In this document: positions 1 through 35,771 of the stretch, one piece after another | Numbering within the stretch: position 1 is the stretch's first letter | Layout: the number at the start of each line of letters is the position of its first letter | IMG/VR virus record: IMGVR_UViG_2897328257_000002 | Reading direction: 5' to 3' (one strand) | DNA: 35,771 nucleotides | Source: a virus | Lineage: Duplodnaviria; Heunggongvirae; Uroviricota; Caudoviricetes | The notes under the pieces: generated by a model | Seen by the model: the letters and a program-made list of their open reading frames with translations, nothing else | The model's database searches: none | What the model was told of the DNA's origin: nothing | Position numbers and translations under genes: made by a program

Positions 1-1044
1 TTAGCTGTTTGCTTCAAGGCTCGTTGCTTTAGTGGAAAGTGTGGCTAATGGATTGAAACGCAGTGCTGTTTCAAGGTGATCAGGGGCAAGATGTGCATAG
101 CGCATAGTCATTTTTATATCGTGGTGGCCCAGGATTTTTTGCAAAGCAAGAATGTTCCCGCCGGACATCATAAAATGTGCTGCGAACGTATGGCGTAGAA
201 CGTGGGTAAGTTGCCCGCGTGGTAGTACGATCGAGGTTCTATCCATCACGGCTAAAAACTGGAAGTAGCAGTCAGTAAATAATTTGAAGCCGTCTAGGGC
301 AACAATTTCCTCATACAGCTCTTTGCTGATCGGAATGCTGCGGTTTTTTTTGCCCTTAGTTCTGACAAATGTGATTCGGTATTTCGTGACCTGAGAACGT
401 GTCAGGTTCACAGCTTCGCGCCAACGTGCTCCGGTGCTCAAGCAGATTTTGACGACAAGAGCGAGCAGGGGGCTTTGGCGTTGACAGTCGAACAGAAGCT
501 CTGTGATTTGTTCATGTGTCAGCCAGGCCATTTCTTTTTCGGCAATGGTGAATTTACGCATGTTCTCCAGTGGATTTGGTGCTGTCCATTCACCGAGGCG
601 GGCTAACTCGCTAAAGACCCCACTCAGATAGCTTTGCTCCAGATTGATAGTTACCGGGCTGGCTCCTTTCTTCCATTTTTCGCTGAAGTAGATTTCACCC
701 GTCAGGCGCTTATCGCGATAGTGCGCGAACATTTTGGATGTTAGATCGGTGGCGAGGGGATTTCCGAGAGCATCGACCATCAGTATCAACTTGTCGTAAA
801 CATGCTCGCCAGCGGTCAGGGATTTGCCGTGCAGTTTGAACCAGAGTTCAACGATATCCTGTAGAGTTCGACGGTCTACCGATTCACCAAGCCAAGGCTT
901 AGCTTCTGCCTCCTCCATCGTGTGACGCTCAAAAGCTAATGCTTCGCCTTTGGTAGCGAACTGTTTACGCACGCGACGCCCGCTGCGTCCGGCGGGGTAA
1001 CATTCGCAAAGCCATTTCCCTGTGGTTAGTTTTCGTACTGCCAT
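1..1044 (-). CDS. int: Tyrosine integrase (P2/186-type phage integrase)
   Basis: Minus-strand ORF ending at TAA (1..3). First ATG is at 1042..1044 (product MAVRKLTTGKW...), so the 6-frame ORF 1..1200 is a 5' over-extension. C-terminal region LRHTFAAHFMMSGGNILALQKILGHHDIKMTMRYAHL fits the tyrosine recombinase catalytic core. Position at the prophage end next to the repressor gene. Confidence 0.9.
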   Translation of the reverse strand: MAVRKLTTGKWLCECYPAGRSGRRVRKQFATKGEALAFERHTMEEAEAKPWLGESVDRRTLQDIVELWFKLHGKSLTAGEHVYDKLILMVDALGNPLATDLTSKMFAHYRDKRLTGEIYFSEKWKKGASPVTINLEQSYLSGVFSELARLGEWTAPNPLENMRKFTIAEKEMAWLTHEQITELLFDCQRQSPLLALVVKICLSTGARWREAVNLTRSQVTKYRITFVRTKGKKNRSIPISKELYEEIVALDGFKLFTDCYFQFLAVMDRTSIVLPRGQLTHVLRHTFAAHFMMSGGNILALQKILGHHDIKMTMRYAHLAPDHLETALRFNPLATLSTKATSLEANS

Positions 1045-1232
1045 AAAAAATGCCCTCCAGTAGAGAGCATTTTCACTGTATGTATAACCAGTGTCAATGT
1101 ATGAAATCCTACGACCATACATCTCACTGAAGCCATAATTAAGTTGGCTATTCTTTTTGCTATGTGAGCATGTAATTTTTGCGGTTAACCTGCGGCTCAT
1201 TTTTATTTTAGGCGCAGATATAAAAGCAAAAG

Positions 1233-1424
1233 TTATCGTGAGTTTTTAGTACAGATTTTTTTGGATTTACTAATAGTTCCATCATTGCAAACAAATTTGC
1301 CATCTGAGGTACAGTGAGAAACACCTCCCTTTTTCCCTGAACAGGGATAATTTCTAGCATAGGTAGTTAGTGGGTTTAATAACAAAGAACATGACAAAAC
1401 CACAAAAAATACCTTACCAAGCAT
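1233..1424 (-). CDS. Small secreted cysteine-rich protein (signal peptide plus ~40 aa Lys/Cys-rich mature peptide), unknown function
   Basis: ATG at 1422..1424 preceded by GGAGG (1431..1435) with 6 nt spacing. N-terminus [23 protein letters not shown] looks like a Sec signal peptide; the mature part has 4 Cys and many Lys. Lies 17 bp downstream of the cI stop on the same strand; locally AT-rich. Confidence 0.5.
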
Positions 1425-1440
1425 AGTTTTCCTCCCGGTA

Positions 1441-2010
1441 CTATTTAACATACTTGACTGTTAAACTTATAATTTTACCAATTATTTCAATGTCTTCTAT
1501 CTTGCATTCGAAGGCTCTGTTTCCACCCTCGACGAAGATTCTTCCACCGGGTAAACGAGTAATGTCACGGATCGTTATTTCGCCATCAATACTTATTACC
1601 CATTTACCATCACGTATATCATCAAATTCCTTATCACAAATAAATTCAGAATTATTATCTGTGATTGCAAAAAGATTCTTGAATGCCGACGGTAGAAATT
1701 CCCTATCGAAAATATAAAAACCGTCTTCACACAAGGCCCCATCAGATAATACATATTTAGCAACTTCCATAGTATTTGTATTTGCTGATGCTTGCTTTGA
1801 ACCATGCCCTGTTGTTAGCCAATTAAGCGAGGTGCCCGTTTCAAGGGCGCACTGGATTACCCAATCTGCTGGAAAAATATCACGCATATAGCGCGTTGCC
1901 ATGGTGCTCTTAGAAACACCTAAATGATCACAGAGAGCCTGACGGGTACCGAACCCATATGCTTCAACTAAACGTTCTATGGCTTTCTTACCGCCGCTAT
2001 TGAAATCCAC
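1441..2010 (-). CDS. cI: CI-type immunity repressor (186-like, HTH N-terminal domain plus C-terminal domain)
   Basis: ORF 1441..2097 has no in-frame ATG near its 5' end. HTH-like segment [23 protein letters not shown]. Probable GTG start at 2008..2010 behind GGAGGA (2013..2018); the start could lie as far upstream as 2097. TAG stop at 1441..1443. Divergent from the apl-like gene. Confidence 0.7.
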
Positions 2011-2155
2011 AAGTCCTCCAAAGAAATCCAAAATTCGTTGACAGATTCCAAAAGCGATCTTAAAGTTGAACCAGAAGTGTTCTTTTGGAGCCTTCACTAC
2101 TAATCACGACAAACAACGGCTCGCCACAAGCCATATCTAGAAGGAATGTTGCCTT
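2011..2155. promoter_or_regulatory. Lysis/lysogeny switch region between divergent cI and apl genes (promoters and operators expected, not resolved)
   Basis: Intergenic segment between the oppositely oriented repressor and Apl/Cox-like genes. Individual promoter or operator sites were not mapped. Confidence 0.4.
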
Positions 2156-2359
2156 ATGACACCTAACATTTCAATTACTCTGAATACACCACATGTCACA
2201 ATCGAACGTTATAGCGAACTGACTGGCCTTTCTATTGATACGATTAACGACATGTTGGCTGATGGCCGACTACCTCGTCATCGTCTTCGTAAAGACAAAA
2301 AACGTGAAAAGGTAATGATTAACCTGGCTGCTCTGACTGTTGATGCTTTGTCTGCTTAA
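2156..2359 (+). CDS. apl: Apl/Cox-like small HTH regulator (excisionase / lytic-switch protein)
   Basis: ATG at 2156; 67 aa with HTH-like segment [24 protein letters not shown]. First gene of the rightward early operon, divergent from cI. Confidence 0.7.
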
Positions 2360-2423
2360 TAGACGTCTATTTTCGCAATAAGACGCTGAGTTCGATTTTG
2401 CGATAAGTTCGGAGTTGAAAACC

Positions 2424-2933
2424 ATGTTTGATTACCAAGTTTCCAAACATCCACATTTTGATGAAGCCTGTCGTGCATTCGCACTGCGCCACAATCTGGT
2501 GCAACTGGCAGAACGTGCAGGCATGAATGTGCAGATTCTGCGGAACAAACTGAACCCAGCTCAACCTCATTTATTAACCGCACCAGAAATTTGGTTGCTT
2601 ACCGATCTGACTGAAGATTCAACGCTGGTAGATGGTTTTCTGGCACAGATTCACTGCCTGCCATGTGTACCGATTAATGAGGTAGCAAAAGAGAAACTGC
2701 CGCATTACGTCATGAGTGCAACTGCAGAGATAGGACGTGTCGCGGCAGGTGCGGTTTCTGGCGATGTAAAAACCAGTGCAGGCCGTCGTGATGCGATCAG
2801 CAGCATTAACTCTGTTACACGACTGATGGCGCTGGCTGCTGTTTCATTGCAGGCCCGTTTACAGGCTAATCCTGCGATGGCGAGTGCAGTTGATACCATG
2901 ACTGGTCTTGGTGCTTCATTCGGTTTGCTGTGA
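2424..2933 (+). CDS. cII: CII-like early regulatory protein (phage 186 CII family)
   Basis: ATG at 2424 with GGAG 9 nt upstream; 169 aa beginning [24 protein letters not shown], recalled as 186 CII-like. Position immediately after apl. Confidence 0.75.
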
Positions 2934-2940
2934 GGTGCTT

Positions 2941-3237
2941 ATGCTTACGAAAGAACCATCATTTGCATCGCTGCTGGTAAAACAAAGTCCGGCAATGCAC
3001 TACGGTCACGGCTGGATCACGGGTGAGGATGGAAAACGCTGGCATCCATGTCATTCACAAGATGAATTGCTGTCTGAATTGACCACGAGGAAACGGAGAA
3101 AGTCCAAATGTATGCGGCAGAAAGTGAAGTGGTTTATCAGTTTCGTTACAGAGGGGAGAGTTATTCAGTACCTGAAGATGATTTGCTCTGTTGCTATCCG
3201 TCATTGTCGGGCGATGGCAGTTACTTTTTCACGTTAA
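2941..3237 (+). CDS. Hypothetical early protein
   Basis: ATG at 2941 just after the cII stop (GAGGTG upstream); 98 aa. The 3' third overlaps the next ORF in another frame and looks non-protein-like, so the true stop is uncertain. Confidence 0.45.
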   Translation: MLTKEPSFASLLVKQSPAMHYGHGWITGEDGKRWHPCHSQDELLSELTTRKRRKSKCMRQKVKWFISFVTEGRVIQYLKMICSVAIRHCRAMAVTFSR

Positions 3238-3332
3238 AGGATGGGACGTTTTTACGGGGAGAGCAGGTTAAAGAGACGATACGAAAAAATGTATCTCCTC
3301 TTGAGCGTTACCGTAAGAACAAAGAACGATAG
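3108..3332 (+). CDS. Hypothetical early protein
   Basis: ATG at 3108 with GGAG 9 nt upstream; 74 aa (MYAAESEVVYQFRYRGESYSVPEDD...). Overlaps the previous ORF by about 130 nt in a different frame. Confidence 0.5.
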   Translation: MYAAESEVVYQFRYRGESYSVPEDDLLCCYPSLSGDGSYFFTLKDGTFLRGEQVKETIRKNVSPLERYRKNKER

Positions 3333-3354
3333 CTGCGTTTGGGGGATATGAAGT

Positions 3355-3696
3355 ATGGCAATTAATGGCGCTGCAGCAACTGTTCCATTAAGCCCCGGTG
3401 AACGCCTGAATGGACTTAATCACATTGCGGAGTTAAGGGCGAAAGTTTTTGGCCTGAATATTGAGTCAGAGCTTGAGCGGTTTATTAAAGATATGCGTGA
3501 TCCACGGGATATCAATAATGAACAAAATAAACGGGCACTGGCTGCCATATTCTTTATGGCAAAAATTCCAGCTGAACGTCATAGCATCAGCATTAATGAG
3601 CTGACCACTGACGAAAAGCGGGAGCTGATTAAAGCAATGAATCATTTTCGTGCAGTGGTGAGCTTATTTCCCAGACGGCTAACCATGCCGAATTAA
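3355..3696 (+). CDS. Hypothetical early protein (113 aa)
   Basis: ATG at 3355, G-rich RBS upstream; same strand and spacing as the early operon. Confidence 0.6.
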   Translation: MAINGAAATVPLSPGERLNGLNHIAELRAKVFGLNIESELERFIKDMRDPRDINNEQNKRALAAIFFMAKIPAERHSISINELTTDEKRELIKAMNHFRAVVSLFPRRLTMPN

Positions 3697-3763
3697 CCAA
3701 CTAATGAAATTAATGGCGTAAACCCGCCGGGCATCCCTTTATCTAAATTCAGGAGAATTGATT

Positions 3764-3997
3764 ATGCGTAATATTGAAACCCTCACGACTAAAACCGGAC
3801 CGGATGACGCAGGGCTTAATATTTTACTGACAGAGGCTCGTCTGGAAGAACGCCGGGCAAGGGCAGAAGCAATGGCAGCTCGCCTTGATAGCCTGGCGTG
3901 TCATATCACATCCCGCCAGCTAAACCACGTCGAAGCGGCAGAACTACTGCGTGTAACTGCTGAAGCAATCCAGAACGAAGCGCAGGAGATCCACTAA
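3764..3997 (+). CDS. Hypothetical early protein (77 aa)
   Basis: ATG at 3764 with AGGAG (3751..3755) 8 nt upstream; stop overlaps the start of the next gene. Confidence 0.55.
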   Translation: MRNIETLTTKTGPDDAGLNILLTEARLEERRARAEAMAARLDSLACHITSRQLNHVEAAELLRVTAEAIQNEAQEIH

Positions 3998-4224
3998 TGG
4001 CTGATGCAATGGATCTCGTACAGCAGCGCGTTGAAGAAGAACGCCAGCGCCATATTCGTGCTGCCCGTGCCAAAACACCGGGCGTGTCTCGCGTGCTTTG
4101 TATTGAATGTGAAGCGCCAATTCCGCCAGCACGACGCCGCGCCATTCCGGGAGTGCAGCTTTGCATTACCTGCCAGGAAATCGCAGAGCTGAAAGGCAAA
4201 CATTACAACGGAGGTGCTGTATGA
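3997..4224 (+). CDS. TraR/DksA-family C4 zinc-finger protein
   Basis: 75 aa with CIECEAPIP...(17 aa)...CITCQE, a four-cysteine finger at the C-terminus typical of phage TraR/DksA-like proteins. Stop overlaps the Dam start (ATGA). Confidence 0.75.
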   Translation: MADAMDLVQQRVEEERQRHIRAARAKTPGVSRVLCIECEAPIPPARRRAIPGVQLCITCQEIAELKGKHYNGGAV

Positions 4225-5078
4225 GCACCATCCTGAAATGGGCGGGAAATAAAACCGCCATTATGTCCGAACTGAAAAAACACCTTCCTGCTGGCCCGCG
4301 ACTGGTTGAACCTTTCGCGGGTTCCTGTGCTGTGATGATGGAGACGGATTACCCCAGCTATCTGGTTGCGGATATTAATCCTGATTTAATCAACCTCTAT
4401 AAAAAGGTTGCCGCTGATTGTGAATCGTTTATATCTCGCGCCAGAGTTTTATTTGAGATCGCAAACAGGGAGGTGGCTTATTACAACATAAGGCAGGAGT
4501 TTAATTACTCCACTGAAATTACTGATTTCATGAAAGCGGTATATTTCCTGTATCTCAATCGTCACGGTTACCGTGGTTTATGTCGCTATAACAAGAGCGG
4601 GCATTTCAACATTCCCTACGGTAATTATAAAAATCCGTATTTCCCTGAAAAAGAAATTCGCGCATTTGCAGAAAAGGCCCAGCGAGCAACGTTTATCTGC
4701 GCCAGCTTTGATGAAACGCAGGCGATGTTGAAGGCGGGGGATGTGGTGTATTGCGATCCGCCGTATGACGGTACGTTTTCCGGCTATCACACTGACGGCT
4801 TCACTGAAGATGACCAGTATCACCTGGCATCTGTTCTTGAACATCGGTCATCAGAAGGACATCCGGTCATTGTTTCTAACAGTGACACATCCCTGATCCG
4901 TTCGCTGTATCGCAATTTTACTCACCACTACATCAAGGCAAAACGCAGCATCGGTGTGGCAGCTGGCGAGGGTAAATCAGCAACAGAAATCATTGCTGTT
5001 TCCGGGCCGCGCTGCTGGGTGGGATTTGATTATTCGCGTGGCGTGGATAGTTCTGCCGTGTACGGAGTACGTGCATGA
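4221..5078 (+). CDS. DNA adenine (N6) methyltransferase, Dam/D12 class
   Basis: ATG at 4221 behind GGAGG (4211..4215). N-terminus [35 protein letters not shown] (AdoMet-binding FxGxG-like motif) and catalytic DPPY (CDPPYDG). Stop overlaps the gene A start. Confidence 0.85.
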
Positions 5079-7489
5079 GTCATGCCGATATGAACAACTG
5101 CTGCGGCTTTAACGAAGCTGCCGCATCGTTCTCATGGAACAGCCCGAAAAAGGCCATTAACCCTTATCTGGACCCGGTGGAAGTTGCGCCGGTTTCTACG
5201 CTTTCAAACCTGATCACTCTGTACGCTGCCGATAACGAGCAGGAACAGCTGCGCCGTGAGGCGCTGAGTGATCAGGTCTGGGAGCGTTATTTCTTTAATG
5301 AATCCCGTGATCCTGTCCAGCGCGAAATGGAACAGGATAAGCTCATTAGTCGGGCAAAGCTGGCGCATGAGCAGCAGCGTTTTAATCCGGATATGGTCAT
5401 TCTGGCGGACGTCAACGCCCAGCCTTCCCATATCAGCAAGCCGCTGATGCAACGTATTGAATACTTCAGCAGCCTTGGCAGGCCAAAGGCTTATTCCCGC
5501 TATTTACGTGAGACGATTAAGCCATGTCTGGAACGACTGGAGCATGTACGCGACAGTCAGCTATCTGCATCTTTTCGCTTTATGGCAAGCCATGAAGGGC
5601 TGGACGGCCTGCTGATCCTGCCTGAAATGAGTCAGGATCAGGTGAAACGCCTGTCCACCCTGGTAGCTGCGCATATGAGTATGTGCCTTGATGCCGCTTG
5701 TGGCGATTTGTATGCCACCGATGACGTTAAGCCAGAAGAAATCCGCAATACATGGGAAAGGGTGGCAGCGGAAACCCTGCGTCTGGATGTAATCCCGCCT
5801 GCGTTTGAGCAACTCCGTCGGAAAAGAAACCGCCGTAAACCCGTGCCCTATGAACTCATTCCGGGTTCGCTGGCGCGTATGTTGTGCGCCGACTGGTGGT
5901 ACCGGAAATTATGGAAAATGCGTTGCGAATGGCGGGAAGAGCAGTTGCGTGCTGTCTGCCTTGTCAGCAAAAAAGCATCTCCCTATGTCAGCTATGAAGC
6001 CGTGTTGCATAAACGTGAGCAGCGCCGTAAGTCGCTGGAGTTTTTCCGTTCTCATGAACTGGTGAACGAAGACGGCGACACGCTGGACATGGAGGATGTG
6101 GTAAACGCCAGCAGCAGCAACCCTGCGCATCGCCGCAATGAGATGATGGCCTGTGTTAAAGGTCTGGAGCTTATCGCGGAAATGCGCGGTGACTGCGCCG
6201 TTTTCTACACCATCACCTGTCCGTCACGTTTCCATTCCACGCTAAATAACGGCAGGCCCAACCCGACCTGGACAAATGCGACGGTAAGACAAAGCAGCGA
6301 TTATCTGGTCGGTATGTTTGCTGCATTTCGTAAGGCGATGCACAAAGCCGGGTTGCGCTGGTATGGCGTGCGGGTGGCTGAGCCGCATCACGACGGCACA
6401 GTTCACTGGCACCTGTTGTGTTTCATGCGCAAAAAAGACCGCCGCGCCATTACTGCATTGTTGCGTAAGTTTGCTATCCGTGAAGACCGCGAGGAGCTGG
6501 GCAATAACACGGGGCCGCGCTTTAAGTCTGAGCTGATTAACCCGCGCAAAGGAACGCCGACAAGCTACATAGCGAAATACATCAGTAAGAACATTGACGG
6601 GCGTGGTCTGGCTGGCGAGATCAGCAAGGAAACGGGTAAATCTCTGCGTGATAACGCTGAATACGTGAACGCCTGGGCGTCTTTGCATCGTGTTCAGCAA
6701 TTCCGCTTCTTTGGCATTCCGGGGCGTCAGGCTTACCGTGAACTGCGATTGCTGGCTGGTCAGGCGGCAAGGCAACAGGGGGACAAAAAAGCAGGTGCGC
6801 CGGTACTGGATAACCCGCGCCTTGATGCCATCTTGGCTGCTGCTGATGCTGGTTGTTTTGCCACCTACATCATGAAGCAGGGCGGCGTACTGGTTCCCCG
6901 TAAATATCACCTCATCAGAACCGCTTATGAAATCAACGAAGAGCCGACCGCCTATGGCGATCACGGCATTCGTATTTATGGCATCTGGTCACCCATTGCA
7001 GAGGGCAAGATCTGCACTCATGCAGTGAAGTGGAAAATGGTTCGTAAAGCCGTTGACGTTCAGGAGGCGGCAGCCGACCAGGGCGCTTGCGCCCCTTGGA
7101 CTCGTGGCAATAACTGTCCCCTTGCTGAAAATTTGAACCAACAAGGGAAAGACAAATCAGCTGATGGGGATACCAGAACGGACATTACCCACATGGATGA
7201 CAAGGAGTTGCACGATTACCTGCACAGTATGAACAAAAAAGAGCGCCGGGAACTGGCTGCAAGGTTACGCCTGGTGAAACCGAAACGGCGTAGAGACTAC
7301 AAACAGCGAATTACAGACCATCAACGACAGCAGCTCGTCTATGAACTGAAGTCCAGAGGATTTGATGGCAGCGAGAAAGAGGTCGATTTACTCCTTCGCG
7401 GCGGCAGTATTCCGTCAGGAGCAGGCCTGCGTGTCTTCTATCGGAACCAGCGTTTGCAGGAAGATGATAAGTGGCGGAACCTGTATTAA
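5075..7489 (+). CDS. A: Replication initiation endonuclease (P2 gpA / 186 A family, rolling-circle HUH protein)
   Basis: 804 aa; HUH-like motif [10 protein letters not shown] and tyrosine-containing YIAKYISK segment; position and size match gene A of P2-like phages. Confidence 0.9.
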
Positions 7490-7581
7490 TTACGCGGGTT
7501 AACAATTCGTGCTCTTAATAATACCAGGCATATCAGGCTGATGAACGTAAAAAAACGTTTTACATCAGTAAGATTATTATA

Positions 7582-7601
7582 TACTGTAAATATAAACAGT
7601 G
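7582..7601 (+). promoter_or_regulatory. LexA (SOS) box TACTGTAAATATAAACAGTG
   Basis: CTGT-N8-ACAG palindrome with an AT-rich spacer, close to consensus TACTGTATATATATACAGTA. Lies about 40 bp upstream of the RBS/ATG at 7643, with TTTACA (7559..7564) 17 bp upstream as a possible -35. Confidence 0.7.
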
Positions 7602-7642
7602 GTTATCTATACAGTATTGTTTGCGGTGTCATAGGAGGAAAG

Positions 7643-7831
7643 ATGCAGGACTATTTTTTGGAGTCTTTGAAGCTCCAGCGCATTGATTTTTTTCTTAAGC
7701 TTGTAGCGGCTAGTGAGTGTAGTGATGAAGAGAAGGGGCTGGCCCTGCAGTGGGTTTCTGAATTGACTGATGAACTCATGGCAAAAATCAGAAGCCACGA
7801 ATACAACCGCTCAATGGATGTCATCAGCTGA
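7643..7831 (+). CDS. Small hypothetical protein (62 aa) downstream of the LexA box; possible SOS-induced antirepressor-type factor
   Basis: ATG at 7643 with AGGAGG (7633..7638). First ORF after the SOS box. The antirepressor (Tum-like) function is inferred from position only. Confidence 0.45.
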   Translation: MQDYFLESLKLQRIDFFLKLVAASECSDEEKGLALQWVSELTDELMAKIRSHEYNRSMDVIS

Positions 7832-7841
7832 GGTGACTTTT

Positions 7842-8075
7842 ATGCGCATTGAAATAATGATCGATAAAGAGCAGAAGATTAGCCAGTCTACCCTTGACGC
7901 TCTGGAGTCCGAGCTTTACCGCAACCTGCAACCCATCTATCCCAAGACCGCTATCCGCATCCGTAAAGGGTCGGCAAACGGCGTTGAGCTGAGTGGCTTA
8001 AAGCTTGATGAAGACAAAAAGCGGGTGATGGAAATTATGAAACAGGTTTGGGAAGACGACAGCTGGCTGCACTAA
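7842..8075 (+). CDS. dinI: DinI-family protein (DinI/MsgA-like)
   Basis: 77 aa, MRIEIMIDKEQKISQSTLDALESELYRNL...RVMEIMKQVWEDDSWLH. Aligns along its length with E. coli DinI (MRIEVTIAKT...ALAGELSRR...KQRISEILQETWESADDWF). GAGGTG RBS before the ATG at 7842. Confidence 0.8.
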   Translation: MRIEIMIDKEQKISQSTLDALESELYRNLQPIYPKTAIRIRKGSANGVELSGLKLDEDKKRVMEIMKQVWEDDSWLH

Positions 8076-8193
8076 GGAACGTTCCTGATGTAAGAACTTG
8101 AATCTGACGTCAGCAAGGTTGAACAACGAGAGTAGCGAGGCGTTAGCCATGGGTAAAAAAGACAGTAATCACCAGATTATTTATCGGGGCTAG

Positions 8194-8409
8194 GTGCTGG
8201 AACGTTTAACCCTTGGCGACTGGGTCTTCTTTCAACGCCCAAAGGAGTGTGGCGGAGGTTTTTGGTTGGGCCGCATCTATGAAGACTGCTTCTGGCTTGA
8301 GCTGGAATTTCCCGTTTCGCTATATGACGGCCTGGGGTTTTTGATGGAAGTCACTAGGGTAGAGCAGAGAAGTGATGAGGTTGACGCGAATTATCCCCTG
8401 TTTGATTAA
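8194..8409 (+). CDS. Hypothetical protein (71 aa from GTG); possibly a nonsense-interrupted gene starting at ATG 8149
   Basis: ORF from GTG 8194. An in-frame ATG at 8149 (GAGG upstream) is separated from it only by a TAG at 8191..8193. Confidence 0.3.
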   Translation: MLERLTLGDWVFFQRPKECGGGFWLGRIYEDCFWLELEFPVSLYDGLGFLMEVTRVEQRSDEVDANYPLFD

Positions 8410-8457
8410 AAATGTATTAGCTTATAATGGAATACTATTTTTGCAGGTGGGGGCGCA

Positions 8458-9069
8458 ATGGATTTAGTCTTTAAAGTTCTGGCTTCGTTGGGTGGGGTGT
8501 CTTTTGTTGCATCTGGCATATTTGTTTGGATCGGGAAAGTTTATTTAGAAAGATATAAGTCGCGGCTAAACAAAGATATTGCTGAATTTCAATCACAACT
8601 GAGTGCAACTAATGAAAGAATAAAGGCTAAGTTAGACAATTCTGTTTATGTAACGAAAGCGTATTTTGATAAGGAGTTATCAGCATATAGTCTCATTTGG
8701 AATTCGATGTTTGAAACCAGAGAAAGCGTGCTTAAGCTGAGGCCTGCGCTGGATCATGTTGACCCCAACGAACCATTTGAAGAGAGAAAATTTAGAAGGT
8801 TGAAAGTTTTTTTTGATGCATTTAACACTTTTGTTACAAGTGTTGAATCTAACAAACCGTTCATCTCACCAGAGGTTTATATAATCTTGGACCGTTTCCG
8901 GAAGGAATGCCTTTCAGAGTCAATATCGTTTAAGCATAGCGATCCAGAATTTGACGGGCAAAATTATTGGAAAGAGGCGGAGTTGAACCGTACAACCATC
9001 ACCAAGCTTTTTGATGAGACGTGTGATGCAATTCGAGACAGGATGCACACATTAACTGTGGTTACGTAG
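8458..9069 (+). CDS. Membrane-anchored hypothetical protein (203 aa; one N-terminal TM helix, then a charged, partly coiled-coil domain)
   Basis: ATG at 8458. N-terminus LVFKVLASLGGVSFVASGIFVWIG is hydrophobic; no recognised motif. AT-rich cargo region; followed by a terminator. Confidence 0.6.
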   Translation: MDLVFKVLASLGGVSFVASGIFVWIGKVYLERYKSRLNKDIAEFQSQLSATNERIKAKLDNSVYVTKAYFDKELSAYSLIWNSMFETRESVLKLRPALDHVDPNEPFEERKFRRLKVFFDAFNTFVTSVESNKPFISPEVYIILDRFRKECLSESISFKHSDPEFDGQNYWKEAELNRTTITKLFDETCDAIRDRMHTLTVVT

Positions 9070-9160
9070 GTTTCCAAAAAGTCTCGATGCCCGCTTTGGA
9101 GATTGTGCATGTCTATGCCGCATGAATCCGCATGATCGTTTGAGGATCGTTTTAGCTGAG

Positions 9161-9188
9161 GCCCGCCAGGAGTGGCGGGCTTTTGCTT
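9161..9188 (+). terminator. Rho-independent terminator (GCCCGCC-AGGAGT-GGCGGGC followed by TTTTGCTT)
   Basis: Perfect 7-bp GC stem with 6-nt loop and 3' T-tract, about 90 bp downstream of the 8458..9069 gene. Confidence 0.6.
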
Positions 9189-9229
9189 ATGTCATGCAGG
9201 CGCATGAAAACCGCTACATAAAGCGGGCA

Positions 9230-9248
9230 GGCGTGGCGGGGATACGAT
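9230..9248. other. Probable cos site (cohesive-end sequence GGCGTGGCGGGGATACGAT)
   Basis: Matches the P2/186 cohesive-end 19-mers as recalled (GGCGAGGCGGGGAAAGCAC / GGCGTGGCGGGGAAAGCAT) in the first 13 nt, and is followed by TGCGCGCT as at the recalled P2 left end. Sits in a GC-normal intergenic stretch between A-side cargo and the Q/P packaging genes. Confidence 0.5.
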
Positions 9249-9316
9249 TGCGCGCTAGGTATAAGTGTGTAAAATAATTCCAAAATAAATCATCCTAATG
9301 AAGTGAGAGGGTAATA

Positions 9317-10966
9317 ATGTTAGTCAAGAAAAATAAAAATTATAGTTTATATTTTTTAATTACAAATAATCAACAGATATCTGATTCTGGTAATTATATA
9401 AAAATAGTCCCATCAAGAAGCGATTGGAATGATTTTGGATATTTGAGTAGAGTCGAAATATCTATTTTTAATAAAAAAGAGTGTAAGGATATAATTTCAC
9501 TGAATGGTTATATTGGTTTTTTGAATTCAGAGGAGGAACGAAATGGAAAAGCAGAACTGATAAGGCGAGTGAAGAAAAAGGAAGAATCTAATTTAAAGGA
9601 TGAGGGGTTTAATGATTATTTTGTCATGCTTCAGGATATGAATAATTATCGAAGACTAGTAAGATTTTTTGGGGTGAATGAATCCAAATATATATTAAAT
9701 TTCATTAATGATGTTGTTTCTAAGAAAAGTGACGCTAGTGCAGAGAATTTGAGGAAAAAAGCAATCTCTTCTGATATCTTTAATAAATCTTTCATTAGAG
9801 AGTCTGAGTCGTATTTTACTTTCAAAAATGCAGGAACAGTTCTTTCCGGTATTCAATATGAGGAGTTGGGTAATTTATCACAGCACATCAAGATTAGCTA
9901 TTCGAATAAAGTTAATGAAGAAGATGTATCTTATGTTTTTAATTTTGATCACGAGCATGATTTACCAAAAAGAATTTCCATAATTATAGGCGAGAATGGT
10001 GTAGGAAAAAGCCAAACGCTTAGAGAAATCGCATTGGCTGCGATTAAAGGAAAGGATAATTTGGTGGCTGTAGTTGATTCTAACGGTGTAAGCATTGAAG
10101 AACGAATTCAAATTAGTAGGCTCATTGCTTTTTCTCCAACAAATGAAAGTAAGTGTTCATTTCCAACCGATAAAAGAATAAAATCATTGATATGGTACAA
10201 AAGATTGACTTTAAATCGTGAATCAAAATCCAAATTAAACTTGAATGATTTAATAGTGCAACTAGCGAGGAGTAACGACGCTATCGGCTATAATCAAAGG
10301 TGGAATATATTTGTTGATGCACTGAGTGTTCTAAATAGTAACAACGATTTAGTAATCAAATGTAGCGGTGAAAATTCACCATTTGTTAAATTAAATGAGC
10401 TTAATTCTCGAGGCGAAGAATCCAGACTATCATTATATTCTGAAATTATTCTCTCTGGCGAGCCTTTGAGGCTTGTTGAAAATAAATGTTACCCTTTGAG
10501 TAGTGGGGAAATATCGTTTATTAAGTTTTGTGTACAAGTCTGTTTGTATATTGAGAATGGGACTCTTCTATTAATAGATGAGCCAGAAACACATCTCCAT
10601 CCTTCATTTATTAATAAATTTATGGCATTGCTTGATAATTTATTAGAAAAGACAGGCTCTTCAGCTATCATAGCAACGCATTCGGTTTATCTTGTTCGGG
10701 AGGTTTTTAAGGAGCAAGTGACAATACTCAGAAGACGAGATGATGGGGTAATTGTTAGCGAAAAACCGAGATTGAGTACTTTTGGGGCGAATATAGGAAA
10801 TATCTCATATTTTGTTTTCGGTGAGAGTGAACCAACTCAAATTTTAAATAAAGTAAAAAATAATATAATTGCAAAGAATATGTCTTGGGATGATGTTGAA
10901 TCTAAATATAGCGAGGACTTATCACTTAATGTATTAACTGCGTTGAGAAATGAAATAGGCAATTGA
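9317..10966 (+). CDS. ABC-type (AAA_15/AAA_21-like) ATPase with ~220-aa N-terminal extension; PtuA-like candidate defence ATPase
   Basis: 549 aa. Walker A GENGVGKS (~residue 225), signature-like LSSGE, Walker B/D-loop LLLIDEPETHLHP, H-loop IIATHS. N-terminal ~220 aa has no recognisable motif. Very AT-rich; stop is 1 nt before the next start. Confidence 0.75.
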   Translation: MLVKKNKNYSLYFLITNNQQISDSGNYIKIVPSRSDWNDFGYLSRVEISIFNKKECKDIISLNGYIGFLNSEEERNGKAELIRRVKKKEESNLKDEGFNDYFVMLQDMNNYRRLVRFFGVNESKYILNFINDVVSKKSDASAENLRKKAISSDIFNKSFIRESESYFTFKNAGTVLSGIQYEELGNLSQHIKISYSNKVNEEDVSYVFNFDHEHDLPKRISIIIGENGVGKSQTLREIALAAIKGKDNLVAVVDSNGVSIEERIQISRLIAFSPTNESKCSFPTDKRIKSLIWYKRLTLNRESKSKLNLNDLIVQLARSNDAIGYNQRWNIFVDALSVLNSNNDLVIKCSGENSPFVKLNELNSRGEESRLSLYSEIILSGEPLRLVENKCYPLSSGEISFIKFCVQVCLYIENGTLLLIDEPETHLHPSFINKFMALLDNLLEKTGSSAIIATHSVYLVREVFKEQVTILRRRDDGVIVSEKPRLSTFGANIGNISYFVFGESEPTQILNKVKNNIIAKNMSWDDVESKYSEDLSLNVLTALRNEIGN

Positions 10967-10967
10967 A

Positions 10968-11831
10968 ATGAATAAATTAAAAAGACCTGTTTTTAAAGAT
11001 TATTCTGCATTTAAAAAACTATCTGCAAATAAGAGATTAAAACATCATTCTGTTCTGAATGGACAGGATACATTTATACTTAATGCATATAGATCGTACA
11101 TAAAGAATAAAGGATATCTTAATGTCAATTCTTGTGGCGTATTGAGTAACAATATTGCTGAAGCTTTGAAATATTATTATAACAATCCCGCAAAGTGTTT
11201 ATCTATAATTGATGATATAAGAGCAGCTAATTCTAATTCTCTATGTCCAATGTGTGGTTCAATGCATAGCGGGACTTTGGATCATGTTTTACCCAAGGAA
11301 AACTATCCAGAATTTTCTTTATTCACTAAGAATTTGGTTCCTGCTTGCAAATGTAATACTTTCAAAAGTACTACTATAGCTAATTCTGCAGGCCATCGGA
11401 TGCTGCATCCATATTTTGATAATATATTAAAAAAAAGATTAATATGTGCTAATTTTTCTAAATTAGGGCGAACACCTACAATTGATGTAAAAATCATAAT
11501 TGACCCAATGTCACCAGAATATAACAATGTTAAGTATCATCTTGATAATGTTGTTATCAAGAATAATATTAAGGGGTATTTGTCTGAACAATGGGAGTCG
11601 TTTTACTTATATCCTGAGCTTGTTATTAGAGGACTGAATAAGAGTCTTTCTACTTATAGCGATGTATATGAGTTGTTGACTCGCGAGTTGTTGCTGTTGG
11701 ATGAAAAACATAAAGGTAAAAATAATTGGAATTCGGTTTTTGTAGCTGGGTTAATTCGACCTGATGTGATTAGGTGGATACTCTGTGAATTACATTTAGG
11801 TAACAGAAGTCCAGACGGTCGTCTCATATGA
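10968..11831 (+). CDS. HNH endonuclease-domain protein; PtuB-like candidate defence nuclease
   Basis: 287 aa with CPMCGSMHSGTLDHVLPKENYP...NLVPACKCN...H...LHPYF, an HNH core with cysteine zinc-binding pairs. Translationally coupled to the upstream ATPase. Confidence 0.7.
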   Translation: MNKLKRPVFKDYSAFKKLSANKRLKHHSVLNGQDTFILNAYRSYIKNKGYLNVNSCGVLSNNIAEALKYYYNNPAKCLSIIDDIRAANSNSLCPMCGSMHSGTLDHVLPKENYPEFSLFTKNLVPACKCNTFKSTTIANSAGHRMLHPYFDNILKKRLICANFSKLGRTPTIDVKIIIDPMSPEYNNVKYHLDNVVIKNNIKGYLSEQWESFYLYPELVIRGLNKSLSTYSDVYELLTRELLLLDEKHKGKNNWNSVFVAGLIRPDVIRWILCELHLGNRSPDGRLI

Positions 11832-11841
11832 TTTTTTGCAT

Positions 11842-11867
11842 CTTCAGCGTGTATCTGCACGCTGAAG
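11842..11867. other. Perfect 10-bp inverted repeat (CTTCAGCGTG - TATCTG - CACGCTGAAG) between the HNH gene and the Q stop
   Basis: Seen directly; T-run lies on the 5' side on the plus strand, so not a canonical terminator for either flanking gene. Possible cassette boundary or protein-binding site. Confidence 0.4.
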
Positions 11868-11938
11868 AAATTCATAAAAACTGCTGGCTATTAATAACTT
11901 TTTTTAGTTGTGTTAAAGAACCTCATTTAGTTATTACG

Positions 11939-12970
11939 TTAAGTAGCTAGTTTATAACTATCAAATTTAACAATGTTCTCACTTACCAATTTATTTATTT
12001 CCATCATTCTTTTTTGTAACGGTATTAACTCGTTACGTACAAACACCAGGCTCGCCTTCTCCACATCCCCAAACCCCCCGACATTATTAGGCATAATCCC
12101 CATCATTTGCGGTGGCACACGATGCGCCGCCATCATGTCATCCCGGCTCACGTTCTTGATGTTCAGAAACTCATCCTTCGCCGCGACTTCTGACAACGGG
12201 ATGATCTGAAGCCCGTCCTTTTTGCCGTTAGGCGAGTACATAAACAGATTGCGGAAGTTACCTGGTCCTTTGGCGCTTTTCATCGCATTGCGGAGGTTGT
12301 TCACATCCTCCTGGTTTTGCGCGGCATCGGTCATGTACATGATGAAGCCTGCATGACTGCCGTTAATGTAATACTTTCGGCGGAACAGCGTGGCGGACTC
12401 GTTGAGCAGGGCTGACGGAATGGCAGAAAGGTAACCTGGCAGGCCGTAGATCTCCTGGTTGATGTCCGGTTCCATCAGATGAAAAATGCTGCCTTTCGTG
12501 AACTGATACGGCTGGGTTGTCATACCGTATTGCACAAACCAGTAGGTATCCAGGTCTAACCCGCGTCGGGTGTATTTTGCCAGAGCAGGCTCAAGAGCGA
12601 TGACCTCTCCGAACCGGTTTGTGCGTTTCTCCAGGTAAGCGTTACCAAATACCAGATAATCCTGCACAAAACGTGAAAAAGCCTGCTGGCTGAGCAGCGG
12701 GTGAGGGATGTAGGTACTGGTCAGAATGTTGCACTTTACTGCAATCGGGGAGCTATGATGTACGGCAGCGCGGAAGGTTCGCGCCAGTCCGTCAAAACTC
12801 ACTGGCGGCTCATACCAGCGATCTGTCTGTACGCATTCCACATAGTCCAGTAGTTCACGGCGGTCCAGAACCGGAACGGGATCGCCGAAGCTGAATGCTT
12901 CGGCTGAAGCCTGGTTTTTATGCTGGATCTGTTTCGTCGACGCAGCGCGGTTTTTCTTACTCTTTCCCAT
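11939..12970 (-). CDS. Q: Portal protein (P2 gpQ family)
   Basis: 343 aa from ATG 12968..12970; start overlaps the P stop (TGATG); size and order (Q downstream of P, both leftward) as in P2. Confidence 0.9.
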   Translation of the reverse strand: MGKSKKNRAASTKQIQHKNQASAEAFSFGDPVPVLDRRELLDYVECVQTDRWYEPPVSFDGLARTFRAAVHHSSPIAVKCNILTSTYIPHPLLSQQAFSRFVQDYLVFGNAYLEKRTNRFGEVIALEPALAKYTRRGLDLDTYWFVQYGMTTQPYQFTKGSIFHLMEPDINQEIYGLPGYLSAIPSALLNESATLFRRKYYINGSHAGFIMYMTDAAQNQEDVNNLRNAMKSAKGPGNFRNLFMYSPNGKKDGLQIIPLSEVAAKDEFLNIKNVSRDDMMAAHRVPPQMMGIMPNNVGGFGDVEKASLVFVRNELIPLQKRMMEINKLVSENIVKFDSYKLAT

Positions 12971-14736
12971 CAAAAAATCTCCACAATATTGCTGGTATTG
13001 GCGGATTCGCCCTGCAGCGGTTCGTTAAACAATGCGTGCATCGTTGCCCAGGCCAGATCGGCGTGGCTGGCTTCTTCGCTGCGGCTGGCTTCATAGGTTG
13101 GGCGGTTGCCACTGGCGGTGGTGGCGCGACGGATTGCCATGAATGACTGCGCAATGTCGGTGTGCCCGGCGTCAAACTCCAGACGGCGGTGGCTGATAAT
13201 GTCGTAGGCCTTGAGTACCAGGGCGTTTTTAACGTTGGGGTTGTAGACAAACTCCCGGACGGCAGGAAAGAACGCTTTCACGTTCTCATAAACCCCGTGA
13301 CCAACGCCGGTCGAGTCGATACCGATGTATGTCACGTTGTACTGTTCAGTCAGTTTTTTGATGGCATCAGCCTGGGCGCGAAAGTCCATCCCGCGCCACT
13401 GGTGACGCTCAAGAATGCGGAACTTGCCGCCCGGCACGGCTGGCGGAGCCACCACCACGCATCCGGCACTGTCGCCGTTCTGCGTACCTTTTGCCGGGTC
13501 ATAACCGATCCACACTTCGCGCCAGCCAAACGGGCGCAGGGCCAGTGCATGAAAATCGGTCCAGACTTCCCAGCTGTCCACCATACACGCCTGCAGTTCG
13601 CTGAGCGGGAACACGGACGCGAGATCGTCCACAAACTCGCACATCAGCAGGTTCTGGTATTCGTCCGGGCTGTACTCCATGCGCAACTGGTCAAGGTCGA
13701 ACAGGTTACAGCCGCCGCGCACTGCATCTTCCACGGTGACTATCTGGCGGTACTGCCCGTCTGCGCACAGCAGGCCGGGGGCCAGATTGCTGTGGGACAG
13801 GTCGATGTCCACCTTATCGGCTTTATTGCGCCCACGGTTGAACAGCGCACCGGACCAGAACGGATAAGCACTGTGTGTCAGGCTGGATGGCGTGGAAAAA
13901 TAGGTTTGTCGCCATTTTTTGTGGATAGCCATACCGGAAGCCACTTTGCGCAGCTCCTGGAATTTCGGTATCCAGAAATATTCATCCAGATACAGGTTGC
14001 CGTGGTAACTCTGGGCCGTGCGGGCATTGGTGCCGAGGAAGTAAAGCGTGGCTCCGTTAGGAAGCACCATCGGATCGCCTTTCAGCTCCACCTCGACTTC
14101 TTTGGCGAAGTCTATGATGTACTGCTTAAAGACGTGAGCCTGTGCCTTGCTGGCGGAAAGAAAAATCTGGTTACGTCCGGTAAGCAGAGCGTCAATCAGG
14201 GCTTCACGGGCAAAGTAAAAGGTCGCGCCGATCTGGCGTGACTTCAGCAGGTTGCGGATGCGGTTGGTTTTTCCGGCTTCCCACCAGTGGCGCTGGTAGT
14301 TAAACATGGAGGAATGGAAGATTTCTTCCAGCTTCTCAATCTGCTCATCGGTGAAAACATTCTTTTCCGGCTGACGGCGCGGGCCTTTGTTGCGGTTGGC
14401 GACGTTAGGGTTTAAGTCGGCTTCGTTGCCGCCATTGTTAAACTTGCCGATCCGCGCGTGGCGCTCCGACTGGCGCGCCAGCAGGTCAATTTCTTTGAAA
14501 TCTTTCCCTTCTTTGTGCTCCTTCATAATGAGCTGGCAGTAGCGTGCGGCGGTGGTGAGCTGCATCTGATCCAGCGGCCCATAGTCACCCCACTTGTCGC
14601 GTTTTTTCCAGCTGTGAACGGTTGCAACTTTCTCGCCCAGCATTTCAGCAATGCGGGCGACGCGGTATCCCTGAAAGTACAGCAGCATGGCCTGCCGACG
14701 GGGATAGAGATCTGCGGGTGTCAGTGTGGTGTTCAT
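12970..14736 (-). CDS. P: Terminase large (ATPase) subunit (P2 gpP family)
   Basis: 588 aa, close to P2 gpP size; divergent from the capsid operon, upstream of Q. Confidence 0.9.
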   Translation of the reverse strand: MNTTLTPADLYPRRQAMLLYFQGYRVARIAEMLGEKVATVHSWKKRDKWGDYGPLDQMQLTTAARYCQLIMKEHKEGKDFKEIDLLARQSERHARIGKFNNGGNEADLNPNVANRNKGPRRQPEKNVFTDEQIEKLEEIFHSSMFNYQRHWWEAGKTNRIRNLLKSRQIGATFYFAREALIDALLTGRNQIFLSASKAQAHVFKQYIIDFAKEVEVELKGDPMVLPNGATLYFLGTNARTAQSYHGNLYLDEYFWIPKFQELRKVASGMAIHKKWRQTYFSTPSSLTHSAYPFWSGALFNRGRNKADKVDIDLSHSNLAPGLLCADGQYRQIVTVEDAVRGGCNLFDLDQLRMEYSPDEYQNLLMCEFVDDLASVFPLSELQACMVDSWEVWTDFHALALRPFGWREVWIGYDPAKGTQNGDSAGCVVVAPPAVPGGKFRILERHQWRGMDFRAQADAIKKLTEQYNVTYIGIDSTGVGHGVYENVKAFFPAVREFVYNPNVKNALVLKAYDIISHRRLEFDAGHTDIAQSFMAIRRATTASGNRPTYEASRSEEASHADLAWATMHALFNEPLQGESANTSNIVEIF

Positions 14737-14782
14737 GGCACAAACCTACAGCCTTGAATGACGGCTTTCCCCGCCTGCGGTT

Positions 14783-14800
14783 TGTGTGGTTGTCGGTACA
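14783..14800. promoter_or_regulatory. Late-promoter activator dyad TGT-N12-ACA (TGTGTGGTTGTCGGTACA), candidate Ogr binding site
   Basis: Exact TGT-N12-ACA dyad in the P/O divergent intergenic region, about 80 bp upstream of the O start; shares TGTGTG...CGGTACA with the dyad upstream of FI. Confidence 0.55.
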
Positions 14801-14878
14801 AATACCGCGCATTGTTTCACTGCCCCCATCACCGCAACCATAAGGCTCCAGTAAGTTTTTTCTAACGGAGCACGGCTC

Positions 14879-15712
14879 ATGACAGTGAAAGCAAAGCGTT
14901 TTCGCATCGGGGTGGAAGGTGCCACCACCGACGGACGCGAAATCCAGCGTGAATGGCTGGAACAGATGGCAGCCAGCTACAACCCGGCAATGTATACCGC
15001 GCTGATTAACCTTGAGCACATCAAGTCTTATCTGCCGGACAGCACCTTTAACCGCTACGGCAAGGTGACGGCGCTGTTTGCTGAAGAAATCACGGAAGGT
15101 CCGCTGGCAGGCAAGATGGCGCTGTATGCCGACGTTGAGCCAACAGAATCTCTGGTGGAGCTGGTGAAAAAAGGCCAGAAATTATTCACCTCTATGGAAG
15201 TCAGCCCGAAGTTTGCTGATACGGGCAAAGCCTACCTGGTTGGCCTGGCTGCCACTGATGATCCAGCCAGTCTGGGTACGGAAATGCTGACATTCAGCGC
15301 CTGTGCAGCCCATAACCCGCTGGCAAACCGCAAGCAGAATTCCGCCAATCTTTTTACCGCTGCAGAGGAAACGGTGATCGAACTGGAAGAAGTCCAGGAT
15401 GACAAACCATCCCTGTTTGCCCGCGTCACGGCGCTGTTTACCAAAAAAGAGCAGTCCGATGACGCCCGGTTCTCTGATGTGCATAAGGCCGTGGAGCTGG
15501 TCGCCACTGAGCAGCAGAACCTGAGCGCACGCACCGAAAAATCCCTGTCTGAGCAGGAAGAACGCCTGTCTGAGCTGGAGACTGCCCTGCAGGCACAGCA
15601 AACCGCCTTTAACGAACTGGTGGACAAGCTGAGTCATGAAGACAGCCGCCAGGACTACCGCCAGCGTGCAACAGGCGGTAACGCCCCCGCTGACACTCTG
15701 ACCAATTGCTGA
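14879..15712 (+). CDS. O: Capsid scaffolding protein (P2 gpO family)
   Basis: 277 aa, acidic coiled-coil-rich C-terminal half; first gene of the rightward head operon. Confidence 0.85.
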   Translation: MTVKAKRFRIGVEGATTDGREIQREWLEQMAASYNPAMYTALINLEHIKSYLPDSTFNRYGKVTALFAEEITEGPLAGKMALYADVEPTESLVELVKKGQKLFTSMEVSPKFADTGKAYLVGLAATDDPASLGTEMLTFSACAAHNPLANRKQNSANLFTAAEETVIELEEVQDDKPSLFARVTALFTKKEQSDDARFSDVHKAVELVATEQQNLSARTEKSLSEQEERLSELETALQAQQTAFNELVDKLSHEDSRQDYRQRATGGNAPADTLTNC

Positions 15713-15728
15713 TGGAGCATAAAACCCG

Positions 15729-16787
15729 ATGAAGAAGAATACCCGCTTTGCTTTTAACGCTTACCTGCAGCAGCTGGCGCGTCTGAACGGTGTGGCAGTT
15801 GAAGAACTGTCCAGCAAGTTCACCGTGGAGCCGTCTGTGCAGCAGACGCTGGAAGACCAGATCCAGCAGTCCGCCGCTTTCCTGACGCTGATTAACGTCA
15901 CGCCAGTGACTGAGCAGTCCGGTCAGCTGCTGGGGCTGGGTGTTGGCAGCACCATTGCCGGAACCACTGACACCACCGCGAAAGAGCGTGAACCTGTCGA
16001 TCCGACGCTGATGGTCGATGTGGAATATAAATGCGAACAGACCAACTTTGATACGGTGCTGACCTACGCGAAGCTGGACCTGTGGGCGAAGTTTCAGGAT
16101 TTCCAGGTGCGTATCCGTAACGCCATCGTGAAACGTCAGGCACTGGATCGCATCATGATCGGCTTTAACGGCGTGAAGCGAGCGAAAACCTCCAACCGTA
16201 GCGAAAACCCGCTGCTGCAGGATGTGAACAAAGGCTGGCTGCAGAAAATCCGTGAGGATGCACCGGATCACGTCATGGGCAGCACCACCACGGGCGGTGA
16301 AACCACACCGGGTGCGGTGAAAGTCGGGAAAGGTGGCGAATATGCCAACCTGGACGCCGTGGTGATGGATGCGGTCAATGAGCTTATCGACGTGGTCTAC
16401 CAGGACGATGACGATCTGGTGGTGATTTGCGGTCGTGAGCTGCTGTCTGACAAGTATTTCCCGCTGGTCAACAAAGAGCAGGAAAACAGTGAAAAACTCG
16501 CTGCCGATATGATCATCAGTCAGAAACGCATGGGTGGCCTGCAGGCCGTGCGTGCGCCGTTCTTCCCGCCGAATACGCTGCTAATCACCCGTCTGGATAA
16601 CCTGTCCATCTACTGGCAGGAAGACACCCGCCGCCGTTCAGTTATCGACAACCCGAAACGTGACCGGATTGAAAATTTTGAATCCGTTAACGAAGCCTAT
16701 GTGGTTGAGGACTACCGCTGTGCTGCACTGGTGGAAAACATCCAGATTGGCGATTTTAGCGCCGCTGCAGCCGAAGCCGGAGCGTAA
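15729..16787 (+). CDS. N: Major capsid protein (P2 gpN family)
   Basis: 352 aa following the scaffold gene; size and order as P2 N. Confidence 0.9.
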   Translation: MKKNTRFAFNAYLQQLARLNGVAVEELSSKFTVEPSVQQTLEDQIQQSAAFLTLINVTPVTEQSGQLLGLGVGSTIAGTTDTTAKEREPVDPTLMVDVEYKCEQTNFDTVLTYAKLDLWAKFQDFQVRIRNAIVKRQALDRIMIGFNGVKRAKTSNRSENPLLQDVNKGWLQKIREDAPDHVMGSTTTGGETTPGAVKVGKGGEYANLDAVVMDAVNELIDVVYQDDDDLVVICGRELLSDKYFPLVNKEQENSEKLAADMIISQKRMGGLQAVRAPFFPPNTLLITRLDNLSIYWQEDTRRRSVIDNPKRDRIENFESVNEAYVVEDYRCAALVENIQIGDFSAAAAEAGA

Positions 16788-16790
16788 CCC

Positions 16791-17441
16791 ATGAGCCTGA
16801 GTCCCGCACGGCAGCATCGCCTGCGCGTTCAGGCTGAACAGGCCGCCCGTGAGGGCGGCAGCGTTCGCCACGCGTCGGGCTATGACCTGATGCTGCTGCA
16901 ACTGGCGGAAGACCGCCGCCGTCTCAAGGGCGTTCAGTCCACGGTCAAAAAAGCGGAAATCAAAGTGGAGCTGCTGCCGAAGTACGCCGCCTGGGCGGAG
17001 GGTGTCCTGGCTGCCGGAGGCGCACAGCAGGATGACGTGCTGATGTATGTGATGCTGTGGCGCATTGATGCCGGAGATTATGCCGGGGCGCTGGAGATCG
17101 GGCGTCATGCCCTGCGTCATGGCTGGGTGATGCCGCTGGGTAACCGCAACGTGCAGACCGTGCTGGCAGAGGAAATGGCAGACGCAGCGCAGAGCGCAAT
17201 GCTTGCCGCCACCGGCTTTGATGCTGATCTGTTGCTGCAGACGCTGGAGCTGACAGACGGTCTGGATATGCCGGACCAGTCACGGGCGCGTCTGCATAAA
17301 GCGATTGGCGCTGTCCTGAGTGAAAGCAATCCGGCTTCCGCCCTTAATCATCTCAACCATGCGTTACAGCTCGATCCCCGCTGTGGCGTGAAAAAAGACA
17401 AACAGCAGCTGGAGCGCAGACTGCGCAATGACAGCCGCTGA
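16791..17441 (+). CDS. M: Terminase small (endonuclease) subunit (P2 gpM family)
   Basis: 216 aa after N; order O-N-M conserved. Confidence 0.8.
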   Translation: MSLSPARQHRLRVQAEQAAREGGSVRHASGYDLMLLQLAEDRRRLKGVQSTVKKAEIKVELLPKYAAWAEGVLAAGGAQQDDVLMYVMLWRIDAGDYAGALEIGRHALRHGWVMPLGNRNVQTVLAEEMADAAQSAMLAATGFDADLLLQTLELTDGLDMPDQSRARLHKAIGAVLSESNPASALNHLNHALQLDPRCGVKKDKQQLERRLRNDSR

Positions 17442-17536
17442 CAGAACGTGCCCCCGCGCACGGGCGGCACGGGGTGGCGAAAGGCACTGCCACATCAAAA
17501 CCCCGTCCACCGCCCTTTATTTCAGGAGAAAGCAGC

Positions 17537-18001
17537 ATGAAGTTTGTTGCGCCAGAACAGGCACCGGAACAGGCGGAAATCATCAGAAATACGCCGTTCT
17601 GGCCTGATGTGGACCTGTCGGAGTTTCGCAGTGTCATGCGCACTGACGGCACGGTGACGCAGCCGCGTTTAAAGCAGGTTGCGCTGTCGGCAATTTCGGA
17701 GGTCAACGCAGAGCTGTATGAGTTTCGCAGACGCCAGCAGATGCTGGGGTATGCCTCGCTGGCAGAAGTCCCGGCGGAACAACTGGACGGCAAAAGCGAG
17801 CGCATTCAGCACTATTTCAACGCGGTTTACTGCTGGGCACGCGCCATGCTCAACGAACGTTACCAGGACTATGACGCCACGGCATCCGGTGCGAAGCGGG
17901 GCGAGGAACTGGCGGAAGCAAGCGGTGATTTATGGCGTGACGCCCGCTGGGCCATCAGCCGGGTGCAGGATGCGCCGCACTGCACAGTGGAGCTTATCTG
18001 A
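17537..18001 (+). CDS. L: Head completion/stabilisation protein (P2 gpL family)
   Basis: ATG at 17537 behind AGGAG (17524..17528); 154 aa; follows M. Confidence 0.8.
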   Translation: MKFVAPEQAPEQAEIIRNTPFWPDVDLSEFRSVMRTDGTVTQPRLKQVALSAISEVNAELYEFRRRQQMLGYASLAEVPAEQLDGKSERIQHYFNAVYCWARAMLNERYQDYDATASGAKRGEELAEASGDLWRDARWAISRVQDAPHCTVELI

Positions 18002-18204
18002 TGAAAGTGCGTGCGCATCAATATGACACGGTGGACGCACTTTGCTGGCGTCATTACGGGCGCACGCAGGGTGTCACGGAGCAGGTACTGAAGGCAAATC
18101 CGGGGCTTGCCGAATATGGCCCCTTTTTACCTCACGGGCTGCAGGTGGAGCTGCCGGACATTCCGACCACCACCACCGTGCAGACCGTCCAGCTATGGGA
18201 CTGA
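18001..18204 (+). CDS. X: Tail protein X (P2 gpX family)
   Basis: 67 aa, the size of P2 gpX; start overlaps the L stop. Confidence 0.8.
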   Translation: MKVRAHQYDTVDALCWRHYGRTQGVTEQVLKANPGLAEYGPFLPHGLQVELPDIPTTTTVQTVQLWD

Positions 18205-18207
18205 ATT

Positions 18208-18423
18208 ATGACGCTTGAGCGAATCAGCGCCTTTATCACGTACTGCATCGCCGTTGTGCTGGCCTGGCTGGGCGATTTGTCCATCAAGGATGCCTCAACG
18301 CTGGGCGGCCTGATGATTGGTGTGCTGATGCTGGCTATCAACTGGTACTACAAACACAAAGCCTACCAGCTTCTGCGCGACGGGCAGATCTCGCGGGAGG
18401 ACTATGAATCCATCAATCGTTAA
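18208..18423 (+). CDS. Holin, two-TM pinholin-like (71 aa)
   Basis: Two hydrophobic segments (ISAFITYCIAVVLAWLG and LGGLMIGVLMLAINWYY) and a charged C-terminus; immediately upstream of and overlapping the endolysin gene. Confidence 0.7.
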   Translation: MTLERISAFITYCIAVVLAWLGDLSIKDASTLGGLMIGVLMLAINWYYKHKAYQLLRDGQISREDYESINR

Positions 18424-18916
18424 ACGCTGCCTTGTCGGGGGCGTGCTGGCTATTGCTGCCACGCTGCCGGGTTTTCAGCAGCTTCACACCTCCGTGGAGG
18501 GGCTGAAACTGATTGCCGATTACGAAGGCTGTCGTCTGCAGCCGTATCAGTGCAGCGCGGGTGTCTGGACCGACGGCATTGGTAATACATCGGGCGTCAT
18601 TCCCGGCAAAACAATCACGGAACGACAGGCAGCAGAAGGGCTGATCTCCAACGTGCTGCGTGTGGAGCGGGCACTGGAAAGGTGTGTGAAGCAACAGCCA
18701 CCACAGAAGGTGTATGACGCTACGGTGTCGTTTGCCTTCAACGTGGGGACGGGCAATGCCTGTAGTTCCACGCTGGTGAAATTGCTCAATCAGCGGCGCT
18801 GGGCGGATGCGTGCCGACAGTTGCCGCGCTGGGTTTATGTAAAAGGTGCGTTTAATCAGGGGCTGGATAACCGCCGTGCGCGGGAGATGGCTTGGTGTTT
18901 ACAGGGAGCAAACTGA
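18404..18916 (+). CDS. Endolysin, lysozyme-type with N-terminal signal-anchor-release (SAR) segment
   Basis: 170 aa; Gly/Ala-rich weakly hydrophobic N-terminus CLVGGVLAIAATLPG followed by a lysozyme-like E...D...T region (VEGLKLIADYEGCRLQPY...WTDGIGNT). GGGAGG RBS. Confidence 0.8.
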   Translation: MNPSIVKRCLVGGVLAIAATLPGFQQLHTSVEGLKLIADYEGCRLQPYQCSAGVWTDGIGNTSGVIPGKTITERQAAEGLISNVLRVERALERCVKQQPPQKVYDATVSFAFNVGTGNACSSTLVKLLNQRRWADACRQLPRWVYVKGAFNQGLDNRRAREMAWCLQGAN

Positions 18917-18917
18917 A

Positions 18918-19295
18918 ATGAAAAAGAAATTAATCAGCGGACTGTTTCTGATGTTATGGATGGCGCTGTTAGTCGCAGCAATGGTGTATCCGCAGGGGAT
19001 TTTTCCGGTACTGGCAGCGTCCGGCGTTTGGGTAGCCTGTTTGCTGACATGGGCGGTAATTCCTGTAGCACTGGCTGCGTTAATTAAGAATGGCCCGCTC
19101 TGGCAGGAGTTAAGGGCATCTTTGCTGAAGACAATTACCCGAAAAGAAAACGTATTTATCACCTGGGTGATGCGATTGCTGATTGTTGTAAGTCTCGCTT
19201 GGACGGGGTGGGCTATTACCCTGGTCTTTTATCTACTGACCGTTATTGCCTTCTGGATCACCCGTAATCAGATGGCGCAACAGGTAGCAGCATGA
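18918..19295 (+). CDS. lysA: LysA-like membrane protein (lysis timing, 4 predicted TM helices)
   Basis: ATG at 18918 right after the endolysin stop; 125 aa, strongly hydrophobic; position as P2 lysA. Confidence 0.65.
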   Translation: MKKKLISGLFLMLWMALLVAAMVYPQGIFPVLAASGVWVACLLTWAVIPVALAALIKNGPLWQELRASLLKTITRKENVFITWVMRLLIVVSLAWTGWAITLVFYLLTVIAFWITRNQMAQQVAA

Positions 19296-19720
19296 ACCGG
19301 TTGCTGCTGGTTGTGCTGGCGTTATTACTGGCGGCGCTGGGCTGGCAGACGTGGCGGCTGGCTGATGCCAGCCAGACCATTAGCACGCAGGCAGACGAGC
19401 TGCAGAGCAAAAGCCAGGCACTGGCAAAGAGCAACAGCCAGCTTATCAGCCTGTCCATTCTGACTGAAACCAATAACCGGGAGCAGGCGCGGCTCTATGC
19501 CGAAGCAGAACAGACCAGCGCGCTGCTGAGACAACGACAACACCGGATCGAGGAACTGAAACGTGAGAACGAGGATTTACGCCGCTGGGCTGATACTCCT
19601 TTGCCTGCTGACATTATCCGGCTGCGGGAACGTCCGACGCTCACCGGAGGTGCAGCTTACCGTCAGTGGTTGTCCGCGAGTGACGCCGTGTCGGCTGGAT
19701 CAGGCAGCGCCGCGCACTAA
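19292..19720 (+). CDS. lysB: LysB (Rz-like inner-membrane spanin)
   Basis: 142 aa, N-terminal TM segment then coiled-coil-like region; follows lysA as in P2. Confidence 0.7.
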   Translation: MNRLLLVVLALLLAALGWQTWRLADASQTISTQADELQSKSQALAKSNSQLISLSILTETNNREQARLYAEAEQTSALLRQRQHRIEELKRENEDLRRWADTPLPADIIRLRERPTLTGGAAYRQWLSASDAVSAGSGSAAH

Positions 19721-19853
19721 CGGTGATCTGAACGCGTTGCTGGATGAAACGGAGGCCGCCTGGGCGGTCTGTGCAGACAAAGTGGACATGATTATTGCGT
19801 GTCAGGAGCGAAACAGTGAACAAACCACAATCCCTGCGCCACGCCCTAAATAA
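19563..19853 (+). CDS. lysC: LysC (Rz1-like outer-membrane lipoprotein spanin) embedded in and extending past lysB in another frame
   Basis: GTG start at 19563 with AGGAA 7 nt upstream; signal peptide ending in lipobox LTLSGC; overlaps the lysB 3' end and the R 5' end. Confidence 0.6.
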   Translation: MRTRIYAAGLILLCLLTLSGCGNVRRSPEVQLTVSGCPRVTPCRLDQAAPRTNGDLNALLDETEAAWAVCADKVDMIIACQERNSEQTTIPAPRPK

Positions 19854-20247
19854 AGCGGTGCCTTATGTCCGCAATAACCCGGAAAAACTGCATCTGTTTG
19901 TGGATAACGGTTCGCTGGTTGCCACGGGGGCCAGCTCCATGTCGTGGGAGTACCGTTACACCCTGAACGCGGTGATTGAGGATTTCAGCGGCGACCAGAA
20001 TCTGTTGATGGCCCCGGTTTTACTGTGGCTGAGGGATAACCAGCCCGATGCCATCAATAACCCGGCGTTACGGGAAAAACAATTCACCTTTGAGGTGGAT
20101 ATTCTGCGCAACGATGTCTGTGATATCAGCTTGAACCTGCAACTGACGGAACGTGTGCTGGTCAGCACTGACGGCAGTGTGTCGAGCGTTGAAGCTGTAG
20201 CGGAACCCGATGAACCTGAAGAAATGTGGACGGTGAAACGTGGCTGA
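19816..20247 (+). CDS. R: Tail completion protein R (P2 gpR family)
   Basis: GTG at 19816 behind AGGAG (19804..19808); about 143 aa; order lysis-R-S as in P2. Confidence 0.75.
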   Translation: MNKPQSLRHALNKAVPYVRNNPEKLHLFVDNGSLVATGASSMSWEYRYTLNAVIEDFSGDQNLLMAPVLLWLRDNQPDAINNPALREKQFTFEVDILRNDVCDISLNLQLTERVLVSTDGSVSSVEAVAEPDEPEEMWTVKRG

Positions 20248-20692
20248 ACTGCAGAAAGTGGACGACTGGCTGAGTGCCTTGCTGGCGAATCTGGAATCAG
20301 CCGCCAGAAGCCGCATGATGCGCCAGCTGGCGCAGGAACTGCGCCGGACACAGCAGCAGAATATCAGGATGCAGCGCAACCCTGACGGCAGCAGCTATGA
20401 ACCGCGACGGGTAACAGCACGAAGTAAAAAAGGGCGCATCAAACGTCAGATGTTTGCAAAGCTGCGCACCACAAAATACCTGAAAACCGCCGCCAGCGCG
20501 GATTCTGCCAGCGTACAGTTTGAAGGTAAGGTGCAGCGCATTGCCCGCGTTCATCATTACGGCCTGCGCGATCGCGTCAGTCCAAAGGGGGGAGTCATTA
20601 AGTATCCATCCCGAAAATTGCTGGGTTTAAATGAACATACTGAAAATGAAGTAAGAGATTTACTTTTAAAGTATTTTTTGATGAAAAATTAG
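20240..20692 (+). CDS. S: Tail completion protein S (P2 gpS family)
   Basis: 150 aa, same size as P2 gpS; GTG start overlapping the R stop. Confidence 0.8.
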   Translation: MAELQKVDDWLSALLANLESAARSRMMRQLAQELRRTQQQNIRMQRNPDGSSYEPRRVTARSKKGRIKRQMFAKLRTTKYLKTAASADSASVQFEGKVQRIARVHHYGLRDRVSPKGGVIKYPSRKLLGLNEHTENEVRDLLLKYFLMKN

Positions 20693-20697
20693 AATGT

Positions 20698-21228
20698 TTA
20701 CGCACTTAATAAACTTAAATAACTTTTTATGCTTTGGCAAAAAGGGAAAAGGTCTATTTTAATTTTCCAGTTTTTTTTGTTTTGAACCCCAGAAGCAATA
20801 ATAGAACCATCCCAATATTTTATTCCATTTTTGCCGGTCTTTTTTGTTAACTCAAAACTTAATGCGTGAATAATTTTATTGCAGCATTCGCGTATAGAAC
20901 CTTTAACATGACCATCTATAACAAAAAGTATATTTTCATGTTCTTCAAATGCTTCTTTCTCAGGTGAGTAATCTGGGTTCCACTCATGTTCACTAGTGTC
21001 TTGGAGAATTCGTAGTTTTGTACAAAGGCTAATAAGATTGTTGCTAATGGTATATTCCAACCATCCGTTGTACGATAACTCCTCCATTTCAAATTCAGTT
21101 ACTATAGAATCATCATATACTTTCTGTGTGGAATATATACGCTGTAAATAAAATTCAGATGAACAGCATAATTGCTCAATTATTCTTGCGTGTTCTTCTA
21201 TAGCGTAATAATCAATTGGATGGCTCAT
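20698..21228 (-). CDS. Hypothetical protein (176 aa) in AT-rich moron between S and V (P2 orf30 position)
   Basis: ATG at 21226..21228 (product MSHPIDYYAIEEHARIIEQL...); opposite strand to the flanking late genes; no recognised motif. Confidence 0.6.
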   Translation of the reverse strand: MSHPIDYYAIEEHARIIEQLCCSSEFYLQRIYSTQKVYDDSIVTEFEMEELSYNGWLEYTISNNLISLCTKLRILQDTSEHEWNPDYSPEKEAFEEHENILFVIDGHVKGSIRECCNKIIHALSFELTKKTGKNGIKYWDGSIIASGVQNKKNWKIKIDLFPFCQSIKSYLSLLSA

Positions 21229-21259
21229 TCTTTTACCTTTCTTCGATTGGAATTGTATT

Positions 21260-21277
21260 TGTGTCATTTACCACACA
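21260..21277. promoter_or_regulatory. Late-promoter activator dyad TGT-N12-ACA (TGTGTCATTTACCACACA) upstream of V
   Basis: Exact dyad in the 95-bp intergenic region between the moron start and the V start. Confidence 0.5.
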
Positions 21278-21323
21278 AGGACGTATTGATGCCATAGATT
21301 CAAGGTCCGTGCAACCTAACCCT

Positions 21324-21902
21324 ATGAACGCACAACTAACCGAAATCATGCGCCTTATCACCAACCTGATCCGCACTGGGGTAGTCACCGAAGTGGATCG
21401 GGAGAACTGGCTTTGCCGGGTGAAAACGGGCGAGCTTGAAACCAACTGGATCAGCTGGCTGACGCTGCGTGCCGGAAATGCCCGGACATGGTGGCGACCA
21501 TCGGAAGGTGAGCAGGTGGTGCTGCTGAGTCTGGGCGGCAATCTGGAGACTGCCTTTGCGCTGCCCGCTGTCTATTCGAATCAGTTCGCACCACCGTCGA
21601 CGTCGGCGGACGCCTGCGTGACAGAACATCCTGACGGTGGCTGGTTTGAATACGAACCCGCCACCGGGCGCTGGTATGTCAGGGGCATCAAATCAATGGT
21701 CATTGAGGCCGCTGACAACATCACCCTGAAAACCAATGAGTTTGTACTGGAGGCTGACCGCACGCGCATTAACAGCGAAGTGGTGATCAATGGTGGCGTT
21801 ACCCAGGGCGGCGGAGCGATGAGTTCTAACGGGATCGTGGTTGATGCGCATCAGCATACTGGCGTCCTGAAAGGCGGCGACACAACCGGAGGCCCGGTAT
21901 GA
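21324..21902 (+). CDS. V: Baseplate spike/assembly protein V (P2 gpV family)
   Basis: ATG at 21324; 192 aa; order V-W-J-I as in P2. Confidence 0.85.
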   Translation: MNAQLTEIMRLITNLIRTGVVTEVDRENWLCRVKTGELETNWISWLTLRAGNARTWWRPSEGEQVVLLSLGGNLETAFALPAVYSNQFAPPSTSADACVTEHPDGGWFEYEPATGRWYVRGIKSMVIEAADNITLKTNEFVLEADRTRINSEVVINGGVTQGGGAMSSNGIVVDAHQHTGVLKGGDTTGGPV

Positions 21903-22258
21903 CGCTTTATAGCGGGATGAACAATACCAGCGGTAAAGCCATTACTGATATTGACCATCTGCGCCAGTCGGTGCGGGACATTCTGCTGACGCCGCAGGGT
22001 AGTCGCATTGCCCGTCGGGAATATGGTTCCCTGCTGTCGGCACTGATTGATCAGCCACAAAATCCGGCATTACGCCTGCAGGTTATGTCGGCTGTGTATG
22101 TGGCACTGAGTCGCTGGGAGCCACGGCTGGCGCTCGATTCCATCACTATTAACAGCAATTTTGACGGTTCAATGGTGGTGGAGCTGAGCGGGCGGCGTAA
22201 TAACGGTGTGCCTGTGTCCCTTTCAGTATCAACAGGAGCAGAGAATGGCAGTGATTGA
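21899..22258 (+). CDS. W: Baseplate protein W (GPW/gp25 family)
   Basis: 119 aa; start overlaps the V stop. Confidence 0.85.
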   Translation: MTLYSGMNNTSGKAITDIDHLRQSVRDILLTPQGSRIARREYGSLLSALIDQPQNPALRLQVMSAVYVALSRWEPRLALDSITINSNFDGSMVVELSGRRNNGVPVSLSVSTGAENGSD

Positions 22259-23153
22259 CCTTTCGCAGTTGCCTGCGCCGCAGATTGTGGATGTGCCGGA
22301 CTTTGAGACGCTGCTTGCCGAACGCAAGGCCGGATTTGTTGCGCTTCATCCGAAAGATGAGCAGGAAGCAGTGATCCGCACGCTGGAACTGGAATCTGAA
22401 CCCGTCACCAAATTGCTGCAGGAGAACGCTTACCGTGAGTTGCTTCTGCGCCAGCGCATTAACGAAGCCGCGCAGGCTGTGATGGTGGCTTACGCGATGG
22501 GCAGCGATCTTGACCAGCTCGCTGCCAACTACAACGTGAAACGCCTGACGGTGACGCCTGCTGATAATGACGCTGTGCCGCCCGTTGCAGCTGTGATGGA
22601 AAGCGATGAAGCGTTACGCCTGCGTGTGCCTGCAGCCTTTGAAGGGCTTTCAGTTGCGGGGCCAACTGCAGCTTATGAATTTCATGCCCGAAGCGCCGAC
22701 GGTCGGGTGGCGGATGCCAGTGCAACCAGCCCGGCACCTGCAGAGGTGGTGCTGACTGTCCTTAGCCGCGAAGGCGATGGAACTGCAGAAAAAGACCTGC
22801 TGGACGTGGTGGAAAAAGCTCTGAACAGTGAGAACGTCCGCCCGGTGGCTGACCGTCTTACGGTTCGCAGCGCAGAAATCATCCCGTATCGCGTGGAAGC
22901 CACCATTTTTCTCTATCCTGGACCGGAAGCAGAGCCGGTAATGGCAGCGGCAAAAGCCAGCCTGCAGAAGTACATCGCCAGTCAGACGCGTCTTGGTCGG
23001 GATATTCGCCGTAGCGCCATCTTTGCCGCCCTGCATGTTGAGGGTGTGCAGCGTGTGGAGCTGGCTTCTCCTCTGGAGGATGTGGTCCTGAACAAAACAC
23101 AGGCGGCATCATGTACGCAGTGGAGCGTAACCAACGGAGGAACGGATGAATAG
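22245..23153 (+). CDS. J: Baseplate protein J (P2 gpJ family)
   Basis: ATG at 22245 behind AGGAG (22234..22238); 302 aa, identical in length to P2 gpJ. Confidence 0.85.
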   Translation: MAVIDLSQLPAPQIVDVPDFETLLAERKAGFVALHPKDEQEAVIRTLELESEPVTKLLQENAYRELLLRQRINEAAQAVMVAYAMGSDLDQLAANYNVKRLTVTPADNDAVPPVAAVMESDEALRLRVPAAFEGLSVAGPTAAYEFHARSADGRVADASATSPAPAEVVLTVLSREGDGTAEKDLLDVVEKALNSENVRPVADRLTVRSAEIIPYRVEATIFLYPGPEAEPVMAAAKASLQKYIASQTRLGRDIRRSAIFAALHVEGVQRVELASPLEDVVLNKTQAASCTQWSVTNGGTDE

Positions 23154-23751
23154 TCTGCTGCCACCGGGTTCAACACCACTGGAGCGCCGACTGGCGCAAA
23201 CCTGCAGCGGGATTTCTGATCTGCAGGTGCCGCTTCGTGACTTGTGGAATCCGGCAACCTGTCCGGTCAGTTTCCTGCCTTATCTCGCCTGGGCGTTCTC
23301 TGTAGATCGCTGGGACGAGGGCTGGACAGAAAGCGTCAAGCGCCAGGTGGTGAAGGATGCTTTTTATATTCATCAGCATAAAGGGACCACCAGTGCCGTG
23401 CGGCGGGTGGTGGAGCCGTTCGGCTTTCTGATCCGCATTATTGAGTGGTGGCAGACCGGAGAGGCACCGGGCACGTTTCGCCTGGATATCGGCGTGCAGG
23501 ACCAGGGTATCACTGAAGATACCTATCTGGAACTTGAGCGACTGATAAGCGATGCCAAACCATGTAGCCGCCACATGATCGGCATGTCCATCAATCTGCA
23601 GACCAGCGGCCCGCATTGGGTGGGAGCCGCCAGCTATCTTGGCGAAGAAATCACGATCTATCCGTATATCAACGAAACGATTATTTCCGGTGGCACCGCG
23701 CATGAAGGCGGGGCGGTCCATGTTATTGACACAATGAGAGTGAATCCATGA
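23146..23751 (+). CDS. I: Baseplate/tail protein I (P2 gpI family)
   Basis: 201 aa; overlaps the J stop and the H start. Confidence 0.8.
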   Translation: MNSLLPPGSTPLERRLAQTCSGISDLQVPLRDLWNPATCPVSFLPYLAWAFSVDRWDEGWTESVKRQVVKDAFYIHQHKGTTSAVRRVVEPFGFLIRIIEWWQTGEAPGTFRLDIGVQDQGITEDTYLELERLISDAKPCSRHMIGMSINLQTSGPHWVGAASYLGEEITIYPYINETIISGGTAHEGGAVHVIDTMRVNP

Positions 23752-24804
23752 GCACAAAATTTTATACCCTGCTGACGGATATTGGCGCGGCGAAACTTGC
23801 CAGCGCCGCCGCGCTCGGTGTGCCGCTAAAAATTACCCATATGGCGGTGGGCGATGGCGGCGGAGTATTGCCAACGCCGGACGCAAAGCAGACGGCACTG
23901 GTAAATGAGAAACGCCGGGCTGCGCTGAATATGCTTTATATCGACCCGCAGAACAGCAGCCAGATTATTGCTGAACAGGTGATCCCTGAAAACGAGGGCG
24001 GTTGGTGGATACGTGAAGTGGGCCTGTTTGATGAGTCCGGGGCATTGATTGCCGTGGGCAACTGCCCGGAAAGCTATAAGCCGCAACTGGCTGAAGGCAG
24101 CGGGCGCACCCAGACCGTGCGCATGGTGCTGATTACCAGCAGTACGGACAATATCACCCTGAAAATCGACCCTGCTGTAGTGCTGGCAACCCGCAAGTAT
24201 GTGGATGACAAGGCACTGGAGCTGAAGGTGTACGTGGATGACCTGATGGCAAAACATCTTGCCGCACCGGACCCGCATTCACAGTATGCACCCAAAGAAA
24301 GTCCGACGTTTACCGGAACCCCCAAAGCGCCAACGCCAGCGGCGGGGAATAATACCACGCAGCTTGCGACCACCGCATTTGTTCAGGCGGCACTGACGGC
24401 TCTTATTAATGGTGCGCCAGCCACGCTGGACACGCTGAAAGAAATAGCCGTAGCCATTAACAATGATCCGAAATTCAGTACCACCATTAACAATGCGCTG
24501 GCACTGAAAGCGCCGCTGTCGAGTCCGGCACTCACCGGAACGCCAACAGCTCCCACGGCGGCGCAGTCGGTCAACAATACACAGATTGCCACTACGGCTT
24601 TTGTGAAATCGGCGATTGCAGGAATGGTGGGTTCTGCACCTGCGGCCCTAGATACACTGAACGAACTGGCGGCGGCGCTGGGGAATGATCCGAACTTTGC
24701 CACGACAATGCTTAATGCGCTGGCAGGTAAACAACCGCTGGACAATACGCTGACTAATTTGAGTGGAAAGGATGTAGCTGGTCTTCTCGCATACCTTGGT
24801 TTGG
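23748..24804 (+). CDS. H: Tail fibre protein H, N-terminal (constant) part only; 3' end truncated by the assembly gap
   Basis: N-terminus MSTKFYTLLTDIGAAKLASAA...MAVGDGGG...ESYKPQLAEGSGRTQTVRMVLITS matches the recalled P2 gpH N-terminal region. Reading frame runs into the N-run at 24805. Confidence 0.85.
24312..24755 (+). repeat. Two tandem ~74-aa tail-fibre repeats within H (TGTPxAPT...NNTQxATTAFV...APAxLDTLxExAxAxxNDPxFxTT)
   Basis: Visible in the H translation (residues ~189-262 and ~263-336). Confidence 0.5.
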
Positions 24805-24815
24805 NNNNNNNNNNN
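24805..24815. other. Assembly gap (11 N)
   Basis: Run of N in the sequence; interrupts the tail-fibre region exactly where an invertible segment is expected. Confidence 0.99.
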
Positions 24816-24980
24816 ACGAATAAACTCACCACGTAAATCAGGCAATTTATTTGTCGGATAAGCCTTTGCCAGTTCCGGGTATTCTTCAGCAGAAAAAGCT
24901 GCACCGTTGCATTTCAGCCAGCCTGTCGGCGGAGTGGCTGAAGGCCATGGAACAGGTACACCAACAGGTAATGCCGAACC
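24816..24980 (-). CDS. 5' fragment of an alternative tail-fibre variable (C-terminal) segment in inverted orientation; remainder lost in the gap
   Basis: Minus-strand translation ...SALPVGVPVPWPSATPPTGWLKCNGAAFSAEEYPELAKAYPTNKLPDLRGEFIR carries the PWPS...YP.LA.AYP...PD.RG motif recalled from variable tail-fibre ends of the Mu S / P1 S / P2 H type. Lies just inside the candidate inversion site next to the invertase gene. Confidence 0.5.
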
Positions 24981-25006
24981 TTCTCCCAAACCAACGTTTA
25001 AGAAAA
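24981..25006. promoter_or_regulatory. Candidate Hin/Gin-type inversion crossover site (TTCTCCCAAACCAACGTTTAAGAAAA)
   Basis: 26-bp imperfect palindrome with AAACC-AA-(G)GTTT core resembling recalled hix/gix sites; located between the variable fibre fragment and the invertase gene. Confidence 0.45.
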
Positions 25007-25061
25007 TGCAGCGATTACGGCTAACTGGCATCATCCCCGGTTTTTATTCAGGGGGATGATC

Positions 25062-25628
25062 ATGCTTATTGGCTATGTACGCGTGTCAACAAATGACCAG
25101 AACACCGATTTGCAACGTAATGCACTGAACTGCGCGGGATGTGAGCGGATTTTTGAGGATAAAATCAGTGGCACTAAGTCCGACAGACCAGGGTTGAAAA
25201 AACTGCTCAGGACACTATCGGCAGGAGACACGCTGGTTGTCTGGAAGCTGGACAGGTTGGGGCGCAGTATGCGGCATCTTGTTACGCTGATAGAAGAGTT
25301 GCGTCAGCGAGGCGTGAATTTCCGAAGCCTGACTGACAGTATTGATACCAGCACCCCAATGGGCCGTTTCTTTTTTCATGTCATGGGTGCCCTGGCTGAA
25401 ATGGAACGCGAACTGATAGTTGAACGTACCAGGGCAGGGCTGGCTGCAGCTCGTGCCAAAGGCAGAGTAGGTGGACGCCGTCCTAAGTTGACCACCGAAC
25501 AGTGGGCACAGATTGGGCGTTTACTCGAGGCCGGAGAATCAAGACAGCGTATTGCACTGATTTTTGATGTAGGCGTTTCTACCATTTATAGAAAATTTCC
25601 GGCAAATAAGAGCAATGAATCTCCCTGA
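25062..25628 (+). CDS. Serine-recombinase DNA invertase (Gin/Hin/Pin/Cin family)
   Basis: MLIGYVRVSTNDQNTDLQRNAL... with catalytic serine context VRVSTNDQ and C-terminal HTH (VGVSTIYRKF); essentially collinear with recalled Gin. ATG at 25062 behind GGGGG; an alternative ATG at 25056 is in frame. Confidence 0.9.
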   Translation: MLIGYVRVSTNDQNTDLQRNALNCAGCERIFEDKISGTKSDRPGLKKLLRTLSAGDTLVVWKLDRLGRSMRHLVTLIEELRQRGVNFRSLTDSIDTSTPMGRFFFHVMGALAEMERELIVERTRAGLAAARAKGRVGGRRPKLTTEQWAQIGRLLEAGESRQRIALIFDVGVSTIYRKFPANKSNESP

Positions 25629-25675
25629 ATCAGCATTATTTTGATTATCCCTGCAGCAGACAAATACCGTCATTT

Positions 25676-25693
25676 TGTGTGAATAACGGTACA
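25676..25693. promoter_or_regulatory. Late-promoter activator dyad TGT-N12-ACA (TGTGTGAATAACGGTACA) upstream of FI
   Basis: Exact dyad about 85 bp upstream of the FI start. Confidence 0.55.
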
Positions 25694-25769
25694 ACTGCGC
25701 TTAGCTGTTTGTCAGGCACAATCACTTCAACATAGGGCGAAGCCTAATCCAATCAGGAGGTTCGCCACT

Positions 25770-26942
25770 ATGGCTCAGGATTACCACCACGGGGTGCGCG
25801 TTGTTGAAGTCAACGAAGGCACCCGATCCATTACCACGGTGAGCACCGCCATCGTGGGTATGGTCTGCACGGGCGATGATGCCGATGCAAAAATGTTTCC
25901 TCTTAATAAACCCGTGCTGATCACTGATGTGCTGACTGCCAGCGGTAAAGCGGGTGAGTCCGGTACGCTGGCCCGTTCGCTGGACGCCATCGCTGACCAG
26001 GCAAAACCCGTGACCGTTGTTGTGCGTGTGCCGCAGGGTGAAACGGAAGAAGAAACCACGACCAATATCATCGGCGCAGTGACTGCTGAAGGTAAAAAAA
26101 CAGGCATGAAAGCCCTGTTATCTGCCCAGTCACAGCTCGGCGTTAAACCGCGCATTCTCGGCGTGCCAGGTCACGACACGAAGGCGGTAGCTACTGAGTT
26201 GCTGAGCGTGGCGCAAAGCCTGCGTGGGTTTGCTTACCTGTCAGCGTATGGTTGCAAGACGGTGCAGGAAGCAATCACTTACCGTGAAAACTTCAGTCAG
26301 CGTGAAGGAATGCTGATCTGGCCCGACTTTACTGGCTGGGACACGGTGCTGAATGCCGAAGCAACGGCTTATGCCACCGCCCGTGCGCTCGGTCTGCGCG
26401 CCAAAATTGATGAGCAGACCGGATGGCACAAAAGCCTGTCCAACGTGGGCGTGAACGGTGTCACCGGAATTTCTGCTGATGTGTTCTGGGATCTGCAGGA
26501 CCCGGCAACCGATGCAGGTCTGCTGAACCAGAACGACGTCACCACGCTTGTGCGCAAGGATGGTTTCCGCTTCTGGGGTTCCCGCTGTCTGAGCGATGAT
26601 CCGCTTTTTGCTTTCGAAAACTACACCCGCACGGCGCAGGTGCTGACGGACACGATGGCAGAAGCACACATGTGGGCGGTGGACAAACCGCTGAACCCGT
26701 CGCTGGCCCGCGACATTATCGAAGGTATCCGCGCCAAAATGCGCAGCCTGGTCAGTCAGGGCTATCTCATTGGTGGTGATTGCTGGCTGGACGAGTCGGT
26801 GAACGACAAAGACACGCTTAAAGCCGGAAAACTCACCATCGACTACGACTACACGCCAGTGCCGCCACTTGAAAATCTGATGCTGCGCCAGCGCATCACC
26901 GATCAGTACCTGGTGAATTTCGCCAGCCAGGTCAGCGCGTAA
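25770..26942 (+). CDS. FI: Contractile tail sheath protein (P2 gpFI family)
   Basis: 390 aa; AGGAGG RBS; order FI-FII-E-T-U-D as in P2. Confidence 0.9.
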
Positions 26943-26951
26943 GGGGACAAC

Positions 26952-27467
26952 ATGGCTTTACCACGCAAATTAAAACATCTGAACCTGTTTAACGACGGGA
27001 ACAACTGGCAGGGAATCGTTGAGTCGCTGACGCTGCCGAAATTCACCCGCAAATATGAGAAGTATCGCGGCGGCGGTATGCCGGGGGCGGTGGATGTGGA
27101 TCTGGGACTGGATGACAGTGCACTGGATACAGAATTTTCCATTGGTGGTACCGAACTGCTGCTGTTTAAGCAGATGGGCAAATCCACGGTGGATGGCATC
27201 CAGTTGCGCTTTACCGGCTCTATCCAGCGTGACGATACCGGGGAAGTGCAGGCCGTGGAGCTTGTGGTGCGTGGACGTCACAAAGAAGTGGATTCCGGCG
27301 AGTGGAAGACGGGCGAAAGCAACACCACCAAAGTGACCAGTACCAACAGCTACGCGAAGCTGACTATCAATGGTGAGGTGCTCTATGAAGTGGACCTTAT
27401 CAACATGGTGGAAATTGTGGACGGCGTGGACCTGATGGAAGCGCACCGCAACGCCCTCGGCCTCTGA
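26952..27467 (+). CDS. FII: Tail tube protein (P2 gpFII family)
   Basis: 171 aa following the sheath gene. Confidence 0.85.
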   Translation: MALPRKLKHLNLFNDGNNWQGIVESLTLPKFTRKYEKYRGGGMPGAVDVDLGLDDSALDTEFSIGGTELLLFKQMGKSTVDGIQLRFTGSIQRDDTGEVQAVELVVRGRHKEVDSGEWKTGESNTTKVTSTNSYAKLTINGEVLYEVDLINMVEIVDGVDLMEAHRNALGL

Positions 27468-27521
27468 TGTATCTGAACGGCGCGGGATTCCGCGCCAGAA
27501 CCCAATTGACAGGACAGAAAA

Positions 27522-27824
27522 ATGAGCGATAAGCAGACTGAAAAGACTATTCAACTGGATACCCCTATCAAGCGCGGTAAAACGGAAATCACCGAAATTG
27601 TGCTGCGTAAACCGCAGTCCGGTGCACTGCGCGGTACACGCCTGCAGGCTATTATGGATATGGATGTGAACGCGATGATGACCGTGATCCCCCGCATCTC
27701 CAGCCCGGCACTGACTGCACAGGAAATTGCAGAGATGGACCCGGCAGATCTCACCGCTATGTCGGTTGAGGTTGTCACTTTTTTGTTGAAGAAGTCGGTA
27801 CTTGCCGGTTTACCGACAGCCTGA
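27522..27824 (+). CDS. E: Tail assembly chaperone E (P2 gpE family)
   Basis: 100 aa; contains the slippery heptamer near its 3' end; precedes the tape-measure gene. Confidence 0.8.
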   Translation: MSDKQTEKTIQLDTPIKRGKTEITEIVLRKPQSGALRGTRLQAIMDMDVNAMMTVIPRISSPALTAQEIAEMDPADLTAMSVEVVTFLLKKSVLAGLPTA

Positions 27825-27958
27825 CGGTTGACGATCTGGTGGCTGATATCGCCACCATCTTTCACTGGCCGCCATCCGTTACTGACGTTATGCCGCTGAC
27901 CGAAGTGCTGGAATGGCGGTATAAAGCGATTCAGAGAAGCGGGGCCAACGATGAGTGA
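27522..27958 (+). CDS. E+E' fusion produced by programmed -1 ribosomal frameshift (tail assembly chaperone, long form)
   Basis: Slippery T_TTT_TTG at 27779..27785 in the E frame; the -1 frame is open from there to TGA at 27956..27958, overlapping the T start at 27951. Confidence 0.7.
27779..27785 (+). promoter_or_regulatory. Programmed -1 frameshift slippery heptamer TTTTTTG
   Basis: In-frame position verified from the E translation (codons ACT TTT TTG); matches the slippery sequence recalled for P2 E/E+E'. Confidence 0.7.
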
Positions 27959-30900
27959 TAATAACCTGCGCCTGCAGGTCATTCTTAATGCGGTTGACAA
28001 ACTCACCCGCCCATTCCGTGCTGCACAGGCCAGTTCGAAAGAGCTGGCTGGCGCAATCAGAAACTCCCGTGACGCATTAAAGCAACTCAATCAGGCGGGT
28101 AACAGCTTGGAAAAATTTCGCAAGCTGCAGGCCGATAACAAGAAGTTAGGCGACAGGCTGAACTATGCCAGACAGAAGGCAAATTTGCTTAGTTCTGAGC
28201 TGGAAGCGATGGAACAACCATCACAACGGCACCTTGTGGCTTTAGGTCGGCAAACGCTGGCAGTCCAACGCCTGGAAGAACAACAAAAATATTTGCAGAA
28301 GCAAACGGCGCTTGTGCGTGCAGAACTGTACCGGACGGGAATTTCTGCGAAAGATGATGCGGGAGCAACTGCCCGTTTAGCCCGTGAAACATCACGTTAT
28401 AACTAGGAATTGTCGAAACAGGAGGCGCGGCTGAAGCGACTGGGTGAAGCTCAGCGCAGGATGAATGCGGCGCGTGCCAGTTATGCCCGTTCGCTGGAGG
28501 TGCGCGATCGTATTGCAGGAGCCGGAGCCACTACCACGGCTGCAGGGCTGGCAATGGGGACGCCAGTGATGGCGGCAGTAAAAAGCTATACCAGCATGGA
28601 AGATGCCATGAAAGGTGTGGCAAAACAGGTCAATGGTCTGCGTGACGATAATGGAAACCGTACTGCACGTTTTTATGAAATGCAGGATGCCATCAAGGCT
28701 GCCAGCGAACAGTTGCCGATGGAAAACGGTGCGGTGGACTTCGCTGCACTGGTTGAAGGTGGTGCGCGCATGAACGTCGCAGACCCTGACGACAGCTGGG
28801 AAGACCAGAAACGTGACCTGCTGGCCTTCGCCAGTACGGCAGCAAAGGCGGCAACAGCCTTTGAGCTGCCAGCGGATGAACTGTCAGAAAGTCTGGGGAA
28901 AATCGCCCAGCTCTACAAAATACCTACCCGCAATATTGAACAGCTCGGCGATGCGCTGAACTATCTGGATGATAACGCCATGTCGAAAGGGGCGGACATC
29001 ATTGATGTGATGCAACGTCTGGGCGGTGTGGCTGACCGTCTGGATTATAGTAAAGCGGCGGCACTGGGTTCCACCTTTCTGACACTGGGCGCTGCGCCGG
29101 AGGTTGCAGCCAGTGCAGCAAACGCGATGGTGCGTGAATTGTCCATTGCCACCATGCAAAGCAAGAGTTTCTTTGAAGGGATGAATCTGCTGAAACTCAA
29201 TCCTGAAGTGATTGAAAAGCAGATGACGAAGGATGCGATGGGAACTATCCAGCGTGTGCTGGAGAAGGTGAACGCACTGCCGCAGGACAAGCGTCTGTCT
29301 GCCATGACCATGTTGTTTGGTAAAGAGTTTGGCGATGACGCGGCGAAACTGGCAAACAACCTGCCGGAACTACAGCGCCAGCTAAAACTGACAGCGGGCA
29401 ATGATGCGCTCGGTTCCATGCAGAAAGAATCCGACATCAACAAGGACTCACTTTCTGCTCAGTGGTTGCTGGTTAAAACCGGAGCGCAGAATACCTTCAG
29501 CAGCCTGGGCGAAACGCTGCGCCAGCCGCTGATGGATATTCTGTACACGGTGAAAAGCGTTACGGGAGCGTTGCGTCGCTGGGTGGAAGCTAACCCGGAA
29601 CTGACGGGCACACTGATGAAAGTAGCCGCTATTGTGGCTGCGGTTACCGTAGGCCTCGGCACCTTGGCTGTGGCGCTGGCTGCAGTGCTGGGGCCGCTGG
29701 CAGTCATCCGTCTGGGATTCTCTGTGCTGGGCATCAAAACGTTACCTTCCGTTACGGCAGCAGTAACACGAACTAGCAGCGCGTTGTCCTGGCTGGCTGG
29801 CGCTCCACTGGCAGTGCTGCGACGCGGGCTTGCTTCATCGGGTAACGCAGCGGGTTTACTTACTGCGCCGTTGTCGTCTTTGCGCCGTACGGCATCACTG
29901 ACGGGAAATGTCCTGAAAACTGTAGCAGGTGCGCCGGTTGCACTATTGCGGTCTGGATTATCCGCTTTACATGCTGTTGCTGTGATGTTTATGAATCCTC
30001 TGGCGGTACTGCGCGGTGGACTGGCTGCCGTAGGCGCGGTGCTTCGTGTGCTTGCATCTGGTCCGCTGGCGATGCTGCGCGTTGCCCTGTATGCCATATC
30101 TGGTCTGTTAGGTGCTCTGCTCAGTCCGATAGGTCTTGTGGTTACTGCACTGGCGGGCGTGGCGCTGGTTGTCTGGAAATACTGGCAACCCATCACCGCA
30201 TTTCTCGGTGGCGTGGTGGAAGGATTCAAAGCGGCGGCAGGTCCCATCAGTGCTGCATTCGAACCACTTAAGCCTGTGTTTCAGTGGATTGGCGACAAAG
30301 TACAGGCGCTGTGGGGCTGGTTTACTGATCTGCTGACGCCCGTTAAGTCGACCTCTGCCGAACTGCAGAGTGCAGCGGCAATGGGGCGGCGATTCGGGGA
30401 GGCACTGGCGGAAGGGCTGAATATGGTCATGCATCCGCTGGACTCCCTGAAATCCGGCGTTTCCTGGTTGCTGGAGAAGCTCGGCATTGTCAGTAAAGAG
30501 GCCGCAAAGGCAAAACTGCCGGAAAGCGTGACGCGTCAGCAACCTGCGACGGTGAATGCAGACGGTAAAGTGATGATGCCATCGGGTGGTTTTCCATCAT
30601 GGGGATATGGCTTTGCGGGGATGTATGACAGCGGCGGGTATATCCCGCGCGGGCAGTTTGGCATCGTCGGTGAAAACGGGCCGGAAATTGTTAACGGCCC
30701 GGCAAATGTGACCAGCCGGAGAAATACAGCTGCACTGGCTGCCGTTGTTGCCGGAATGATGGGCGTTGCTGCCGCGCCTGCAGAGCTTCCACCGTTGCAT
30801 CCTTTGGCACTTCCCGCGAAAGGCGGCGAAGCGATGATGAGTCGTGCAGCCACTGTGCCGCCCGTTCACCGGATTGAGGCACCGACGCAGATCATCATTC

Positions 30901-31028
30901 AGACGCAGCCAGGACAAAGTGCGCAGGATATTGCGCGGGAGGTGGCACGCCAGCTTGATGAACGTGAACGCAGGCTGAAGGCAAAAGCCAGGAGTAACTA
31001 CAGCGATCAGGGGGGATACGACGCATGA
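27951..31028 (+). CDS. T: Tail tape-measure protein (P2 gpT family), interrupted by an in-frame TAG at 28404..28406
   Basis: ATG at 27951 overlaps the E' stop. The 151-codon N-terminal coiled-coil ORF and the 872-codon ORF 28410..31028 are in the same frame, separated by TAG-GAA; the downstream ORF has only a TTG as its first in-frame start. Confidence 0.8.
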
Positions 31029-31510
31029 TGATGGTGCTGGGATTGTACGTGTTTATGCTGCGCACCGTTCCGTATCAGGAACTGCAGTATCAACGCAGCT
31101 GGCGACATGCGGCAAACAGCCGGGTAAACCGTCGTCCGTCCACGCAGTTTCTGGGACCGGACAACGACATGCTGACGCTTTCCGGTGTTCTTATGCCGGA
31201 GATAACAGGCGGCAGGCTGTCGTTGCTGGCTCTGGAGCAGATGGCAGAACAGGGGAAAGCATGGCCCCTGATTGAAGGTAGCGGCACGATTTACGGCATG
31301 TATGTGATTGAGGGACTGAATCAGACTAAAACGGAGTTTTTCCGCGACGGTATGCCGCGCCGGATTGAGTTCACCCTGTCGCTCAAACGGGTGGATGAAT
31401 CCCTGTCCGATATGTTCGGTGATCTCAATTCGCAGCTGAATAAGCTGCAGGACACGGCAACATCTGCATTAAGCGATATCAGTAAAACTGTGGGAGGGCT
31501 GTTGTCGTGA
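31025..31510 (+). CDS. U: Tail protein U (P2 gpU family)
   Basis: 161 aa; ATG overlaps the T stop (ATGA). Confidence 0.85.
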   Translation: MMMVLGLYVFMLRTVPYQELQYQRSWRHAANSRVNRRPSTQFLGPDNDMLTLSGVLMPEITGGRLSLLALEQMAEQGKAWPLIEGSGTIYGMYVIEGLNQTKTEFFRDGMPRRIEFTLSLKRVDESLSDMFGDLNSQLNKLQDTATSALSDISKTVGGLLS

Positions 31511-32607
31511 ATTTCAGCTCTGAACTGCTTAACAAAGGTAACAAAACTCCCGCATTCAGCATCAGTATTGAGGGCAGGGATATCACCACTGTGCTGGATA
31601 ACCGCCTGATGAGGCTGACGCTGACGGATAACCGGGGCTTTGAAGCGGACCAGCTTGATCTGGAGCTGGACGACGCCGATGGAAAAATAGCGCTGCCGCG
31701 CCGTGGTGCTGTCATTACGCTGGCGCTGGGCTGGAAGGGGCAGCCGCTTTTCCCGAAAGGGGCATTCACGGTGGACGAGATTGAACACACTGGCGCACCG
31801 GACCGCCTGACTATCCGGGCGCGAAGTGCTGATTTTCGGGAAACGCTGAATACCCGCCGTGAAAAATCGTGGCATAAGACCACCGTCGGGGAAGTGGTGA
31901 AGGAAATAGCCTCGCGGCATAAGCTGAAGATAGCACTGGGTAAAGACCTGTCGGATAAGCTCGTAGAGCATATAGACCAGACTAATGAGAGTGACGGTAG
32001 TTTTCTGATGCGGCTGGCGCGACAGTACGGTGCCATCGCGTCGGTGAAAAATGGCAATCTGTTATTCATCCGGCAGGGGCAGGGCAAAAGCGCCACTGGT
32101 AAACCACTGCCGGTGATCACTATCACACGCAAGGACGGCGACAGTCACCGCTTTACCCTGGCAGATCGCGGAGCCTACACGGGCGTAATTGCCAGTTGGT
32201 TGCATACCCGCGAACCCGCGAAGAAAGAAAGCACCACGGTGAAGCGTAAGCGCAGGACTAAGAAGCAGAAGAAAGAGCCGGAAGCGAAGCAGGGCGATTA
32301 CCTGGTGGGTACGGATGAAAACGTGCTGGTACTTAATCGCACCTATGCTAATCGGAGTAACGCCGAACGGGCAGCGAAAATGCAGTGGGAACGCCTGCAA
32401 CGCGGCGTTGCGTCATTCTCGCTACAACTGGCGGAAGGGCGGGCAGATCTCTACACGGAAATGCCAGTGAAAGTCAGTGGCTTTAAACAGCCGATAGATG
32501 ATGCGGAATGGACCATTACGACTCTGACGCATACCGTCAGCCCGGATAACGGTTTTACGACCAGTCTGGAGCTTGAAGTGAGGATTGATGATTTCGAAAT
32601 GGAATGA
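31507..32607 (+). CDS. D: Tail protein D (P2 gpD family)
   Basis: 366 aa; GTG start overlapping the U stop; last gene of the tail operon. Confidence 0.85.
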   Translation: MNFSSELLNKGNKTPAFSISIEGRDITTVLDNRLMRLTLTDNRGFEADQLDLELDDADGKIALPRRGAVITLALGWKGQPLFPKGAFTVDEIEHTGAPDRLTIRARSADFRETLNTRREKSWHKTTVGEVVKEIASRHKLKIALGKDLSDKLVEHIDQTNESDGSFLMRLARQYGAIASVKNGNLLFIRQGQGKSATGKPLPVITITRKDGDSHRFTLADRGAYTGVIASWLHTREPAKKESTTVKRKRRTKKQKKEPEAKQGDYLVGTDENVLVLNRTYANRSNAERAAKMQWERLQRGVASFSLQLAEGRADLYTEMPVKVSGFKQPIDDAEWTITTLTHTVSPDNGFTTSLELEVRIDDFEME

Positions 32608-32697
32608 TTCTTCGCAATGGAGAACTTTTAAGTTTGTAAAATAGAATAATGCGGTATCATTATTGTGAATTTAGCAAAAATGGGGAGAACTCGAAAA

Positions 32698-32916
32698 ATG
32701 ATGATTTGCCCACTGTGTGGAAGTGCCGCCCATACTCGCAGCAGTTTTCAGGTATCTTCATTGACCAAAGAGCGTTACAACCAGTGCCAGAACATTAACT
32801 GCAGCCATACTTTTGTTACCCATGAAACTTTTGTTCGTTCGATTGCAACGCCAAAAGAGTCAAATCCGGTTCAGCCGCATCCAATGAAATCAGGACAGGT
32901 GGCGCTCTCTCTTTGA
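32698..32916 (+). CDS. ogr: Late-gene transcriptional activator, zinc-finger (Ogr/Delta family)
   Basis: 72 aa, MMICPLCGSAAHTRSS...KERYNQCQNINCSHTFVT, a C2-C2 finger like recalled P2 Ogr (CPLCQHAAHARTS...KERYHQCQNVNCSATF). Last phage gene before the host flank. Confidence 0.85.
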   Translation: MMICPLCGSAAHTRSSFQVSSLTKERYNQCQNINCSHTFVTHETFVRSIATPKESNPVQPHPMKSGQVALSL

Positions 32917-32993
32917 CGCTGCCGCCATTTTGTCGCCATCGTTAAAAAACAGTGCTTCTAACATCATGATTTTAAACAGCTTAAATTTCAGGC

Positions 32994-33039
32994 AACAAAA
33001 AACCCATCAACCTTGAACCGAAATGGCGGGGTTGATGGG
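32994..33039 (-). terminator. Rho-independent terminator for ybjL (10-bp stem CCCATCAACC/GGTTGATGGG, 17-nt loop, U-tract on minus strand)
   Basis: Inverted repeat 33003..33012 / 33030..33039; on the minus strand the stem is followed by TTTTTTGTT; about 110 bp downstream of the ybjL stop. Confidence 0.5.
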
Positions 33040-33151
33040 CTCCACAAAATGGGGACATCAAAGAAAAGCAGTGGCACTAATTAAGACTGATGCCCTGCGG
33101 AAAAGTTCTGCGGTTGTGCAAAAAAATTTCATTTTCAGGGCAACTTCAGTT

Positions 33152-34837
33152 TTATCCTAATCCTGGCCATACCATGACGATGATTGTCCCTGCCAGCGTC
33201 AGCAGGACGTTGGCGATTGCGTAGGTGCCCGCATAGCCCAGCGCAGGGATGTTACTGCGAGCTGTATCACTGATGATCTCCATTGCCGGCGCGCAGGTGC
33301 GTGCGCCCATCATTGCGCCGAACAACAGTGCGCGGTTCATTCGCAATACATAAGCACCGAACAAGAAACAGATAACCACGGGCACAAGACTGACAATTAA
33401 TCCGGCAATCAACATCTGACCGCCAATCGCGCCCAGGCCGTTATTAATACCGCTACCGGCGCTCAGACCAACGCCTGCCATAAACACCATCAAGCCGAAC
33501 TCTTTCACCATGCTTAATGCACCTTGCGGAATGTAACCGAAGGTCGGGTGGTTAGCACGCATAAAGCCCAGCATAATTCCGGCGAATAACAACCCGGCAG
33601 CGTTCCCCATGCCGAAACTGAATGTGCTGAACTGGAAGGTGATCATCCCGATCATCAGCCCAATAACAAAGAAGGCGCAAAATGCCAGCAGGTCAGTGAC
33701 CTGGCTGTGAATCGAGATAAAGCCGATGCGATCGGCGATGGTTTTTACGCGACGGGCATCACCGCTGACTTGTAAAACGTCACCTTTGTTAAGCACGACG
33801 TTGTCATCTATCGGCATCTCAATCTGGCTACGAATGACGCGGTTAAGGAAGCAACCGTGATCGGTCAACTTCAGTTGTGCGAGACGTTTACCTACAGCGT
33901 TATGGTTTTTAACGACCACTTCTTCAGTGACGATACGCATGTCGAGAAGGTCACGATCGAAAACTTCTTTACCGTTACGGAAGCTGGGATCGAGTCGGGC
34001 ATGGGCGTCGGGATAGCCTACCAACGCTATTTCATCGCCCATTTGTAGCACGGCATCACCGTCTGGATTTGCCAGAATCCCGTTACGTCGAATACGTTCA
34101 ATGTAGCAGCCGGTTTGTCGATAAATACCCAGTTCACGCAGATTTTTGCCGTCGGTCCAGGCCACCAGCTCCGGGCCGACGCGATAGGCGCGGATCACCG
34201 GTAAATAAACCTTACGGTTGGCATCAGTGTCCAGGCCACGTTCGCGGGCGATTTGCTGGGCGCTGGTCTGTAAGTCCTGATGCTGCAATTTCGGCAAGTA
34301 ACGCGCACCAACAATCAAACTCACCAGACCGATTAAATAGGTTAAGGCATACCCGAGGCTCAGATTATCCAGTGCCAGTGAGAGCTGCCTGCTTTCCATG
34401 CCGGAATGACGCAGTGTATCGCCAGCACCGACCAGAACCGGTGTCGACGTCATAGAGCCTGCTAACATACCGGCCGTCAGGCCAATATCCCAGCCAAACA
34501 GCTTACCTAACCCTAAGGCGATCACCAGCGCACTGCCAACCATCACCAGTGCTAACATTAGGTAATTTTTCCCATCGCGAAAAAAAATGGAAAAAAAGTT
34601 CGGTCCGGCTTCGACCCCGACGCAGAAAATAAACAGCATAAAGCCAAGATTAAGCGCATCGGTGTTAATGCTGAAATGTTGTTGGCCTAATAACAGCGAT
34701 ACGACTAAAACGCCAATGGAATTACCCAGTTGGATCGAACCAAGTCGTAACTTTCCGAGACATAGCCCAAGCGCGAGGACCACAAATAATAACAGAATGT
34801 AATTCCCATTTAACAATTCGGCGACGTTTATATTCAC
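33152..34837 (-). CDS. ybjL: Host putative transporter YbjL (AAE-family membrane protein with two TrkA-C domains)
   Basis: 561 aa, [51 protein letters not shown]..., recognised as E. coli YbjL; normal host GC content. Confidence 0.9.
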
Positions 34838-35106
34838 GGAGGCTAACTTCTTGTTTACTAGTAAGCTGTTGAAAGAAATGGTAATTTACGATAATGTTTT
34901 TTACCAGAATTCAGGGCGCAGATTCATTCAGCGCACCTAAACGATAGTAAAGTAACAATATATTTTACTAGTGTAATCACATTAGGTATCAACGGCTATA
35001 TGAATTGCGTTGGCCTATATTAGCATGGAATGCGAAGCGGCTTTATCTTACTGAACGCCACACTGGCGAAAAATGTGTTCGATAGACGCAGTGTCAGGAG
35101 GAACGA

Positions 35107-35484
35107 GTGAAACATAAACAACGTTGGGCGGGGGCAATCTGCTGTTTTGTCCTCTTCATTGTGGTGTGCCTTTTTCTGGCGACGCACATGAAAGGCGCTT
35201 TTCGGGCTGCCGGGCATCCTGAAATCGGCTTGCTATTTTTCATTCTTCCTGGAGCAGTGGCCAGCTTCTTTTCACAGCGTAGAGAAGTCCTGAAACCTCT
35301 GTTTGGCGCAATGCTGGCGGCACCCTGTTCGATGCTCATTATGCGGCTGTTTTTTTCACCGACGCGCTCATTCTGGCAAGAGCTGGCATGGTTACTAAGC
35401 GCGGTGTTCTGGTGTGCGCTGGGGGCACTGTGTTTCTTATTTATCAGTAGTTTGTTTAAACCACAGCACAGAAAAAATCAGTAA
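35107..35484 (+). CDS. ybjM: Host inner-membrane protein YbjM
   Basis: 125 aa hydrophobic protein MKHKQRWAGAICCFVLFIVVCLFLATHMKG...; position between ybjL and grxA as in E. coli. Confidence 0.85.
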   Translation: MKHKQRWAGAICCFVLFIVVCLFLATHMKGAFRAAGHPEIGLLFFILPGAVASFFSQRREVLKPLFGAMLAAPCSMLIMRLFFSPTRSFWQELAWLLSAVFWCALGALCFLFISSLFKPQHRKNQ

Positions 35485-35513
35485 AGCCCTCAACGCGAGG
35501 GCTTGTCAGACGA

Positions 35514-35771
35514 TCAGGCGTCCAGATTTTCTTTCACCCATGCAGCAAAATCGGTATAGCCGCCGATATGTTGCTGATCGACAAAAATCTGCGGCACGGT
35601 TTCTACGGGTTTACCTGCCTTTTGTTGTAGATCTTCTTTAGTGATCCCTTCCGCACGAATATCTACATACTGATACTGAAAATCATCGCGTTCATTGCTC
35701 AATTTCTCAGCCAGATCTTTTGCACGCACACAGTAAGGGCAACCCGAACGACCAAAAATAACGGTTTGCAT
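35514..35771 (-). CDS. grxA: Glutaredoxin 1
   Basis: 85 aa, MQTVIFGRSGCPYCVRAKDLAEKL... with CPYC active site; the gene starts exactly at the window end (ATG at 35769..35771, minus). Confidence 0.9.
   Translation of the reverse strand: MQTVIFGRSGCPYCVRAKDLAEKLSNERDDFQYQYVDIRAEGITKEDLQQKAGKPVETVPQIFVDQQHIGGYTDFAAWVKENLDA

Follow-up and report, generated by a model that had tools for sequence, protein, structure and literature searches.

A YdcA-family gene in the cI-int interval of a 186-like Escherichia coli prophage and its possible role in the lysogen envelope

What is encoded in the short interval that separates the repressor gene from the integrase gene of this 186-like, P2-family prophage, and what could such a gene do for the lysogen that carries it? 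We addressed this question in a stretch of 35,771 nucleotides (IMG/VR record IMGVR_UViG_2897328257_000002), hereafter the window. A first-pass annotation, made from the letters alone, had drawn attention to positions 1233-1424 as a small open reading frame rich in cysteine and lysine, whose product might be secreted and might act as a lysogenic-conversion factor. We find that the minus strand of 1233-1424 is a genuine accessory gene, or moron, of the prophage, and that its identity as a periplasmic moron of the YdcA family is close to certain. Its function can be argued only with much less confidence, and most of what follows concerns the evidence that bears on it.

The gene (1233..1424, minus strand) consists of 63 codons and a stop codon in the list of open reading frames, and its product is identical to RefSeq WP_000900883.1. 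Its ATG (1422-1424) is preceded at a distance of 6 nt by the Shine-Dalgarno sequence GGAGG (1431..1435, minus), in agreement with the strong ribosome-binding site first read there. The open reading frame itself proved real on two grounds, a match to a family profile and purifying selection. Comparison with a copy of 93.8% nucleotide identity gave 11 synonymous changes against a single non-synonymous one (dN/dS = 0.02), a strength of purifying selection that excludes a chance open reading frame. We rejected a longer reading of 72 residues from an ATG at 1451, which lacks a Shine-Dalgarno sequence, overlaps cI and carries an extension that homologues do not keep. That reading would place a lipobox-like V-L-S-C at position 21. 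Coding on the plus strand or a function at the RNA level was likewise set aside, as the overlapping open reading frames reach only 30-50 aa and the region of the gene matches no Rfam family on either strand.

The N-terminus of the protein carries a predicted Sec signal peptide (residues 1-23; 1356..1424, minus), which we called by rule-based inspection, using a Kyte-Doolittle hydrophobicity profile and the -3/-1 rule. It comprises Lys4, a 12-residue hydrophobic core with a mean Kyte-Doolittle value of 2.2-2.7, and a c-region, NPLTTYA, that places T at -3, Y at -2 and A at -1, with cleavage predicted after Ala23; in the AF2 model, a helix spans residues 3-15 within this segment. Among 29 homologues the N-terminus shows free variation, whereas Ala at -1 never changes and the mature part hardly does, a pattern typical of a cleaved signal peptide. 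The cleavage context is itself conserved among homologues, as A/[KR]N-x-P-C (the slash marks the cleavage point). The signal peptide proposed earlier is thus upheld both by the signal-like N-terminus and by the family-wide invariance of Ala at -1, and we infer that the YdcA-family precursor is exported and cleaved. The lipobox with an invariant +1 Cys that characterises exclusion lipoproteins of the Llp/Cor/Ltp type is absent from this protein. The sole cysteine of its signal region, Cys12 (V-L-S-C), lies too near the N-terminus and is missing from the homologues.

The predicted mature domain (1236..1355, minus) has 40 residues and four cysteines, matching the peptide of about 40 aa with four Cys that had been anticipated; homologue alignments show the cysteines to be conserved. 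With 7 Lys and 2 Arg against 2 Asp, it has a pI of 9.7 and a net charge of about +6.8. AF2 models it with a beta-hairpin (pLDDT 80), and its four conserved cysteines should pair into two disulfides once the protein is in the periplasm. The processed peptide would begin with RNYPC and weigh about 4.29 kDa, or about 4 Da less with both disulfides formed.

Assignment to the YdcA family rests on several independent resources. Against NCBIfam NF007463 (PRK10040.1-2; cut-off 93) the protein reaches 115.8 bits, with residues 5-63 covering the whole model, and it matches phrog_6000 with an E-value of 1.9e-34. Close homologues carry a precomputed annotation as Pfam PF27300 (YdcA), and PGAP names the identical RefSeq protein a "YdcA family protein", encoded in a prophage adjoining rcdA. 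The homologue search called for by the first-pass annotation therefore sustains the gene but not its standing as an unknown peptide. Every position of the family motif, P-C-S-G-x-K-G-G-[IV]-x-H-C ... F-[VI]-C-N-D-G-x-x-S-x-S-K-[KR]-x-C, is present in the prophage protein, and the motif columns are 90-100% conserved over 149 family representatives. Two further profile matches were discounted: the best local Pfam-A match, a GULLO2-like family (E 0.075), was treated as noise, and the NCBIfam lpg1681 family (E 0.11) falls below significance.

The family comprises 468 clusters at 50% identity, mostly from Proteobacteria, and includes both chromosomal and mobile members. In E. coli, the arrangement int-ydcA-cI occurs in 593 of 5426 complete genomes, and a core paralogue, ydcA, is found in 5412 of the same 5426, its mature part being about 75% identical in DNA. 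The two copies are told apart by profile: against the model for the core copy, NF007462, the prophage protein scores 68.5 bits, well under the cut-off of 118. The E. coli B prophage is a decayed remnant in which cII and A are pseudogenes, yet cI, ydcA and int remain intact; BL21 also carries this cI-ydcA-int remnant. Elsewhere, chromosomal homologues in Moraxella and in one metagenomic lineage sit among housekeeping neighbours, whereas mobile copies occur among the tail genes of siphophages of Moraxella and Acinetobacter and on Acinetobacter and Rhizobium plasmids. One of these plasmids, a 3.9-kb MOBQ element from Acinetobacter, has the gene next to traD and mobA, and the UniRef cluster of E. 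coli YdcA bears the name "Conjugal transfer protein". The best 80 matches of an IMG/VR scan were all near-identical E. coli loci. The gene called ydcA in the gonococcal genetic island of Neisseria presumably owes its name to position.

Published knowledge of the family is thin. The core gene is reported to be under the control of YdcI and induced by acid, and an E. coli W strain deleted for ydcA to be sensitive to 300 mM 3-hydroxypropionate (PMC7642389); the acid-linked regulation and this sensitivity are the sole phenotypes that we found reported for core ydcA. Searches for WP_000900883, WP_001321204, PF27300 and PRK10040 returned no literature, and the phrase "YdcA family protein" appeared, in the literature searched, in two Pseudomonas comparative-genomics papers only.

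The surroundings of the gene place it in the lysogenic operon. Upstream lies a 186-type CI repressor gene (1441..2010, minus; Phage_CI_repr 3e-31, Phage_CI_C 2e-26), the first gene of that operon, and downstream a P2/186-family tyrosine integrase gene (1..1044, minus; Pfam Int_N and Phage_integrase, PGAP). The immunity genes encode a repressor with Phage_CI_repr and Phage_CI_C domains, a CII/CP76 protein, Fil and a Cox/Apl-like protein. The remark that P2 has no gene between C and int is accurate, the C-to-int gap of P2 being an empty 69 nt, but an immunity region of the 186 type makes 186, not P2, the proper comparison. The annotated lysogenic operon of 186, read from pL/pE, is cI-int-orf69.

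The YdcA gene is co-oriented with cI, as first described, although the gap from the cI stop codon (TAG, 1441-1443) measures 16 nt and not 17. A consensus scan of the coding strand found no terminator-like site between cI and the YdcA gene; with so short a gap, cI transcripts should include the gene, and judged by this layout it is very likely co-transcribed with cI in the lysogen. Further downstream, the 196-nt RNA between the YdcA gene and int is strongly structured (RNA fold, z = -4.6). It ends, directly ahead of the int ATG, in a terminator-like hairpin, GCUCUC-UACUG-GAGGGC followed by U6 (1045..1068, minus), whose right arm is the Shine-Dalgarno sequence of int. The hairpin is kept in sibling prophages, including by a compensatory change (GCCCUC/GAGGGC), and it was not flagged by the consensus terminator scan. 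Immediately upstream, 5' of int, a sigma-70-like promoter match (TTGACA-17-GAAAAT; 1069..1097, minus; 10/12 in a consensus scan) is conserved in the part common to the siblings; it is a consensus match only, and transcription from it would begin inside the int hairpin. Together these elements suggest that lysogenic transcripts may end, or silence int, just beyond the cargo slot.

That the interval is a slot for exchangeable cargo can be seen by comparing related prophages. The prophage is integrated adjoining rcdA, and siblings at the same attB share int plus the adjoining 85 nt or so on its upstream side and then diverge; partial BLAST matches stop at 1103-1122. Sibling homology resumes at about 1125, which delimits a cassette of about 315 bp (1126..1440, minus) made up of a 16-nt leader, the gene and a trailer of about 107 nt. 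When two E. coli variants are compared, identity is 94% over the gene plus the spacer that trails it, as against 88% for cI and 79% for int, a difference that fits a cassette moving independently of its flanks. Other occupants include, in siblings, a protein matching PD-Lambda-1 (558 aa; PADLOC E 3e-120), in CFT073 a protein of 323 aa whose DUF2207_C match is weak and under the cut-off, and in Klebsiella phage 4LV2017 a 349-aa open reading frame. In 186-like prophages of E. coli, the junction of cI and int is therefore a cargo slot in which YdcA, PD-Lambda-1 and other genes are swapped. It had been proposed that absence or disruption of the open reading frame in close relatives, with no consequence, would count against the first-pass reading: the gene is indeed absent from many siblings, which carry other cargo instead, and it is under strong purifying selection where present.

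The same position is used in more distant phages. A defense hotspot between cI and int was described in K139-like phages by Rousset et al. (PMC9122126), and Vibrio phage K139 has the order cI-orf2-glo-int, with glo annotated as "periplasmic protein; involved in phage exclusion" (PMC4870250). In Haemophilus phage HP2 (and phage S2), we identified an unannotated YdcA homologue of 60 codons in the cI-int slot. Its ATG overlaps the cI stop codon (TAATG), and it is followed by orf1 and then int; orf1 encodes 254 aa with a tRNA_anti-like OB-fold match and an N-terminus that by eye is hydrophobic and signal-peptide-like. Among 78 YdcA loci drawn from 78 species, the upstream neighbour is a Phage_CI_repr protein in five and the downstream neighbour a phage integrase in six.

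Two lines of evidence speak to what a YdcA domain does, and the first is its resemblance to Dis2 of Legionella (Lpg0823; chain AN of 7MUC/7MUD). The mature peptide matches both lobes of Dis2 by phmmer (E 2.2e-4), and profile comparison by hhalign gives 95.7% over 25 columns, while the YdcA family profile finds Dis2 more weakly than the single sequence does (E 0.055). Dis2 is also the top Foldseek match in the PDB for the AF2 model (probability 0.80-0.87, TM 0.58-0.63, 38% identity, E 0.15-0.2). Both proteins contain the motif C-x-K-x-G-G-[IV]-x-[HY]-C...G-[KR]-[FL]-V-C-N-[DN]-G-x-x-S. Given short alignments of modest significance, we regard homology between YdcA and Dis2 as likely, not proven. 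[quoted passage not shown]

The second line of evidence is an association with nucleases. Wherever the YdcA domain forms part of a larger protein, it lies directly after the signal peptide, and in 3 of the 149 family representatives this N-terminal domain is fused to Endonuclease_NS. In precomputed Pfam annotations, 13 of the best 120 matches combine PF27300 with PF01223 (Endonuclease_NS). Other fusions join YdcA to SNase, to a single-HKD PLD/Nuc-like domain (PLDc_2) and, as a weak match, to HNH, and no enzyme class other than nucleases was found fused to the domain among the 149 representatives and the best 120 matches. A SNase gene is the immediate neighbour of a YdcA gene in two loci, and one YdcA-nuclease fusion is located within a phage-like contig. 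Tandem repeats of the domain exist, and the C-terminal tails are basic in 79% of cases. That the fused nucleases belong to three unrelated folds suggests that what the domain provides relates to a common substrate or location and not to one catalytic fold. As a whole, the evidence favors a binding module of the periplasm, associated with nucleases and envelope machines, over a toxin or a virulence factor, and the earlier label of lysogenic-conversion factor is reasonable, if putative.

We tentatively propose that this module, expressed in the lysogen, interferes with the entry of foreign DNA, a reading that we consider possible without giving it the greater share of our belief. Under this hypothesis the prophage would supply the YdcA precursor in each lysogen, and Sec export and cleavage would yield a domain of about 40 residues with a charge of about +7. 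The module would work at the outer-membrane-proximal side of the periplasm, where its ligand might be DNA, some other polyanion, or an envelope machine that DNA traverses. A stand-alone YdcA protein could in this way impede superinfection by phage, and perhaps also DNA arriving by conjugation or transformation, by functional analogy with Glo of K139, a periplasmic exclusion protein found in the same slot. In a broader form that we think unlikely, YdcA would be a previously unrecognised module recognising DNA or the outer-membrane-proximal entry machinery, its stand-alone copies on prophages and plasmids would form a new class of tiny periplasmic factors that keep out superinfecting phage or other DNA arriving by horizontal transfer, and the fold would explain Dis2, an orphan subunit of Dot/Icm.

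Several observations sit uneasily with the proposal. Injected phage DNA normally crosses the periplasm in a protein conduit, and simple DNA binding may consequently fail to reach it. Against exclusion, too, Dis2 binds proteins, not DNA, and the YdcA copies of siphophages lie in the tail-gene region, outside the lysogeny module. Comparison of the protein with the defense models of PADLOC-DB 2.0 yielded no family at E <= 0.01. The near-universal paralogue of E. coli, in a housekeeping context that recurs in other species, suggests a general envelope role in place of dedicated defense. Taken further, this last point leads to a rival account, which we rate as rather improbable, in which the gene is an envelope-physiology moron: it would perform the role of core ydcA in acid or organic-acid stress, with dose or regulation changed in lysogens and no action against DNA. 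The prevalence of the core paralogue and its similarity to the prophage copy, the housekeeping surroundings of chromosomal copies in other genera, and the YdcI control, acid induction and 3-hydroxypropionate phenotype (PMC7642389) all favor this account. It leaves unexplained why the domain is fused exclusively to nucleases, why phages and plasmids of many genera have captured it repeatedly, and why it occupies a slot otherwise holding defense or exclusion genes; the phage copy, moreover, is a separate equivalog (NF007463) that falls far short of the core cut-off.

The nuclease fusions and nuclease neighbours, together with the very basic domain and the basic tails, could instead reflect DNA handling without exclusion, the module binding DNA that is periplasmic, vesicle-borne or part of the biofilm matrix. 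Variants of this idea, to which as to the idea itself we give a low probability, make YdcA a cofactor or an antagonist of nucleases, or a binder of matrix DNA, and hence a conversion trait concerned with biofilm or nutrient DNA. To our knowledge, strains of the E. coli K-12 type offer a periplasmic peptide no obvious route of release, and no nuclease gene adjoins the YdcA gene in the window. The idea does find a precedent in the periplasmic or secreted DNases that mobile elements carry and that act on incoming DNA (review PMC12378983). From its similarity to Dis2 in sequence, profile and fold, the domain might also dock on outer-membrane complexes as one lobe of Dis2 does, binding the lipoproteins of an envelope machine and modulating that machine without contacting DNA; the contacts of Dis2 with DotK, DotC and DotD near the outer membrane (PMC12716638), the UniRef name "Conjugal transfer protein" and the homologue beside traD and mobA are in keeping with it. 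Candidate targets would be a secretin, a type IV secretion system or proteins of the Lpp/Pal/OmpA type, and such docking could mask a phage receptor complex. We hold docking and this choice of targets to be improbable as well: a type IV secretion system is missing from the window, Dis2 depends on a pair of lobes with five disulfides and is dispensable in Legionella, and the nuclease fusions have no explanation here unless they are merely tethered near the outer membrane. A small, cationic, cysteine-rich protein with a predicted signal peptide also invites comparison with secreted antimicrobial peptides or protease inhibitors directed at competitors or host proteases. The likenesses to Pin-II proteinase inhibitors (E 0.07-0.7) and to LDL-receptor class A modules (E 0.01-0.03) are weak and non-significant; both are motif-level matches that we treat as coincidences of cysteine pattern. 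Since neighbouring genes for immunity or export are lacking, essentially every E. coli has a paralogue and the domain serves as a module within larger periplasmic enzymes, we find this explanation very hard to credit.

Databases already list both the gene and its family, and morons are familiar from lysogenic operons. We found no literature on a YdcA-family gene in the cI-int slot of 186-like E. coli prophages alongside PD-Lambda-1, nor on an association of YdcA with nucleases, a link between YdcA and Dis2, or the unannotated gene of HP2. The identification of that gene adds to the HP2 reference genome, and the nuclease association and Dis2-like fold provide a testable functional lead for an uncharacterised family that includes a core gene of E. 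coli. Should the prophage merely supply an extra copy of an envelope housekeeping protein, there would be nothing unusual in the finding. If instead interference with DNA entry is correct, a domain of about 40 residues would be among the smallest known exclusion factors, present as a prophage gene in about one in nine sequenced E. coli strains, with homologues in Haemophilus, Moraxella, Acinetobacter and Yersinia and in other prophages and plasmids.

Comparison with known systems places the gene among several partial relatives. In the same family is YdcA of E. coli K-12 (b1419), which has the same domain, size and layout, a signal peptide followed by a basic domain with four cysteines; the copy described here differs in being prophage-borne, in its position in a lysogenic operon and in belonging to a separate NCBI equivalog (NF007463 versus NF007462). 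Dis2 resembles it in being exported (a prediction for the prophage protein) and is stabilised by disulfides, but it is a two-lobed protein of about 14 kDa built into a secretion machine, whereas the prophage encodes a single lobe with four cysteines and has no type IV secretion genes in its annotation. Phage 186 has the same CI, CII, Apl/Cox and Fil gene types in the same order as the window; its cI and int overlap by one base with no cargo between them, where the window has a cargo gene. PD-Lambda-1 (DUF4041 and T5orf172) occupies exactly the same cI-int slot in siblings at the same rcdA-side attachment site. As a 558-aa cytoplasmic defense protein unrelated to YdcA, it indicates the type of cargo that the slot accepts and not the role of YdcA. 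Glo of K139 is a small periplasmic protein, as is predicted for the product of the gene at 1233..1424, and is likewise encoded in the cI-int slot of the lysogenic operon of a P2-related phage. With 137 aa and no richness in cysteine, Glo is nonetheless unlike the YdcA protein, and hhalign gives a homology probability of 3%, with the signal peptides alone aligning. The analogy between the two is one of position and of possible function, not of family membership.

On the minus strand, a conserved hairpin followed by a run of six U (1045-1068) lies directly 5' of the int ATG; the ribosome-binding site of int forms the right arm of this hairpin. The hairpin is kept, with a compensatory base change, in sibling prophages that share the attB site and carry the defense gene PD-Lambda-1 between cI and int. 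A promoter-like match on the same strand (1069-1097) has its predicted transcription start inside the hairpin. The element looks like a terminator or a translational gate, which would insulate int from the transcript of cI and its cargo.

The left edge of the window coincides exactly with the int stop codon, and the small ORF between int and rcdA therefore falls outside it. On the other side, the prophage ends after an ogr-like gene, at about 32.7-32.9 kb, and collinearity with NZ_CM129040.1 identifies approximately 33150-35771 as host DNA carrying ybjL, ybjM and grxA.

Variable cargo is also found elsewhere in the prophage. The hotspot between gpA and the portal gene holds a two-gene pair on the plus strand (9317-10966 and 10968-11831) that matches the candidate defense system PDC-M01, with E-values of 2e-55 for A, an AAA_21 ATPase, and 1e-33 for B; in the closest E. 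coli genome, a TIR-domain gene takes the place of this pair. Among the tail and baseplate genes, and reversed relative to them, a 189-aa ORF on the minus strand (20698-21267) had no match in Pfam or PADLOC. Since the closest genome holds a DUF2971 gene at this position, we regard it as another variable cargo slot. Further along, a stretch of 182 bp (24816-24997) is inverted in the closest genome, at 88% identity, where it lies near genes for a tail fiber and tail-fiber assembly and about 2 kb from a gene annotated as "recombinase family protein". This arrangement is consistent with an invertible tail-fiber segment.

Genes of the YdcA family occur in other settings. E. coli B95.deltaA, a strain of the B/BL21 lineage, carries a decayed P2/186-like prophage (locus L172, 1298-3277) in which cII and A (the replication gene) have become pseudogenes, and cI, the YdcA-family gene and int are intact. 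BL21-type strains are thereby well suited to probing whether the YdcA-family gene is expressed. A mobilizable MOBQ plasmid of Acinetobacter pittii (NZ_CP139254.1, 3916 bp), which has just five genes, also includes a YdcA-like gene (locus L168, 728-904), directly preceded by a traD-like gene. This setting may account for the naming of the E. coli cluster as "Conjugal transfer protein" in UniRef.

Finally, the family may extend to a known secretion machine. According to published work (PMC8486379, PMC12716638), Dis2, a subunit of the Legionella Dot/Icm system (PDB 7MUC/7MUD, chain AN), is confined to Legionellales and lacks structural relatives. Because both of its lobes carry the YdcA motif and each matches the YdcA profile (hhalign, 95.7%), this orphan subunit may be a member of a widespread proteobacterial family.

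What the first reader, a model, noticed from the sequence alone, without database searches (positions are those of the whole stretch)
7490..11938. Variable cargo island at the A-Q hotspot, with accessory genes on both sides of cos
Between the replication gene A stop (7489) and the portal gene Q stop (11939) lie about 4.4 kb of mostly AT-rich sequence with no structural-gene homologs. It holds an SOS-box module, a possibly nonsense-interrupted ORF, a membrane-anchored orphan protein, a terminator, a probable cos site and the ATPase/HNH operon. In P2 the cos-to-Q distance is about 100 bp as I recall; here roughly 2.7 kb of cargo sits between the putative cos and Q.
Basis: partly seen in the sequence, partly recalled or inferred. 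Interest (0 to 1): 0.6.

Follow-up and report, generated by a model that had tools for sequence, protein, structure and literature searches.

The report
Known P2-phage defence-gene hotspot around cos
This is an ordinary example of the well-described swap-in/swap-out accessory-gene hotspot that P2/186-type prophages carry next to their DNA-packaging site, here holding a Septu-like ATPase plus nuclease pair that probably defends the host cell against other phages.

Summary
The window is a 186-like (Peduoviridae) prophage, and A-to-Q is the defence hotspot already described by Odegrip 2006 and Rousset 2022. Rousset's Table S5A already lists this ATPase/HNH cargo.

The 4.4 kb is not one variable block. 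Counts are out of 5,426 complete E. coli genomes:
- SOS module 7490-8075: conserved backbone, 1,126 genomes.
- Left slot 8076-9104: 52 genomes.
- Terminator plus cos block 9105-9256: conserved, 1,153 genomes.
- Right slot 9257-11938, GC 0.32: 3 genomes.

The two slots assort independently. I saw four left-slot states with the identical HNH protein, and at least eight right-slot cargoes with the identical left slot. The prophage itself is a two-parent mosaic joined at the cos block.

The right-slot cargo matches PADLOC candidate PDC-M01, a divergent Septu-type pair:
- The ATPase is PtuA-like, with intact ABC motifs.

The "orphan" membrane protein belongs to a family of 918 representative clusters. 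Its function is unknown.

Interest is low.

The parts
5075..7489 (+). Replication endonuclease gene A (left conserved flank)
   Evidence: 804-aa ORF. Relatives annotate it as replication endonuclease / Phage_GPA.
7582..7601 (+). LexA (SOS) box overlapping a TATACT -10-like hexamer (7580-7585). A possible -35 TTTACA lies at 7559-7564.
   Evidence: 17 of 20 match to TACTGTATATATATACAGTA. It is the only match in the window, with 0 in 100 shuffles. The layout matches 186 p95, where the LexA site begins at the -10. The hexamers were read by eye; the spacer is 15 nt and the promoter scan did not call them.
7643..7831 (+). orf62, first gene of the SOS operon. Conserved backbone, function unknown; possibly an antirepressor, by position only.
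   Evidence: phrog_698 E 5.9e-38. No similarity to the N-terminal half of 186 Tum. The module 7490-8075 is present in 1,126 of 5,426 E. coli genomes.
7842..8075 (+). DinI-like gene (conserved backbone)
   Evidence: Pfam DinI E 4.9e-23. 41% identical to residues 71-145 of 186 Tum, E 7e-25. phrog_189.
8076..9104 (.). LEFT cargo slot (between dinI and the cos block), GC 0.42
   Evidence: Absent in L001 and L028, and replaced by other genes in L002 and L022. Present in only 52 of 5,426 genomes.
8149..8409 (+). orf86 with an in-frame amber codon at 8191-8193. It is either a pseudogene or a 71-aa remnant restarting at GTG 8194.
   Evidence: Cartapus gp46 is intact, with CAG at that codon. The TAG is shared by every closely related E. 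coli locus examined. The Enterobacter homologue is frameshifted. phrog_2100.
8458..9069 (+). orf203: N-terminal transmembrane helix plus a four-helix bundle, function unknown
9105..9256 (.). Conserved cos block: intrinsic terminator (hairpin 9154-9187) plus the cos core. It separates the two slots and is the junction of the two-parent mosaic.
   Evidence: Present in 1,153 of 5,426 genomes. Hairpin dG -25.1, z -4.4. All homology breakpoints fall at 9104-9107 and 9254-9258.
9230..9248 (.). Predicted 19-nt cohesive-end sequence GGCGTGGCGGGGATACGAT
   Evidence: 15 of 19 identical to 186 cos, with conserved flanks. Lies within the 59 bp annotated as cos in phage Cartapus. The same sequence lies between the two slots in L001, L002, L022, L028 and L034.
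9257..11938 (.). RIGHT cargo slot (cos to Q), GC 0.317
   Evidence: Present in 3 of 5,426 genomes. Replaced in relatives by retron St85, AIPR, ParA+SIR2, a P-loop NTPase, DUF4145, OLD-like ATPases and hypothetical genes.
9317..10966 (+). ABC-type ATPase, PtuA-like (PADLOC PDC-M01A)
   Evidence: PDC-M01A E 2.4e-55. PtuA E 1e-31 over residues 32-535. Pfam AAA_21 and AAA_15. Intact Walker A at 225 (GENGVGKS), signature at 394 (LSSGE), Walker B at 417 (LLLIDE) and H-loop at 453.
10968..11831 (+). HNH nuclease, PtuB-like (PADLOC PDC-M01B)
11841..11868 (.). 12-bp-stem hairpin just after the HNH stop codon, part of the cargo. Not a canonical terminator, because neither strand has a U-tract.
   Evidence: Folding of 11832-11938: dG -26.4 (+) and -26.1 (-), z -3.8 and -4.0.
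11939..12973 (-). Portal gene Q (right conserved flank)
   Evidence: 344-aa ORF. Relatives annotate it as phage portal protein.

Best explanation
The interval is the cos-proximal accessory-gene hotspot of a 186/P2-family prophage. It is built as conserved backbone interrupted by two exchangeable cargo slots.

Backbone:
- A LexA-repressed promoter drives orf62 and a DinI-like gene. This is the counterpart of the 186 p95-tum SOS operon.
- A 152-bp block holds that operon's terminator and cos.

Left slot (8076-9104):
- It lies inside the SOS operon, upstream of its terminator. Its genes are therefore probably expressed on DNA damage or prophage induction. This step is inferred.
- It carries a decaying small ORF and a membrane-anchored four-helix-bundle protein.

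Right slot (9257-11938):
- It begins 8-10 bp after the cohesive-end sequence and runs to the Q stop codon.
- It carries a two-gene, AT-rich, horizontally acquired cassette: an ABC ATPase plus an HNH nuclease of the Septu (PtuA/PtuB) type, PADLOC candidate PDC-M01.
- By analogy with Septu, the ATPase oligomer would hold and regulate the nuclease. On infection by another phage the nuclease would be released to cut nucleic acid (tRNA-Tyr or DNA in characterised Septu and retron-Septu systems). That would abort the infection and protect the lysogen population. The homology is shown; the activity, trigger and target are inferred.

Why the slots reassort:
- Cargo turns over by recombination in the conserved blocks (dinI, cos block, Q).
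- The two slots lie at opposite ends of the packaged cos-to-cos chromosome. One crossover anywhere plus terminase cutting at cos is enough to re-pair them.
- The re-pairing pattern is shown by the independent assortment and the mosaic. The mechanism is inferred.
For: Hotspot identity:
- A and Q flank the region.
- The flanks occur in 1,322 genomes but the cargo in only 3 and 52.
- The backbone modules occur in 1,126 and 1,153 genomes.
- The hotspot is published, and this cargo is listed in Rousset Table S5A.

Slot boundaries are reproducible: 8071-8147, 9104-9107, 9254-9258 and 11946-12009.

Independent assortment:
- The identical HNH protein occurs with four different left-slot states.
- The identical left slot occurs with at least eight right-slot cargoes.

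cos:
- Sequence matches.
- The isolated phage Cartapus has the same cos core. Its homology to the window ends at 9256, after which it carries a different gene (DUF4145). A cargo junction there is therefore compatible with packaging.

SOS operon: LexA box, DinI-like gene 41% identical to the C-terminal half of Tum, terminator aligned with 186 t95b, and no significant hairpin between dinI and orf86.

Septu-like cassette:
- PADLOC, Pfam and sequence motifs.
- PtuB fold.
- The ATPase+HNH pairing is conserved in Stenotrophomonas (in a defence island next to AbiJ and Peptidase_U49 genes), in Providencia, and in a P2-like prophage of Scandinavium.
- Septu mechanism is taken from PMC12819146, PMC12673091 and PMC13096335.

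No transposon-like repeats flank either slot.
Against: - No experiment shows that PDC-M01 is anti-phage. It is a PADLOC candidate only, and the two papers that mention it merely list it.
- The NCBIfam PtuA equivalog score is far below its cut-off (40.9 against 500 bits).
- No consensus promoter was found for the ATPase operon or inside the left slot. The promoter scan was at chance level (14 found, 15.9 expected).
- SOS control of the left slot is inferred from the absence of a terminator, not shown.
- orf86 is disrupted, and orf203 has no functional clue beyond its fold.
- The crossover-plus-cos explanation of the mosaic is one of several possible recombination histories.
Confidence: 0.85

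Rival explanations
1. The HNH protein is a packaging accessory. Some cos phages (HK97-type) need an HNH endonuclease encoded next to the terminase and portal genes to cut cos. An HNH gene between cos and the portal gene could be that factor, with the ATPase as its partner.
For: The position is suggestive: directly between cos (9230-9248) and the portal and terminase genes. The requirement for HNH in HK97-type phages is from my own knowledge, not tested here.
Against: Only 3 of 1,322 E. coli genomes with this prophage type carry it. P2, 186 and the isolated phage Cartapus lack it. The protein has the PtuB fold and is always paired with a PtuA-like ABC ATPase, including in non-phage chromosomal sites in Stenotrophomonas and Providencia.
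Confidence: 0.03
2. The AT-rich segment is an independent mobile element (IS, transposon, integron-like cassette or homing element) that inserted itself next to cos by its own recombinase or nuclease.
For: There is a sharp GC drop to 0.32 with clean boundaries. An HNH nuclease could in principle be a homing enzyme.
Against: There is no transposase or integrase, and no terminal inverted or direct repeats above chance-length matches. Many unrelated cargoes share exactly the same junctions. The cargo is inherited together with about 15 kb of the adjoining late region at 99.8-100% identity, which fits homologous exchange in conserved flanks rather than site-specific insertion.
Confidence: 0.05
3. 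The ATPase/HNH pair is mainly an addiction or toxin-antitoxin-like module that stabilises the prophage, or a weapon used during the phage's own lytic growth against the host or co-resident elements. On this reading it is not a defence of the lysogen.
For: AAA_21 ATPases are also annotated as AbiEii/type IV TA components. Characterised PtuAB is toxic when released (PMC12819146). L027 shows a degraded prophage that still retains the cassette. In Enterobacter asburiae a 70%-identical pair sits beside ybjL without phage genes or cos.
Against: Abortive-infection defence and toxicity are not mutually exclusive. The closest characterised relatives (Septu, retron-Eco7) are anti-phage systems. The slot is otherwise filled with recognised defence systems such as retrons, AIPR, SIR2 and OLD-like ATPases.
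Confidence: 0.1

Closest known systems
P2-family gpA-gpQ (cos-proximal) defence hotspot: the 'TO region' of P2 with tin and old. References: Odegrip 2006; Rousset et al. 2022 (PMC9122126); Moura de Sousa et al. 2026 (PMC13586616).
   Same: Same location between the replication gene A and the portal gene Q, next to cos. Same behaviour: unrelated cargoes in otherwise near-identical prophages. Same kinds of cargo. The very proteins found here are in Rousset's Table S5A.
   Different: P2 itself has all its cargo (orf91, tin, old) left of cos, on the minus strand, and only 167 bp between cos and Q. Here most cargo is right of cos. In the passages I read, the papers treat A-Q as a single hotspot. 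The data here resolve it into two independently assorting slots separated by a conserved 152-bp terminator plus cos block.
Coliphage 186 SOS operon (p95 - tum - t95a - orf97 - t95b - cos)
   Same: LexA box overlapping the -10. A DinI-like coding region, 41% identical to Tum residues 71-145. An accessory gene between it and a terminator that lies just before cos. A 19-nt cos sequence 15 of 19 identical.
   Different: Tum is a single 146-aa protein. Here the DinI-like part is a separate 77-aa gene preceded by orf62, which shows no similarity to the Tum N-terminal half. orf203 is unrelated to Orf97. No t95a-like hairpin is detectable after dinI. 186 has nothing between cos and its portal gene.
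Septu defence system (PtuA ABC ATPase + PtuB HNH nuclease; PDB 8EE4/8EE7) and its retron-associated form (Retron-Eco7/Ec78)
   Different: The best PADLOC assignment is the separate, untested candidate family PDC-M01, not Ptu. Identity to PtuB is only 13%, with no sequence-level PDB hit. The protein is about 55-75 residues longer than the PtuB chains it matched (287 aa against 210-234 aa). It is far below the NCBIfam PtuA cut-off. No retron RT or ncRNA is present.
Escherichia phage Cartapus (Elveevirus, Peduoviridae)
   Same: Closest isolated phage. It is 97.6% identical over A - orf62 - dinI - orf86 - orf203 - cos. It has the same left-slot cargo and the same cos core.
   Different: Its orf86 is intact (CAG rather than TAG). 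Its right slot holds a DUF4145 gene instead of ATPase/HNH.

Membership tests
P2-family gpA-gpQ cos-proximal hotspot | Lies between homologues of replication gene A and portal gene Q | tested here: met
   ORFs 5075-7489 and 11939-12973. Relatives annotate them as replication endonuclease and portal protein.
P2-family gpA-gpQ cos-proximal hotspot | Contains or adjoins the cos site | tested here: met
   9230-9248 is 15 of 19 identical to 186 cos with conserved flanks, and coincides with the cos annotated in Cartapus. Actual cleavage was not tested.
P2-family gpA-gpQ cos-proximal hotspot | Gene content differs between otherwise closely related prophages | tested here: met
   Flanks in 1,322 genomes; right cargo in 3; left cargo in 52. 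At least eight alternative right cargoes and four left-slot states.
P2-family gpA-gpQ cos-proximal hotspot | Cargo includes anti-phage-type genes | tested here: inconclusive
   The ATPase and HNH hit PADLOC PDC-M01A/B and PtuA. PDC-M01 is an untested candidate. The left-slot genes have no defence hit.
Septu (PtuAB) | PtuA: ABC-type ATPase with Walker A, signature, Walker B and H-loop motifs | tested here: met
   PADLOC PtuA E 1e-31, residues 32-535 against profile positions 22-500 of 520. Motifs at 225, 394, 417 and 453. The PDB PtuA 8ee4 match is weak (E 0.0017). The NCBIfam PtuA (retron Ec78 equivalog) score is 40.9 bits against a cut-off of 500, so it is not that equivalog.
Septu (PtuAB) | PtuB: HNH (beta-beta-alpha-metal) nuclease with a helical C-terminal domain | tested here: met
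   [not shown]
Septu (PtuAB) | Two genes adjacent and co-oriented, ATPase first | tested here: met
   ATPase stop at 10966 and HNH start at 10968. The same pairing occurs in Stenotrophomonas, Providencia, Scandinavium and Enterobacter.
Septu (PtuAB) | Best match to the family's own models rather than another family | tested here: not met
   The top PADLOC models are PDC-M01A (2.4e-55) and PDC-M01B (1.3e-33). PtuA ranks sixth. No PtuB model appears in the 25 best of 44 hits for the HNH protein. I therefore file it as Septu-like (PDC-M01), not as Septu proper.
Septu (PtuAB) | Confers phage resistance; nuclease activity regulated by the ATPase | not testable with these tools
   Needs cloning and phage challenge.
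186-type SOS (tum) operon | LexA operator overlapping the promoter | tested here: met
   7582-7601, 17 of 20 to consensus, 0 expected by chance. It overlaps TATACT at 7580-7585. Compare 186 p95. LexA binding was not tested.
186-type SOS (tum) operon | Tum antirepressor homologue | tested here: inconclusive
   The DinI-like half is present (41% identity, E 7e-25). orf62 shows no similarity to the Tum N-terminal half.

The most novel reading that the evidence does not exclude
The cos-proximal 'hotspot' may really be two slots placed at the two physical ends of the packaged chromosome. On this reading the placement is itself the mechanism of rapid defence reshuffling: any single crossover between co-resident relatives, followed by terminase cutting at cos, would create a new pairing of left-end and right-end cargo. 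In addition, the untested PDC-M01 pair and the SOS-linked orf203 family (918 clusters, no annotation) might be functional anti-phage or exclusion modules with triggers different from canonical Septu.
Probability: 0.3. Interest if true: 0.4.

Novelty: already known. Interest (0 to 1): 0.2.

Why it matters
As an annotation, this tells a curator three things. The AT-rich 2.7 kb next to the portal gene is lysogenic-conversion cargo, not phage machinery and not an assembly artefact. The lysogen probably carries a Septu-like abortive-infection system. And the PGAP label 'valyl-tRNA synthetase' on orf203 is spurious.

Scientifically it adds little to Rousset 2022 and Moura de Sousa 2026. Three modest points may be useful:
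- The hotspot resolves into two independently assorting slots around a conserved 152-bp terminator plus cos block.
- There is a clean two-parent mosaic joined at that block.
- There are two untested candidates (PDC-M01 and the orf203 family) that could be cloned and challenged with phages.

Tried and rejected
- orf62 against 186 Tum gave no alignment. orf203 against 186 Orf97 gave no similarity (E 29). The left-slot genes are therefore not homologues of the 186 genes in the same position.
- The alternative left-slot proteins from L022 and L002, and 186 Orf97, also have no Pfam hit. Their only PADLOC hit is a weak RTasHEPN match for one of them.
- The promoter and terminator consensus scans were at chance level (14 found against 15.9 expected; 4 against 3.0). 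They missed the strong 9154-9187 hairpin, so they were not used as evidence.
- I looked by eye for an ATPase promoter in 9249-9316 and found nothing convincing.
- The repeat search found no terminal repeats around either slot.
- Rfam found no RNA family in the region. The only hit in the window is RybB at 32994-33072. No tRNA genes were found.
- My first two Tum comparisons failed on wrong coordinates, and one script failed on a file name.
- I considered and rejected HNH-as-terminase-cofactor and transposon-insertion readings (see rivals).

Full report
**1. What the window is**

The window is a P2/186-family (Peduoviridae) prophage inserted between rcdA and ybjL. The integrase and CI genes lie at the left, followed by the early operon with a Dam methylase and replication gene A (5075-7489). 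The portal gene Q (11939-12973, minus strand), the terminase gene and the late genes run to ogr. A public E. coli chromosome, CP023200.1, is 100% identical over the 10 kb compared and is probably the source. The closest isolated phage is Escherichia phage Cartapus (Elveevirus), 97.6% identical from A up to cos.

**2. Check of the observation**

Every item in the finding is real.

| Feature | Coordinates | Evidence |
|---|---|---|
| Interval | 7490-11938 (4,449 bp) | GC 0.365 against 0.525 for the rest of the window; deepest trough in the window (0.28-0.34) at 9200-12000 |
| LexA box | 7582-7601 | TACTGTAAATATAAACAGTG, 17 of 20 to consensus, unique in the window, 0 in 100 shuffles; overlaps a TATACT hexamer as at 186 p95 |
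| orf62 | 7643-7831 | phrog_698 |
| DinI-like gene | 7842-8075 | Pfam DinI E 4.9e-23; 41% identical to the C-terminal half of 186 Tum |
| orf86 | 8149-8409 | in-frame TAG at 8191-8193 where Cartapus has CAG |
| orf203 | 8458-9069 | transmembrane helix plus four-helix bundle, pLDDT 91 |
| Terminator hairpin | 9154-9187 | dG -25.1 kcal/mol, z -4.4, followed by a T-rich stretch; aligns with 186 terminator t95b |
| cos | 9230-9248 | GGCGTGGCGGGGATACGAT, 15 of 19 identical to the 186 cohesive end with conserved flanks; inside the 59 bp annotated as cos in Cartapus |
| ATPase, HNH | 9317-10966, 10968-11831 | |

From cos to the Q stop codon is 2,690 bp. The same distance is 167 bp in P2 and 176 bp in 186.

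**3. The 4.4 kb is four pieces, not one island**

Searching each piece against 5,426 complete E. coli genomes gave these counts:

| Piece | Coordinates | Genomes with a match |
|---|---|---|
| A/Q flanks (query 7000-12400) | - | 1,322 |
| SOS module | 7490-8075 | 1,126 |
| Left slot | 8084-9104 | 52 |
| Terminator plus cos block | 9105-9256 | 1,153 |
| Right slot | 9259-11938 | 3 |

The SOS module and the cos block are therefore backbone of this 186-like lineage. Two slots carry the cargo.

The homology breakpoints are reproducible:
- Relatives with a different right cargo match up to 9254-9258 and resume at 11946-12009.
- Relatives with a different or empty left slot stop at 8071-8147 and resume at 9104-9107.

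The right slot therefore begins only 8-10 bp beyond the cohesive-end sequence. Homology to Cartapus, an isolated phage, ends at 9256 as well, and Cartapus then carries a different gene. Cargo inserted at that point is therefore compatible with packaging.

**4. The slots assort independently**

The identical HNH protein occurs with four left-slot states:
- a 225-aa unknown protein;
- orf86 plus orf203, as in the window;
- an empty slot;
- a 288-aa gene plus a 217-aa gene.

The identical left slot (99.4-99.6% identity from A to cos) occurs with many right cargoes. These include retron St85, AIPR, ParA+SIR2, a P-loop NTPase, DUF4145, a 2-kb AAA ATPase and a 290-aa hypothetical protein. In Enterobacter, orf203 is followed by AIPR, a retron, an OLD-like ATPase or an unknown gene.

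**5. The prophage is a two-parent mosaic joined at the cos block**

A 1-kb sliding identity comparison shows:
- Window 3355-9255 is 99.0-99.7% identical to the prophage of strain H1. The late region is only 90-97% identical to it, apart from one 99.5% kilobase at 23001-24000.
- The integrase/CI end (50-3110) is about 80-93% identical to both, so it comes from a third source.

In the packaged, cos-to-cos map these two blocks are the two arms of the chromosome. A single crossover near the att/immunity region plus terminase cutting at cos is enough to produce this pattern. That would also explain why the two slots, adjacent in the prophage, behave as unlinked. This last step is inference. No transposase, integrase or terminal repeats flank either slot.

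**6. The right-slot cargo**

*ATPase.*
- The best matches are PADLOC candidate PDC-M01A (E 2.4e-55) and then PtuA over its full length (E 1e-31).
- It also matches Pfam AAA_21 and AAA_15.
- The ABC motifs are intact: Walker A GENGVGKS at 225, signature LSSGE at 394, Walker B LLLIDE at 417 and H-loop ATH at 453.

*HNH protein.*
- It matches PDC-M01B (E 1.3e-33).
- It has no Pfam or NCBIfam hit and no sequence-level PDB hit.
- The zinc-binding cysteines and the catalytic D105-H106, N122 and N130 are invariant in the family.

*Distribution of the pair.*
- Stenotrophomonas: in an island next to AbiJ and Peptidase_U49 genes.
- Providencia: at a non-phage chromosomal site.
- Scandinavium: in the same cos-Q slot of a P2-like prophage.
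- Enterobacter asburiae: beside ybjL, with no phage genes or cos nearby.

*Interpretation.* It is a mobile two-gene cassette of the Septu type. I file it as Septu-like (PDC-M01) rather than Septu proper, for two reasons. The family's own models are not the best match. The NCBIfam PtuA equivalog is far below its cut-off (40.9 against 500 bits).

In characterised Septu and retron-Septu systems, the PtuA oligomer holds PtuB. The released complex nicks DNA and/or causes loss of tRNA-Tyr, aborting infection (PMC12819146, PMC12673091, PMC13096335). The same mode of action here is inferred by homology only. PDC-M01 has no experimental support that I could find.

**7. The left-slot cargo**

orf86 (phrog_2100) is intact in Cartapus. 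It carries the same amber codon in every closely related E. coli locus examined, and it is frameshifted in the Enterobacter loci. It is either decaying or expressed only as the 71-aa GTG-restart product.

orf203 is not an orphan. A profile search found 918 representative clusters (388 at E <= 1e-10), nearly all about 190-220 aa and matching end to end. No member hits a Pfam or PADLOC family. The fold is a generic four-helix bundle. The positive charges just after the transmembrane helix (K27, R32, K34, R36, K39) suggest that the bundle faces the cytoplasm; this is my inference from the positive-inside rule.

Both genes lie between dinI and the operon terminator. There is no significant intervening hairpin (z -0.9) and no promoter was called. 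They are therefore probably read through from the LexA-controlled promoter. In 186 the same position holds orf97, whose annotation says that expression from a plasmid blocks 186 infection. orf203 is unrelated to orf97 in sequence.

**8. Comparison with what is known**

The gpA-gpQ, cos-adjacent region of P2-like phages is an established diversity and defence hotspot:
- P2 carries tin and old there.
- Rousset et al. found 1,650 gene arrangements in 18,150 E. coli loci.
- Moura de Sousa et al. 2026 describe rapid swapping of these loci.
[quoted passage not shown] These are the ATPase and HNH proteins annotated at this position in the three E. coli genomes whose cos-to-Q cargo is 99.6-99.9% identical to the window's.
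- All six proteins fall into existing PHROG families.

**9. Verdict**

The small additions are:
- the two-slot anatomy around a conserved 152-bp terminator plus cos block;
- the independent assortment of the slots and the cos-joined mosaic;
- the structural link from PDC-M01B to PtuB;
- the finding that orf203 belongs to a sizeable unannotated family.

Interest is 0.2.

Noticed in passing
[not shown]
   Followed up: partly
[not shown]
   Followed up: no
window 24211-25645: The C-terminal end of the tail-fibre gene and the tail-fibre assembly region differ from both close relatives. Strain H1 has an invertase plus inverted fibre segments there. This is probably a host-range cassette.
   Followed up: no
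window 32994-33072 (minus strand): RybB sRNA (Rfam 105 bits, E 7e-21) lies just outside the ogr end of the prophage, next to ybjL. The prophage sits between rcdA and ybjL. The exact att sites were not mapped.
   Followed up: no
window 4161-5078 and the junction with gene A: A Dam-type adenine methylase lies directly upstream of A. Relatives carry an extra 273-aa gene or a PAPS-reductase-like gene between the methylase and A, which marks another variable position.
   Followed up: no
window 8149-8409; L018-L021 5698-5950: orf86 is disrupted independently in two lineages: an amber codon in E. coli and a frameshift in Enterobacter. It is intact only in phage Cartapus. It is a small example of apparent pseudogenisation inside a hotspot that is reported to turn over 'without pseudogenization'.
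   Followed up: partly
L027 7003-10712: This is a degraded copy of the same prophage. The terminase gene is truncated, and everything up to ogr is deleted, but A, the left slot, cos, ATPase/HNH and Q are retained.
   Followed up: no
L032 3355-5864: In Enterobacter asburiae a 70%-identical ATPase+HNH pair sits beside ybjL. That is the gene flanking the ogr end of this prophage in E. coli. Here it lies among DUF3800, GIY-YIG and arsenic-resistance genes, with no P2 genes or cos within 5 kb. It may be a remnant or a separate island.
   Followed up: no
window 8458-9069: RefSeq/PGAP labels this protein 'valyl-tRNA synthetase' in several genomes. That name rests on a sub-threshold coiled-coil match to Val_tRNA-synt_C (16.7 bits against a cut-off of 25.9, E 0.0089) and is spurious.
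   Followed up: yes
window 9105-9229: The conserved stretch left of the cohesive-end sequence contains several GCATG motifs (GTGCATG, CCGCATG, CCGCATG, TCATGCAGGCGCATG). These could be terminase recognition elements. I read them by eye only.
   Followed up: no

Follow-up and report, generated by a model that had tools for sequence, protein, structure and literature searches.

A split, LexA-controlled tum operon as the probable SOS switch of a Fels-2-like prophage

The prophage described here carries, to the right of its replication gene A, a two-gene operon that very probably serves as its SOS switch. We consider it about 90% likely that the first gene encodes a LexA-repressed antirepressor, TumA, which inactivates the 186-type immunity repressor CI and thereby couples induction of this Fels-2-like prophage to DNA damage. 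The operon is already known: split tum genes are described in the literature, and an identical gene has been knocked out in an essentially identical circuit, that of the Escherichia coli HS prophage DuoHS. Our additions are modest. They comprise a second SOS box overlapping the first, a LexA box at the int promoter and the pairing of one TumA type with 12 classes of CI, all of which go beyond an earlier reading of this DNA made from its sequence alone (the sequence-only reading). We found none of the three described in the searchable literature, which did not extend to Bunny et al. 2002 or to the P2 review by Christie & Calendar, and a search for work on tumA/tumB or LexA-controlled int in Fels-2 returned nothing useful.

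Genome context of the operon

The DNA analysed (the window; 35,771 nucleotides, IMG/VR record IMGVR_UViG_2897328257_000002) is a Fels-2-type member of the P2/186 family of prophages. The phage records most similar to it are those of Escherichia phage Cartapus (97.6%), of many Klebsiella prophages and of Fels-2 (about 91%). The following genes precede the operon.

1-1044, minus strand: int
1233-1451, minus strand: small ORF, secreted-looking
1441-2010, minus strand: cI, 186-type immunity repressor (PF07022 and PF16452), the presumed target of TumA
2156-2359: apl-like gene
2415-2933: cII
4161-5078: dam methylase gene
5075-7489: replication gene A (PF05840, E 1.6e-127)

Gene A ends at 7489 and the operon lies immediately to its right, the placement that had been proposed by analogy with 186; the same order is found in 186, PSP3, Fels-2 and DuoHS. 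The operon and its control region contain the following elements.

7559-7564, plus strand: -35 hexamer TTTACA of the tum promoter, the counterpart of 186 p95, with a conserved A-tract in front of it at 7550-7555
7582-7587, plus strand: -10 hexamer TACTGT, which doubles as the left arm of SOS box 1 and is invariant among relatives
7582-7601, plus strand: SOS (LexA) box 1, TACTGTAAATATAAACAGTG, the best LexA-matrix score in the window
7597-7616, plus strand: SOS box 2, CAGTGGTTATCTATACAGTA, offset from box 1 by 15 nt and overlapping it, the two 16-nt cores sharing G7599
7633-7638, plus strand: ribosome-binding site AGGAGG of tumA, invariant in relatives and separated from the ATG by 4 nt
7643-7831, plus strand: tumA, encoding a 62-aa acidic protein assigned to the antirepressor part of Tum (phrog_698, E 6e-38)
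7830-7836, plus strand: ribosome-binding site GAGGTGA for tumB, read from the sequence, overlapping the tumA stop codon
7842-8075, plus strand: tumB, encoding a 77-aa DinI-family protein (PF06183, E 2.6e-23)

No Rfam family was found in the region, and no convincing terminator between tumB and position 10367. A hairpin at 7820-7837 had been flagged as terminator-like and was rejected: it covers both the stop codon of tumA and the ribosome-binding site of tumB, and its sequence differs in relatives.

The tum promoter overlaps a predicted LexA box

The sequence-only reading had placed a near-consensus SOS box on a promoter upstream of a 62-aa ORF and a DinI gene, and all of these elements are present, with the ORF coordinates shifted by one base. 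The predicted tum promoter consists of TTTACA, a 17-nt spacer and TACTGT, and SOS box 1, itself a predicted site, overlaps the -10. A generic promoter scan did not flag this promoter because TACTGT is a weak -10 that matches TATAAT at only three of six positions. The SOS-dependent p95 promoter of 186 is annotated with the same layout, namely a -35, a spacer, a -10 TACTGT and a LexA site beginning at the -10. The p95-tum region and the operon studied here further share their position to the right of gene A, the use of TACTGT as the left arm of the LexA box and the family of their CI.

The bare core CTGT-N8-ACAG is weak evidence for a LexA site, occurring once in the window (0.42 expected) and at least once in 37 of 100 shuffled sequences. 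The full 20-mer of box 1 differs from the consensus TACTGTATATATATACAGTA at no more than three positions, a match reached by none of 100 shuffles. Sites were also ranked by weight matrix, a check that the sequence-only reading had suggested, and box 1 came out as the best site in the whole window (3.9), followed by 1074 (4.1) and 7597-7616 (7.7), with the next best at 10.8; the matrix is an approximate one rebuilt from E. coli sites, is used for ranking only and does not reproduce the published heterology indices (4.98 against 4.31 for recA, 0.81 against 2.77 for umuDC). Three sites in the window scored 7.72 or better, compared with a total of one over 20 shuffles.

For comparison we assembled 83 loci, made up of 80 viral contigs fetched through the conserved TumB together with 186, Fels-2 and PSP3. 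A LexA box stands at the same position, 225-295 nt upstream of tumB, in 78 of them. The five loci without an intact box comprise two with a CAG-to-CAT point mutation, two with rearranged upstream DNA and one whose contig ends too early. In related loci box 1 has invariant arms, TACTGT and ACAGT, around a variable centre of eight bases. When 52 unique upstream regions were aligned, the conserved blocks corresponded to the A-tract, TTTAC (invariant), the SOS boxes and AGGAGG with the ATG, whereas the promoter spacer and the leader have drifted (67% and 78% conserved, respectively).

TumA is a real gene related to the antirepressor part of 186 Tum

Sequence variation shows the small ORF to be a real gene, with purifying selection that is strong and specific to its reading frame. 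Across 42 unique sequences its dN/dS is 0.064, with a pN/pS of 0.09 in the coding frame as against 1.7-2.0 in the other two. The databases say little of its function: phrog_698 is a family of unknown function, a Pfam search returned no family, and the product is named "hypothetical protein" in RefSeq or, elsewhere, "levan regulatory protein". The module itself is widespread, occurring in about 21% of complete E. coli genomes (1126 of 5426), with the small gene annotated as hypothetical.

In 186, the tum gene is annotated as LexA-repressed and its product as inhibiting DNA binding by CI, an effect established by experiment, and Tum has been described as a LexA-controlled anti-CI factor (PMC7708051). 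The 62-aa protein could not be aligned with either 186 Tum or PSP3 TumA by pairwise BLASTP because the sequences are too short, and Smith-Waterman comparison with shuffled controls and a family profile were needed instead. Smith-Waterman alignment of TumA with 186 Tum gave z = 8.8 over residues 6-41 of both proteins, a score reached by none of 2000 shuffles. An exhaustive search yielded 67 representatives of the TumA family, down to approximately 33% identity, and a profile built on 29 family representatives and the window protein matched residues 5-48 of 186 Tum at 35.7 bits (E 8.4e-10), compared with 8.7 bits for the best of 4000 shuffles. The two proteins have in common a hydrophobic helix, a cysteine and then the motif LAL-x-W/L-[IV]-[AS]-E-L. 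Although pairwise similarity is weak, the profile match and the alignment together indicate that TumA corresponds by homology to the N-terminal part of Tum, the antirepressor part, and exists as a protein of its own. In 186 this segment (residues 5-48) and a DinI-like segment are fused in one protein of 146 aa; here the two are separate genes.

Structural comparison was less informative. An AlphaFold2 model of TumA (pLDDT 87) predicts a two-helix hairpin with helices at residues 2-23 and 28-61; Foldseek of this model against the PDB returned generic helical hairpins only (best E 1.6), and a sequence-profile search of the PDB with TumA found nothing.

The split arrangement is shared with close relatives. 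In Fels-2 and PSP3, tum is divided by a stop codon and the upstream gene is stated to encode the antirepressor (Lemire et al. 2011, PMC3121763). At the DNA level, Fels-2 (STM2728/STM2726.1) shares 91% identity with the window across this region, and the two TumA proteins differ at two of 62 residues. PSP3 has the same two-gene order behind a LexA box; its tumA is annotated as "similar to 5' end 186 tum; UV induction of prophage", and a tumB follows. The PSP3 TumA is of another sequence type, paired with a different CI of 286 aa: it scored 4.5 bits against the Fels-2-type profile, which is no match, and the two types are linked only through 186 Tum (z = 8.2).

Deletion of an identical gene abolishes induction of DuoHS

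The TumA of DuoHS (ECHS_RS04495) is identical to that of the window at 62 of 62 residues. DuoHS also has the same gene order, and its double operator, CI and LexA-boxed int promoter are all near-identical; it differs in its TumB (85% identical) and in carrying other cargo between tumB and the portal gene. The two prophages likely share an insertion site: the rybB sRNA gene flanks the window prophage, and DuoHS lies between rcdA and ybjL.

The Phollow study deleted ECHS_RS04495 from DuoHS under the name delta-tum (PMC12055606). Primer NHR28 of this deletion joins the ATG to the TGA of exactly the 62-aa ORF and leaves the DinI gene intact. After mitomycin C, E. coli HS carrying either delta-tum or lexA(Ind-) showed no lysis and no viral foci (PMC12055606). 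The lexA(Ind-) effect shows that induction depends on the SOS response and does not by itself place LexA at the tum promoter. Taken together, the Tum homology, the 186-type CI and this deletion bear out the proposal of the sequence-only reading that the operon is a LexA-repressed antirepressor operon analogous to 186 tum.

TumA type tracks the class of CI

The window CI is 33% identical to 186 CI, matches PDB 2FJR (E 1e-31) and is near-identical to DuoHS CI, by homology to which its start was set, the ORF being open up to 2097. A domain search gave PF07022 and PF16452 only and matched no peptidase or RecA-dependent self-cleavage domain, in line with a 186-type CI.

We examined the pairing of TumA and CI in 60 loci with a Fels-2-type TumA and a readable CI. 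Identity among these TumA proteins is 82-100%, and clustering of the CI proteins gave 12 groups that share less than 70% identity. From one group to another, median identity is 62% for the N-terminal DNA-binding domains and 28% for the C-terminal domains, and the helix-turn-helix segment is nearly constant. Fels-2-type TumA occurs with a Fels-2-class CI N-terminal domain in 59 of the 60 loci, and PSP3-type TumA with PSP3-class CI in 13 of 13. In three loci (L046, L081 and L082), TumA is of the Fels-2 type and CI of the Fels-2 class even though the gene A next to the operon comes from the 186/PSP3 lineage (36% identity). These loci and the 13 PSP3 pairs therefore imply that TumA type tracks the distant repressor gene rather than the physical neighbour. 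The one exception, L030, combines a Fels-2-type TumA with a 186-like CI; the two are either mismatched or point to a broad specificity of TumA.

It could be argued that TumA is needed for induction but acts elsewhere, on Apl/CII, on LexA/RecA or as a transcription factor, and does not bind CI. A protein nearly invariant across 12 divergent classes of CI, and found in L030 with a 186-like CI, is not what would be expected of a specific partner. We nevertheless regard this alternative as improbable, given that TumA is homologous to a region of 186 Tum, a known CI-binding antirepressor, that its type follows the CI class even beside a gene A of another lineage, and that the CI N-terminal domains offer a plausible common surface. 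For antirepression through CI, the conservation pattern of CI and the net negative charge of TumA suggest contact at the conserved N-terminal domain of the repressor. Direct binding of CI by TumA would follow by analogy from 186, with which the homology spans only about 44 residues.

TumB is a DinI-family protein and a probable accessory

TumB matches the DinI profile PF06183 over positions 1-63 of 63 with 82.6 bits (cut-off 24.2) and the E. coli DinI structure 1GHH with E 8e-9. It shares 41% identity with residues 71-145 of 186 Tum and 91% with PSP3 TumB. Besides this full-length match it has the acidic C-terminal WEDDSW segment of the family, in which V69, W70, E71, D72, S74 and W75 are invariant in four TumB/Tum sequences. 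The gene is under purifying selection (dN/dS 0.046). The DinI-like part of Tum is annotated in the 186 record as "modulates SOS induction", and by analogy TumB probably tunes the activity of the RecA filament.

Distant relatives of TumA (33-43% identity) in other P2-like genomes also lie to the right of gene A and directly behind LexA boxes (TACTGGATGTATATACAGTT and TACTGTATATGCATACAGTG), and none of them is followed by a DinI gene. Retention of the box and absence of DinI at these loci point to the LexA box and TumA as the core of the module, of which TumB would, on this comparison, be an accessory.

These observations also bear on a reading in which the whole operon is only an SOS-modulating accessory, with the DinI-like protein tuning host RecA and the 62-aa protein having no part in induction. 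TumB is indeed a clear DinI homologue, and neither the names given to the small gene nor its lack of a Pfam family hints at an induction function. However, removal of the identical gene, with the DinI gene left in place, abolished DuoHS induction; homology links TumA to the antirepressor part of Tum; and distant relatives of TumA keep the LexA box without DinI. The accessory-only reading, already largely refuted by the DuoHS deletion, is thus very unlikely.

We give practically no weight to the idea, and rejected it, that tumA and tumB are one Tum-like fusion made by programmed frameshifting or separated by an error in sequencing the junction: in 186, Tum is made as one protein of 146 aa, and the DinI frame here is open from 7770, overlapping the end of the small ORF, but a clean stop codon, a ribosome-binding site and an ATG separate the two ORFs, the gap between them varies among relatives (3, 8, 9, 10, 11 or 12 nt) so that the frame relation is not conserved, the split is present in hundreds of independent assemblies, TumA-only relatives exist, and 186 itself makes the DinI-like part separately from internal starts, including an internal GTG, according to its record.

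A predicted second SOS box would form a double operator

SOS box 2 has the third-best LexA-matrix score in the window. It is present in 52 of 52 unique Fels-2-type relatives, with an invariant CAG arm; 186 and PSP3 each have a single SOS box, in contrast to the two overlapping boxes found here.

A BLAST search of the operator segment against plasmids returned the DNA in front of two genes, cea (colicin E1) and pst (pesticin). By our own count on the aligned sequences, 30 of 35 bases are identical to the cea operator, which has the same double-box layout, and the matrix scores of both boxes are comparable to those of the two boxes of cea and pst. The tum control region thus contains a predicted double SOS operator of the colicin type, with two recognisable, overlapping boxes at a 15-nt offset as in cea and pst. 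At colicin operators, double SOS boxes have been described as cooperative sites for two LexA dimers that give tight repression (PMC2994835). The cea and pst operators control a bacteriocin, whereas the operator described here controls a prophage antirepressor. Placement also differs: box 1 overlaps the -10, and the cea boxes, by our reading of the cea promoter alone, lie just downstream of it.

A predicted LexA box within the int promoter

The site with the second-best LexA-matrix score in the window lies in front of int.

1069-1097, minus strand: predicted promoter TTGACA-17-GAAAAT, with LexA box CACTGGTTATACATACAGTG at 1074-1093 within the 17-nt spacer

The promoter scan gave this promoter 10 of 12 matches, and the int ATG (1044) follows 25 nt downstream. 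Its LexA box is kept in DuoHS and in seven related loci with the same int type, where substitutions fall at non-critical positions, and it persists in loci with diverged surroundings and a different box centre; in loci with other int types it is absent. DNA similarity to other phages ends exactly at the -35 hexamer of this promoter. A small ORF lies between cI and int in this lineage, which makes a dedicated, LexA-repressed int promoter plausible. Such a promoter would probably supply integrase for excision in the same SOS response that activates the tum operon.

Discussion

These elements can be assembled into a model of induction. In the lysogen, LexA would occupy the double operator (7582-7616), covering the -10 and the start region of the promoter. 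DNA damage would activate RecA and trigger self-cleavage of LexA; the tum promoter would then fire, and TumA and TumB would be made. TumA is proposed to inactivate the 186-type CI by binding it, presumably through direct contact, so that the early lytic promoter is released. TumB, as a DinI-like accessory, may meanwhile adjust RecA activity, and the separate int promoter, relieved of LexA, would contribute to excision.

A similar logic has been described for the Gifsy prophages, whose LexA-controlled operons contain a dinI homologue followed by the antirepressor GfoA/GftA (PMC3121763). They share with the tum operon a LexA-repressed DinI homologue and a small antirepressor of a non-cleavable repressor; the Gifsy gene order is reversed, however, the prophages are lambdoid, and the likeness is one of operon description.

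More tentatively, the prophage may carry a three-site SOS regulon that combines a tighter, threshold-like double operator, an SOS-switched int and a single TumA acting on at least 12 classes of CI, perhaps via the N-terminal domain. We hold this extended version to be rather less probable than its converse. If it is true, control by the double operator would be tighter and more threshold-like than in 186 and PSP3, which have one box each, and the LexA-repressed int promoter would allow DNA damage to switch on excision capacity directly. If TumA does act on many CI classes, one SOS signal could cross-induce co-resident prophages of different immunity. If confirmed, the double operator and the int box would refine models of induction threshold and excision timing in P2-like prophages.

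The core circuit would explain how common prophages of E. coli, Salmonella and Klebsiella respond to DNA-damaging antibiotics although no self-cleavage domain is matched in their CI. It also has a value for annotation, as the gene that appears to trigger induction is one that current databases leave without an informative name or a Pfam family.

Cargo downstream of the operon

The DNA to the right of the operon differs from that of 186, which carries orf97 downstream; the window has different cargo. Two small ORFs follow tumB, and beyond them lies an island of low GC content (28-35% GC, 9300-12100). This island, which fills the cargo site separating the tum operon from the portal gene, encodes a Septu-like pair of an ATPase and a nuclease (PADLOC PDC-M01A/B).

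A predicted LexA box in the int promoter

Upstream of the integrase gene int (ATG at 1044) the window carries the following features:

1069-1097, minus strand: promoter TTGACA-17-GAAAAT upstream of int
1093-1074, minus strand: strong predicted LexA box CACTGGTTATACATACAGTG, filling the spacer of the int promoter
1233-1451, minus strand: 72-aa ORF between cI and int; its N-terminus resembles a signal peptide and it contains several cysteines

The LexA box ranks second among the LexA sites of the window. It is kept in DuoHS, the E. coli HS prophage with an identical TumA, and in seven loci carrying the window's int type, and is absent from the compared loci with other int types. Its location in the int promoter and its conservation with the int type suggest that the integrase is under direct SOS control. 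The 72-aa ORF, which had no family match, sets int apart from the cI transcript, a possible reason for int having its own promoter.

Near its right end the window includes a host gene:

32994-33072, minus strand: sRNA gene rybB (Rfam RF00110, 105 bits)

In E. coli HS, DuoHS lies between rcdA and ybjL. Together these positions make it likely that both prophages occupy the same chromosomal insertion site.

Conservation of TumA and its operator

Across the related loci L004-L083, which were compared with the window's cI (1441-2010) and tumA (7643-7831), the antirepressor TumA is nearly invariant (82-100% identical) alongside CI repressors that fall into 12 clusters below 70% identity. Between clusters, the N-terminal domains of these repressors are ∼62% identical and the C-terminal domains ∼28%. 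In L030 the nearly invariant TumA is paired with a CI 63% identical to the phage 186 repressor. In two loci (L055 and L058) box 1, the LexA box of the tum promoter, lies ∼260 nt ahead of tumB and reads TACTGTAAATATAAACATTG, its CAG having become CAT. In L067 the tumA frame is broken by a one-base loss in a poly-T run. Such changes may mark escape or decay, or they may be errors of sequencing.

The tumA-tumB junction and downstream region

7820-7837: hairpin GTCATC...GGTGAC, flagged as terminator-like, covering both the stop codon of tumA and the ribosome-binding site of tumB
8194-8409: 71-aa phrog_2100 ORF with a GTG start, directly downstream of tumB
8458-9069: 203-aa phrog_26391 ORF, with the phrog_2100 ORF directly downstream of tumB
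9317-11831: candidate two-gene anti-phage system (PADLOC PDC-M01A and PDC-M01B), inside a low-GC island (9300-12100)

The hairpin is not conserved in other TumA subtypes; in the window's subtype it could serve to link translation of tumB with that of tumA. The two small ORFs (8194-9069), matched by neither Pfam nor PADLOC, may share a transcript with tumB. PDC-M01A (549 aa) is an AAA_21/PtuA-like ATPase and PDC-M01B has 287 aa; the pair occupies the site of variable cargo that is flanked by the tum operon and the portal gene. Since the stretch from tumB to the low-GC island showed no terminator, SOS read-through from the tum operon into the PDC-M01 island is possible.

Distant TumA-like proteins lacking a DinI partner have in common a C-terminal tail, KNPQ-GG...G-LQ (L087, 690-745; L089, 3150-3207). 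At the DNA level the tail corresponds to a G+C-rich hairpin (CCCCC-N5-GGGGG) adjoining an A-run, located where the tumA-like gene overlaps the convergent ogr gene. It may thus be no more than a translated terminator.

What the first reader, a model, noticed from the sequence alone, without database searches (positions are those of the whole stretch)
8458..9069. Membrane-anchored 203-aa orphan protein in the hotspot
A single N-terminal TM helix is followed by a charged, partly coiled-coil domain with no recognisable catalytic motif. The gene is AT-rich, has its own RBS and a strong downstream terminator, and sits in the defence hotspot. Single-gene membrane-anchored proteins at such loci are often abortive-infection or superinfection-exclusion effectors.
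Basis: inference. Interest (0 to 1): 0.55.

Follow-up and report, generated by a model that had tools for sequence, protein, structure and literature searches.

The report
Membrane-anchored prophage moron of unknown function
This is a real, conserved gene for a small inner-membrane protein carried as optional cargo at the right end of a P2/186-like prophage; it is expressed in lysogens and rises under DNA-damage-like stress, and it may block other phages, but nothing yet shows what it does.

Summary
The 203-aa ORF at 8458-9069 is real and under purifying selection (dN/dS 0.12 against Enterobacter). It has one N-terminal TM helix and a predicted cytoplasmic helical stalk plus four-helix bundle (AF2 pLDDT 94.5).

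It is not an orphan. A profile search finds 922 cluster representatives of about 200 aa in several phyla, all matching phrog_26391. None matches Pfam, NCBIfam, PADLOC or PDB.

The window is a 186/P2-like prophage. The gene is the last one on the phage right arm, just before cos. This is the position of old/tin in P2 and orf97 in 186. It lies downstream of a LexA-box promoter homologous to 186 p95.

The Septu-like pair lies on the other side of cos and is an unrelated module: the same protein occurs with at least nine different left-arm cargos.

Published RNA-seq of the 97.5%-identical LF82 (Cartapus) orthologue lists it as one of two morons of that prophage. It is about 5-fold above its upstream neighbour in LB and about 30-fold higher in macrophages.

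Relatives sit in accessory slots of other temperate phages and satellite-like elements. One clade, however, sits inside a cysD-cysN operon.

An anti-phage role (exclusion or abortive infection at the cytoplasmic face of the membrane) is the best guess, at about 0.4, and is untested.

The parts
7582..7601 (+). LexA box (TACTGTAAATATAAACAGTG) in a promoter region homologous to p95 of phage 186. It marks the start of the SOS operon that ends at the target gene.
   Evidence: It is the only zero-mismatch CTGT-N8-ACAG in the window. It aligns with the annotated LexA site and p95 -10 of NC_001317, and is conserved in Cartapus and an Enterobacter prophage.
7643..7831 (+). 62-aa ORF, first gene of the SOS operon (phrog_698, unknown function).
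   Evidence: Annotated as WP_001154434 in related prophages. Its LF82 orthologue CARTA_44 is strongly induced in macrophages.
7842..8075 (+). DinI-family gene, the Tum-like SOS-operon gene.
   Evidence: PF06183 E = 4.9e-23 and phrog_189. The 186 tum gene is annotated as a DinI-like protein repressed by LexA.
8149..8409 (+). Small ORF of phrog_2100 (87 aa in Cartapus), interrupted here by an in-frame TAG. The remaining ORF is 71 aa, starting at GTG 8194. In E. coli it is always found with the target.
   Evidence: Present in the same roughly 42 E. coli genomes as the target. Frameshifted in six Enterobacter prophages, and reduced to its last 17-25 codons in decayed copies.
8402..8428 (+). Candidate private promoter: TTGATT, 15-nt spacer, TATAAT.
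   Evidence: Read directly from the sequence. The scan tool missed it because it needs a 16-18 nt spacer. The block is almost invariant in all copies, including decayed ones. In LF82 the orthologue is about 5-fold more transcribed than the gene just upstream. The start site has not been mapped.
8445..8453 (+). Shine-Dalgarno sequence AGGTGGGGG.
8458..9069 (+). Target CDS, 203 aa, member of phrog_26391.
   Evidence: dN/dS is 0.12 against the Enterobacter orthologue.
8476..8535 (+). Transmembrane anchor (residues about 7-26), with conserved G12-G13 and G26-K27.
   Evidence: Hydrophobicity and conservation. K/R residues are enriched after the helix in 117 of 122 relatives, which predicts N-out/C-in.
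8536..8643 (+). Charged helical stalk (residues about 27-62), of variable length across the family.
   Evidence: AF2 gives a continuous helix over 13-92. Across the family the K27-E73 interval (which includes this stalk) takes discrete lengths: 36, 40, 44, 47, 51, 55 and 62 residues.
8644..9054 (+). C-terminal four-helix bundle (residues about 63-199). Near-invariant residues: E73, W81, L94-R95-P96, P134-F135, E154, I192-R193, R195.
9158..9189 (+). Terminator-like hairpin plus U-tract, inside the conserved cos-proximal segment.
   Evidence: Conserved in FDN-11, Enterobacter and decayed copies. The aligned position in 186 is also a hairpin but has no U-tract; the annotated t95b of 186 lies further upstream.
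9230..9248 (+). cos cohesive-end sequence (GGCGTGGCGGGGATACGAT), the boundary between the right and left arms of the phage chromosome.
   Evidence: 14 of 19 identical to P2 cosL/cosR, GGCGAGGCGGGGAAAGCAC. The Cartapus record annotates the equivalent bases as its cos site.

Best explanation
**Shown**
- The gene is a stand-alone accessory gene (moron) of a 186/P2-like prophage, and the last gene before cos.
- It is a real gene under purifying selection.
- It is independent of the neighbouring Septu-like pair.
- Its orthologue is transcribed autonomously in lysogens and rises under macrophage (SOS) conditions.

**Predicted**
- It encodes a single-pass inner-membrane protein. About six residues are outside the cell. 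A helical stalk and a four-helix bundle are in the cytoplasm.
- Two inputs drive transcription: a private promoter just upstream, active in the lysogen, and read-through from the LexA-repressed tum/DinI operon when the SOS response fires.

**Inferred**
- The protein most likely acts at the cytoplasmic face of the membrane as a phage-exclusion or abortive-infection factor.
- The bundle would bind a phage or host membrane-associated protein. The anchor would hold the protein at the site of DNA entry or allow oligomerisation.
- Its level would rise when the resident prophage is induced, protecting the producing cell from competitors.
For: **Gene is real**
- Conserved ORF. dN/dS is 0.12 against Enterobacter.
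- 922 family representatives, nearly all full length.

**Architecture**
- One TM helix, positive-inside in 117 of 122 relatives.
- AF2 model at pLDDT 94.5 showing a stalk plus four-helix bundle.

**Slot**
- cos lies at 9230-9248.
- P2 carries old and tin at this position.
- 186 carries orf97 here, a predicted membrane protein annotated 'expression from plasmid blocks 186 infection'.
- The DinI-to-cos interval differs between prophages.
- The gene is present in 52 of 5426 E. coli genomes, against 1301 genomes that carry the flanks.

**Independence from downstream cargo**
The same or near-identical protein occurs with all of these left-arm cargos:
- Septu-like pair, AIPR and DUF4145.
- A retron-like RT, an OLD-like protein, AAA_21+RloB, a Schlafen-like protein and a 223-aa unknown.
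- PRTase+DprA.

**Expression**
- LexA box homologous to 186 p95.
- The LF82 orthologue LF82_789/CARTA_47 is listed as a moron, 7-fold above prophage background in LB (PMC9928086 Table 1).
- It gives about 46 normalised reads in LB, against about 9 for the upstream gene.
- Its log2 expression goes from 5.4 in LB to 10.5 at 6 h in macrophages, while gpA stays near 2.5 (S1 Table).

**Family on other mobile elements**
- Pseudomonas phage Riah near the cI region, Clostridium phage Maintenon, and a Lactiplantibacillus integrase/VapE element.
- An int-xis-X-repressor-primase element on an IMG/VR contig.
- Islands carrying an integrase, TA genes or E1/E2 genes.

**Prior**
- 15-32% of unknown-function P2 genes score as antiviral by machine-learning methods.
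- 6 of 8 unknown-function P4 hotspot loci protected against phages when tested (PMC13586616).
Against: - No phenotype is known for any family member.
- No similarity to any PADLOC model, for the target or for 122 relatives beyond noise.
- The fold is a generic up-down four-helix bundle, so it says nothing specific.
- With almost no periplasmic residues, the protein cannot act like Sie proteins that meet the phage in the periplasm.
- One clade (64-79% identical to one another) is stably inserted between cysD and cysN in a sulfate-assimilation operon. This points to a non-defence role for at least part of the family.
- Rousset et al. list the protein only as 'hypothetical' in a DinI + hypothetical + AIPR locus, and the held text shows no test of it.
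- The private promoter has an unusual 15-nt spacer and its start site is unmapped.
Confidence: 0.4

Rival explanations
1. Host-fitness moron unrelated to phages. The membrane-tethered cytoplasmic bundle would organise or regulate a host membrane-associated process (envelope or stress physiology, or tethering of an enzyme complex) and so help the lysogen in particular environments.
For: - The orthologue rises in DMEM and further in macrophages, as does the other Cartapus moron.
- A clade of the family is fixed inside a cysD-cysN operon, which suggests a scaffold or tether role.
- The bundle resembles protein-binding modules such as FAT domains.
- No defence-family similarity.
Against: - Most sampled contexts outside the cys clade are phages, satellite-like elements or islands rather than conserved operons.
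- There is no conserved partner gene.
- The slot holds exclusion genes in the reference phages.
Confidence: 0.25
2. Accessory function in the prophage's own induction or lytic cycle. As the distal gene of the SOS operon, it would act after DNA damage, for example by delaying division or lysis, or by anchoring replication or packaging at the membrane.
For: - It lies downstream of the LexA-box promoter and the Tum/DinI-like gene, on the same strand, with a terminator-like hairpin only after it.
- CARTA_44 to CARTA_47 are co-induced in macrophages.
- From general knowledge: SOS-controlled small membrane proteins are often division inhibitors.
Against: - It is present in only about 4% of E. coli genomes that carry this type of prophage flank, so it is dispensable.
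- It is expressed in uninduced lysogens about 5-fold above its upstream genes.
- Relatives occur in satellite-like and non-phage contexts that show no SOS operon.
Confidence: 0.2
3. Third component or regulator of the adjacent Septu-like ATPase + HNH pair (9317-11831).
For: Only proximity and similarly low GC.
Against: - cos and a conserved backbone segment separate them.
- The protein occurs with at least nine other cargos, and once as the last gene of a phage whose left arm carries a DUF4145 protein.
- The one other genome covering 80% of 7500-12300 carries the ATPase+HNH pair, and the uncovered 20% matches the size of the target's slot (H33; which part is missing was not checked).
Confidence: 0.02
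4. Spurious ORF or decaying remnant.
For: Eleven E. coli genomes carry 90%-identical copies with a 20-nt deletion, or annotated only as fragments, in decayed prophage remnants.
Against: - The window copy is intact.
- dN/dS is 0.12.
- Hundreds of full-length relatives exist.
- The orthologue is transcribed.
Confidence: 0.01

Closest known systems
LF82_789 / CARTA_47 of Escherichia phage Cartapus (E. coli LF82 prophage)
   Same: It is the orthologue: 97.5% amino-acid identity, same position after DinI and the phrog_2100 ORF, and the last gene before cos. It is reported as one of the two Cartapus morons on the basis of RNA-seq (PMC9928086).
   Different: The left-arm cargo is a DUF4145 protein rather than the Septu-like pair. 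The upstream small ORF is intact there. No function has been assigned.
phrog_26391 (PHROGs, unknown function)
   Same: Full-length match, E = 1.7e-142. All 122 sampled relatives match it and no other PHROG.
   Different: It is only a sequence cluster with no annotation. The family extends far beyond phages, with 922 cluster representatives including chromosomal ones.
Orf97 of coliphage 186
   Same: Same position: distal gene of the LexA-controlled p95-tum operon, just before cos. It is also a predicted membrane protein. The record notes that expression from a plasmid blocks 186 infection.
   Different: No detectable homology (BLASTP E = 29; hhalign probability 0.3%). It is 243 aa with two hydrophobic segments.
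P2 Old and Tin (lysogenic-conversion exclusion genes)
   Same: Same cos-proximal right-arm slot between gene A and cos. Both are non-essential and are annotated as blocking lambda or T-even phages.
   Different: They are on the opposite strand with their own promoter. Old is an AAA ATPase annotated as an exonuclease. Neither is annotated as a membrane protein. No similarity was seen: no PADLOC or PHROG cross-hit.
Classical superinfection-exclusion membrane proteins (T4 Imm, P22 SieA, HK97 gp15, lactococcal Sie2009); comparison from general knowledge
   Same: Small prophage- or phage-encoded membrane proteins expressed without lytic development.
   Different: No family-level match in PHROGs, Pfam or PADLOC. 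Here nearly the whole protein is predicted to be cytoplasmic, so any block would act from inside the cell.
Four-helix-bundle sensor and adaptor domains (Adeh_2942 sensor 4k0d, TorS, Tar/Tsr ligand-binding domains, FAK FAT domain)
   Different: Sequence identity is only 3-13%, and Foldseek E >= 0.02. The bacterial sensor domains are periplasmic and lie between two TM helices. This bundle is C-terminal, cytoplasmic and follows a single TM helix. No Pfam 4HB family matches.

Membership tests
P2/186 cos-proximal hotspot cargo (moron) | Lies between replication gene A and portal gene Q, next to cos. | tested here: met
   gpA is at 5075-7489, cos at 9230-9248, and a portal gene follows the Septu-like pair. 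The hotspot definition is from PMC9122126.
P2/186 cos-proximal hotspot cargo (moron) | Present in some, but not all, closely related prophages. | tested here: met
   52 of 5426 E. coli genomes have the gene, against 1301 that have the flanks. Other prophages carry other genes, or almost nothing, between DinI and cos.
P2/186 cos-proximal hotspot cargo (moron) | Transcribed autonomously in the lysogen. | tested here: met
   This rests on published RNA-seq of the 97.5%-identical orthologue, not of this strain: 7-fold above prophage background, and about 5-fold above the upstream gene (PMC9928086). The candidate promoter is conserved.
P2/186 cos-proximal hotspot cargo (moron) | Compositionally foreign, with its own translation signals. 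| tested here: met
   38.7% GC against 50.5% for the window; Shine-Dalgarno AGGTGGGGG.
Superinfection-exclusion / abortive-infection protein | Reduces infection by other phages when expressed. | not testable with these tools
   Needs plaque assays. No published test was found.
Superinfection-exclusion / abortive-infection protein | Homology to a described Sie, Abi or defence family. | tested here: not met
   PADLOC gives 0 hits for the target and only scattered noise for 122 relatives. The only PHROG hit is an unknown-function family. Pfam and NCBIfam give nothing.
Superinfection-exclusion / abortive-infection protein | Membrane localisation. | tested here: inconclusive
   Predicted only: one hydrophobic helix, conserved across the family. 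No dedicated topology predictor or experiment was available.
186 SOS (p95-tum-orf97) operon | LexA box in a promoter upstream of a Tum/DinI-like gene. | tested here: met
   Perfect CTGT-N8-ACAG at 7584-7599, aligned with the annotated LexA site of 186. DinI domain E = 4.9e-23.
186 SOS (p95-tum-orf97) operon | The distal gene is homologous to orf97. | tested here: not met
   BLASTP E = 29; hhalign probability 0.3%.
186 SOS (p95-tum-orf97) operon | The distal gene is co-induced with the operon under SOS conditions. | tested here: inconclusive
   In LF82, CARTA_44 to CARTA_47 all rise in macrophages while gpA does not. Read-through has not been separated from regulation of the private promoter. 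That these samples represent SOS induction is my reading of the paper's description of macrophages as a genotoxic environment.
Septu / PDC-M01 system | Constant co-occurrence with the ATPase and HNH genes. | tested here: not met
   The protein is found with at least nine other cargos and is separated from the pair by cos.
Periplasmic four-helix-bundle sensor domains (4HB_MCP-like) | Bundle flanked by two TM helices and exposed to the periplasm, with a Pfam match. | tested here: not met
   There is a single TM helix, positive-inside rule points to a cytoplasmic bundle, and no Pfam match. Only the fold is similar.
Holin / lysis protein | Sits in the lysis cassette next to an endolysin. | tested here: not met
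   It lies in the early/SOS region before cos, far from the late operons.

The most novel reading that the evidence does not exclude
The gene could be the first recognised member of a widespread, so far unnamed family of single-gene anti-phage factors. The family has at least 900 clusters at 50% identity, across Proteobacteria, Firmicutes, Acidobacteria-like and Gemmatimonadetes lineages. It is carried by temperate phages and satellite-like elements. Each member is a membrane-tethered cytoplasmic four-helix bundle. Such a factor would exclude or abort competing phages from the inner face of the membrane. In 186-like prophages it would be boosted by the SOS response, so that an induced cell is protected while it makes virions.
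Probability: 0.3. Interest if true: 0.6.

Novelty: new member of a known kind. Interest (0 to 1): 0.4.

Why it matters
If the protein proves to be anti-phage, it would add a new, easily transferable single-gene family to the defence catalogue. It would also show that the right arm of P2/186-like phages, between the SOS operon and cos, is a second cargo slot, regulated differently from the better-known left-arm slot. Coupling a defence or exclusion gene to LexA would give a concrete case of a prophage guarding the cell during its own induction. If it is not anti-phage, the family is still a large uncharacterised group of membrane-tethered bundles. Its presence inside a cysD-cysN operon would then be the best lead to its function. 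Either way, the RefSeq label 'valyl-tRNA synthetase' on some copies is an annotation error worth correcting.

Tried and rejected
- **Neighbourhood survey of distant relatives.** The search for related loci on genome contigs failed twice with alignments A2 and A3, because no stretch was conserved enough. I sampled contexts one at a time with the look-up of encoding contigs instead.
- **AlphaFold-database fold search.** The afdb50 library was unavailable.
- **HP1 orf1.** This 205-aa protein from the int-cI region of a P2-like Haemophilus phage appeared in the viral fold search. It is not a sequence relative (hhalign probability 0.5%), so I dropped it.
- **186 Orf97.** Tested for homology; none found.
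- **Copies outside intact prophages.** I considered that copies outside intact P2-like prophages (L003/L032, L013) were in P4-like satellites. I rejected this. They keep the P2-type upstream ORF end, the hairpin and a degenerate cos. One is followed by a PRTase+DprA pair, a combination validated as a P2-hotspot system. They look like decayed P2-like remnants. One lies next to ssrA.
- **Viral-contig scans.** Scans with three more distant relatives (P0022, P0027, P0020) found nothing.
- **Literature.** Searches for orf97 and for the protein accession found nothing useful. The supplements of PMC9122126 list the protein only as 'hypothetical'. No supplement text is held for PMC13586616.
- **Rfam.** No RNA family in the region.
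- **Pfam Val_tRNA-synt_C.** The hit (16.7 bits against a cut-off of 25.9) is a coiled-coil artefact.
Full report
**1. The observation**

- It has one strongly hydrophobic segment at the N-terminus. The best 19-residue Kyte-Doolittle window scores 2.0 from residue 7, and there is no second segment.
- It is highly charged, with 29 K+R and 30 D+E.
- Its GC content is 38.7%, against 50.5% for the window.
- AGGTGGGGG lies 8 nt before the ATG.
- A G+C-rich hairpin followed by TTTTGCTT lies at 9158-9189. The fold of the surrounding 61 nt is -26.4 kcal/mol, z = -3.2 against shuffles.
- Pfam, NCBIfam and PADLOC give nothing above threshold.

Four points need correcting: the 'orphan' label, the 'coiled-coil' claim, the ownership of the terminator, and the relation to the Septu-like pair. 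Each is taken up below.

**2. The gene is real and not an orphan**

It matches phrog_26391 over its full length (E = 1.7e-142).

Close homologues of 66-98% identity occur in E. coli, Salmonella, Enterobacter and Citrobacter. Against the Enterobacter orthologue, dN/dS is 0.12 (dS 0.83), which is clear purifying selection.

A profile search of 1.84 billion cluster representatives found 922 proteins at E <= 1e-3 and 388 at E <= 1e-10. Nearly all are 190-235 aa and match over their full length.

I aligned 122 of them (A2):
- All 122 hit phrog_26391 and no other PHROG.
- None has a meaningful Pfam, NCBIfam or PADLOC match.
- A profile search of PDB sequences finds nothing.
- Near-invariant positions are E73, W81, L94-R95-P96, P134-F135, E154, I192-R193 and R195.

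Some RefSeq copies are labelled 'valyl-tRNA synthetase'. This traces to a sub-threshold match of the stalk helix to PF10458 (16.7 bits against a cut-off of 25.9) and is an annotation artefact.

**3. Architecture**

With the 122-sequence alignment, AlphaFold2 gives a confident model (mean pLDDT 94.5, pTM 0.76):
- A short helix at residues 2-10, then a break at the conserved G12-G13.
- One long helix over residues 13-92, made up of the membrane anchor, the charged stalk and the first bundle helix.
- Helices at 107-131, 138-160 and 168-199, which pack with the end of the long helix into a four-helix bundle.

Fold searches:
- Foldseek finds nothing significant in the PDB or in viral models. Top hits are the FAT domain of FAK and Tar.

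The fold is therefore generic and does not identify a function.

Topology and stalk:
- 114 of 122 members have exactly one N-terminal hydrophobic helix.
- 117 of 122 have more K/R in the 15 residues after it than before it (mean 3.25 against 0.44).
- By the positive-inside rule, about six residues are outside the cell and the stalk and bundle are cytoplasmic. This is a prediction, not a measurement.
- The interval from the anchor boundary (K27) to E73, which includes the stalk, comes in discrete lengths across the family (36, 40, 44, 47, 51, 55, 62 residues), consistent with a rigid helical spacer. Its heptad periodicity in this protein is not significant. 'Coiled-coil' is therefore unproven.

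**4. Where the gene sits**

The window is a 186/P2-like prophage. In order it carries:
- integrase (4-1200, minus strand) and a 186-type CI repressor
- Dam methylase, then gpA at 5075-7489
- the region of interest
- a portal gene on the minus strand

The P2 record gives cos as GGCGAGGCGGGGAAAGCAC. The window has GGCGTGGCGGGGATACGAT at 9230-9248, preceded by the same AAAACCGC...AAGCGGGC context. The Cartapus record annotates the equivalent bases as its cos site.

The target is therefore the last gene of the phage right arm. The Septu-like ATPase + HNH pair (9317-11831, PDC-M01A/B) is the first cargo of the left arm.

A BLAST of 7500-12300 against 5426 complete E. coli genomes shows the pattern:
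- The DinI block (to about 8147), the cos block (about 9106-9260) and the portal gene are conserved in about 1300 genomes.
- The two intervals between these blocks vary independently.

The hairpin lies inside the conserved cos block. It is a backbone element, not a private terminator.

**5. Independence from the neighbours**

The target or near-identical orthologues occur with many different left-arm cargos:
- a DUF4145 protein in Cartapus/LF82
- AIPR
- in Enterobacter, where the protein sequence is identical across loci: a 223-aa unknown, AIPR, a retron-like STM3845+RT pair, an OLD-like ATPase, AAA_21+RloB and a Schlafen/AlbA_2 protein
- PRTase+DprA in a decayed remnant

It is not part of the Septu-like system.

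In E. coli it is always accompanied upstream by a small phrog_2100 ORF. That ORF is not needed for the target:
- It carries an in-frame stop in this window.
- It is frameshifted in all six Enterobacter loci.
- It is reduced to its last 17-25 codons in decayed copies, and is barely transcribed in LF82.

The block from about 75 nt upstream of the ATG is nearly invariant in every copy. It includes TTGATT-15-TATAAT at 8402-8428.

**6. Regulation**

The only perfect CTGT-N8-ACAG in the window is at 7584-7599. It aligns with the annotated LexA site and -10 of promoter p95 of phage 186. It is conserved in Cartapus and in an Enterobacter prophage.

In 186, p95 drives tum (DinI-like) and then orf97, ending before cos. 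Here the same layout reads:
- LexA box
- 62-aa ORF
- DinI-like gene
- phrog_2100 ORF
- target
- hairpin
- cos

Published RNA-seq of LF82 covers the 97.5%-identical orthologue LF82_789/CARTA_47 (PMC9928086):
- It is listed as one of only two Cartapus morons, 7-fold above prophage background in LB (Table 1).
- In S1 Table it has about 46 normalised reads in LB, against about 9 for the upstream ORF and about 8 for DinI.
- Its log2 values rise from about 5.5 (LB) to 7.2 and 8.6 (columns B1 and B6), then to 9.0 and 10.5 (columns MB1 and MB6).
- CARTA_44 and DinI rise sharply only in the MB columns. gpA stays near 2.5 throughout.
- The table legend says the conditions are LB, DMEM and macrophages, and the paper calls macrophages a genotoxic environment. 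Assigning B to DMEM and MB to macrophages at 1 h and 6 h is my inference.

This supports a private promoter active in the lysogen plus extra expression when the SOS operon fires. The two contributions have not been separated.

**7. What the slot and the family suggest**

In the reference phages, the DinI/A-to-cos slot holds exclusion genes:
- P2 old and tin.
- 186 orf97, a non-homologous predicted membrane protein. Its record says that expression from a plasmid blocks 186 infection.

Other E. coli prophages carry unrelated unknown genes in this slot, or almost nothing.

More distant family members also sit in accessory positions of mobile elements:
- divergent from a ParB-like gene near the cI region of Pseudomonas phage Riah
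- between the terminase genes of Clostridium phage Maintenon
- downstream of the integrase in a Lactiplantibacillus integrase/VapE element
- between xis and the repressors of an int-xis-X-repressor-primase element on an IMG/VR contig
- in islands carrying an integrase, TA genes, or ThiF/E2 genes

No partner gene is conserved across these contexts.

Against a purely defensive reading, three proteins that are 64-79% identical to one another lie tightly between cysD and cysN in a sulfate-assimilation operon on peat metagenome contigs.

As a prior, a 2026 survey reports that 15-32% of unknown-function P2 genes score as antiviral by machine learning. It also reports that 6 of 8 unknown-function P4 hotspot loci protected against phages (PMC13586616).

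**8. Verdict**

- Firmly supported: a real, conserved, stand-alone moron encoding a predicted single-pass inner-membrane protein with a cytoplasmic four-helix bundle, located at the end of the SOS operon just before cos, and expressed in lysogens.
- Inferred, at about 0.4: it excludes or aborts other phages from the cytoplasmic face of the membrane.
- Rivals: a host-physiology moron (0.25), and an accessory role in the prophage's own induction (0.2).

It is a new, uncharacterised member of a familiar kind of element, so interest is moderate. The SOS coupling, the breadth of the unnamed family and the cysD-cysN clade are the parts worth following.

Noticed in passing
window 7582-7601: A perfect LexA box sits in a promoter region homologous to p95 of phage 186. 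The DinI-like gene and everything up to cos therefore form an SOS operon. This means the prophage is of the 186 (SOS-inducible) type rather than the P2 type.
   Followed up: yes
window 8149-8409: The small phrog_2100 ORF (87 aa in Cartapus) has an in-frame TAG here. It is strictly linked to the target in E. coli, yet often inactivated: frameshifted in Enterobacter and unannotated in about half of the E. coli copies. Its function is unknown, with no PADLOC or Pfam match.
   Followed up: partly
window 9317-11831: A Septu-like ATPase + HNH pair (best PADLOC models PDC-M01A/B; PtuA weaker), with GC of about 31-33%. It lies on the left arm between cos and the portal gene and is a separate module from the target. 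Only one of 5426 complete E. coli genomes (UPEC-245U/190328, which also carries this ATPase+HNH pair) covers 80% of 7500-12300.
   Followed up: partly
window 20698-21267 (minus strand): A GC-poor 189-aa ORF on the opposite strand, between the tail-completion gene S (20240-20692) and the baseplate spike gene V (21216-21902). It matches phrog_18838 (unknown) and has no Pfam or PADLOC hit. It looks like another moron-type insertion in the late region.
   Followed up: partly
window 32994-33072 (minus strand): The host sRNA gene RybB (Rfam RF00110, 105 bits). The prophage therefore ends before about 32.9 kb, and the right end of the window is host chromosome.
   Followed up: no
L015-L018, L022-L024, L039 (peat metagenome contigs): A clade of the family is inserted tightly between cysD and cysN, downstream of sulfite reductase and cysH. 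This is unexplained and at odds with a purely anti-phage role.
   Followed up: partly
L044 (IMGVR_UViG_2788499882_000003) 2016-7318: A relative 48% identical to the target lies in an integrase-excisionase-X-repressors-primase element. The element sits next to head-morphogenesis genes and a truncated major-head-protein ORF. It looks like a satellite-like element inserted into, or next to, a prophage.
   Followed up: partly
RefSeq annotations of orthologues (e.g. NZ_CP025862.1, NZ_AGTD01000001.1): Several copies of this protein are labelled 'valyl-tRNA synthetase'. This comes from a sub-threshold match of the stalk helix to the Val_tRNA-synt_C coiled-coil arm and is an annotation error.
   Followed up: yes
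L003 / L032 (E. coli 2015C-3121, strain 550) and L013 (Enterobacter cloacae, next to ssrA): Decayed copies of the module keep the promoter block, the hairpin and a degenerate cos. The gene is frameshifted in the E. coli remnants and intact in E. cloacae. In the E. coli remnants, a PRTase+DprA pair or DprA alone follows cos.
   Followed up: partly

Follow-up and report, generated by a model that had tools for sequence, protein, structure and literature searches.

The question raised by this locus is whether two adjacent genes in an AT-rich part of a P2-like prophage form an anti-phage system and, if so, to which known systems this pair is related. The window, i.e. the whole stretch of DNA analysed here, comprises 35,771 nucleotides of a virus assigned to the Caudoviricetes (IMG/VR record IMGVR_UViG_2897328257_000002), and all coordinates refer to it. 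A first-pass annotation, made from the sequence alone, had described the two genes as a Septu-like candidate consisting of an ABC-type ATPase and an HNH nuclease. The description proved to be correct: the pair is a divergent member of a family already catalogued as a candidate and is probably a phage-defence module.

Locus and operon structure

The following features were located at the insertion:

9161..9184, plus strand: hairpin GCCCGCC-AGGAGT-GGCGGGC followed by TTTT, read from the sequence, 5' of cos
9230..9257, unstranded: cos site of the P2-like prophage, with a 19-nt cohesive-end homologue (9230-9248) and a conserved flank
9305..9311, plus strand: ribosome-binding site GAGAGGG of gene A, 5 nt upstream of the ATG, by sequence reading
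9317..10966, plus strand: gene A, Ea59-type / PDC-M01A ABC-family ATPase, 549 aa
10964..10970, plus strand: coupling junction TGA-A-ATG (...AAT TGA A ATG AAT...), 1-nt gap
10968..11831, plus strand: gene B, Ea31-type / PDC-M01B HNH (His-Me finger) nuclease, 287 aa
11841..11868, unstranded: inverted repeat TCTTCAGCGTG / CACGCTGAAGA, 11-bp perfect arms and a 6-nt loop
11939..12973, minus strand: portal gene

The ORF coordinates and the junction agree with the earlier description of two coupled genes lying 1 nt apart. The GC content across 9501-12000 is 0.30-0.34 compared to 0.52-0.61 in the phage structural genes, which confirms the AT-rich island in an otherwise GC-normal prophage. The low-GC pair is foreign cargo, probably acquired horizontally.

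A search with the exact P2 cos pattern, allowing up to 3 mismatches, gave no match, and the site was then located by alignment. Here, 14 of 19 bases at 9230-9248 are equal to the annotated cosL of P2 (NC_001895), and the following 8 bases, TGCGCGCT, are identical. Together with the portal gene, this alignment places the pair between cos and portal, as had been proposed, on the portal side of cos. In the P2 map, tin and old lie on the opposite side of cos, so the equation of this position with the tin/old site does not hold. The other part of that claim is sound, since the cos-proximal gpA-gpQ (A-Q) region is a recognised hotspot for defence cargo in P2-like phages (PMC9122126).

The pair is present in only 3 of 5,426 complete E. 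coli genomes, compared to more than 1,000 for the adjacent cos segment, and it is missing from more than 99 % of related P2-like prophages. P2 itself has a cos-to-portal gap of only about 170 nt without the pair, and an unrelated gene occupies the same slot in the UMNF18 prophage. Rousset et al. 2022 already list exactly these two proteins as an unclassified entry in their table of P2 hotspots. The locus represents a rare variant of the cargo, which PADLOC would flag as the candidate PDC-M01.

The hairpin at 9161..9184 lies inside a segment (9100-9258) common to more than 1,000 E. coli genomes and probably marks where the transcript of the preceding early region ends. It is missing from the terminator-scan output. 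The inverted repeat at 11841..11868, located where gene B and the portal gene converge, is likely a bidirectional terminator; the scan did not report it because no T run follows the repeat. A sigma-70 promoter scan 5' of gene A revealed no convincing site, promoter-like sites being less frequent than in shuffled sequence, and expression of the pair in the lysogen is therefore only presumed. By eye only, a weak promoter-like TTGCGC-16-TAAAAT can be seen at 9248-9275.

The ABC-type ATPase encoded by gene A

Within gene A, the following parts were distinguished:

9317..9871, plus strand: N-terminal domain, residues 1 to about 185, no Pfam family
9989..10012, plus strand: Walker A GENGVGKS, residues 225-232, with invariant G225, N227, G228, G230 and K231
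10496..10582, plus strand: ABC signature LSSGE (394-398) through Walker B LLLIDE (416-422), invariant
10679..10681, plus strand: H-loop histidine H455, invariant in family alignments

Profile searches assigned gene A to Pfam AAA_21 (2.4e-16) and AAA_15 (5.1e-8), to PADLOC PDC-M01A at near full length (2.4e-55, residues 27-541) and to phrog_8066 (1e-209). S232 of Walker A, the signature L394-S-S-G-E398 and D421-E422 of Walker B are invariant or nearly so in the family alignments, and the segment from the signature to Walker B was aligned to UvrA, PtuA and Ea59. The ATPase and HNH motifs quoted in the first-pass annotation are all found in the translations and show the same degree of conservation. 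Sequence and profile matches of A in the PDB were limited to the generic C-terminal ABC region. A Foldseek search with the model of A was non-discriminating, as ABC transporters and PtuA chains were found at similar E-values and with TM scores of 0.25-0.33. The OLD nuclease 6p74 was among the fold matches, and PADLOC AriA was matched at 1.5e-13.

The region in front of the ATPase had been described as about 220 aa of unassigned sequence. It is indeed unassigned in Pfam, but it is covered by PADLOC, PHROG and Ea59, and since the ABC fold begins near residue 188, the extra domain comprises about 185 aa. It consists of five beta strands followed by helices (AF2 secondary structure), contains the conserved polar residues D39, Y111, D132 and R161 (69 members, 22-43 % identity), and was aligned to residues 24-160 of Ea59. 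By homology, these N-terminal 185-220 aa correspond to the Ea59 N-terminal domain, and in A they form a candidate sensor or partner-binding domain.

The HNH nuclease encoded by gene B

Two parts of gene B were delimited:

11244..11420, plus strand: HNH core, residues 93-151, invariant in 64 sequences down to 25 % identity
11421..11828, plus strand: C-terminal helical domain, residues 152-287, pLDDT 75-98

Gene B matched PADLOC PDC-M01B at near full length (1.3e-33, residues 2-264), phrog_18937 (1e-206) and phrog_10378 'HNH endonuclease' (2.9e-22). The profile check suggested by the first-pass annotation succeeded for A in Pfam, but Pfam and NCBIfam searches gave no HNH match for B itself, and the Pfam HNH family PF01844 was touched weakly by 4 of 36 relatives. 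The HNH call therefore rests on motif conservation and profile-profile comparison. The core residues are C93-x2-C96, D105-H106, N122, C127-x-C129-N130, H147 and D151. H106 and N122 correspond to H75/N91 of Septu Ec-B88, and their spacing of 16 equals that in a PtuB sequence from the literature. In the structural model, residues 86-139 of the core have low confidence (pLDDT < 50).

The C-terminal domain carries a conserved W209 and N252-x-W254, was aligned to the C-terminus of Ea31 and is a candidate ATPase-docking domain. Sequence and profile searches of B against the PDB found nothing useful; matches to S100-A9 (E ~0.01) were rejected as spurious, helical hits. Most likely, B is a zinc-stabilised HNH nuclease. 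Judged by the sequences, the catalytic motifs of both genes are intact, with ATPase and HNH residues that are invariant in deep alignments.

Family identity and distribution

The best PADLOC match of the pair is the candidate PDC-M01, which has a two-gene architecture. The lambda proteins score on the same model sets as A and B (Ea59 3.9e-201, Ea31 5.8e-113). Using hhalign, the A family was aligned to Ea59 with a probability of 99.5 % (E 7.8e-23, 472 columns, A 33-549 to Ea59 24-520) and the B family to Ea31 with a probability of 99.4 % (E 2.4e-21, 263 columns). BLASTP gave 24 % identity end to end for A and Ea59 (552 columns, E 1e-19) and 37 % identity over the core for B and Ea31 (E 3e-15). 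Full-length Ea59 homology including the N-terminal domain, full-length Ea31 homology and an adjacent, same-strand gene order were all found. These comparisons place the pair, PDC-M01 and lambda ea59-ea31 in one family. New here is this link between a defence-hotspot cargo pair, a PADLOC candidate and the b-region genes of lambda.

The suggestion of a divergent or undescribed variant is appropriate insofar as the pair is not canonical Septu; the family itself is already described as PDC-M01, as PHROGs 8066 and 18937, and in the table of Rousset et al. 2022. The proposed PADLOC run returned both genes as parts of a candidate system. In the literature searched, PDC-M01 is named by two papers, in each case as an unpublished candidate, no defence phenotype was found for any family member, and no paper names both Septu and ea59. 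Lambda forms plaques without ea59 and ea31, and its growth is normal when both are lacking. Ea31 has been entered as 'ATP-dependent nuclease EA31' (PMC5714182) and ea59 annotated as 'ATP-dependent endonuclease' (PMC10695390), in both cases as a name in a secondary source. According to the citing passage in PMC5241400, work from 1982 described an endonuclease that is specified by lambda and depends on single-stranded DNA. The validated Septu of Providencia rettgeri (PMC12935923) was considered as a tested relative and rejected, as its PtuA is canonical. Homologues of the pair exist in Providencia.

The family comprises about 190 clusters (50 % identity) at an E-value of 1e-30 or better in at least 9 phyla. 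A total of 79 loci were examined, two of which are contig ends and were left out of the pairing count. In all 77 testable loci, from at least 9 phyla, B lies directly downstream of A, and there, as in lambda, the two genes overlap by 4 bp or lie a few nt apart. The module consists strictly of two genes; in the 77 loci, neither a methyltransferase nor a small antitoxin-like gene nor any other conserved third gene accompanies them. Carriers include prophages, ICE-like elements, integrase-flanked islands, genomic and chromosomal islands, and conjugative plasmids, and the majority of homologues are located outside phages. Individual loci include an ICE-like element, an integrase-flanked island with HipA, TraI and ArdC, and one with a type III restriction-modification (RM) neighbour. 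Sampled flanks include RM, McrBC, DpdF, Olokun, MADS, TniQ and integrases. The flanks of distant homologues are mixed, with defence and mobility genes but also ordinary metabolic and housekeeping genes, in a survey without an enrichment statistic.

Proposed function and competing explanations

The explanation we favour, and consider probable, is that the pair is a horizontally acquired two-gene module of the Ea59/Ea31 (PDC-M01) family, an ATP-controlled nuclease that would block superinfecting phages. Gene A would provide an ABC-type ATPase with an N-terminal domain of about 185 aa that is missing from canonical PtuA, and the coupled gene B an HNH nuclease stabilised by zinc, with N- and C-terminal domains of its own. 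We infer that both proteins most likely form one complex, in which ATP binding and hydrolysis by A, together with a cue, would control the timing of nucleic-acid cutting by B. The cue, read by the N-terminal domain of A or by the complex, could be a phage protein, or DNA that is aberrant or single-stranded. In the P2-like cos-proximal slot, the module would most likely stop unrelated superinfecting phages, either by cleaving phage DNA or by abortive-infection cutting of host nucleic acid, comparable to tRNA-Tyr cleavage in Septu. A prophage defence role fits less neatly with lambda, in which ea59 and ea31 are delayed-early lytic genes expressed from pL and not in the lysogen. A more far-reaching version, which is possible but rather doubtful, is that the Ea59/Ea31 family is a distinct anti-phage system instead of a Septu subtype, in which the N-terminal domain of the ATPase would sense infection and ATP would activate the nuclease, a polarity opposite to that of Septu.

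An ordinary Septu system, with a PtuA hexamer holding two PtuB and an ATP-inhibited nuclease that cleaves tRNA-Tyr or nicks DNA, is an unlikely explanation. Both have a two-gene architecture, and both combine an HNH nuclease bearing the catalytic His and Asn with an ABC-type ATPase whose Walker A, Walker B and signature motifs are intact. Profile comparisons with literature sequences show real core homology (B to PtuB: probability 96.8 %, E 2.9e-10; A to PtuA: probability 96.2 %, E 2.1e-9, in the half from the signature to the H-loop only), PtuA chains were prominent in the fold search of A, and PDC-M01 calls have been reported as duplicates of Septu calls (PMC11811056). A full-length match of A to the PADLOC PtuA1 model PDLC00282 (1e-31) also seems to favour Septu, but this is really an Ea59-type model because lambda Ea59 scores 5.4e-184 on it. 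The curated family models argue against Septu, as A reached 40.9 bits with the NCBIfam PtuA model NF041760 (cut-off 500), B reached E 0.059 and 13.4 bits with the retron-type HNH model TIGR02646 (cut-off 52), and the top 25 PADLOC matches of B were all PDC-M01B and none PtuB. PDB PtuA sequences matched A weakly (8ee4 1.7e-3, residues 415-548), those of PtuB did not match B, and the architecture differs, as detailed in the comparison below. The pair is related to canonical Septu only distantly, via the catalytic cores, and the Ea59/Ea31 family is probably a deep sister of PtuA/PtuB. The Septu-like label of the first-pass annotation is therefore correct as a statement of distant homology, while the nearest characterised relative is lambda Ea59/Ea31.

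A function in the phage's own lytic cycle and not in lysogen defence, as for the early lytic lambda genes, has a low likelihood; possible roles would be the degradation of host or competitor DNA, action on recombination or replication intermediates, or the countering of host defence. It would agree with the full-length homology to ea59-ea31, with the endonuclease described in 1982, and with gene A being co-directional with the upstream early and replication genes without a clear promoter of its own. Against this, the hairpin with its T run and cos stand between the pair and the early genes, and absence from nearly all related prophages means that the pair is not in the phage's core programme. 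Moreover, most homologues are found in ICE-like elements, islands and plasmids or beside RM systems, and lambda does not need the genes for growth. The carriage on many types of mobile elements, some of them with adjoining RM genes, the description of Pfam AAA_21 as AbiEii-type toxin related, and a partial match to TIGR04435 'restriction system-associated AAA family ATPase' (1.1e-20) could also be explained by an addiction or toxin-antitoxin-like module, or by a restriction-like ATP-dependent nuclease against foreign or modified DNA including plasmids. The main effect would then be the stabilisation or protection of the carrier element instead of the sensing of phage infection. This is improbable, as the TIGR04435 match reaches 73.9 bits with a cut-off of 300 and covers residues 392-506 only, and the strict two-gene composition provides neither methyltransferase nor antitoxin; it also overlaps with the favoured explanation without excluding it. 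Terminase-adjacent HNH proteins are said to assist cos cleavage in some siphophages, a finding attributed to Kala et al. 2014, and the position of the pair, bordered by cos on one side and by the portal and terminase genes on the other, would suit such a packaging accessory, as in HK97-like cos phages, with the ATPase as a helper. This explanation is highly improbable and close to refutation by distribution, since the pair occurs in only 3 E. coli genomes although more than 1,000 have the cos segment, P2 lacks the pair, the UMNF18 slot holds an unrelated gene, the composition of the pair is foreign, and its homologues are mostly non-phage and always paired with the ATPase.

If the Ea59/Ea31 family does act in defence, as favoured here, a 50-year-old question in the best-studied temperate phage would be answered, Septu-type ATPase-nuclease immunity would gain a second architecture with a sensor-like domain, and one PADLOC 'PtuA' model would have to be reassigned. 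If it is a distinct system, ea59 and ea31, which were recognised in the 1970s and are routinely left out of lambda vectors, would acquire a biological role, and wild-type lambda would have a nuclease-based exclusion or defence beyond its known exclusion systems, RexAB and SieB.

Comparison with known systems

The lambda pair resembles this pair in the order of ATPase (525 aa) and HNH protein (296 aa) and their similar sizes, in its coupling (4-bp overlap compared to the 1-nt gap), in the N-terminal motif WNDYS of Ea59 compared to WNDFG in A, and in being dispensable cargo of a temperate coliphage. It differs in the second Cys pair, which is C-x-x-C in Ea31 and C-x-C in B, and in its location, as the lambda genes adjoin attP and int whereas this pair lies between cos and portal, behind the hairpin. 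PDC-M01 differs as an unpublished candidate without an attached mechanism or phenotype (PMC11811056).

Septu, including the PtuAB of type I-A retrons (Ec78/Eco7, Ec83), likewise encodes its ABC-type ATPase ahead of the HNH nuclease within a single operon, and an ATPase oligomer controlling the nuclease would be expected by analogy. The architecture of PtuA, with Walker A near the N-terminus, a long helical insert and a PtuB-binding C-terminal extension, was not found in A. The Walker A lysine is K43 in Ec-B88 and lies at about 15-35 in three other PtuAs but at 231 in A, the spacing from Walker A to Walker B is 190 residues in A compared to 273, and the insert that separates Walker A from the signature motif is shorter in A, which additionally has the extra N-terminal domain. 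Compared to PtuB, B is extended by about 85 residues at its N-terminus, and its C-terminal domain shows no detectable similarity. The control by ATP may also differ. According to the 1982 biochemistry, the Ea59/Ea31 enzyme reportedly requires ATP. In contrast, the Septu nuclease is reported to be ATP-inhibited, with PtuA keeping PtuB in an ATP-controlled oligomer (PMC12819146), and Septu defence needs both Walker motifs and the HNH residues (PMC13096335). Septu also occurs in P4 and P2 hotspots (PMC9122126).

P2 Old and the OLD family, PARIS AriA and Gabija GajA share an ABC-type ATPase domain related to A, but their nuclease is a Toprim domain, whereas that of the pair is an HNH nuclease on a separate polypeptide. 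Membership in these systems was rejected, as no Toprim match was found in A or B, and a homing endonuclease was also considered and rejected. By analogy, the pair would be a functional counterpart of P2's own old, which is carried in the gpA-gpQ hotspot of the P2 map.

Position and cargo status of the gene pair

The window is a P2/186-like prophage with the following landmarks.

Landmarks of the prophage and of the host DNA to its right
1..1200, minus strand: integrase
1441..2097, minus strand: CI repressor
5075..7489: replication endonuclease
7770..8075: DinI-like gene
9317..10966: gene A, predicted ABC-type ATPase (549 aa)
10968..11831: gene B, predicted HNH nuclease (287 aa)
11939..12973, minus strand: portal
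12970..14736, minus strand: terminase, with capsid, tail and lysis genes further on
33152..34837, minus strand: host ybjL-like transporter
35107..35484: host ybjM

The right end of the prophage lies at about 32.6-33.1 kb, at a GC dip, with host genes beyond. The first-pass annotation had described two ORFs at 9317-11831, 1 nt apart, in an AT-rich island between cos and the portal gene, and this description was confirmed. The coordinates are exact, the two genes meet at TGA-A-ATG, and a ribosome-binding site (GAGAGGG) is located 5 nt 5' of the ATG of A. The GC content is 0.30-0.34 at 9501-12000 compared to 0.52-0.61 in the structural genes. No match to the exact P2 cos pattern was found in the window, but an alignment placed cos at 9230-9248, where 14 of 19 bases of the annotated P2 cosL are shared and the following 8 bases are identical. 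The distance from cos to the portal gene is about 170 nt in P2 and 2.69 kb in the window. Since this interval holds A and B, the pair sits to the portal side of cos, where the packaged genome would have its left end. On the P2 map, tin and old lie on the opposite side of cos from this slot. The cos-proximal region from gpA to gpQ is a defence hotspot of P2-like phages (Rousset et al., PMC9122126; also PMC13586616).

The A-B pair is swappable cargo. It occurs in three of 5,426 complete E. coli genomes with 99.2-99.4% identity, and the neighbouring 160-bp cos segment occurs in more than 1,000 of them. The carrier NZ_CP148579 has the pair, annotated as 'AAA family ATPase' and 'HNH endonuclease', in the same slot with different genes upstream of cos. 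E. coli UMNF18 shares the upstream ORF and cos and has an unrelated gene (416 aa) between cos and the portal gene.

The segment 9100..9258, comprising a hairpin and cos, recurs at 80-99% identity both in more than 1,000 E. coli genomes and in P2-like phages of Klebsiella, Salmonella, Yersinia and Erwinia. Small 'hypothetical protein' calls on it in some records (e.g. 9122..9277 in the window) are probably not genes. On the gpA side of cos, an AT-rich ORF of 203 aa (8458..9069, plus strand, GC 0.38) encodes a protein with a hydrophobic helix at its N-terminus and a coiled coil. The protein matches phrog_26391, which has no annotated function, and neither PADLOC nor Pfam has a family for it. The ORF may represent a second cargo of the hotspot, made up of one gene. 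The label 'valyl-tRNA synthetase' on its UMNF18 copy looks like a misannotation from a weak coiled-coil match to Val_tRNA-synt_C (E 0.0089). Another moron-like insertion is the 189-aa ORF at 20698..21267 (minus strand), located in a GC dip (0.36) and running antisense to the late tail and baseplate genes around it, with a match to phrog_18838 (no annotated function) and none to Pfam or PADLOC. At 23748..25628, a tail-fibre gene (362 aa, with a Phage_tail_fib domain at the N-terminus) precedes antisense ORFs and a serine invertase of the Hin/Gin/Cin type at 25056..25628 (Resolvase 2.3e-53 and HTH_7); together they probably make up an invertible host-range segment.

Predicted ATPase and HNH nuclease

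Protein A is a predicted ABC-type ATPase, and the full ABC/AAA_21 motif set read from it initially holds up. It matches Pfam AAA_21 (2.4e-16, residues 221-460) and AAA_15. An alignment of 34 sequences shows no variation in its Walker A (G225..K231-S232), signature LSSGE (394-398), Walker B (D421-E422) or H455, and these stay at least 90% conserved over 69 members at 22-43% identity. In the AF2 model (mean pLDDT 79), five beta strands and several helices form a domain ahead of the ABC fold, which begins near residue 188. No Pfam family was found for this N-terminal domain, in which D39, Y111, D132 and R161 are kept across the deep family.

B has no Pfam match of its own, HNH included, and the HNH core claimed for it is borne out by its Cys/His/Asn motif instead. 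Across 64 sequences, down to 25% identity, there is no or almost no variation at C93-x2-C96, D105-H106, N122, C127-x-C129-N130, H147 and D151. The pattern matches that of a zinc-stabilised His-Me finger. A PHROG annotated 'HNH endonuclease' aligns to residues 80-262. In the AF2 model of B, confidence is restricted to regions outside the HNH core. The second Cys pair (11346..11354, residues 127-129) is C-x-C (CKC) in this nuclease subfamily, conserved throughout the 64-sequence alignment, whereas phage lambda Ea31 (CRDC) and PtuB have C-x-x-C; the zinc knuckle is thus one residue shorter.

Distribution, linkage and genomic contexts

At E <=1e-30, an exhaustive profile search using the B family returned 189 cluster representatives; at <=1e-10 the number was about 2,460. 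A scan of one genome per species returned 434 relatives of A. A B-family gene lies directly 3' of A on the same strand in 77 of the 79 loci kept, the remaining two being contig ends. These loci are found in Alpha-, Beta- and Gammaproteobacteria, Myxococcota, Bdellovibrionota and Verrucomicrobiota, and further ones in Bacteroidota, Actinomycetota, Acidobacteriota, Elusimicrobiota and one CPR genome. In a Pseudoxanthomonas suwonensis locus (CP011144, 9794..10528), the gene 3' of the A homologue was called at 244 aa with a start 165 nt after A. The B homologue there is probably not truncated, its start having been mis-called.

Fifteen carriers are plasmids, eight of them conjugative. One homologue is located in an ICE-like element that also carries genes for type IV secretion, an integrase and a RES toxin, and a Salmonella homologue in an integrase-flanked island with HipA, a ScoMcrA-HNH protein, TraI relaxase and ArdC. 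A type III RM-like pair adjoins a Variovorax homologue. Among 115 sampled flanking ORFs, type III RM, McrBC, DpdF, Olokun, MADS, TniQ and integrases were found among ordinary genes.

Putative function

A role as a defence complex is supported by where the pair sits as cargo, by its strict two-gene linkage, by active sites that are intact and by its carriage on mobile elements. Judging from homology and from the precedent of Septu (PMC13096335, PMC12819146), A and B are probably subunits of a single complex, and the ATPase cycle of A would gate the nuclease of B. The trigger would be read by the added N-terminal domain of A or by the whole complex, and competing phages would be excluded as a result. 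Phenotype, trigger, substrate and lysogen expression are in each case what we infer for A-B. The main caution for a role in lysogen defence comes from lambda, in which ea59-ea31 is an early lytic gene pair and, to our knowledge, has no known phenotype.

Comparison with Septu and with lambda Ea59/Ea31

The pair had been proposed as Septu-like, and this holds for the catalytic cores only. The best PADLOC models are those of the candidate two-gene system PDC-M01 (PDC-M01A 2.4e-55 for A, PDC-M01B 1.3e-33 for B, both near full length). For A, PtuA models rank next, the top 25 matches of B include no PtuB model, and both proteins are far below the requirements of the curated NCBIfam PtuA and retron-HNH models. 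Two literature pairs from the Rousset tables were used as Septu references. The B-family profile matched the P4-hotspot PtuB (probability 96.8%, E 2.9e-10, 108 columns), and the A-family profile matched the PtuA of this pair at a probability of 96.2% over the signature-to-H-loop half only. The literature PtuBs cross-match the PDC-M01B models at about 1e-8. The His-to-Asn spacing of 16 residues is the same in B, the P4-hotspot PtuB and Septu Ec-B88, which cannot do without these two residues (H75 and N91; PMC13096335). The architectures differ, with Walker A at residues 15-43 in canonical PtuAs but at 225-232, behind the extra domain, in A, and with 190 residues between Walker A and Walker B in A compared to 273 in Ec-B88. 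By this distant core homology and differing architecture, the pair is a sister of Septu outside the curated system. The initial hedge that the pair may be a non-canonical Septu was apt. A Providencia Septu with a shown phenotype was ruled out as a tested relative because its PtuA is canonical (PMC12935923).

Judged by sequence comparison, the closest characterised relative is Ea59/Ea31 of phage lambda. In a tblastn search of phage genomes, B matched lambda-type Ea31 only. In lambda (NC_001416, 24509..26973), ea59 encodes a 525-aa AAA family ATPase and the next gene, ea31, which overlaps it by 4 bp, a 296-aa HNH endonuclease. The lambda-type pair occurs in 91 of 5,426 E. coli genomes. We take Ea59 and Ea31 together to be the ATP-requiring lambda-specified endonuclease. 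Both profile comparisons are full length (A family with Ea59: probability 99.5%, E 7.8e-23, 472 columns; B family with Ea31: 99.4%, E 2.4e-21, 263 columns), and the former takes in the N-terminal domain. Aligned by BLASTP along their entire length, A and Ea59 are 24% identical (E 1e-19); B and Ea31 are 37% identical within the core. PADLOC assigned Ea59 to PDC-M01A (3.9e-201) and to the 'PtuA1' model PDLC00282 (5.4e-184), and Ea31 to PDC-M01B (5.8e-113). These scores, together with the full-length homology, identify PDC-M01 as the Ea59/Ea31 family. PDLC00282, though labelled PtuA, is in effect an Ea59 model, which explains both the sole full-length 'PtuA' match of A and the double calls of Septu and PDC-M01 (PMC11811056).

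The lambda genes are non-essential b-region genes that are deleted or swapped out in lambda engineering, with ea59 annotated as 'ATP-dependent endonuclease' (PMC10695390), and a His-Me finger survey names Ea31 'ATP-dependent nuclease EA31' (PMC5714182). A lambda-specified endonuclease that depends on single-stranded DNA dates from a 1982 description (cited in PMC5241400). In the literature searched, no link between ea59 and Septu was found, and PDC-M01 appears only as an unpublished candidate (PMC11811056). The raw P2-hotspot table of Rousset et al. (PMC9122126) lists the exact pair, WP_000960488 and WP_024199288, as 'AAA_21/AAA_15' and 'hypothetical', without class or test. Of the suggestion of a divergent or undescribed variant, divergence thus stands, but the pair was already catalogued, in PDC-M01 and in this table. 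The link to lambda gives the module moderate interest and an easy experimental route. It is best placed in the Ea59/Ea31 (PDC-M01) family, as a divergent member whose function is putative.

Follow-up and report, generated by a model that had tools for sequence, protein, structure and literature searches.

The window analysed here, 35,771 nucleotides, is a P2-like prophage with Escherichia phage Cartapus (strain LF82; Peduoviridae, Elveevirus) as a near relative. It carries a single minus-strand gene between the tail genes S and V (Table 1). S, the last gene of the O late operon, is convergent with this cargo gene, with 5 bp between the two stop codons; V, which opens the V late operon, is divergent from it, and 95 bp separate the two ATG codons. 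Across positions 20600-21350 the GC content is 0.29-0.36, compared with 0.55-0.61 in both flanks, and GC3 is 0.26 in the cargo gene, 0.65 in the conserved part of S and 0.48 in V.

Table 1. Features of the S/V locus, in window coordinates
Feature	Position	Strand	Basis or remark
Tail completion / virion morphogenesis gene S	20240-20692	+	RefSeq; Pfam Phage_tail_S in relatives
C-terminal ~37 codons of S, swapped together with the cargo gene	20581-20692	+	Comparison of slots
Variable module, 730 bp, 33% GC	20581-21310		Pairwise alignment with empty-slot prophage L025
Cargo CDS, 531 nt, 176 aa	20698-21228	minus	WP_000019233.1; phrog_18838
Shine-Dalgarno AAAGG	21240-21236	minus	7 nt before ATG 21228; kept in 7 diverged relatives
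TACAAT, -10-like hexamer of presumed cargo promoter	21257-21252	minus	By eye
Perfect TGT-N12-ACA dyad	21260-21277		Within variable module; overlaps non-conserved ATG 21267
Baseplate spike gene V	21324-21902	+	RefSeq; Pfam Phage_base_V in relatives

Counted from the first ATG, the six-frame listing gives a minus-strand ORF of 189 aa (20698-21267). This longer reading was dropped, since its ATG is not conserved and lies inside the dyad, and since nearly all homologues have MSHPI as their N-terminus, where the 176-aa form begins. The shorter form is exactly what RefSeq annotates in an E. coli chromosome that is 100% identical, and gp14 of phage Cartapus has the same extent.

Several lines of evidence bear on whether the ORF is a gene at all. 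Its dN/dS is 0.106 against a copy that is 85% identical and 0.100 against one that is 75% identical. An exhaustive profile search finds homologues in 468 representative clusters (E<=1e-3), and 1,833 clusters at 90% identity come from a word-indexed search (E<=1e-5). Because selection is so strong, homologues are so many, the structure is predicted with confidence and the LF82 orthologue is transcribed (see below), we conclude that the ORF is a real, maintained gene.

Homology to an empty-slot relative stops at 20580 and restarts at 21311, so that 730 bp stand in place of 161 bp. This variable module holds the cargo gene, its upstream region and the end of S, and leaves no room for a second conserved ORF. 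After the conserved RLLG of S, a different C-terminus is found with each different cargo; the tail ...IKYPSRKLLGLNEH... occurs only with the present cargo and is common to all its carriers, including those in Salmonella and Enterobacter. The co-varying tail could mark a recombination breakpoint or a functional coupling.

Upstream signals were compared in seven relatives with identity down to 57%. The dyad is kept in every relative, and in the empty slot as well. Since its form matches the P2 activator site annotated upstream of V, we read it as a P2-type late-activator (Ogr) box for the V-operon promoter; lying over the cargo upstream region, it may also let the late activator act on transcription of the cargo gene. 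Just downstream of the dyad on the cargo strand is the TACAAT hexamer, found in six of the seven relatives. This hexamer, picked out by eye, is the presumed promoter of the gene; the consensus promoter/terminator scan calls no minus-strand promoter and predicts no terminator between S and the cargo gene. An Rfam scan of 20300-21600 gives no match.

A slot for one gene between two late operons

In the annotation of P2, the space from the O-operon terminator to the P_V activator site is taken by Orf30, a nonessential minus-strand gene. The slot is the joint of two late transcription units, the O and V operons, and for that reason insertions are tolerated there. In all 18 IMG/VR loci and in contigs of Salmonella and Enterobacter (21 phage loci in all), the cargo gene sits between a convergent S and a divergent V. 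Its divergence roughly parallels that of S and V, which argues for long residence in the slot within one P2-like sub-lineage.

Most prophages with these flanks do without the gene. The flanks R-S/V-W are found in 1,051 of 5,426 complete E. coli genomes and the cargo gene in 22 of the 1,051, every copy being at least 99% identical; the carriers are human, animal and environmental strains. About 98% of E. coli prophages that share these S and V genes lack it. For a survey of what else the slot may hold, an evenly spaced sample of 60 records was used. The slot is empty in 25 records and holds a DUF6216 protein in eight, a TIR protein in three, a SIR2 protein in one, other hypothetical proteins (145-401 aa) in ten and the present cargo in two; the other 11 match the query only in part, 10 of them over V-W only. 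Of the sampled relatives, half have nothing in the slot, and in the others it holds a single unrelated gene. Where occupied loci were inspected, the slot held a single gene in 8 of 8 cases, on either strand.

Some of these sister cargoes can be identified. The 401-aa SIR2 cargo (locus L012, 827-2032) matches the PADLOC models LmuA and ThsA, the 271-aa TIR cargo (L011, 1206-2021) matches PDC-S66, and a 350-aa cargo matches the peptidase_U41 model of PADLOC. Further cargoes are DUF6216 proteins (E. coli B and C) and unannotated proteins of 145, 271, 307 and 401 aa; with the 350-aa cargo they occupy loci L013-L018.

The site was previously known as one of horizontal transfer (PMC3091744; PMC6823313), and a 2026 survey places a defence hotspot within the P2 tail genes (PMC13586616); the classic hotspot papers cover only old/tin and Z/fun. 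With patchy presence at a fixed, core-flanked site and a deviant base composition, the cargo gene has what characterizes a hotspot cargo: it is a horizontally acquired, non-core, single-gene insert at the orf30 position. The initial annotation, made from the window alone, had described a 176-aa, AT-rich, minus-strand ORF between S and V, at a place where P2 has a nonessential gene, and had taken it for a moron; extent, composition, position and the moron-type distribution are all borne out, and the comparison of related prophages that it proposed reveals a one-gene swap site. It had also held that presence in all relatives, under the purifying selection typical of core genes, would speak against a moron. 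Here the picture is divided: selection is indeed purifying, and the same slot is used in Salmonella and Enterobacter prophages, but the gene is not in all relatives. Purifying selection where the gene is present, combined with patchy presence, makes it a maintained functional cargo and not a core gene.

The window has variable regions elsewhere, too. A second AT-rich island (8301-12200, GC 0.34-0.40), with replication genes on one side and the portal gene on the other, occupies the old/tin hotspot and has plus-strand ORFs at 8458-9069, 9317-10966 and 10968-11831. Within it a 549-aa ATPase (AAA_21) and its 287-aa partner match A and B of the PADLOC candidate system PDC-M01 (E 2e-55 and 1e-33), and the 203-aa ORF upstream of this pair has no match. 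Farther on, in the region 24648-25628, a Gin-type DNA invertase gene (25056-25628) adjoins oppositely oriented ORFs that follow the tail-fibre gene at 23748-24836; the matching region of Cartapus is annotated with inverted tail-fibre and fibre-assembly genes adjoining a Gin-type invertase. Taken together, the invertase with its opposed ORFs and the Cartapus annotation suggest an invertible host-range segment at the Z/fun position.

The protein and its family

The cargo protein is acidic (pI 5.25) and soluble, has a mass of about 20 kDa and contains no transmembrane or hydrophobic segment. Its family is single-domain, and AlphaFold2, given 15 sequences, returns a confident model (pLDDT 90.2, pTM 0.86). 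Long helices are predicted at residues 7-34 and 45-78, followed by a short helix (89-95), a strand (101-105), a second short helix (112-120), a three-strand meander (124-159) and a C-terminal helix (160-175).

For conservation we use 69 family members with about 20-40% identity to the window protein. At least 90% of these sequences keep R73, D77, R113, N117, K118, H121, A122, G147 and W154; E114, C116, L145 and H3 are also strongly conserved, and the most distant branch retains the same residue set. The near-invariant motif of the family is a helix with the pattern R-E-x-C-N-K-I-I-H-A, which reads R113-E-C-C-N117-K118-I-I-H121-A in the window protein; this helix, together with R73/D77, G147 and W154, identifies it as a member. 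Because R113, N117 and H121 are spaced i, i+4, i+8, they lie on one helix face, and R73 and D77 likewise share one face of helix 2. That Arg, Asn, Lys, His and Asp residues are invariant in bacteria and archaea alike appears to point to catalysis or to binding of a universal ligand and not to recognition of variable phage proteins.

Comparison with known families returns little. The only library match is to phrog_18838, a family of unknown function, which the protein matches over its full length (E 3.7e-133, 1-189/189), as do 69 of the 69 diverse members; when the 69 relatives are searched against Pfam and PHROGs, it is also the only family matched by more than one of them. No Pfam or NCBIfam model matches the cargo protein, and PADLOC 2.0 gives 0 families at E<=10. 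Pfam searches with the 69 relatives yield scattered single matches, all at E above 0.003, and no Pfam hit falls in the HEPN clan at E<=1. Sequence-profile searches of the PDB with two family alignments find chance matches only, and a Foldseek search has best E-values of 0.12 in the PDB and 0.18 among the BFVD viral models. The Foldseek check proposed in the initial annotation therefore gives no PDB or viral-model match better than E 0.1, and homology to a structural or assembly protein, which it had named as evidence against a moron, is not found in PHROGs or Pfam. Its remark that the product has no recognisable motif holds for the known libraries (Pfam, PADLOC, NCBIfam) and fails for the family itself, whose motif is very strongly conserved.

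The family is not a HEPN family on present evidence. Its motif is R113-x7-H121 with N117 between, as against R-x4-6-H in HEPN proteins, and hhalign gives a probability of 0.09 for a match to the DUF4145 protein of Cartapus and a 25-sequence DUF4145 profile. DUF4145 is a HEPN-type family present in that sister phage, and its profile stands for one HEPN family. The cargo protein may act like a HEPN RNase, by analogy; we do not claim that it is one.

Outside the P2 slot, relatives are found in marine Vibrionaceae, Pseudoalteromonas and Chloroflexi, and in several kinds of context. A copy in Aliivibrio, 45% identical, is a lone cassette between two of eleven repeats of about 130 nt, which start with TAACAAA, end with GCGTTA and have ends that pair in a hairpin; this layout is that of attC sites in Vibrionaceae. 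Its neighbour cassettes encode a Lit-like protease and two acetyltransferases. On a metagenomic contig (L046), a same-strand array comes after an integron-type integrase, with the family member as its third cassette, and a copy in Pseudoalteromonas is flanked by short attC-like repeats. What defines an integron cassette is thus found in these relatives of the window copy: repeats bound each ORF in Aliivibrio, and the metagenomic contig has both integrase and array. In Aeromonas caviae, the copy lies within an integrated inovirus-like prophage (Zot/RstB/Rep_trans) adjoining the integrase. Lone family members also occur in Ornatilinea, an archaeal MAG (Ca. Argoarchaeum), Photobacterium and others, and several distant homologues are among ordinary chromosomal genes with no defence neighbours. 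No conserved partner gene accompanies the family in any context inspected (P2 slot, integron, inovirus-like prophage, chromosomes). The family moves as a self-contained unit, whether in the P2 slot, as an integron cassette or in the inovirus-like prophage.

Some of these loci have further features of their own. The contig of Aliivibrio sp. S4MY1 (L002, 1-15374) is a chromosomal integron-type array in which, besides the 11 attC-like repeats, there are six copies of a repeated element of about 300 nt; its Lit-like protease cassette is at 6655-7785 (PADLOC Lit, E 2e-23). In Pseudoalteromonas aliena (L005, 8671-10510), a 370-aa ATPase of AAA_23/SMC_N type and an overlapping 245-aa ORF with no match lie directly downstream of the family member, in a layout that resembles two-gene defence systems. 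The Aeromonas caviae element (L021, 3287-13247) comprises Zot, DUF2523, RstB and Rep_trans and lies beside a tyrosine integrase; the family member there adjoins a 189-aa ORF with no match.

Transcription and possible function

Published RNA-seq of strain LF82, tabulated as log2(fpkm+5) (PMC9928086), can be read for the orthologue, which is 98-99% identical and listed as LF82_787/CARTA_14 in the S1 table of that paper. Its two values are 3.5 and 2.7 after overnight growth in LB, 5.06 and 5.16 after 1 h in DMEM, and 5.89 and 5.97 after 6 h in DMEM; in macrophages they are 5.1-5.3 and then 4.4-4.6. The gene is thus at background in the overnight LB culture and at about 30-55 fpkm in DMEM and in macrophages. 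Over the same conditions S stays at 2.3-3.6, and V at 2.4-3.1 except for 4.0-4.3 at 6 h in macrophages (PMC9928086). Since CARTA_14 is above S and V, which stay mostly silent, the cargo gene appears to be transcribed on its own from a repressed prophage, at a modest level, in DMEM and macrophages and not in LB overnight. Independent expression in lysogens, as expected in the initial annotation, is therefore borne out in part, with the exception of that last condition.

The LF82 authors do not call CARTA_14 a moron, as its expression in LB overnight is at background, below their threshold (PMC9928086). The 'moron' of that study, LF82_789, was considered as a match for the present gene and rejected: the S1 table equates LF82_789 with CARTA_47, and CARTA_14 has the lower expression. 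CARTA_1 (DUF4145, at the old/tin position) and the neighbouring hypothetical gene CARTA_47 go from log2 values of about 4.7-5.6 in LB to about 9.5-10.5 in macrophages, a much stronger rise than that of CARTA_14 (PMC9928086).

What might the gene do? Our tentative answer, held at somewhat less than an even chance, is that it is a phage-exclusion or abortive-infection gene. What leads to this reading is the location, in a slot that TIR and SIR2 cargoes also use, together with mobility (integrons and two phage types), autonomy (no partner) and enzyme-like conservation. The cargo protein would be a cytoplasmic enzyme that needs no partner and takes part in conflict between mobile elements. One helix face (R113, N117 and H121, with E114/K118), R73/D77 and H3 would make up its active surface, an arrangement that may resemble metal-independent RNases such as HEPN; about half of the credence that we give to exclusion goes to RNA-directed, HEPN-like chemistry of this kind. 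In a lysogen, the protein would be harmless until triggered, and competing phages would then be excluded or their infection aborted. In the late phase of its own prophage, the cargo gene could be silenced by read-through from the O operon, antisense to it and with no terminator between, and also by binding of the activator over its upstream region.

Several findings speak against exclusion: the protein has no PADLOC match, its expression in LB overnight is at background, several of its distant homologues have no defence neighbours, an acidic protein is unusual for a nucleic-acid enzyme, and the promoter is assigned by eye only. In its fullest form the proposal is of an anti-phage (abortive-infection) family not recognised before, which acts as a single protein and has an alpha/beta fold of its own; its catalytic R-x3-N-K-x2-H helix would work like that of HEPN RNases with no detectable derivation from them, and the family would be common to P2-like phages, inoviruses, integron arrays and bacterial and archaeal chromosomes. 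So complete a statement is possible but doubtful.

Alternatively, the product could serve the phage's own infection or establishment of lysogeny, as a counter-defence or host-takeover factor, for example an inhibitor or decoy against a host immune system. A small acidic protein in phages of two unrelated types would suit such a role, and the overlap of its upstream region with the late-activator box makes activator-dependent expression possible. However, the gene points against both late operons and has transcripts in uninduced lysogens, where the late genes are mostly silent; the family is also known from integron cassettes and from chromosomal settings that are not mobile, among them the archaeal MAG and Chloroflexi; and R, N, K, H and D residues that do not vary between phyla are more readily explained by a universal substrate than by a protein target that evolves fast. 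We consider this unlikely.

Equally improbable, in our estimation, is a lysogenic-conversion factor that acts on host physiology (stress tolerance, an intracellular or gut lifestyle) and not on phages. The rise of the transcript in DMEM and macrophages, seen in the adherent-invasive strain LF82, and the human, animal and environmental E. coli that carry the gene would agree with it. On the other hand, relatives in marine Vibrionaceae, Pseudoalteromonas, Chloroflexi and an archaeal MAG make a host-cell-specific role of the family unlikely, and the other identifiable cargoes of the slot have defence-type domains.

A smaller chance still is left to the toxin of an addiction (toxin-antitoxin-like) module, restrained by an antisense RNA or small peptide that has escaped annotation, and stabilizing the prophage or integron array. 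Such modules are abundant in integron arrays, the conserved residues look catalytic, and convergent transcription of S, with no terminator predicted, would supply a natural antisense RNA. Yet the 730-bp module has no space for another conserved ORF and no Rfam RNA, no partner gene recurs in any context, and carriage as a single cassette with no partner argues against constitutive toxicity. Finally, an accessory tail protein for virion structure or assembly is close to refuted: the position between tail genes and the co-varying C-terminus of S are in its favour, but the gene is absent from nearly all E. coli prophages with the same S and V, lies on the opposite strand, occurs in integrons and a filamentous prophage as well, and matches no structural PHROG or Pfam family.

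If exclusion is the right reading and this is a defence gene, it would represent a compact new type of effector, and phage hotspots and integron cassette pools would form one shared gene market; if it is not, it is one more hypothetical prophage gene. The S/V (orf30) site is far less studied than the old/tin and Z/fun hotspots. Because it is a strict one-gene swap site whose identifiable cargoes include TIR and SIR2 proteins, its unannotated cargoes make a short, testable list of candidate single-gene immunity functions. The present cargo is the most attractive of these, with a large family that has no Pfam, NCBIfam or PADLOC model, a confidently predicted structure that finds no counterpart in libraries of solved or viral folds, a few invariant polar residues and independent capture by three kinds of mobile element.

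Comparison with known systems

The nearest comparison is with P2 Orf30, which shares the slot between O-operon end and P_V activator site, the minus strand, the AT-rich composition and the nonessential type of cargo. It differs in length (261 aa, compared with 176 aa) and has no sequence similarity to the cargo protein; homology to it (NP_046770.1) was rejected, with BLASTP giving E 0.21 and no meaningful alignment. As there is no sequence similarity, the cargo gene is a positional analogue of P2 Orf30 and not a homologue. P2 Orf30 itself (L044, 1440-2225) shows a weak match to the DUF6216 cargo of E. coli B/C prophages (L013, 834-1640), with 23% identity over 172 aa and E 0.043, so these two most common slot cargoes may be related.

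Chromosomal integrons reportedly serve as a store of anti-phage cassettes (bioRxiv 10.1101/2024.07.02.601686). The family is like these in that compact cassettes of a single gene, one of them adjoining a Lit-like protease cassette, carry its members in arrays of Vibrionaceae type; for the majority of cassettes in arrays of this kind, no function is known.

Compared with the P2-like defence hotspots at old/tin and Z/fun (Rousset et al. 2022, PMC9122126) and in the tail genes (PMC13586616), the S/V slot differs in holding exactly one gene or none, and the present cargo differs in matching no known or candidate defence model in PADLOC. In other respects the likeness is close: AT-rich, swappable cargo lies between conserved phage core genes, sister cargoes of the same slot carry TIR and SIR2 domains, and the same prophage has the PDC-M01 candidate system at its old/tin position. 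As a hotspot cargo the gene is of an ordinary kind; its family is uncharacterised and unusually well defined.

Follow-up and report, generated by a model that had tools for sequence, protein, structure and literature searches.

Gene content and position of the locus

The stretch of DNA analysed here, referred to below as the window, comprises 35,771 nucleotides of viral DNA (IMG/VR record IMGVR_UViG_2897328257_000002). Judging by its sequence, the window is a complete integrated Cartapus-like prophage (P2 family, Peduoviridae, Elveevirus) of an E. coli-like host. It aligns with Cartapus at 92.8-97.6% across positions 2421-32828, except for the unaligned stretches 9198-12008, 18898-19302 and 28125-28492, and host ybjL-like and ybjM genes are located at its right end. 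An open reading frame at 20698-21267 was considered as rare cargo and rejected as such: the gene is conserved in Elveevirus (gp14 of Cartapus; 176 aa in LF82), and its exact 189-aa protein was found only on 14 tiny contigs.

The locus under study is situated between H and FI, in a neighbourhood with homologs of the P2 genes V, W, J, I, H, FI, FII, E, T, U and D. On its left side, positions 23748..24804 (plus strand, 352 codons) form an open reading frame with the N-terminal domain Phage_tail_fib (Pfam PF12571, tail-collar fibre N-terminal domain; E 7e-65). Since homologs of P2 V, W, J and I precede this frame, we assign it as an H-type tail fibre gene, of which the window retains the constant 5' part (Sc). 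This part shares 99.7% identity with H in the prophages of two closed E. coli genomes, OkiPb01698 and OkiPb01682, and 99.9% with H of E. coli MS20657. On the right side of the locus, the tail sheath gene, a homolog of P2 FI with the domains Phage_sheath_1, Phage_sheath_1C and Gp18_domIII_N, occupies positions 25770..26942 of the plus strand and is colinear with Cartapus gp24.

Between these two genes lie, from left to right, a run of N that interrupts the P2-type fibre gene, a fragment of a second fibre segment on the opposite strand, a recombination site and a DNA invertase gene. We consider it very probable that positions 24784-25628 contain both outer ends of an invertible tail-fibre segment of the Gin/Pin type, and that the N-run hides the interior of this module.

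Crossover sites

Two imperfectly palindromic sites of 26 bp were identified in inverted orientation and with matching central dinucleotides, the left one being visible for 21 of its 26 bases. The right crossover site (24981..25006; TTCTCCCAAACCAACGTTTAAGAAAA) is complete, and its central AA complements the TT at the centre of the left site. The same sequence recurs at two related loci, L260 and L261, and at locus L034 of the enteropathogenic strain EPEC E2348/69; it differs in 1 nt from the right-hand site of e14 in E. coli K-12, and shares 17/26 positions with gixR of phage Mu in a hand count. The left crossover site is represented by its first 21 bp (24784..24804; TTCTCGCATACCTTGGTTTGG), which abut the gap exactly and form an inverted repeat with positions 24986-25006. 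Its final 5 bp, GAGAA in all relatives, were lost in the gap; the full site, TTCTCGCATACCTTGGTTTGGGAGAA, was present at the homologous position in seven related loci, L260 and L261 among them. In the 35.8 kb, the site core TTCTCNNAWACCWWSGTTT is found at 24784 and 24981 and nowhere else, with 0.00 occurrences expected from shuffled sequences.

The preliminary description of this DNA, made from the letters of the sequence, had proposed a hix/gix-like site of 26 bp at 24981..25006, and the comparisons with e14 and L034 confirm it. It had also suggested searching for the left site inside the 3' region of H once the gap was resolved. The site is indeed located there, whereas resolution of the gap is not needed to see it, as its first 21 of 26 bases stand before the N-run.

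The DNA invertase

The invertase gene (25062..25628, plus strand) encodes a small serine recombinase of 188 aa from the Gin/Pin/Hin/Cin group. Two domains were recognised in it, Resolvase (PF00239, E 2e-53) and HTH_7 (PF02796, E 1.5e-15), the latter over residues 140-183. Residues 1-184 align with the Mu Gin structures 3UJ3 and 4M6F (E 8e-93), and the DNA-binding domain of Hin (1HCR) matches the C-terminal domain (E 7e-9). The protein is 83.5% identical to PinE of e14, 71.5% identical to Mu Gin and about 76% identical to the invertases of two EPEC P2-like loci. Among the closer relatives, the gene has 100% DNA identity to that of OkiPb01682, and the protein is about 97-98% identical to those of the others. 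In the assembly collection, 9,692 blocks contain exactly this protein, which makes the element a very common one. Translation most likely starts at 25062, not at 25056, as this is the start annotated in all relatives, giving 188 aa; the 5' coding DNA aligns with Mu gin throughout.

The catalytic residue S9, the serine nucleophile (S10 in Hin), and the conserved R42 (R43 in Hin) are both present. In Hin, the residues K47, K/R48 and K/R51 of helix B, together with Q151, R154 and L155 in helix 1 of the DNA-binding domain, make contacts with Fis and the enhancer, and all six are conserved in Fis/enhancer-dependent invertases and not in resolvases (McLean et al., PMC3798978). The enzyme of the window carries K46, K47, R50, Q150, R153 and L154 (Gin numbering), i.e. 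all signature residues of the Fis/enhancer-dependent invertases. These residues support its placement in the Gin/Pin/Hin/Cin group, within the Fis/enhancer-dependent subclass, and the Gin/Hin-family invertase that the preliminary description had put after the site proves to be intact. By analogy with the characterised enzymes of that subclass, its activity would depend on Fis and an enhancer, expected as a pair of Fis sites within the 5' end of the gene. A scan of the invertase gene for pairs of Fis-binding motifs (G-N13-C, 48-bp spacing) revealed no convincing enhancer; the same scan was powerless in Mu gin, where the sole match had a weak A/T core. Around the invertase, searches for a sigma-70-like promoter and for a terminator returned nothing above the shuffled background.

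The second fibre tip and the DNA missing from the assembly

Read on the minus strand from 25006 to 24816, the DNA between the right site and the gap encodes ...FLNVGLGEGSALPVGVPVPW...LPDLRGEFIR, a fragment of the Phage Tail Collar domain (PF07484, E 2e-16). Positions 24816..24980 thus hold the 55 site-proximal codons of an alternative fibre tip (Sv') parked in the unexpressed orientation. The fragment is 100% identical to its counterpart in OkiPb01698, and its part at 24816-24899 is an exact match of 84 nt to stfE of e14. The same Collar cassette was found parked beside the invertase in five related loci (L002, L005, L006, L007 and L012), and flipped and fused to H in another three (L010, L013 and L261). 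An ATG at 25034 probably does not serve as a start codon, and translation of the parked segment requires its fusion to H. With the Collar tip parked beside the invertase, the tip expressed in the state captured by the window would be the hidden, gp53-like one.

The gap itself is a run of exactly 11 N (24805..24815), entered by the fibre frame that opens at 23748, in agreement with the earlier observation that H ends at an 11-N gap. Its edges correspond to positions 2326 and 4001 of locus L260 (OkiPb01698), where 1,674 nt are found in place of the 11 N. In OkiPb01698, this interval encodes the remainder of the expressed fibre tip (H being 465 aa in that prophage), a 147-aa assembly protein, an opposed 200-aa assembly protein similar to tfaE, and most of the parked Collar-type tip. 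A similar length, 1,500 nt, is missing in comparison with L002, a relative with the same Collar cassette. Furthermore, Cartapus and many closed E. coli chromosomes match both flanks and have 1.3-1.5 kb of extra DNA between them. As measured by proxy from these relatives, the gap hides about 1.7 kb of real DNA. At the length found in OkiPb01698 (about 1.67 kb), the 11 N would replace what remains of Sv, most of Sv' and the two tail-fibre assembly genes between them.

Between the left and the right site, the window therefore displays only the first 55 codons of one variable segment, and a tblastn search of the whole window identified no homolog of a tail-fibre assembly gene (best E 0.81). The statements of the preliminary description on this region fared well: the minus strand after the gap does open an alternative fibre segment, as the Collar match attests, the assembly gene corresponding to P2 G is absent, and the remaining variable segments have probably been lost, given that the intact relatives have the full set and OkiPb01698 has 1,674 nt at this place.

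Inversion of the segment in the lineage of the prophage

All intact relatives have the arrangement H(constant)-site-[Sv, assembly gene / assembly gene', Sv']-site-invertase-sheath. The two sister isolates OkiPb01698 (NZ_AP042585.1, 959233-962776) and OkiPb01682 (NZ_AP042512.1, 958233-961776) were compared over this module. Each of the two flanks agrees in all of its 2,332 nt, and the segment of 1,865 nt between the sites is reversed at 99.95% identity (one mismatch), the reversed block ending inside both 26-bp sites. A reversed block of 1,539 nt (99.7%) was also observed between MS20657 and Cartapus, with flanks that are colinear at only about 96%.

The flipped state of the window was built in silico, by joining its left flank, the pentanucleotide GAGAA and the reverse complement of the post-gap fragment. 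The resulting junction is in frame and reads ...LAYLGLGEGSALPVGVPVPW...; it was recovered at 99.8% identity over all 575 nt in four closed genomes, being annotated there as a tail-collar fibre protein. In OkiPb01682, the same fusion of H and Sv' is annotated as one tail-collar fibre protein of 513 aa. The junction in the state of the window (24816-25390) is 100.0% identical in OkiPb01698. These genome comparisons demonstrate that the segment inverts in the lineage of the window prophage, and by extension we infer that it flips in the strain from which the window was derived. A change of host range by fibre inversion would be expected by analogy with Mu, P1 and e14.

Tail-fibre inversion of the Gin/Pin type has been understood since the 1980s, and synapsis, the cut at the central dinucleotide, rotation and religation are established for Gin, Hin and Pin. 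The following sequence of events is proposed for the window prophage. The 188-aa serine invertase would bind the two 26-bp sites, which lie in inverted orientation, and, as its homologs Gin, Hin and Pin suggest, invertase dimers on both sites would form a synapse with an enhancer occupied by Fis. Cleavage would take place at the central dinucleotides (the left site has TT and the right one AA, compatible after inversion), and rotation and religation would flip the segment. The constant part of the fibre ends inside the left site (...LAYLGLGE), and each flip would therefore fuse it in frame to one of two C-terminal tips. These alternative receptor-binding tips, one gp53-like and one Collar-type, would each be followed by its own assembly chaperone gene, so that a flip would swap which tip and which chaperone gene are read from the H promoter. 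The outcome may be a population in which phage particles of two receptor specificities coexist.

Relationship to known inversion systems

The prophages OkiPb01698 and OkiPb01682 carry the same element as the window, with flanks at 99.3-100% identity, the same sites and the same position from H to the sheath gene; for OkiPb01698, the identity amounts to 99.7% left of the gap and 99.3% right of it. Cartapus also carries the same element, with flanks at about 97% identity, the same sites and the invertase between H and the sheath gene. Its annotation reads 'DNA-invertase, Mu phage Gin invertase homolog' and includes two opposed pairs of fibre and assembly genes. The difference is that Cartapus has two gp53-like cassettes, whereas the parked cassette of the window is Collar-type, and the window is without the 1.67-kb interior.

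Among the classical systems, e14 of K-12 (stfP/tfaP - tfaE/stfE - pinE) is the closest, with the same gene order. In addition to the invertase (83.5%) and the right site (1 nt off), the likeness extends to the Collar block of stfE, which is 92-98% identical and includes the 84 nt of exact match. However, e14 is what is left of a lambdoid prophage, defective and with stfE reduced to a pseudogene, and the module of the window resides in an apparently complete P2-type prophage and serves a P2 H-type fibre.

The G segment of Mu (Sc-[Sv U / U' S'v]-gin) has the same architecture and logic, with the junction between constant and variable parts inside the fibre gene. The enzymes are 71.5% identical and the alignment with the Gin structures is end-to-end; the sites have the same length of 26 bp, with 17/26 positions shared, and otherwise differ in sequence. 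Mu is a transposable phage and the window prophage is P2-like, the G segment of Mu measures about 3 kb compared with about 1.9 kb here, and the fibre proteins of the two are not homologous over most of their length.

Two P2-like prophages of EPEC E2348/69 have invertible tips adjacent to an invertase, and both orientations were shown experimentally to coexist in them (PMC4272514). The right site of one of these loci, L034, is identical to that of the window, and the same Collar fragment is present there at 95% identity. However, the EPEC invertases are only about 76% identical to the enzyme of the window, and the loci are built differently, one with three sites that allow four variants and the other reduced to a remnant without the constant part of H.

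Hin of Salmonella belongs to the same subclass of Fis/enhancer-dependent serine invertases, and the signature residues defined in Hin are all present in the enzyme of the window; unlike the module described here, Hin flips a promoter for flagellin genes and not a fibre-tip cassette. Cin of phage P1, with its C segment, represents the same subclass as well, and has the tail-fibre logic in common with the module of the window.

Probable causes of the assembly break

A random break would hit a 26-bp site with a probability of about 7e-4 (26 / 35,771), and we therefore see a causal link between the break and the inversion module. The frequency of such breaks was assessed in an IMG/VR sample of 126 occurrences of the left 21-mer. 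The contig truly ended within 30 nt after the 21-mer in 19/126 cases (15%), 11 of them at site base 26 and 3 at base 27, and in 0/126 cases of this sample within 30 nt before it. Several of the contigs that end at the left site are 22-28 kb long and correspond to the arm of the prophage from the integrase to the site. Site base 28 is the first at which the two orientations diverge, so these ends fall where a branch of the assembly graph would be expected. On the other side, 2/140 contigs ended at the inner edge of the right site, a count which required the whole site and in which contigs of the invertase arm were possibly under-sampled; a symmetric or 50:50 mix of orientations would not predict this figure.

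Mixtures of orientations have been quantified by whole-genome sequencing and PCR in single-colony cultures (Goldberg et al. 2014, PMC4272514). The ratios were 51:49 for e14 and 60:40 for the Mu prophage, and 90:10, 49:51 and 93:7 for the loci of P2-like prophages, with a range over loci from 51:49 to 93:7 (PMC4272514). The repeat cores of those loci match the ones of the window, and one locus has a right site identical to that of the window (PMC4272514).

The preliminary description had attributed the broken assembly to mixed orientations in the population. The recurrent IMG/VR break at the left site and the published mixtures speak for this attribution, and the position of the right gap edge in the 84-nt e14 repeat speaks against it. 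On balance, we give a little better than even credence to coexisting orientations in the sequenced culture as a main cause of the break. The left contig of the window stops at site base 21, and not at bases 26-28 as expected for a pure orientation branch. The right contig stops about 165 nt beyond the right site, inside the exact 84-nt repeat of stfE, and in IMG/VR a contig from a paralogous module begins just 6 nt away from the right gap edge; both observations argue for repeat collapse. Because the right gap edge lies within that repeat, collapse of dispersed repeats contributes at least as a co-cause. With regard to the left edge, it may be conjectured that the N-run consists of a placeholder of 1 N flanked by 5 trimmed bases on either side, in which case the left contig ended at site base 26, the modal end in IMG/VR. 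Long identical inverted repeats were also considered as the cause of the break and were rejected for the known relatives, the exact repeats being only 15-25 nt long.

In a stronger form of the repeat argument, the module would be as described and the break would be due to dispersed repeats common to other invertible modules of the genome (the e14-like stfE Collar block, assembly genes and paralogous invertases), not to coexisting orientations. Several observations fit this explanation: the last 84 nt at the gap-facing end of the right contig (24816-24899) equal stfE of e14 in K-12, the 40-mer at the right edge, compared with species-representative genomes, matches only e14 copies (elements 84% identical) in three chromosomes and a contig of 234 nt, and in the relatives the homology to e14 stops only about 30 nt past the break. 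Moreover, a paralogous contig begins 6 nt from this edge, the number of places that match the region per E. coli genome has a median of 2 and reaches 15, and contigs of the invertase side rarely stop at the right site. However, at the crossover site in which the left contig ends, just 12 nt (ACCTTGGTTTGG) match the left-site region of e14 exactly, and IMG/VR contigs of 20-28 kb end 1-2 nt from the base at which the orientations diverge, whereas a repeat of this kind would end a contig about k bases into the repeat instead. Dispersed repeats as the cause in place of coexisting orientations are hence a serious possibility that we nevertheless hold to be somewhat improbable.

Two further explanations concern the state of the module, and both appear unlikely to us. 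According to the first, the gap hides more than the two-site interior, either a three-site or larger module of multiple inversion, with at least 3 tips as in the P2-like prophage of EPEC E2348/69, or an insertion sequence. Precedents exist in the EPEC locus L033, with three sites and 215-bp repeats over the same Collar block, in L004, where the segment measures 3.4 kb, and in L012, with transposase genes inside the segment; a more complex graph would also be harder to assemble. Against these stand the closest closed genomes, which have flanks at 99.3-100% identity and the window-state junction at 100%, and in which the module is a plain two-site one of 1,886 nt. We likewise see little chance that the interior is a multi-site, shufflon-like array or holds a previously unseen receptor-binding cassette. 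If it were so, the prophage would have more than two host-range states, and the complexity of the graph would account for the failure of the assembly at both edges.

According to the second, the module is a fossil, which no longer flips or belongs to a defective prophage, and the gap is a purely technical accident, due for instance to poor coverage or faulty scaffolding. Neither an enhancer nor a promoter could be recognised, and examples of degraded modules are known, L031 and the remnant at EPEC locus L034 among them. Nonetheless, the invertase is full-length, with all catalytic and signature residues, and the same protein recurs throughout the assembly collection in its 9,692 blocks; both sites match those of relatives present in both orientations, the prophage is colinear with Cartapus over its whole length, and a chance break within the 26-bp site would have the low probability given above. 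A fossil module thus merits slight credence at most. It is scarcely credible that the 11 N, whose nominal length is the sole point in favour, give the true distance and that the strain has a real deletion from the left site to a point within the parked tip: the coding strand differs between the two edges, whose union would be a head-to-head fusion predicted by no site-specific or homologous event, no such junction was seen in about 30 loci examined in detail, and both edges coincide with recurrent break points of assemblies.

Implications for draft prophage genomes

The type of module is already known, having been annotated in Cartapus and shown experimentally in the EPEC P2-like prophages. 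A two-site segment at this position is an ordinary tail-fibre switch of the Gin/Pin type and involves no new biology. Its relevance lies in the way such prophages are represented in databases. Short-read assemblies lose the receptor-binding tips and chaperone genes of these prophages, with 15% of the sampled IMG/VR contigs that reach the left site ending there, and predictions of host range or receptors from draft prophages are therefore systematically blind at this locus. Where a run of N stands beside an invertase and a tail-fibre gene, it should be taken to conceal cassettes and not to mark a truncated fibre.

Contig ends and variant forms of the tail-fibre switch

The left crossover site of the Gin/Pin-type tail-fibre switch (26 bp, beginning at window position 24784) is the place of a systematic assembly break in IMG/VR. 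The last base of this site (...GGTTTGGGAGAA) is the exact end of 11 independent draft contigs, and another eight stop at most 30 nt from it; the loci with such ends include L037, L041, L080, L081, L095, L110, L116, L136, L140, L144 and L148, among others. The breaks are asymmetric, with no matching pile-up of IMG/VR contig ends at the right site (24981-25006).

Variant and apparently damaged forms of the module were also found among the relatives compared with the window. In E. coli CP002970 (L012), transposase genes with HTH_Tnp_1 and HTH_21/rve domains were inserted within the invertible segment (positions 3846-4645 of that locus). The segment of a further relative, L004 (2538-5945), was 3.4 kb long, and its two tips, i.e. 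the alternative C-terminal fibre segments, of 359 and 366 aa had no Pfam match. The module of E. coli PCP06235 (L031; NZ_CM129869.1, a chromosome-level WGS record) appeared damaged at 9458-10221. In the place expected for the second assembly gene and for the parked tip, the unexpressed one beside the invertase, it had a hypothetical ORF of 138 nt and a 72-nt tail protein fragment annotated as ‘partial in the middle of a contig’. This state could be either a misassembly of the module region or a real product of decay.

Probable cargo genes and prophage boundaries

The site near cos is a known variable hotspot in P2. The island at this location in the window holds two neighbouring plus-strand genes (9317-11831) and is missing from Escherichia phage Cartapus (Peduoviridae, Elveevirus), as seen in the nucleotide alignment. 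In searches with PADLOC and Pfam-type domains, one product, a 549-aa AAA_21/AAA_15 ATPase, matched component A (E 2e-55) of PDC-M01, a candidate defence system in PADLOC, and the 287-aa protein beside it matched component B (E 1e-33) of this system; the pair is probably anti-phage cargo carried by the prophage.

Flanked by the tail completion gene S and the baseplate gene V is a 189-aa minus-strand ORF (20698-21267), opposite in strand to both. It had no match in Pfam or PADLOC and is kept within the phage group (gp14 of Cartapus; 176 aa in LF82); other relatives carry different cargo at this spot, DUF6216 or an SMC_N/AAA_21 ATPase.

The window starts at the stop codon of the minus-strand integrase gene (1-1200), which gave only a short match to Cartapus DNA, at 71% identity, and this suggests an attachment site other than that of Cartapus. 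At the opposite end, domain matches identified a minus-strand 561-aa Asp-Al_Ex/TrkA_C permease, YbjL-like, together with YbjM (33152-35484); this flank places the right end of the prophage between about 32916 and 33152 and shows the host to be E. coli-like.

Positions 28125-28492, within the ORFs just upstream of the tape-measure gene and in its start, did not align to Cartapus, and the flanks on both sides aligned at 94-97%; by this alignment, the stretch is a local variable patch.

Follow-up and report, generated by a model that had tools for sequence, protein, structure and literature searches.

An amber codon in the tape-measure gene of a 186/P2-like prophage of Escherichia coli strain 646 is most likely a spontaneous mutation at a Dcm site

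Introduction

Why is the tape-measure gene of a 186/P2-like prophage interrupted by an in-frame TAG codon when the reading frame continues on both sides of it? Long-tailed phages build no tail of proper length without a full-length tape measure, and classical conditional-lethal amber mutants exist for the tail genes of P2 and 186 (P2 gene T and 186 gene G). The DNA in question (35,771 nt, IMG/VR record IMGVR_UViG_2897328257_000002; the whole stretch is hereafter called the window) is a part of CP023200.1 from E. coli strain 646. The prophage is located between rcdA and ybjL, and the host genes ybjL and ybjM follow it within the window. Strain 646 is an isolate from a neonatal calf in India. 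Its genome was sequenced by Illumina NextSeq; CLC and Edena assemblies were merged with CISA to 179 contigs, which Ragout then ordered (PMC5814501). We asked whether the TAG codon is a mutation, a mistake in the sequence, a recoding signal or simply the border between two genes, and what it would mean for the prophage.

Results

The frame that opens at ATG 27951 was translated to 31028, and only two stops were found in it, one at codon 152 and the other at the terminal codon 1026. The first is the TAG at 28404-28406, which is in frame with the ATG (the local reading is CGT TAT AAC TAG GAA TTG TCG). The features around it are as follows.

27522..27958, plus strand: tail assembly chaperone genes E/E' (E at 27522-27824; E' as a -1 frame extension ending at TGA 27956-27958)
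27951..31028, plus strand: tape-measure gene T (homologue of P2 gpT and 186 gpG), 3078 nt, 1025 codons, interrupted at codon 152
27951..28406, plus strand: N-terminal fragment ORF of 151 codons, RefSeq 'hypothetical protein' WP_433961627.1
28403..28407, plus strand: CTAGG, a mutated Dcm site that is CCAGG in all wild-type relatives, with 28404 at the 5-methylcytosine position
28404..28406, plus strand: in-frame amber TAG, Gln152 CAG>TAG by C>T at 28404, from the alignment with relatives
28410..31028, plus strand: downstream ORF of 872 codons with a TTG start, RefSeq 'phage tail tape measure protein' WP_433961628.1

Both the ORF list and the translation agree with a first-pass annotation of the window, in which the TAG had been described as splitting a one-frame T into parts of 151 and 872 codons. 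The same annotation had placed the T start over the E' stop; the overlap is 8 nt, and it is seen again in the relatives, where a GpE family CDS spans 2889..3008 and T spans 3001..6078. E shows a profile match to PF10109, and a slippery T TTT TTG can be read at 27779-27785 within it, the frameshift mechanism of E/E' being taken from the annotation of Wphi and 186. The downstream part had also been said to lack an ATG near its 5' end, and indeed the first in-frame ATG downstream of the amber is at 28461 (codon 171), with only TTG 28410 close by. Putative in-frame restart codons after the amber are TTG 28410, CTG 28431 and ATG 28461, among which the CTG sits 5 nt past the AGGAGG at 28420-28425. 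TAG serves as an ordinary stop elsewhere in the element, as had been recognized for cI and the 8458 gene; S and J also end in TAG, and the 45 ORF ends in the window comprise 25 TGA, 15 TAA and 5 TAG.

It is evident that the interrupted gene is a tape-measure gene over its whole length, the N-terminal 151 residues included. The downstream part matches PF10145 (PhageMin_Tail) in a profile search (E=1.1e-18). T lies directly after E/E' and ahead of U and D, with the flanking gpU matching PF06995, and this arrangement is common to E. coli prophages, 4LV2017, 500465-1, 186 and Wphi. The N-terminal 151 residues show ~32% identity with the N-terminus of the T proteins of Wphi and the P2-like (Peduovirus) phages over nearly the whole fragment, and 32% identity with 186 G over residues 4-134. 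In both 186 and Wphi the match begins at the first codons of T/G, and the gene overlaps the E' frame by 8 nt. The 151-aa ORF was matched in 264 phage records, and a tape-measure gene was beneath the match wherever the annotation was inspected. These results speak against the possibility, raised in the first-pass annotation, that the upstream 151-aa ORF is a separate conserved gene; it is the tape-measure N-terminus. When both parts were aligned to intact homologues, as had been proposed there, the protein alignment continued unbroken through the amber position. The window protein is longer than the tape measures of Wphi (815 aa) and 186 (812 aa). With TAG at codon 152, there is no single uninterrupted reading frame for the ruler, and the window carries a mutant allele of a member of the P2 gpT/186 gpG family, not an intact member.

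In every relative examined, the same 3078 nt form one uninterrupted gene, so the interruption is not a chance ORF boundary. Three examples are given below.

E. coli E2 prophage: T is one 3078-nt gene, 1025 aa, codon 152 CAG
Klebsiella phage 4LV2017: T is one 3078-nt gene, 1025 aa, codon 152 CAG
Escherichia phage 500465-1: T is one 3078-nt gene, 1025 aa, codon 152 CAG

All wild-type relatives that were aligned have CAG (Gln152), from which the window differs at this codon by a single C>T. The closest wild-type T found, in E. coli Z1322HEC0003, differs from that of the window at 7 of the 3078 nt with no indels, position 28404 being one of the seven. Among 5,426 complete E. coli genomes, none has an exact match to a 61-mer with the TAG at its centre. 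The 61-mer does match 755 places in 735 complete E. coli records, none with the TAG allele; 678 of these records have their best match at 95-99% identity, the top ones with exactly one mismatch, and 57 more at 90-95%. The exact pattern of the TAG allele also gave zero matches in IMG/VR viral contigs and JGI metagenome contigs.

The amber allele was nevertheless found in other isolates. In the 90% protein cluster of the 151-aa fragment there is a second complete 151-aa protein (P0108) with two amino-acid differences, and its contigs (20-265 kb) bear the same TAG at the same codon and have the same ybjL-side location. The carriers beyond strain 646 are GCA_016668515.1, ERR3329394 and SRR12740181. 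The T genes of ERR3329394 and GCA_016668515.1 are identical, and the two are probably one data set. The distances among the amber T genes and to their nearest wild types are as follows.

Window (strain 646) amber T: nearest wild type Z1322HEC0003, 7 nt
SRR12740181 amber T: 62 nt from window T; nearest wild type CI5, 2 nt
ERR3329394/GCA_016668515.1 amber T: 75 nt from window T; nearest wild type N61, 1 nt, which is the C>T itself

The T genes of SRR12740181 and ERR3329394 are 71 nt apart. The presence of three ambers on haplotypes that are 62-75 nt apart, each of which is only 1-7 nt from a wild-type twin, indicates that the mutation is real and probably recurrent. Between the window-type and the CI5-type backgrounds, the tract of identity around the amber covers only nt 386-674 of the gene, and a conversion tract of 289 bp or less would be needed if the amber were shared by descent. 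From these haplotypes, at least two independent origins of the C>T are likely. Around the site, ERR3329394 and SRR12740181 show no difference between -810 and +779, and a third origin and short-tract recombination would leave the same pattern in this pair. Short-patch gene conversion between co-resident prophages could alternatively have spread one amber allele. The recurrences came from a search for fragments of equal length; they show that the mutation is real and repeatable, not its rate relative to other truncations.

Other apparent truncations were considered and set aside. Two Logan contigs (L005 and L006) that match the exact 151-aa protein are not amber carriers but merely end at codon 151, and L005 reads C at the site. 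N-terminal fragments of 170 aa (P0120, ~36 contigs) do not represent a natural split; they are due to a G5>G4 homopolymer deletion that is unrelated to the amber. The apparent clustering of truncations at residues 150-170 was discounted as ascertainment, because the cluster gathers only fragments of similar length. The assemblies with the 170-aa fragments often have other broken neighbouring genes, which points to long-read indel error or slippage.

It should then be asked whether strain 646 really has CAG and the T at 28404 is a mistake of the consensus. The genome is a merged and reference-scaffolded draft, an 11-N scaffold gap lies inside the window at 24805-24815 (3.6 kb ahead of the amber), no other genome was found to have the exact 151-aa and 872-aa products, and two more alleles, both missense (terminase P D11Y and lysozyme V149A), are unique to the genome of strain 646. 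However, the genome was sequenced with Illumina and nanopore was not used, and Illumina consensus substitution errors are rare. The CCWGG sites show no systematic change. Compared with three relatives, the late region and the host flank of the window have only 7 private differences, and the ybjL and ybjM proteins are 100% identical to those of other strains; the quality of the bases thus looks normal. Moreover, the identical substitution is present in independent data sets, with the consequence that a mistake would need to coincide with a naturally recurring mutation. An error is therefore improbable. Between the two readings that the first-pass annotation had left side by side, nonsense mutation is favored, and assembly error is unlikely in view of the Illumina data and the recurrence in independent assemblies. 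A nanopore basecalling artefact at the Dcm motif was also rejected, the genome being an Illumina NextSeq genome with no excess of CCWGG>CTWGG in the window. No Dcm-motif bias is known for Illumina; nanopore has one, with mis-called Dcm motifs in its assemblies.

The wild-type context of the amber is AA-CCAGG-AA, which is a Dcm site. Dcm methylates the second C of CCAGG, and the altered base is this second C, the methylated one. At the site the relatives read AACCAGGAA and the window reads AACTAGGAA, that is, a CCWGG motif with C>T at the second C. Among the 291 single substitutions that would give a stop in the reconstructed wild-type T, 74 are G:C>A:T transitions and only 3 are at Dcm 5-methylcytosine positions (codon 152, CAG, and codons 614 and 839, both TGG within CCTGG); the figure of 3/291 is descriptive and carries no formal test, as the Dcm context was noticed after the alignment. 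The window is separated from the Z1322HEC0003 prophage by 702 substitutions, among which changes of the 5-methylcytosine of CCWGG to T number 3 in the window and 3 in the opposite direction. The methylase that the phage encodes is of the Dam type and acts on adenine, not on cytosine.

The condition of the other prophage genes was assessed by tblastn of all annotated Z1322HEC0003 prophage proteins against the window. Counterparts that are full length and free of stops were found for replication protein A, the portal, both terminase subunits, the scaffold, the capsid and the lysis genes, and likewise for baseplate V/W/J/I, the sheath, the tube, E, E', U, D and ogr; the integrase aligns without stops over 338 of 350 residues. 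Many phage proteins in the window are 100% identical to those of the Z1322HEC0003 prophage, and window E and E' show 100% identity with the E and GpE of the relatives. T is the sole match that holds a stop. The tail-fibre region is unlike that of Z1322HEC0003: the window, like CI5, has an invertible segment with a recombinase, and the region is broken by the scaffold gap. Because the other compared genes are full length without stops, the lesion in T appears to be single and recent, the downstream 872 codons and all the other compared phage genes being undamaged as far as the comparison goes. Six of the 7 window-private changes are non-synonymous, but decay was rejected as an explanation for this proportion, as the numbers are too small and the S and D alleles are shared with other genomes.

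Discussion

We consider it highly probable that the TAG is a genuine, spontaneous Gln152 nonsense mutation in T of a 186/P2-like prophage of strain 646 and that it originated at a Dcm hotspot. By analogy with what is known of Dcm and Vsr, the 5-methylcytosine of CCAGG would have been hydrolytically deaminated to thymine, and the resulting T:G mismatch would have escaped Vsr very-short-patch repair and been fixed as CTAGG. At such a hotspot site, the same change could be expected to have arisen more than once in the phage family. Lambda cI amber alleles at CCAGG were reportedly used by Lieb to define very-short-patch repair. The substrate of this repair is T:G mismatches in CTWGG/CCWGG (PMC2715241). 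In lacI, the amber hotspots are G:C>A:T changes at the second C of CCAGG, depend on cytosine methylation and are about tenfold over-represented (Coulondre et al. 1978, reviewed in PMC12606429). The amber in T resembles the lacI hotspots (Coulondre, Miller, Farabaugh, Gilbert 1978) in being CAG>TAG at a 5-methylated C, in the change from CCAGG to CTAGG and in the recurrence at one nucleotide. Unlike those of lacI and lambda cI, it is found in natural isolates and in a prophage structural gene rather than in a laboratory mutant collection, and its Dcm dependence and escape from Vsr are presumed. The kind of mutation has been known since its description in 1978, and no new biology is implied; what the prophages may add is a case from field isolates in which a textbook laboratory hotspot shows itself through repeated, independent inactivation of a prophage gene.

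In a non-suppressing host, translation of T would stop after 151 residues and no full-length tape measure would be made, and the tail tube and sheath would then not be assembled to length. An induced prophage could still excise, replicate, package and lyse, but its output would be non-infectious, tail-less heads. From what is known of tape measures, it is thus likely that the prophage is tail-defective in such a host. The situation is like that of the P2 T and 186 G ambers, in which a nonsense codon is also located in the tape measure of a P2-family phage with the same gene order FI-FII-E/E'-T-U-D, and the sup0 phenotype predicted for the window, a failure of tail assembly, is the same as theirs. 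Unlike them, the window amber is spontaneous and resides in a resident prophage. The lesion would be revertible in one step and of the conditional-lethal type, and a Gln-inserting supE would restore the exact wild-type protein.

This last point also leads to the question of whether the amber is suppressed or bypassed in nature, such that a usable tape measure is still made through a suppressor tRNA, near-cognate read-through of UAG or re-initiation. Re-initiation at TTG 28410, CTG 28431 or ATG 28461 could give an N-terminally shortened ruler and shorter tails. By the logic of the sequence, CAG>TAG is exactly the change that a suppressor of the supE type corrects. A TTG is found 4 nt past the stop and an in-frame CTG 5 nt past AGGAGG, nothing is damaged in the downstream ORF or in the rest of the prophage, and amber alleles are present in several isolates. 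However, a tRNA gene search of the window found none, hence no window-encoded suppressor tRNA. The TTG at 28410 has no usable Shine-Dalgarno spacing, the CTG would start translation poorly, and wild-type genes have the AGGAGG just as well. Moreover, the allele is very rare (0 of the 755 places in complete genomes), and ambers that are only 1-7 nt from their wild-type twins look more like young deleterious mutations than like a functional form that is being maintained. We thus regard suppression or bypass as quite improbable.

A related and very improbable reading is that T has either become a reversible switch of tail production through CCAGG/CTAGG or a re-initiated split gene that gives ~15% shorter tails. 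Vsr stimulates changes from CTAGG to CCAGG. If the switch were true, deamination that depends on Dcm would inactivate the tape measure more often than usual and Vsr would restore it, and among the lysogens of a population there would at all times be a minority with tail-less prophages, which would do no harm to neighbours and could revert. A switch and re-initiation are both compatible with the recurrence, with the intact downstream ORF and with the restart codons, but these observations give neither reading support beyond that of a plain hotspot.

In programmed recoding, the TAG would be decoded as an amino acid or would signal regulated read-through. All that favors it is the bare in-frame TAG with a long ORF of the same gene on either side. 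It is excluded because relatives do not share the stop (the wild-type ones aligned, from E. coli, Klebsiella phage 4LV2017 and phage 500465-1, all have CAG), the window has no tRNA gene and four other genes (cI, orf8458, S and J) end in TAG, with no in-frame stop in the other compared phage genes; the first-pass annotation had likewise argued against it. The Dcm position of the altered base, the return of the mutation on different haplotypes and the intact remainder of the prophage are additions to that annotation.

A spontaneous nonsense mutation in T also bears on how the state of the prophage is described. As in the decay of grounded or cryptic prophages, an integrated prophage carries a point lesion in a morphogenetic gene that is essential. 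Unlike in prophage decay, only one lesion is visible, and the other compared genes are intact and near-identical to those of functional-looking relatives. Should decay have begun here, it has not gone past its very first step, which a single back-mutation or recombination can reverse. Tools for prophage completeness would score the element as complete although one base probably disables the prophage. RefSeq, moreover, lists the two halves of T as two intact genes, which should be one pseudogene or mutant allele.

Database and assembly records of the split T gene

In RefSeq/PGAP, the two halves of the tape-measure gene T are entered as two separate, seemingly intact CDSs, and no single pseudogene is annotated for the split T. 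The first half (27951-28406) is WP_433961627.1, a "hypothetical protein"; the second (28410-31028), for which TTG is the start codon, is WP_433961628.1, a "phage tail tape measure protein".

Two short-read contigs from other samples, L005 (ERR15395266) and L006 (SRR25052563), end at T codon 151 or one nucleotide beyond it, the terminal bases being ...ATAACC in L005 and ...ATAAC in L006. These two contigs were retrieved only because the contig end imitates a truncated T protein. It is possible that in the ERR15395266 and SRR25052563 samples the assembly graph branches at exactly the amber base, owing to a C/T polymorphism there.

An N-terminal T fragment of 170 aa, followed by an ORF of at least 855 aa, was found on about 36 contigs of public assemblies. 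Its source is a G5 to G4 homopolymer deletion (CTGGGGGAAG to CTGGGGAAG), seen in four records of relatives (L018-L021) at the equivalent of window 28443-28447. Because neighbouring genes are also broken on several of the contigs with this fragment, the deletions suggest long-read indel errors rather than biology.

Another C/T polymorphism at a Dcm site in T lies at window 30909-30913 (nucleotide 2960 of T in the related record L007). Codon 987 is within CCAGG (Pro987) in the window versus CTAGG (Leu987) in the Z1322HEC0003 prophage, so that the direction is opposite to that at the amber site, with C in the window and T in the relative.

Window-private substitutions

The late region carries seven substitutions private to the window, of which five are missense and one is nonsense. 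Protein changes private to the window include the following:

14706, D11Y in the terminase P
18849, V149A in the lysozyme

A collection of 15 billion proteins has the exact P and lysozyme sequences of the window on no contig but the window's own. Seven private substitutions are too few to separate relaxed selection, recent tip mutations and rare errors.

Tail-fibre region and cargo module

A scaffold gap of 11 N at 24805-24815 lies within the tail-fibre and invertible-segment region (context 23748-25628) and is adjoined by a recombinase gene:

25056-25628, Hin/Gin-type recombinase

The distance from gene I to the recombinase is about 1.3 kb in the window versus about 3 kb in the related CI5 prophage. 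Probably, about 1.7 kb, comprising the tail-fibre C-terminus and the tail-fibre assembly genes, was lost from the window through assembly collapse. The 362-aa H ORF is only apparent, an artefact of the 11-N gap.

Candidate defence genes are located in one module:

9317-11831, cargo module between the replication/DinI-like genes and the portal gene

The ORF of 203 aa upstream of it (8458-9069) has no family match. The module encodes an AAA ATPase (549 aa) and an HNH endonuclease (287 aa). The pair matches PDC-M01, a candidate defence system in PADLOC, with E = 2e-55 for A and 1e-33 for B; its match to Septu PtuA is weaker.
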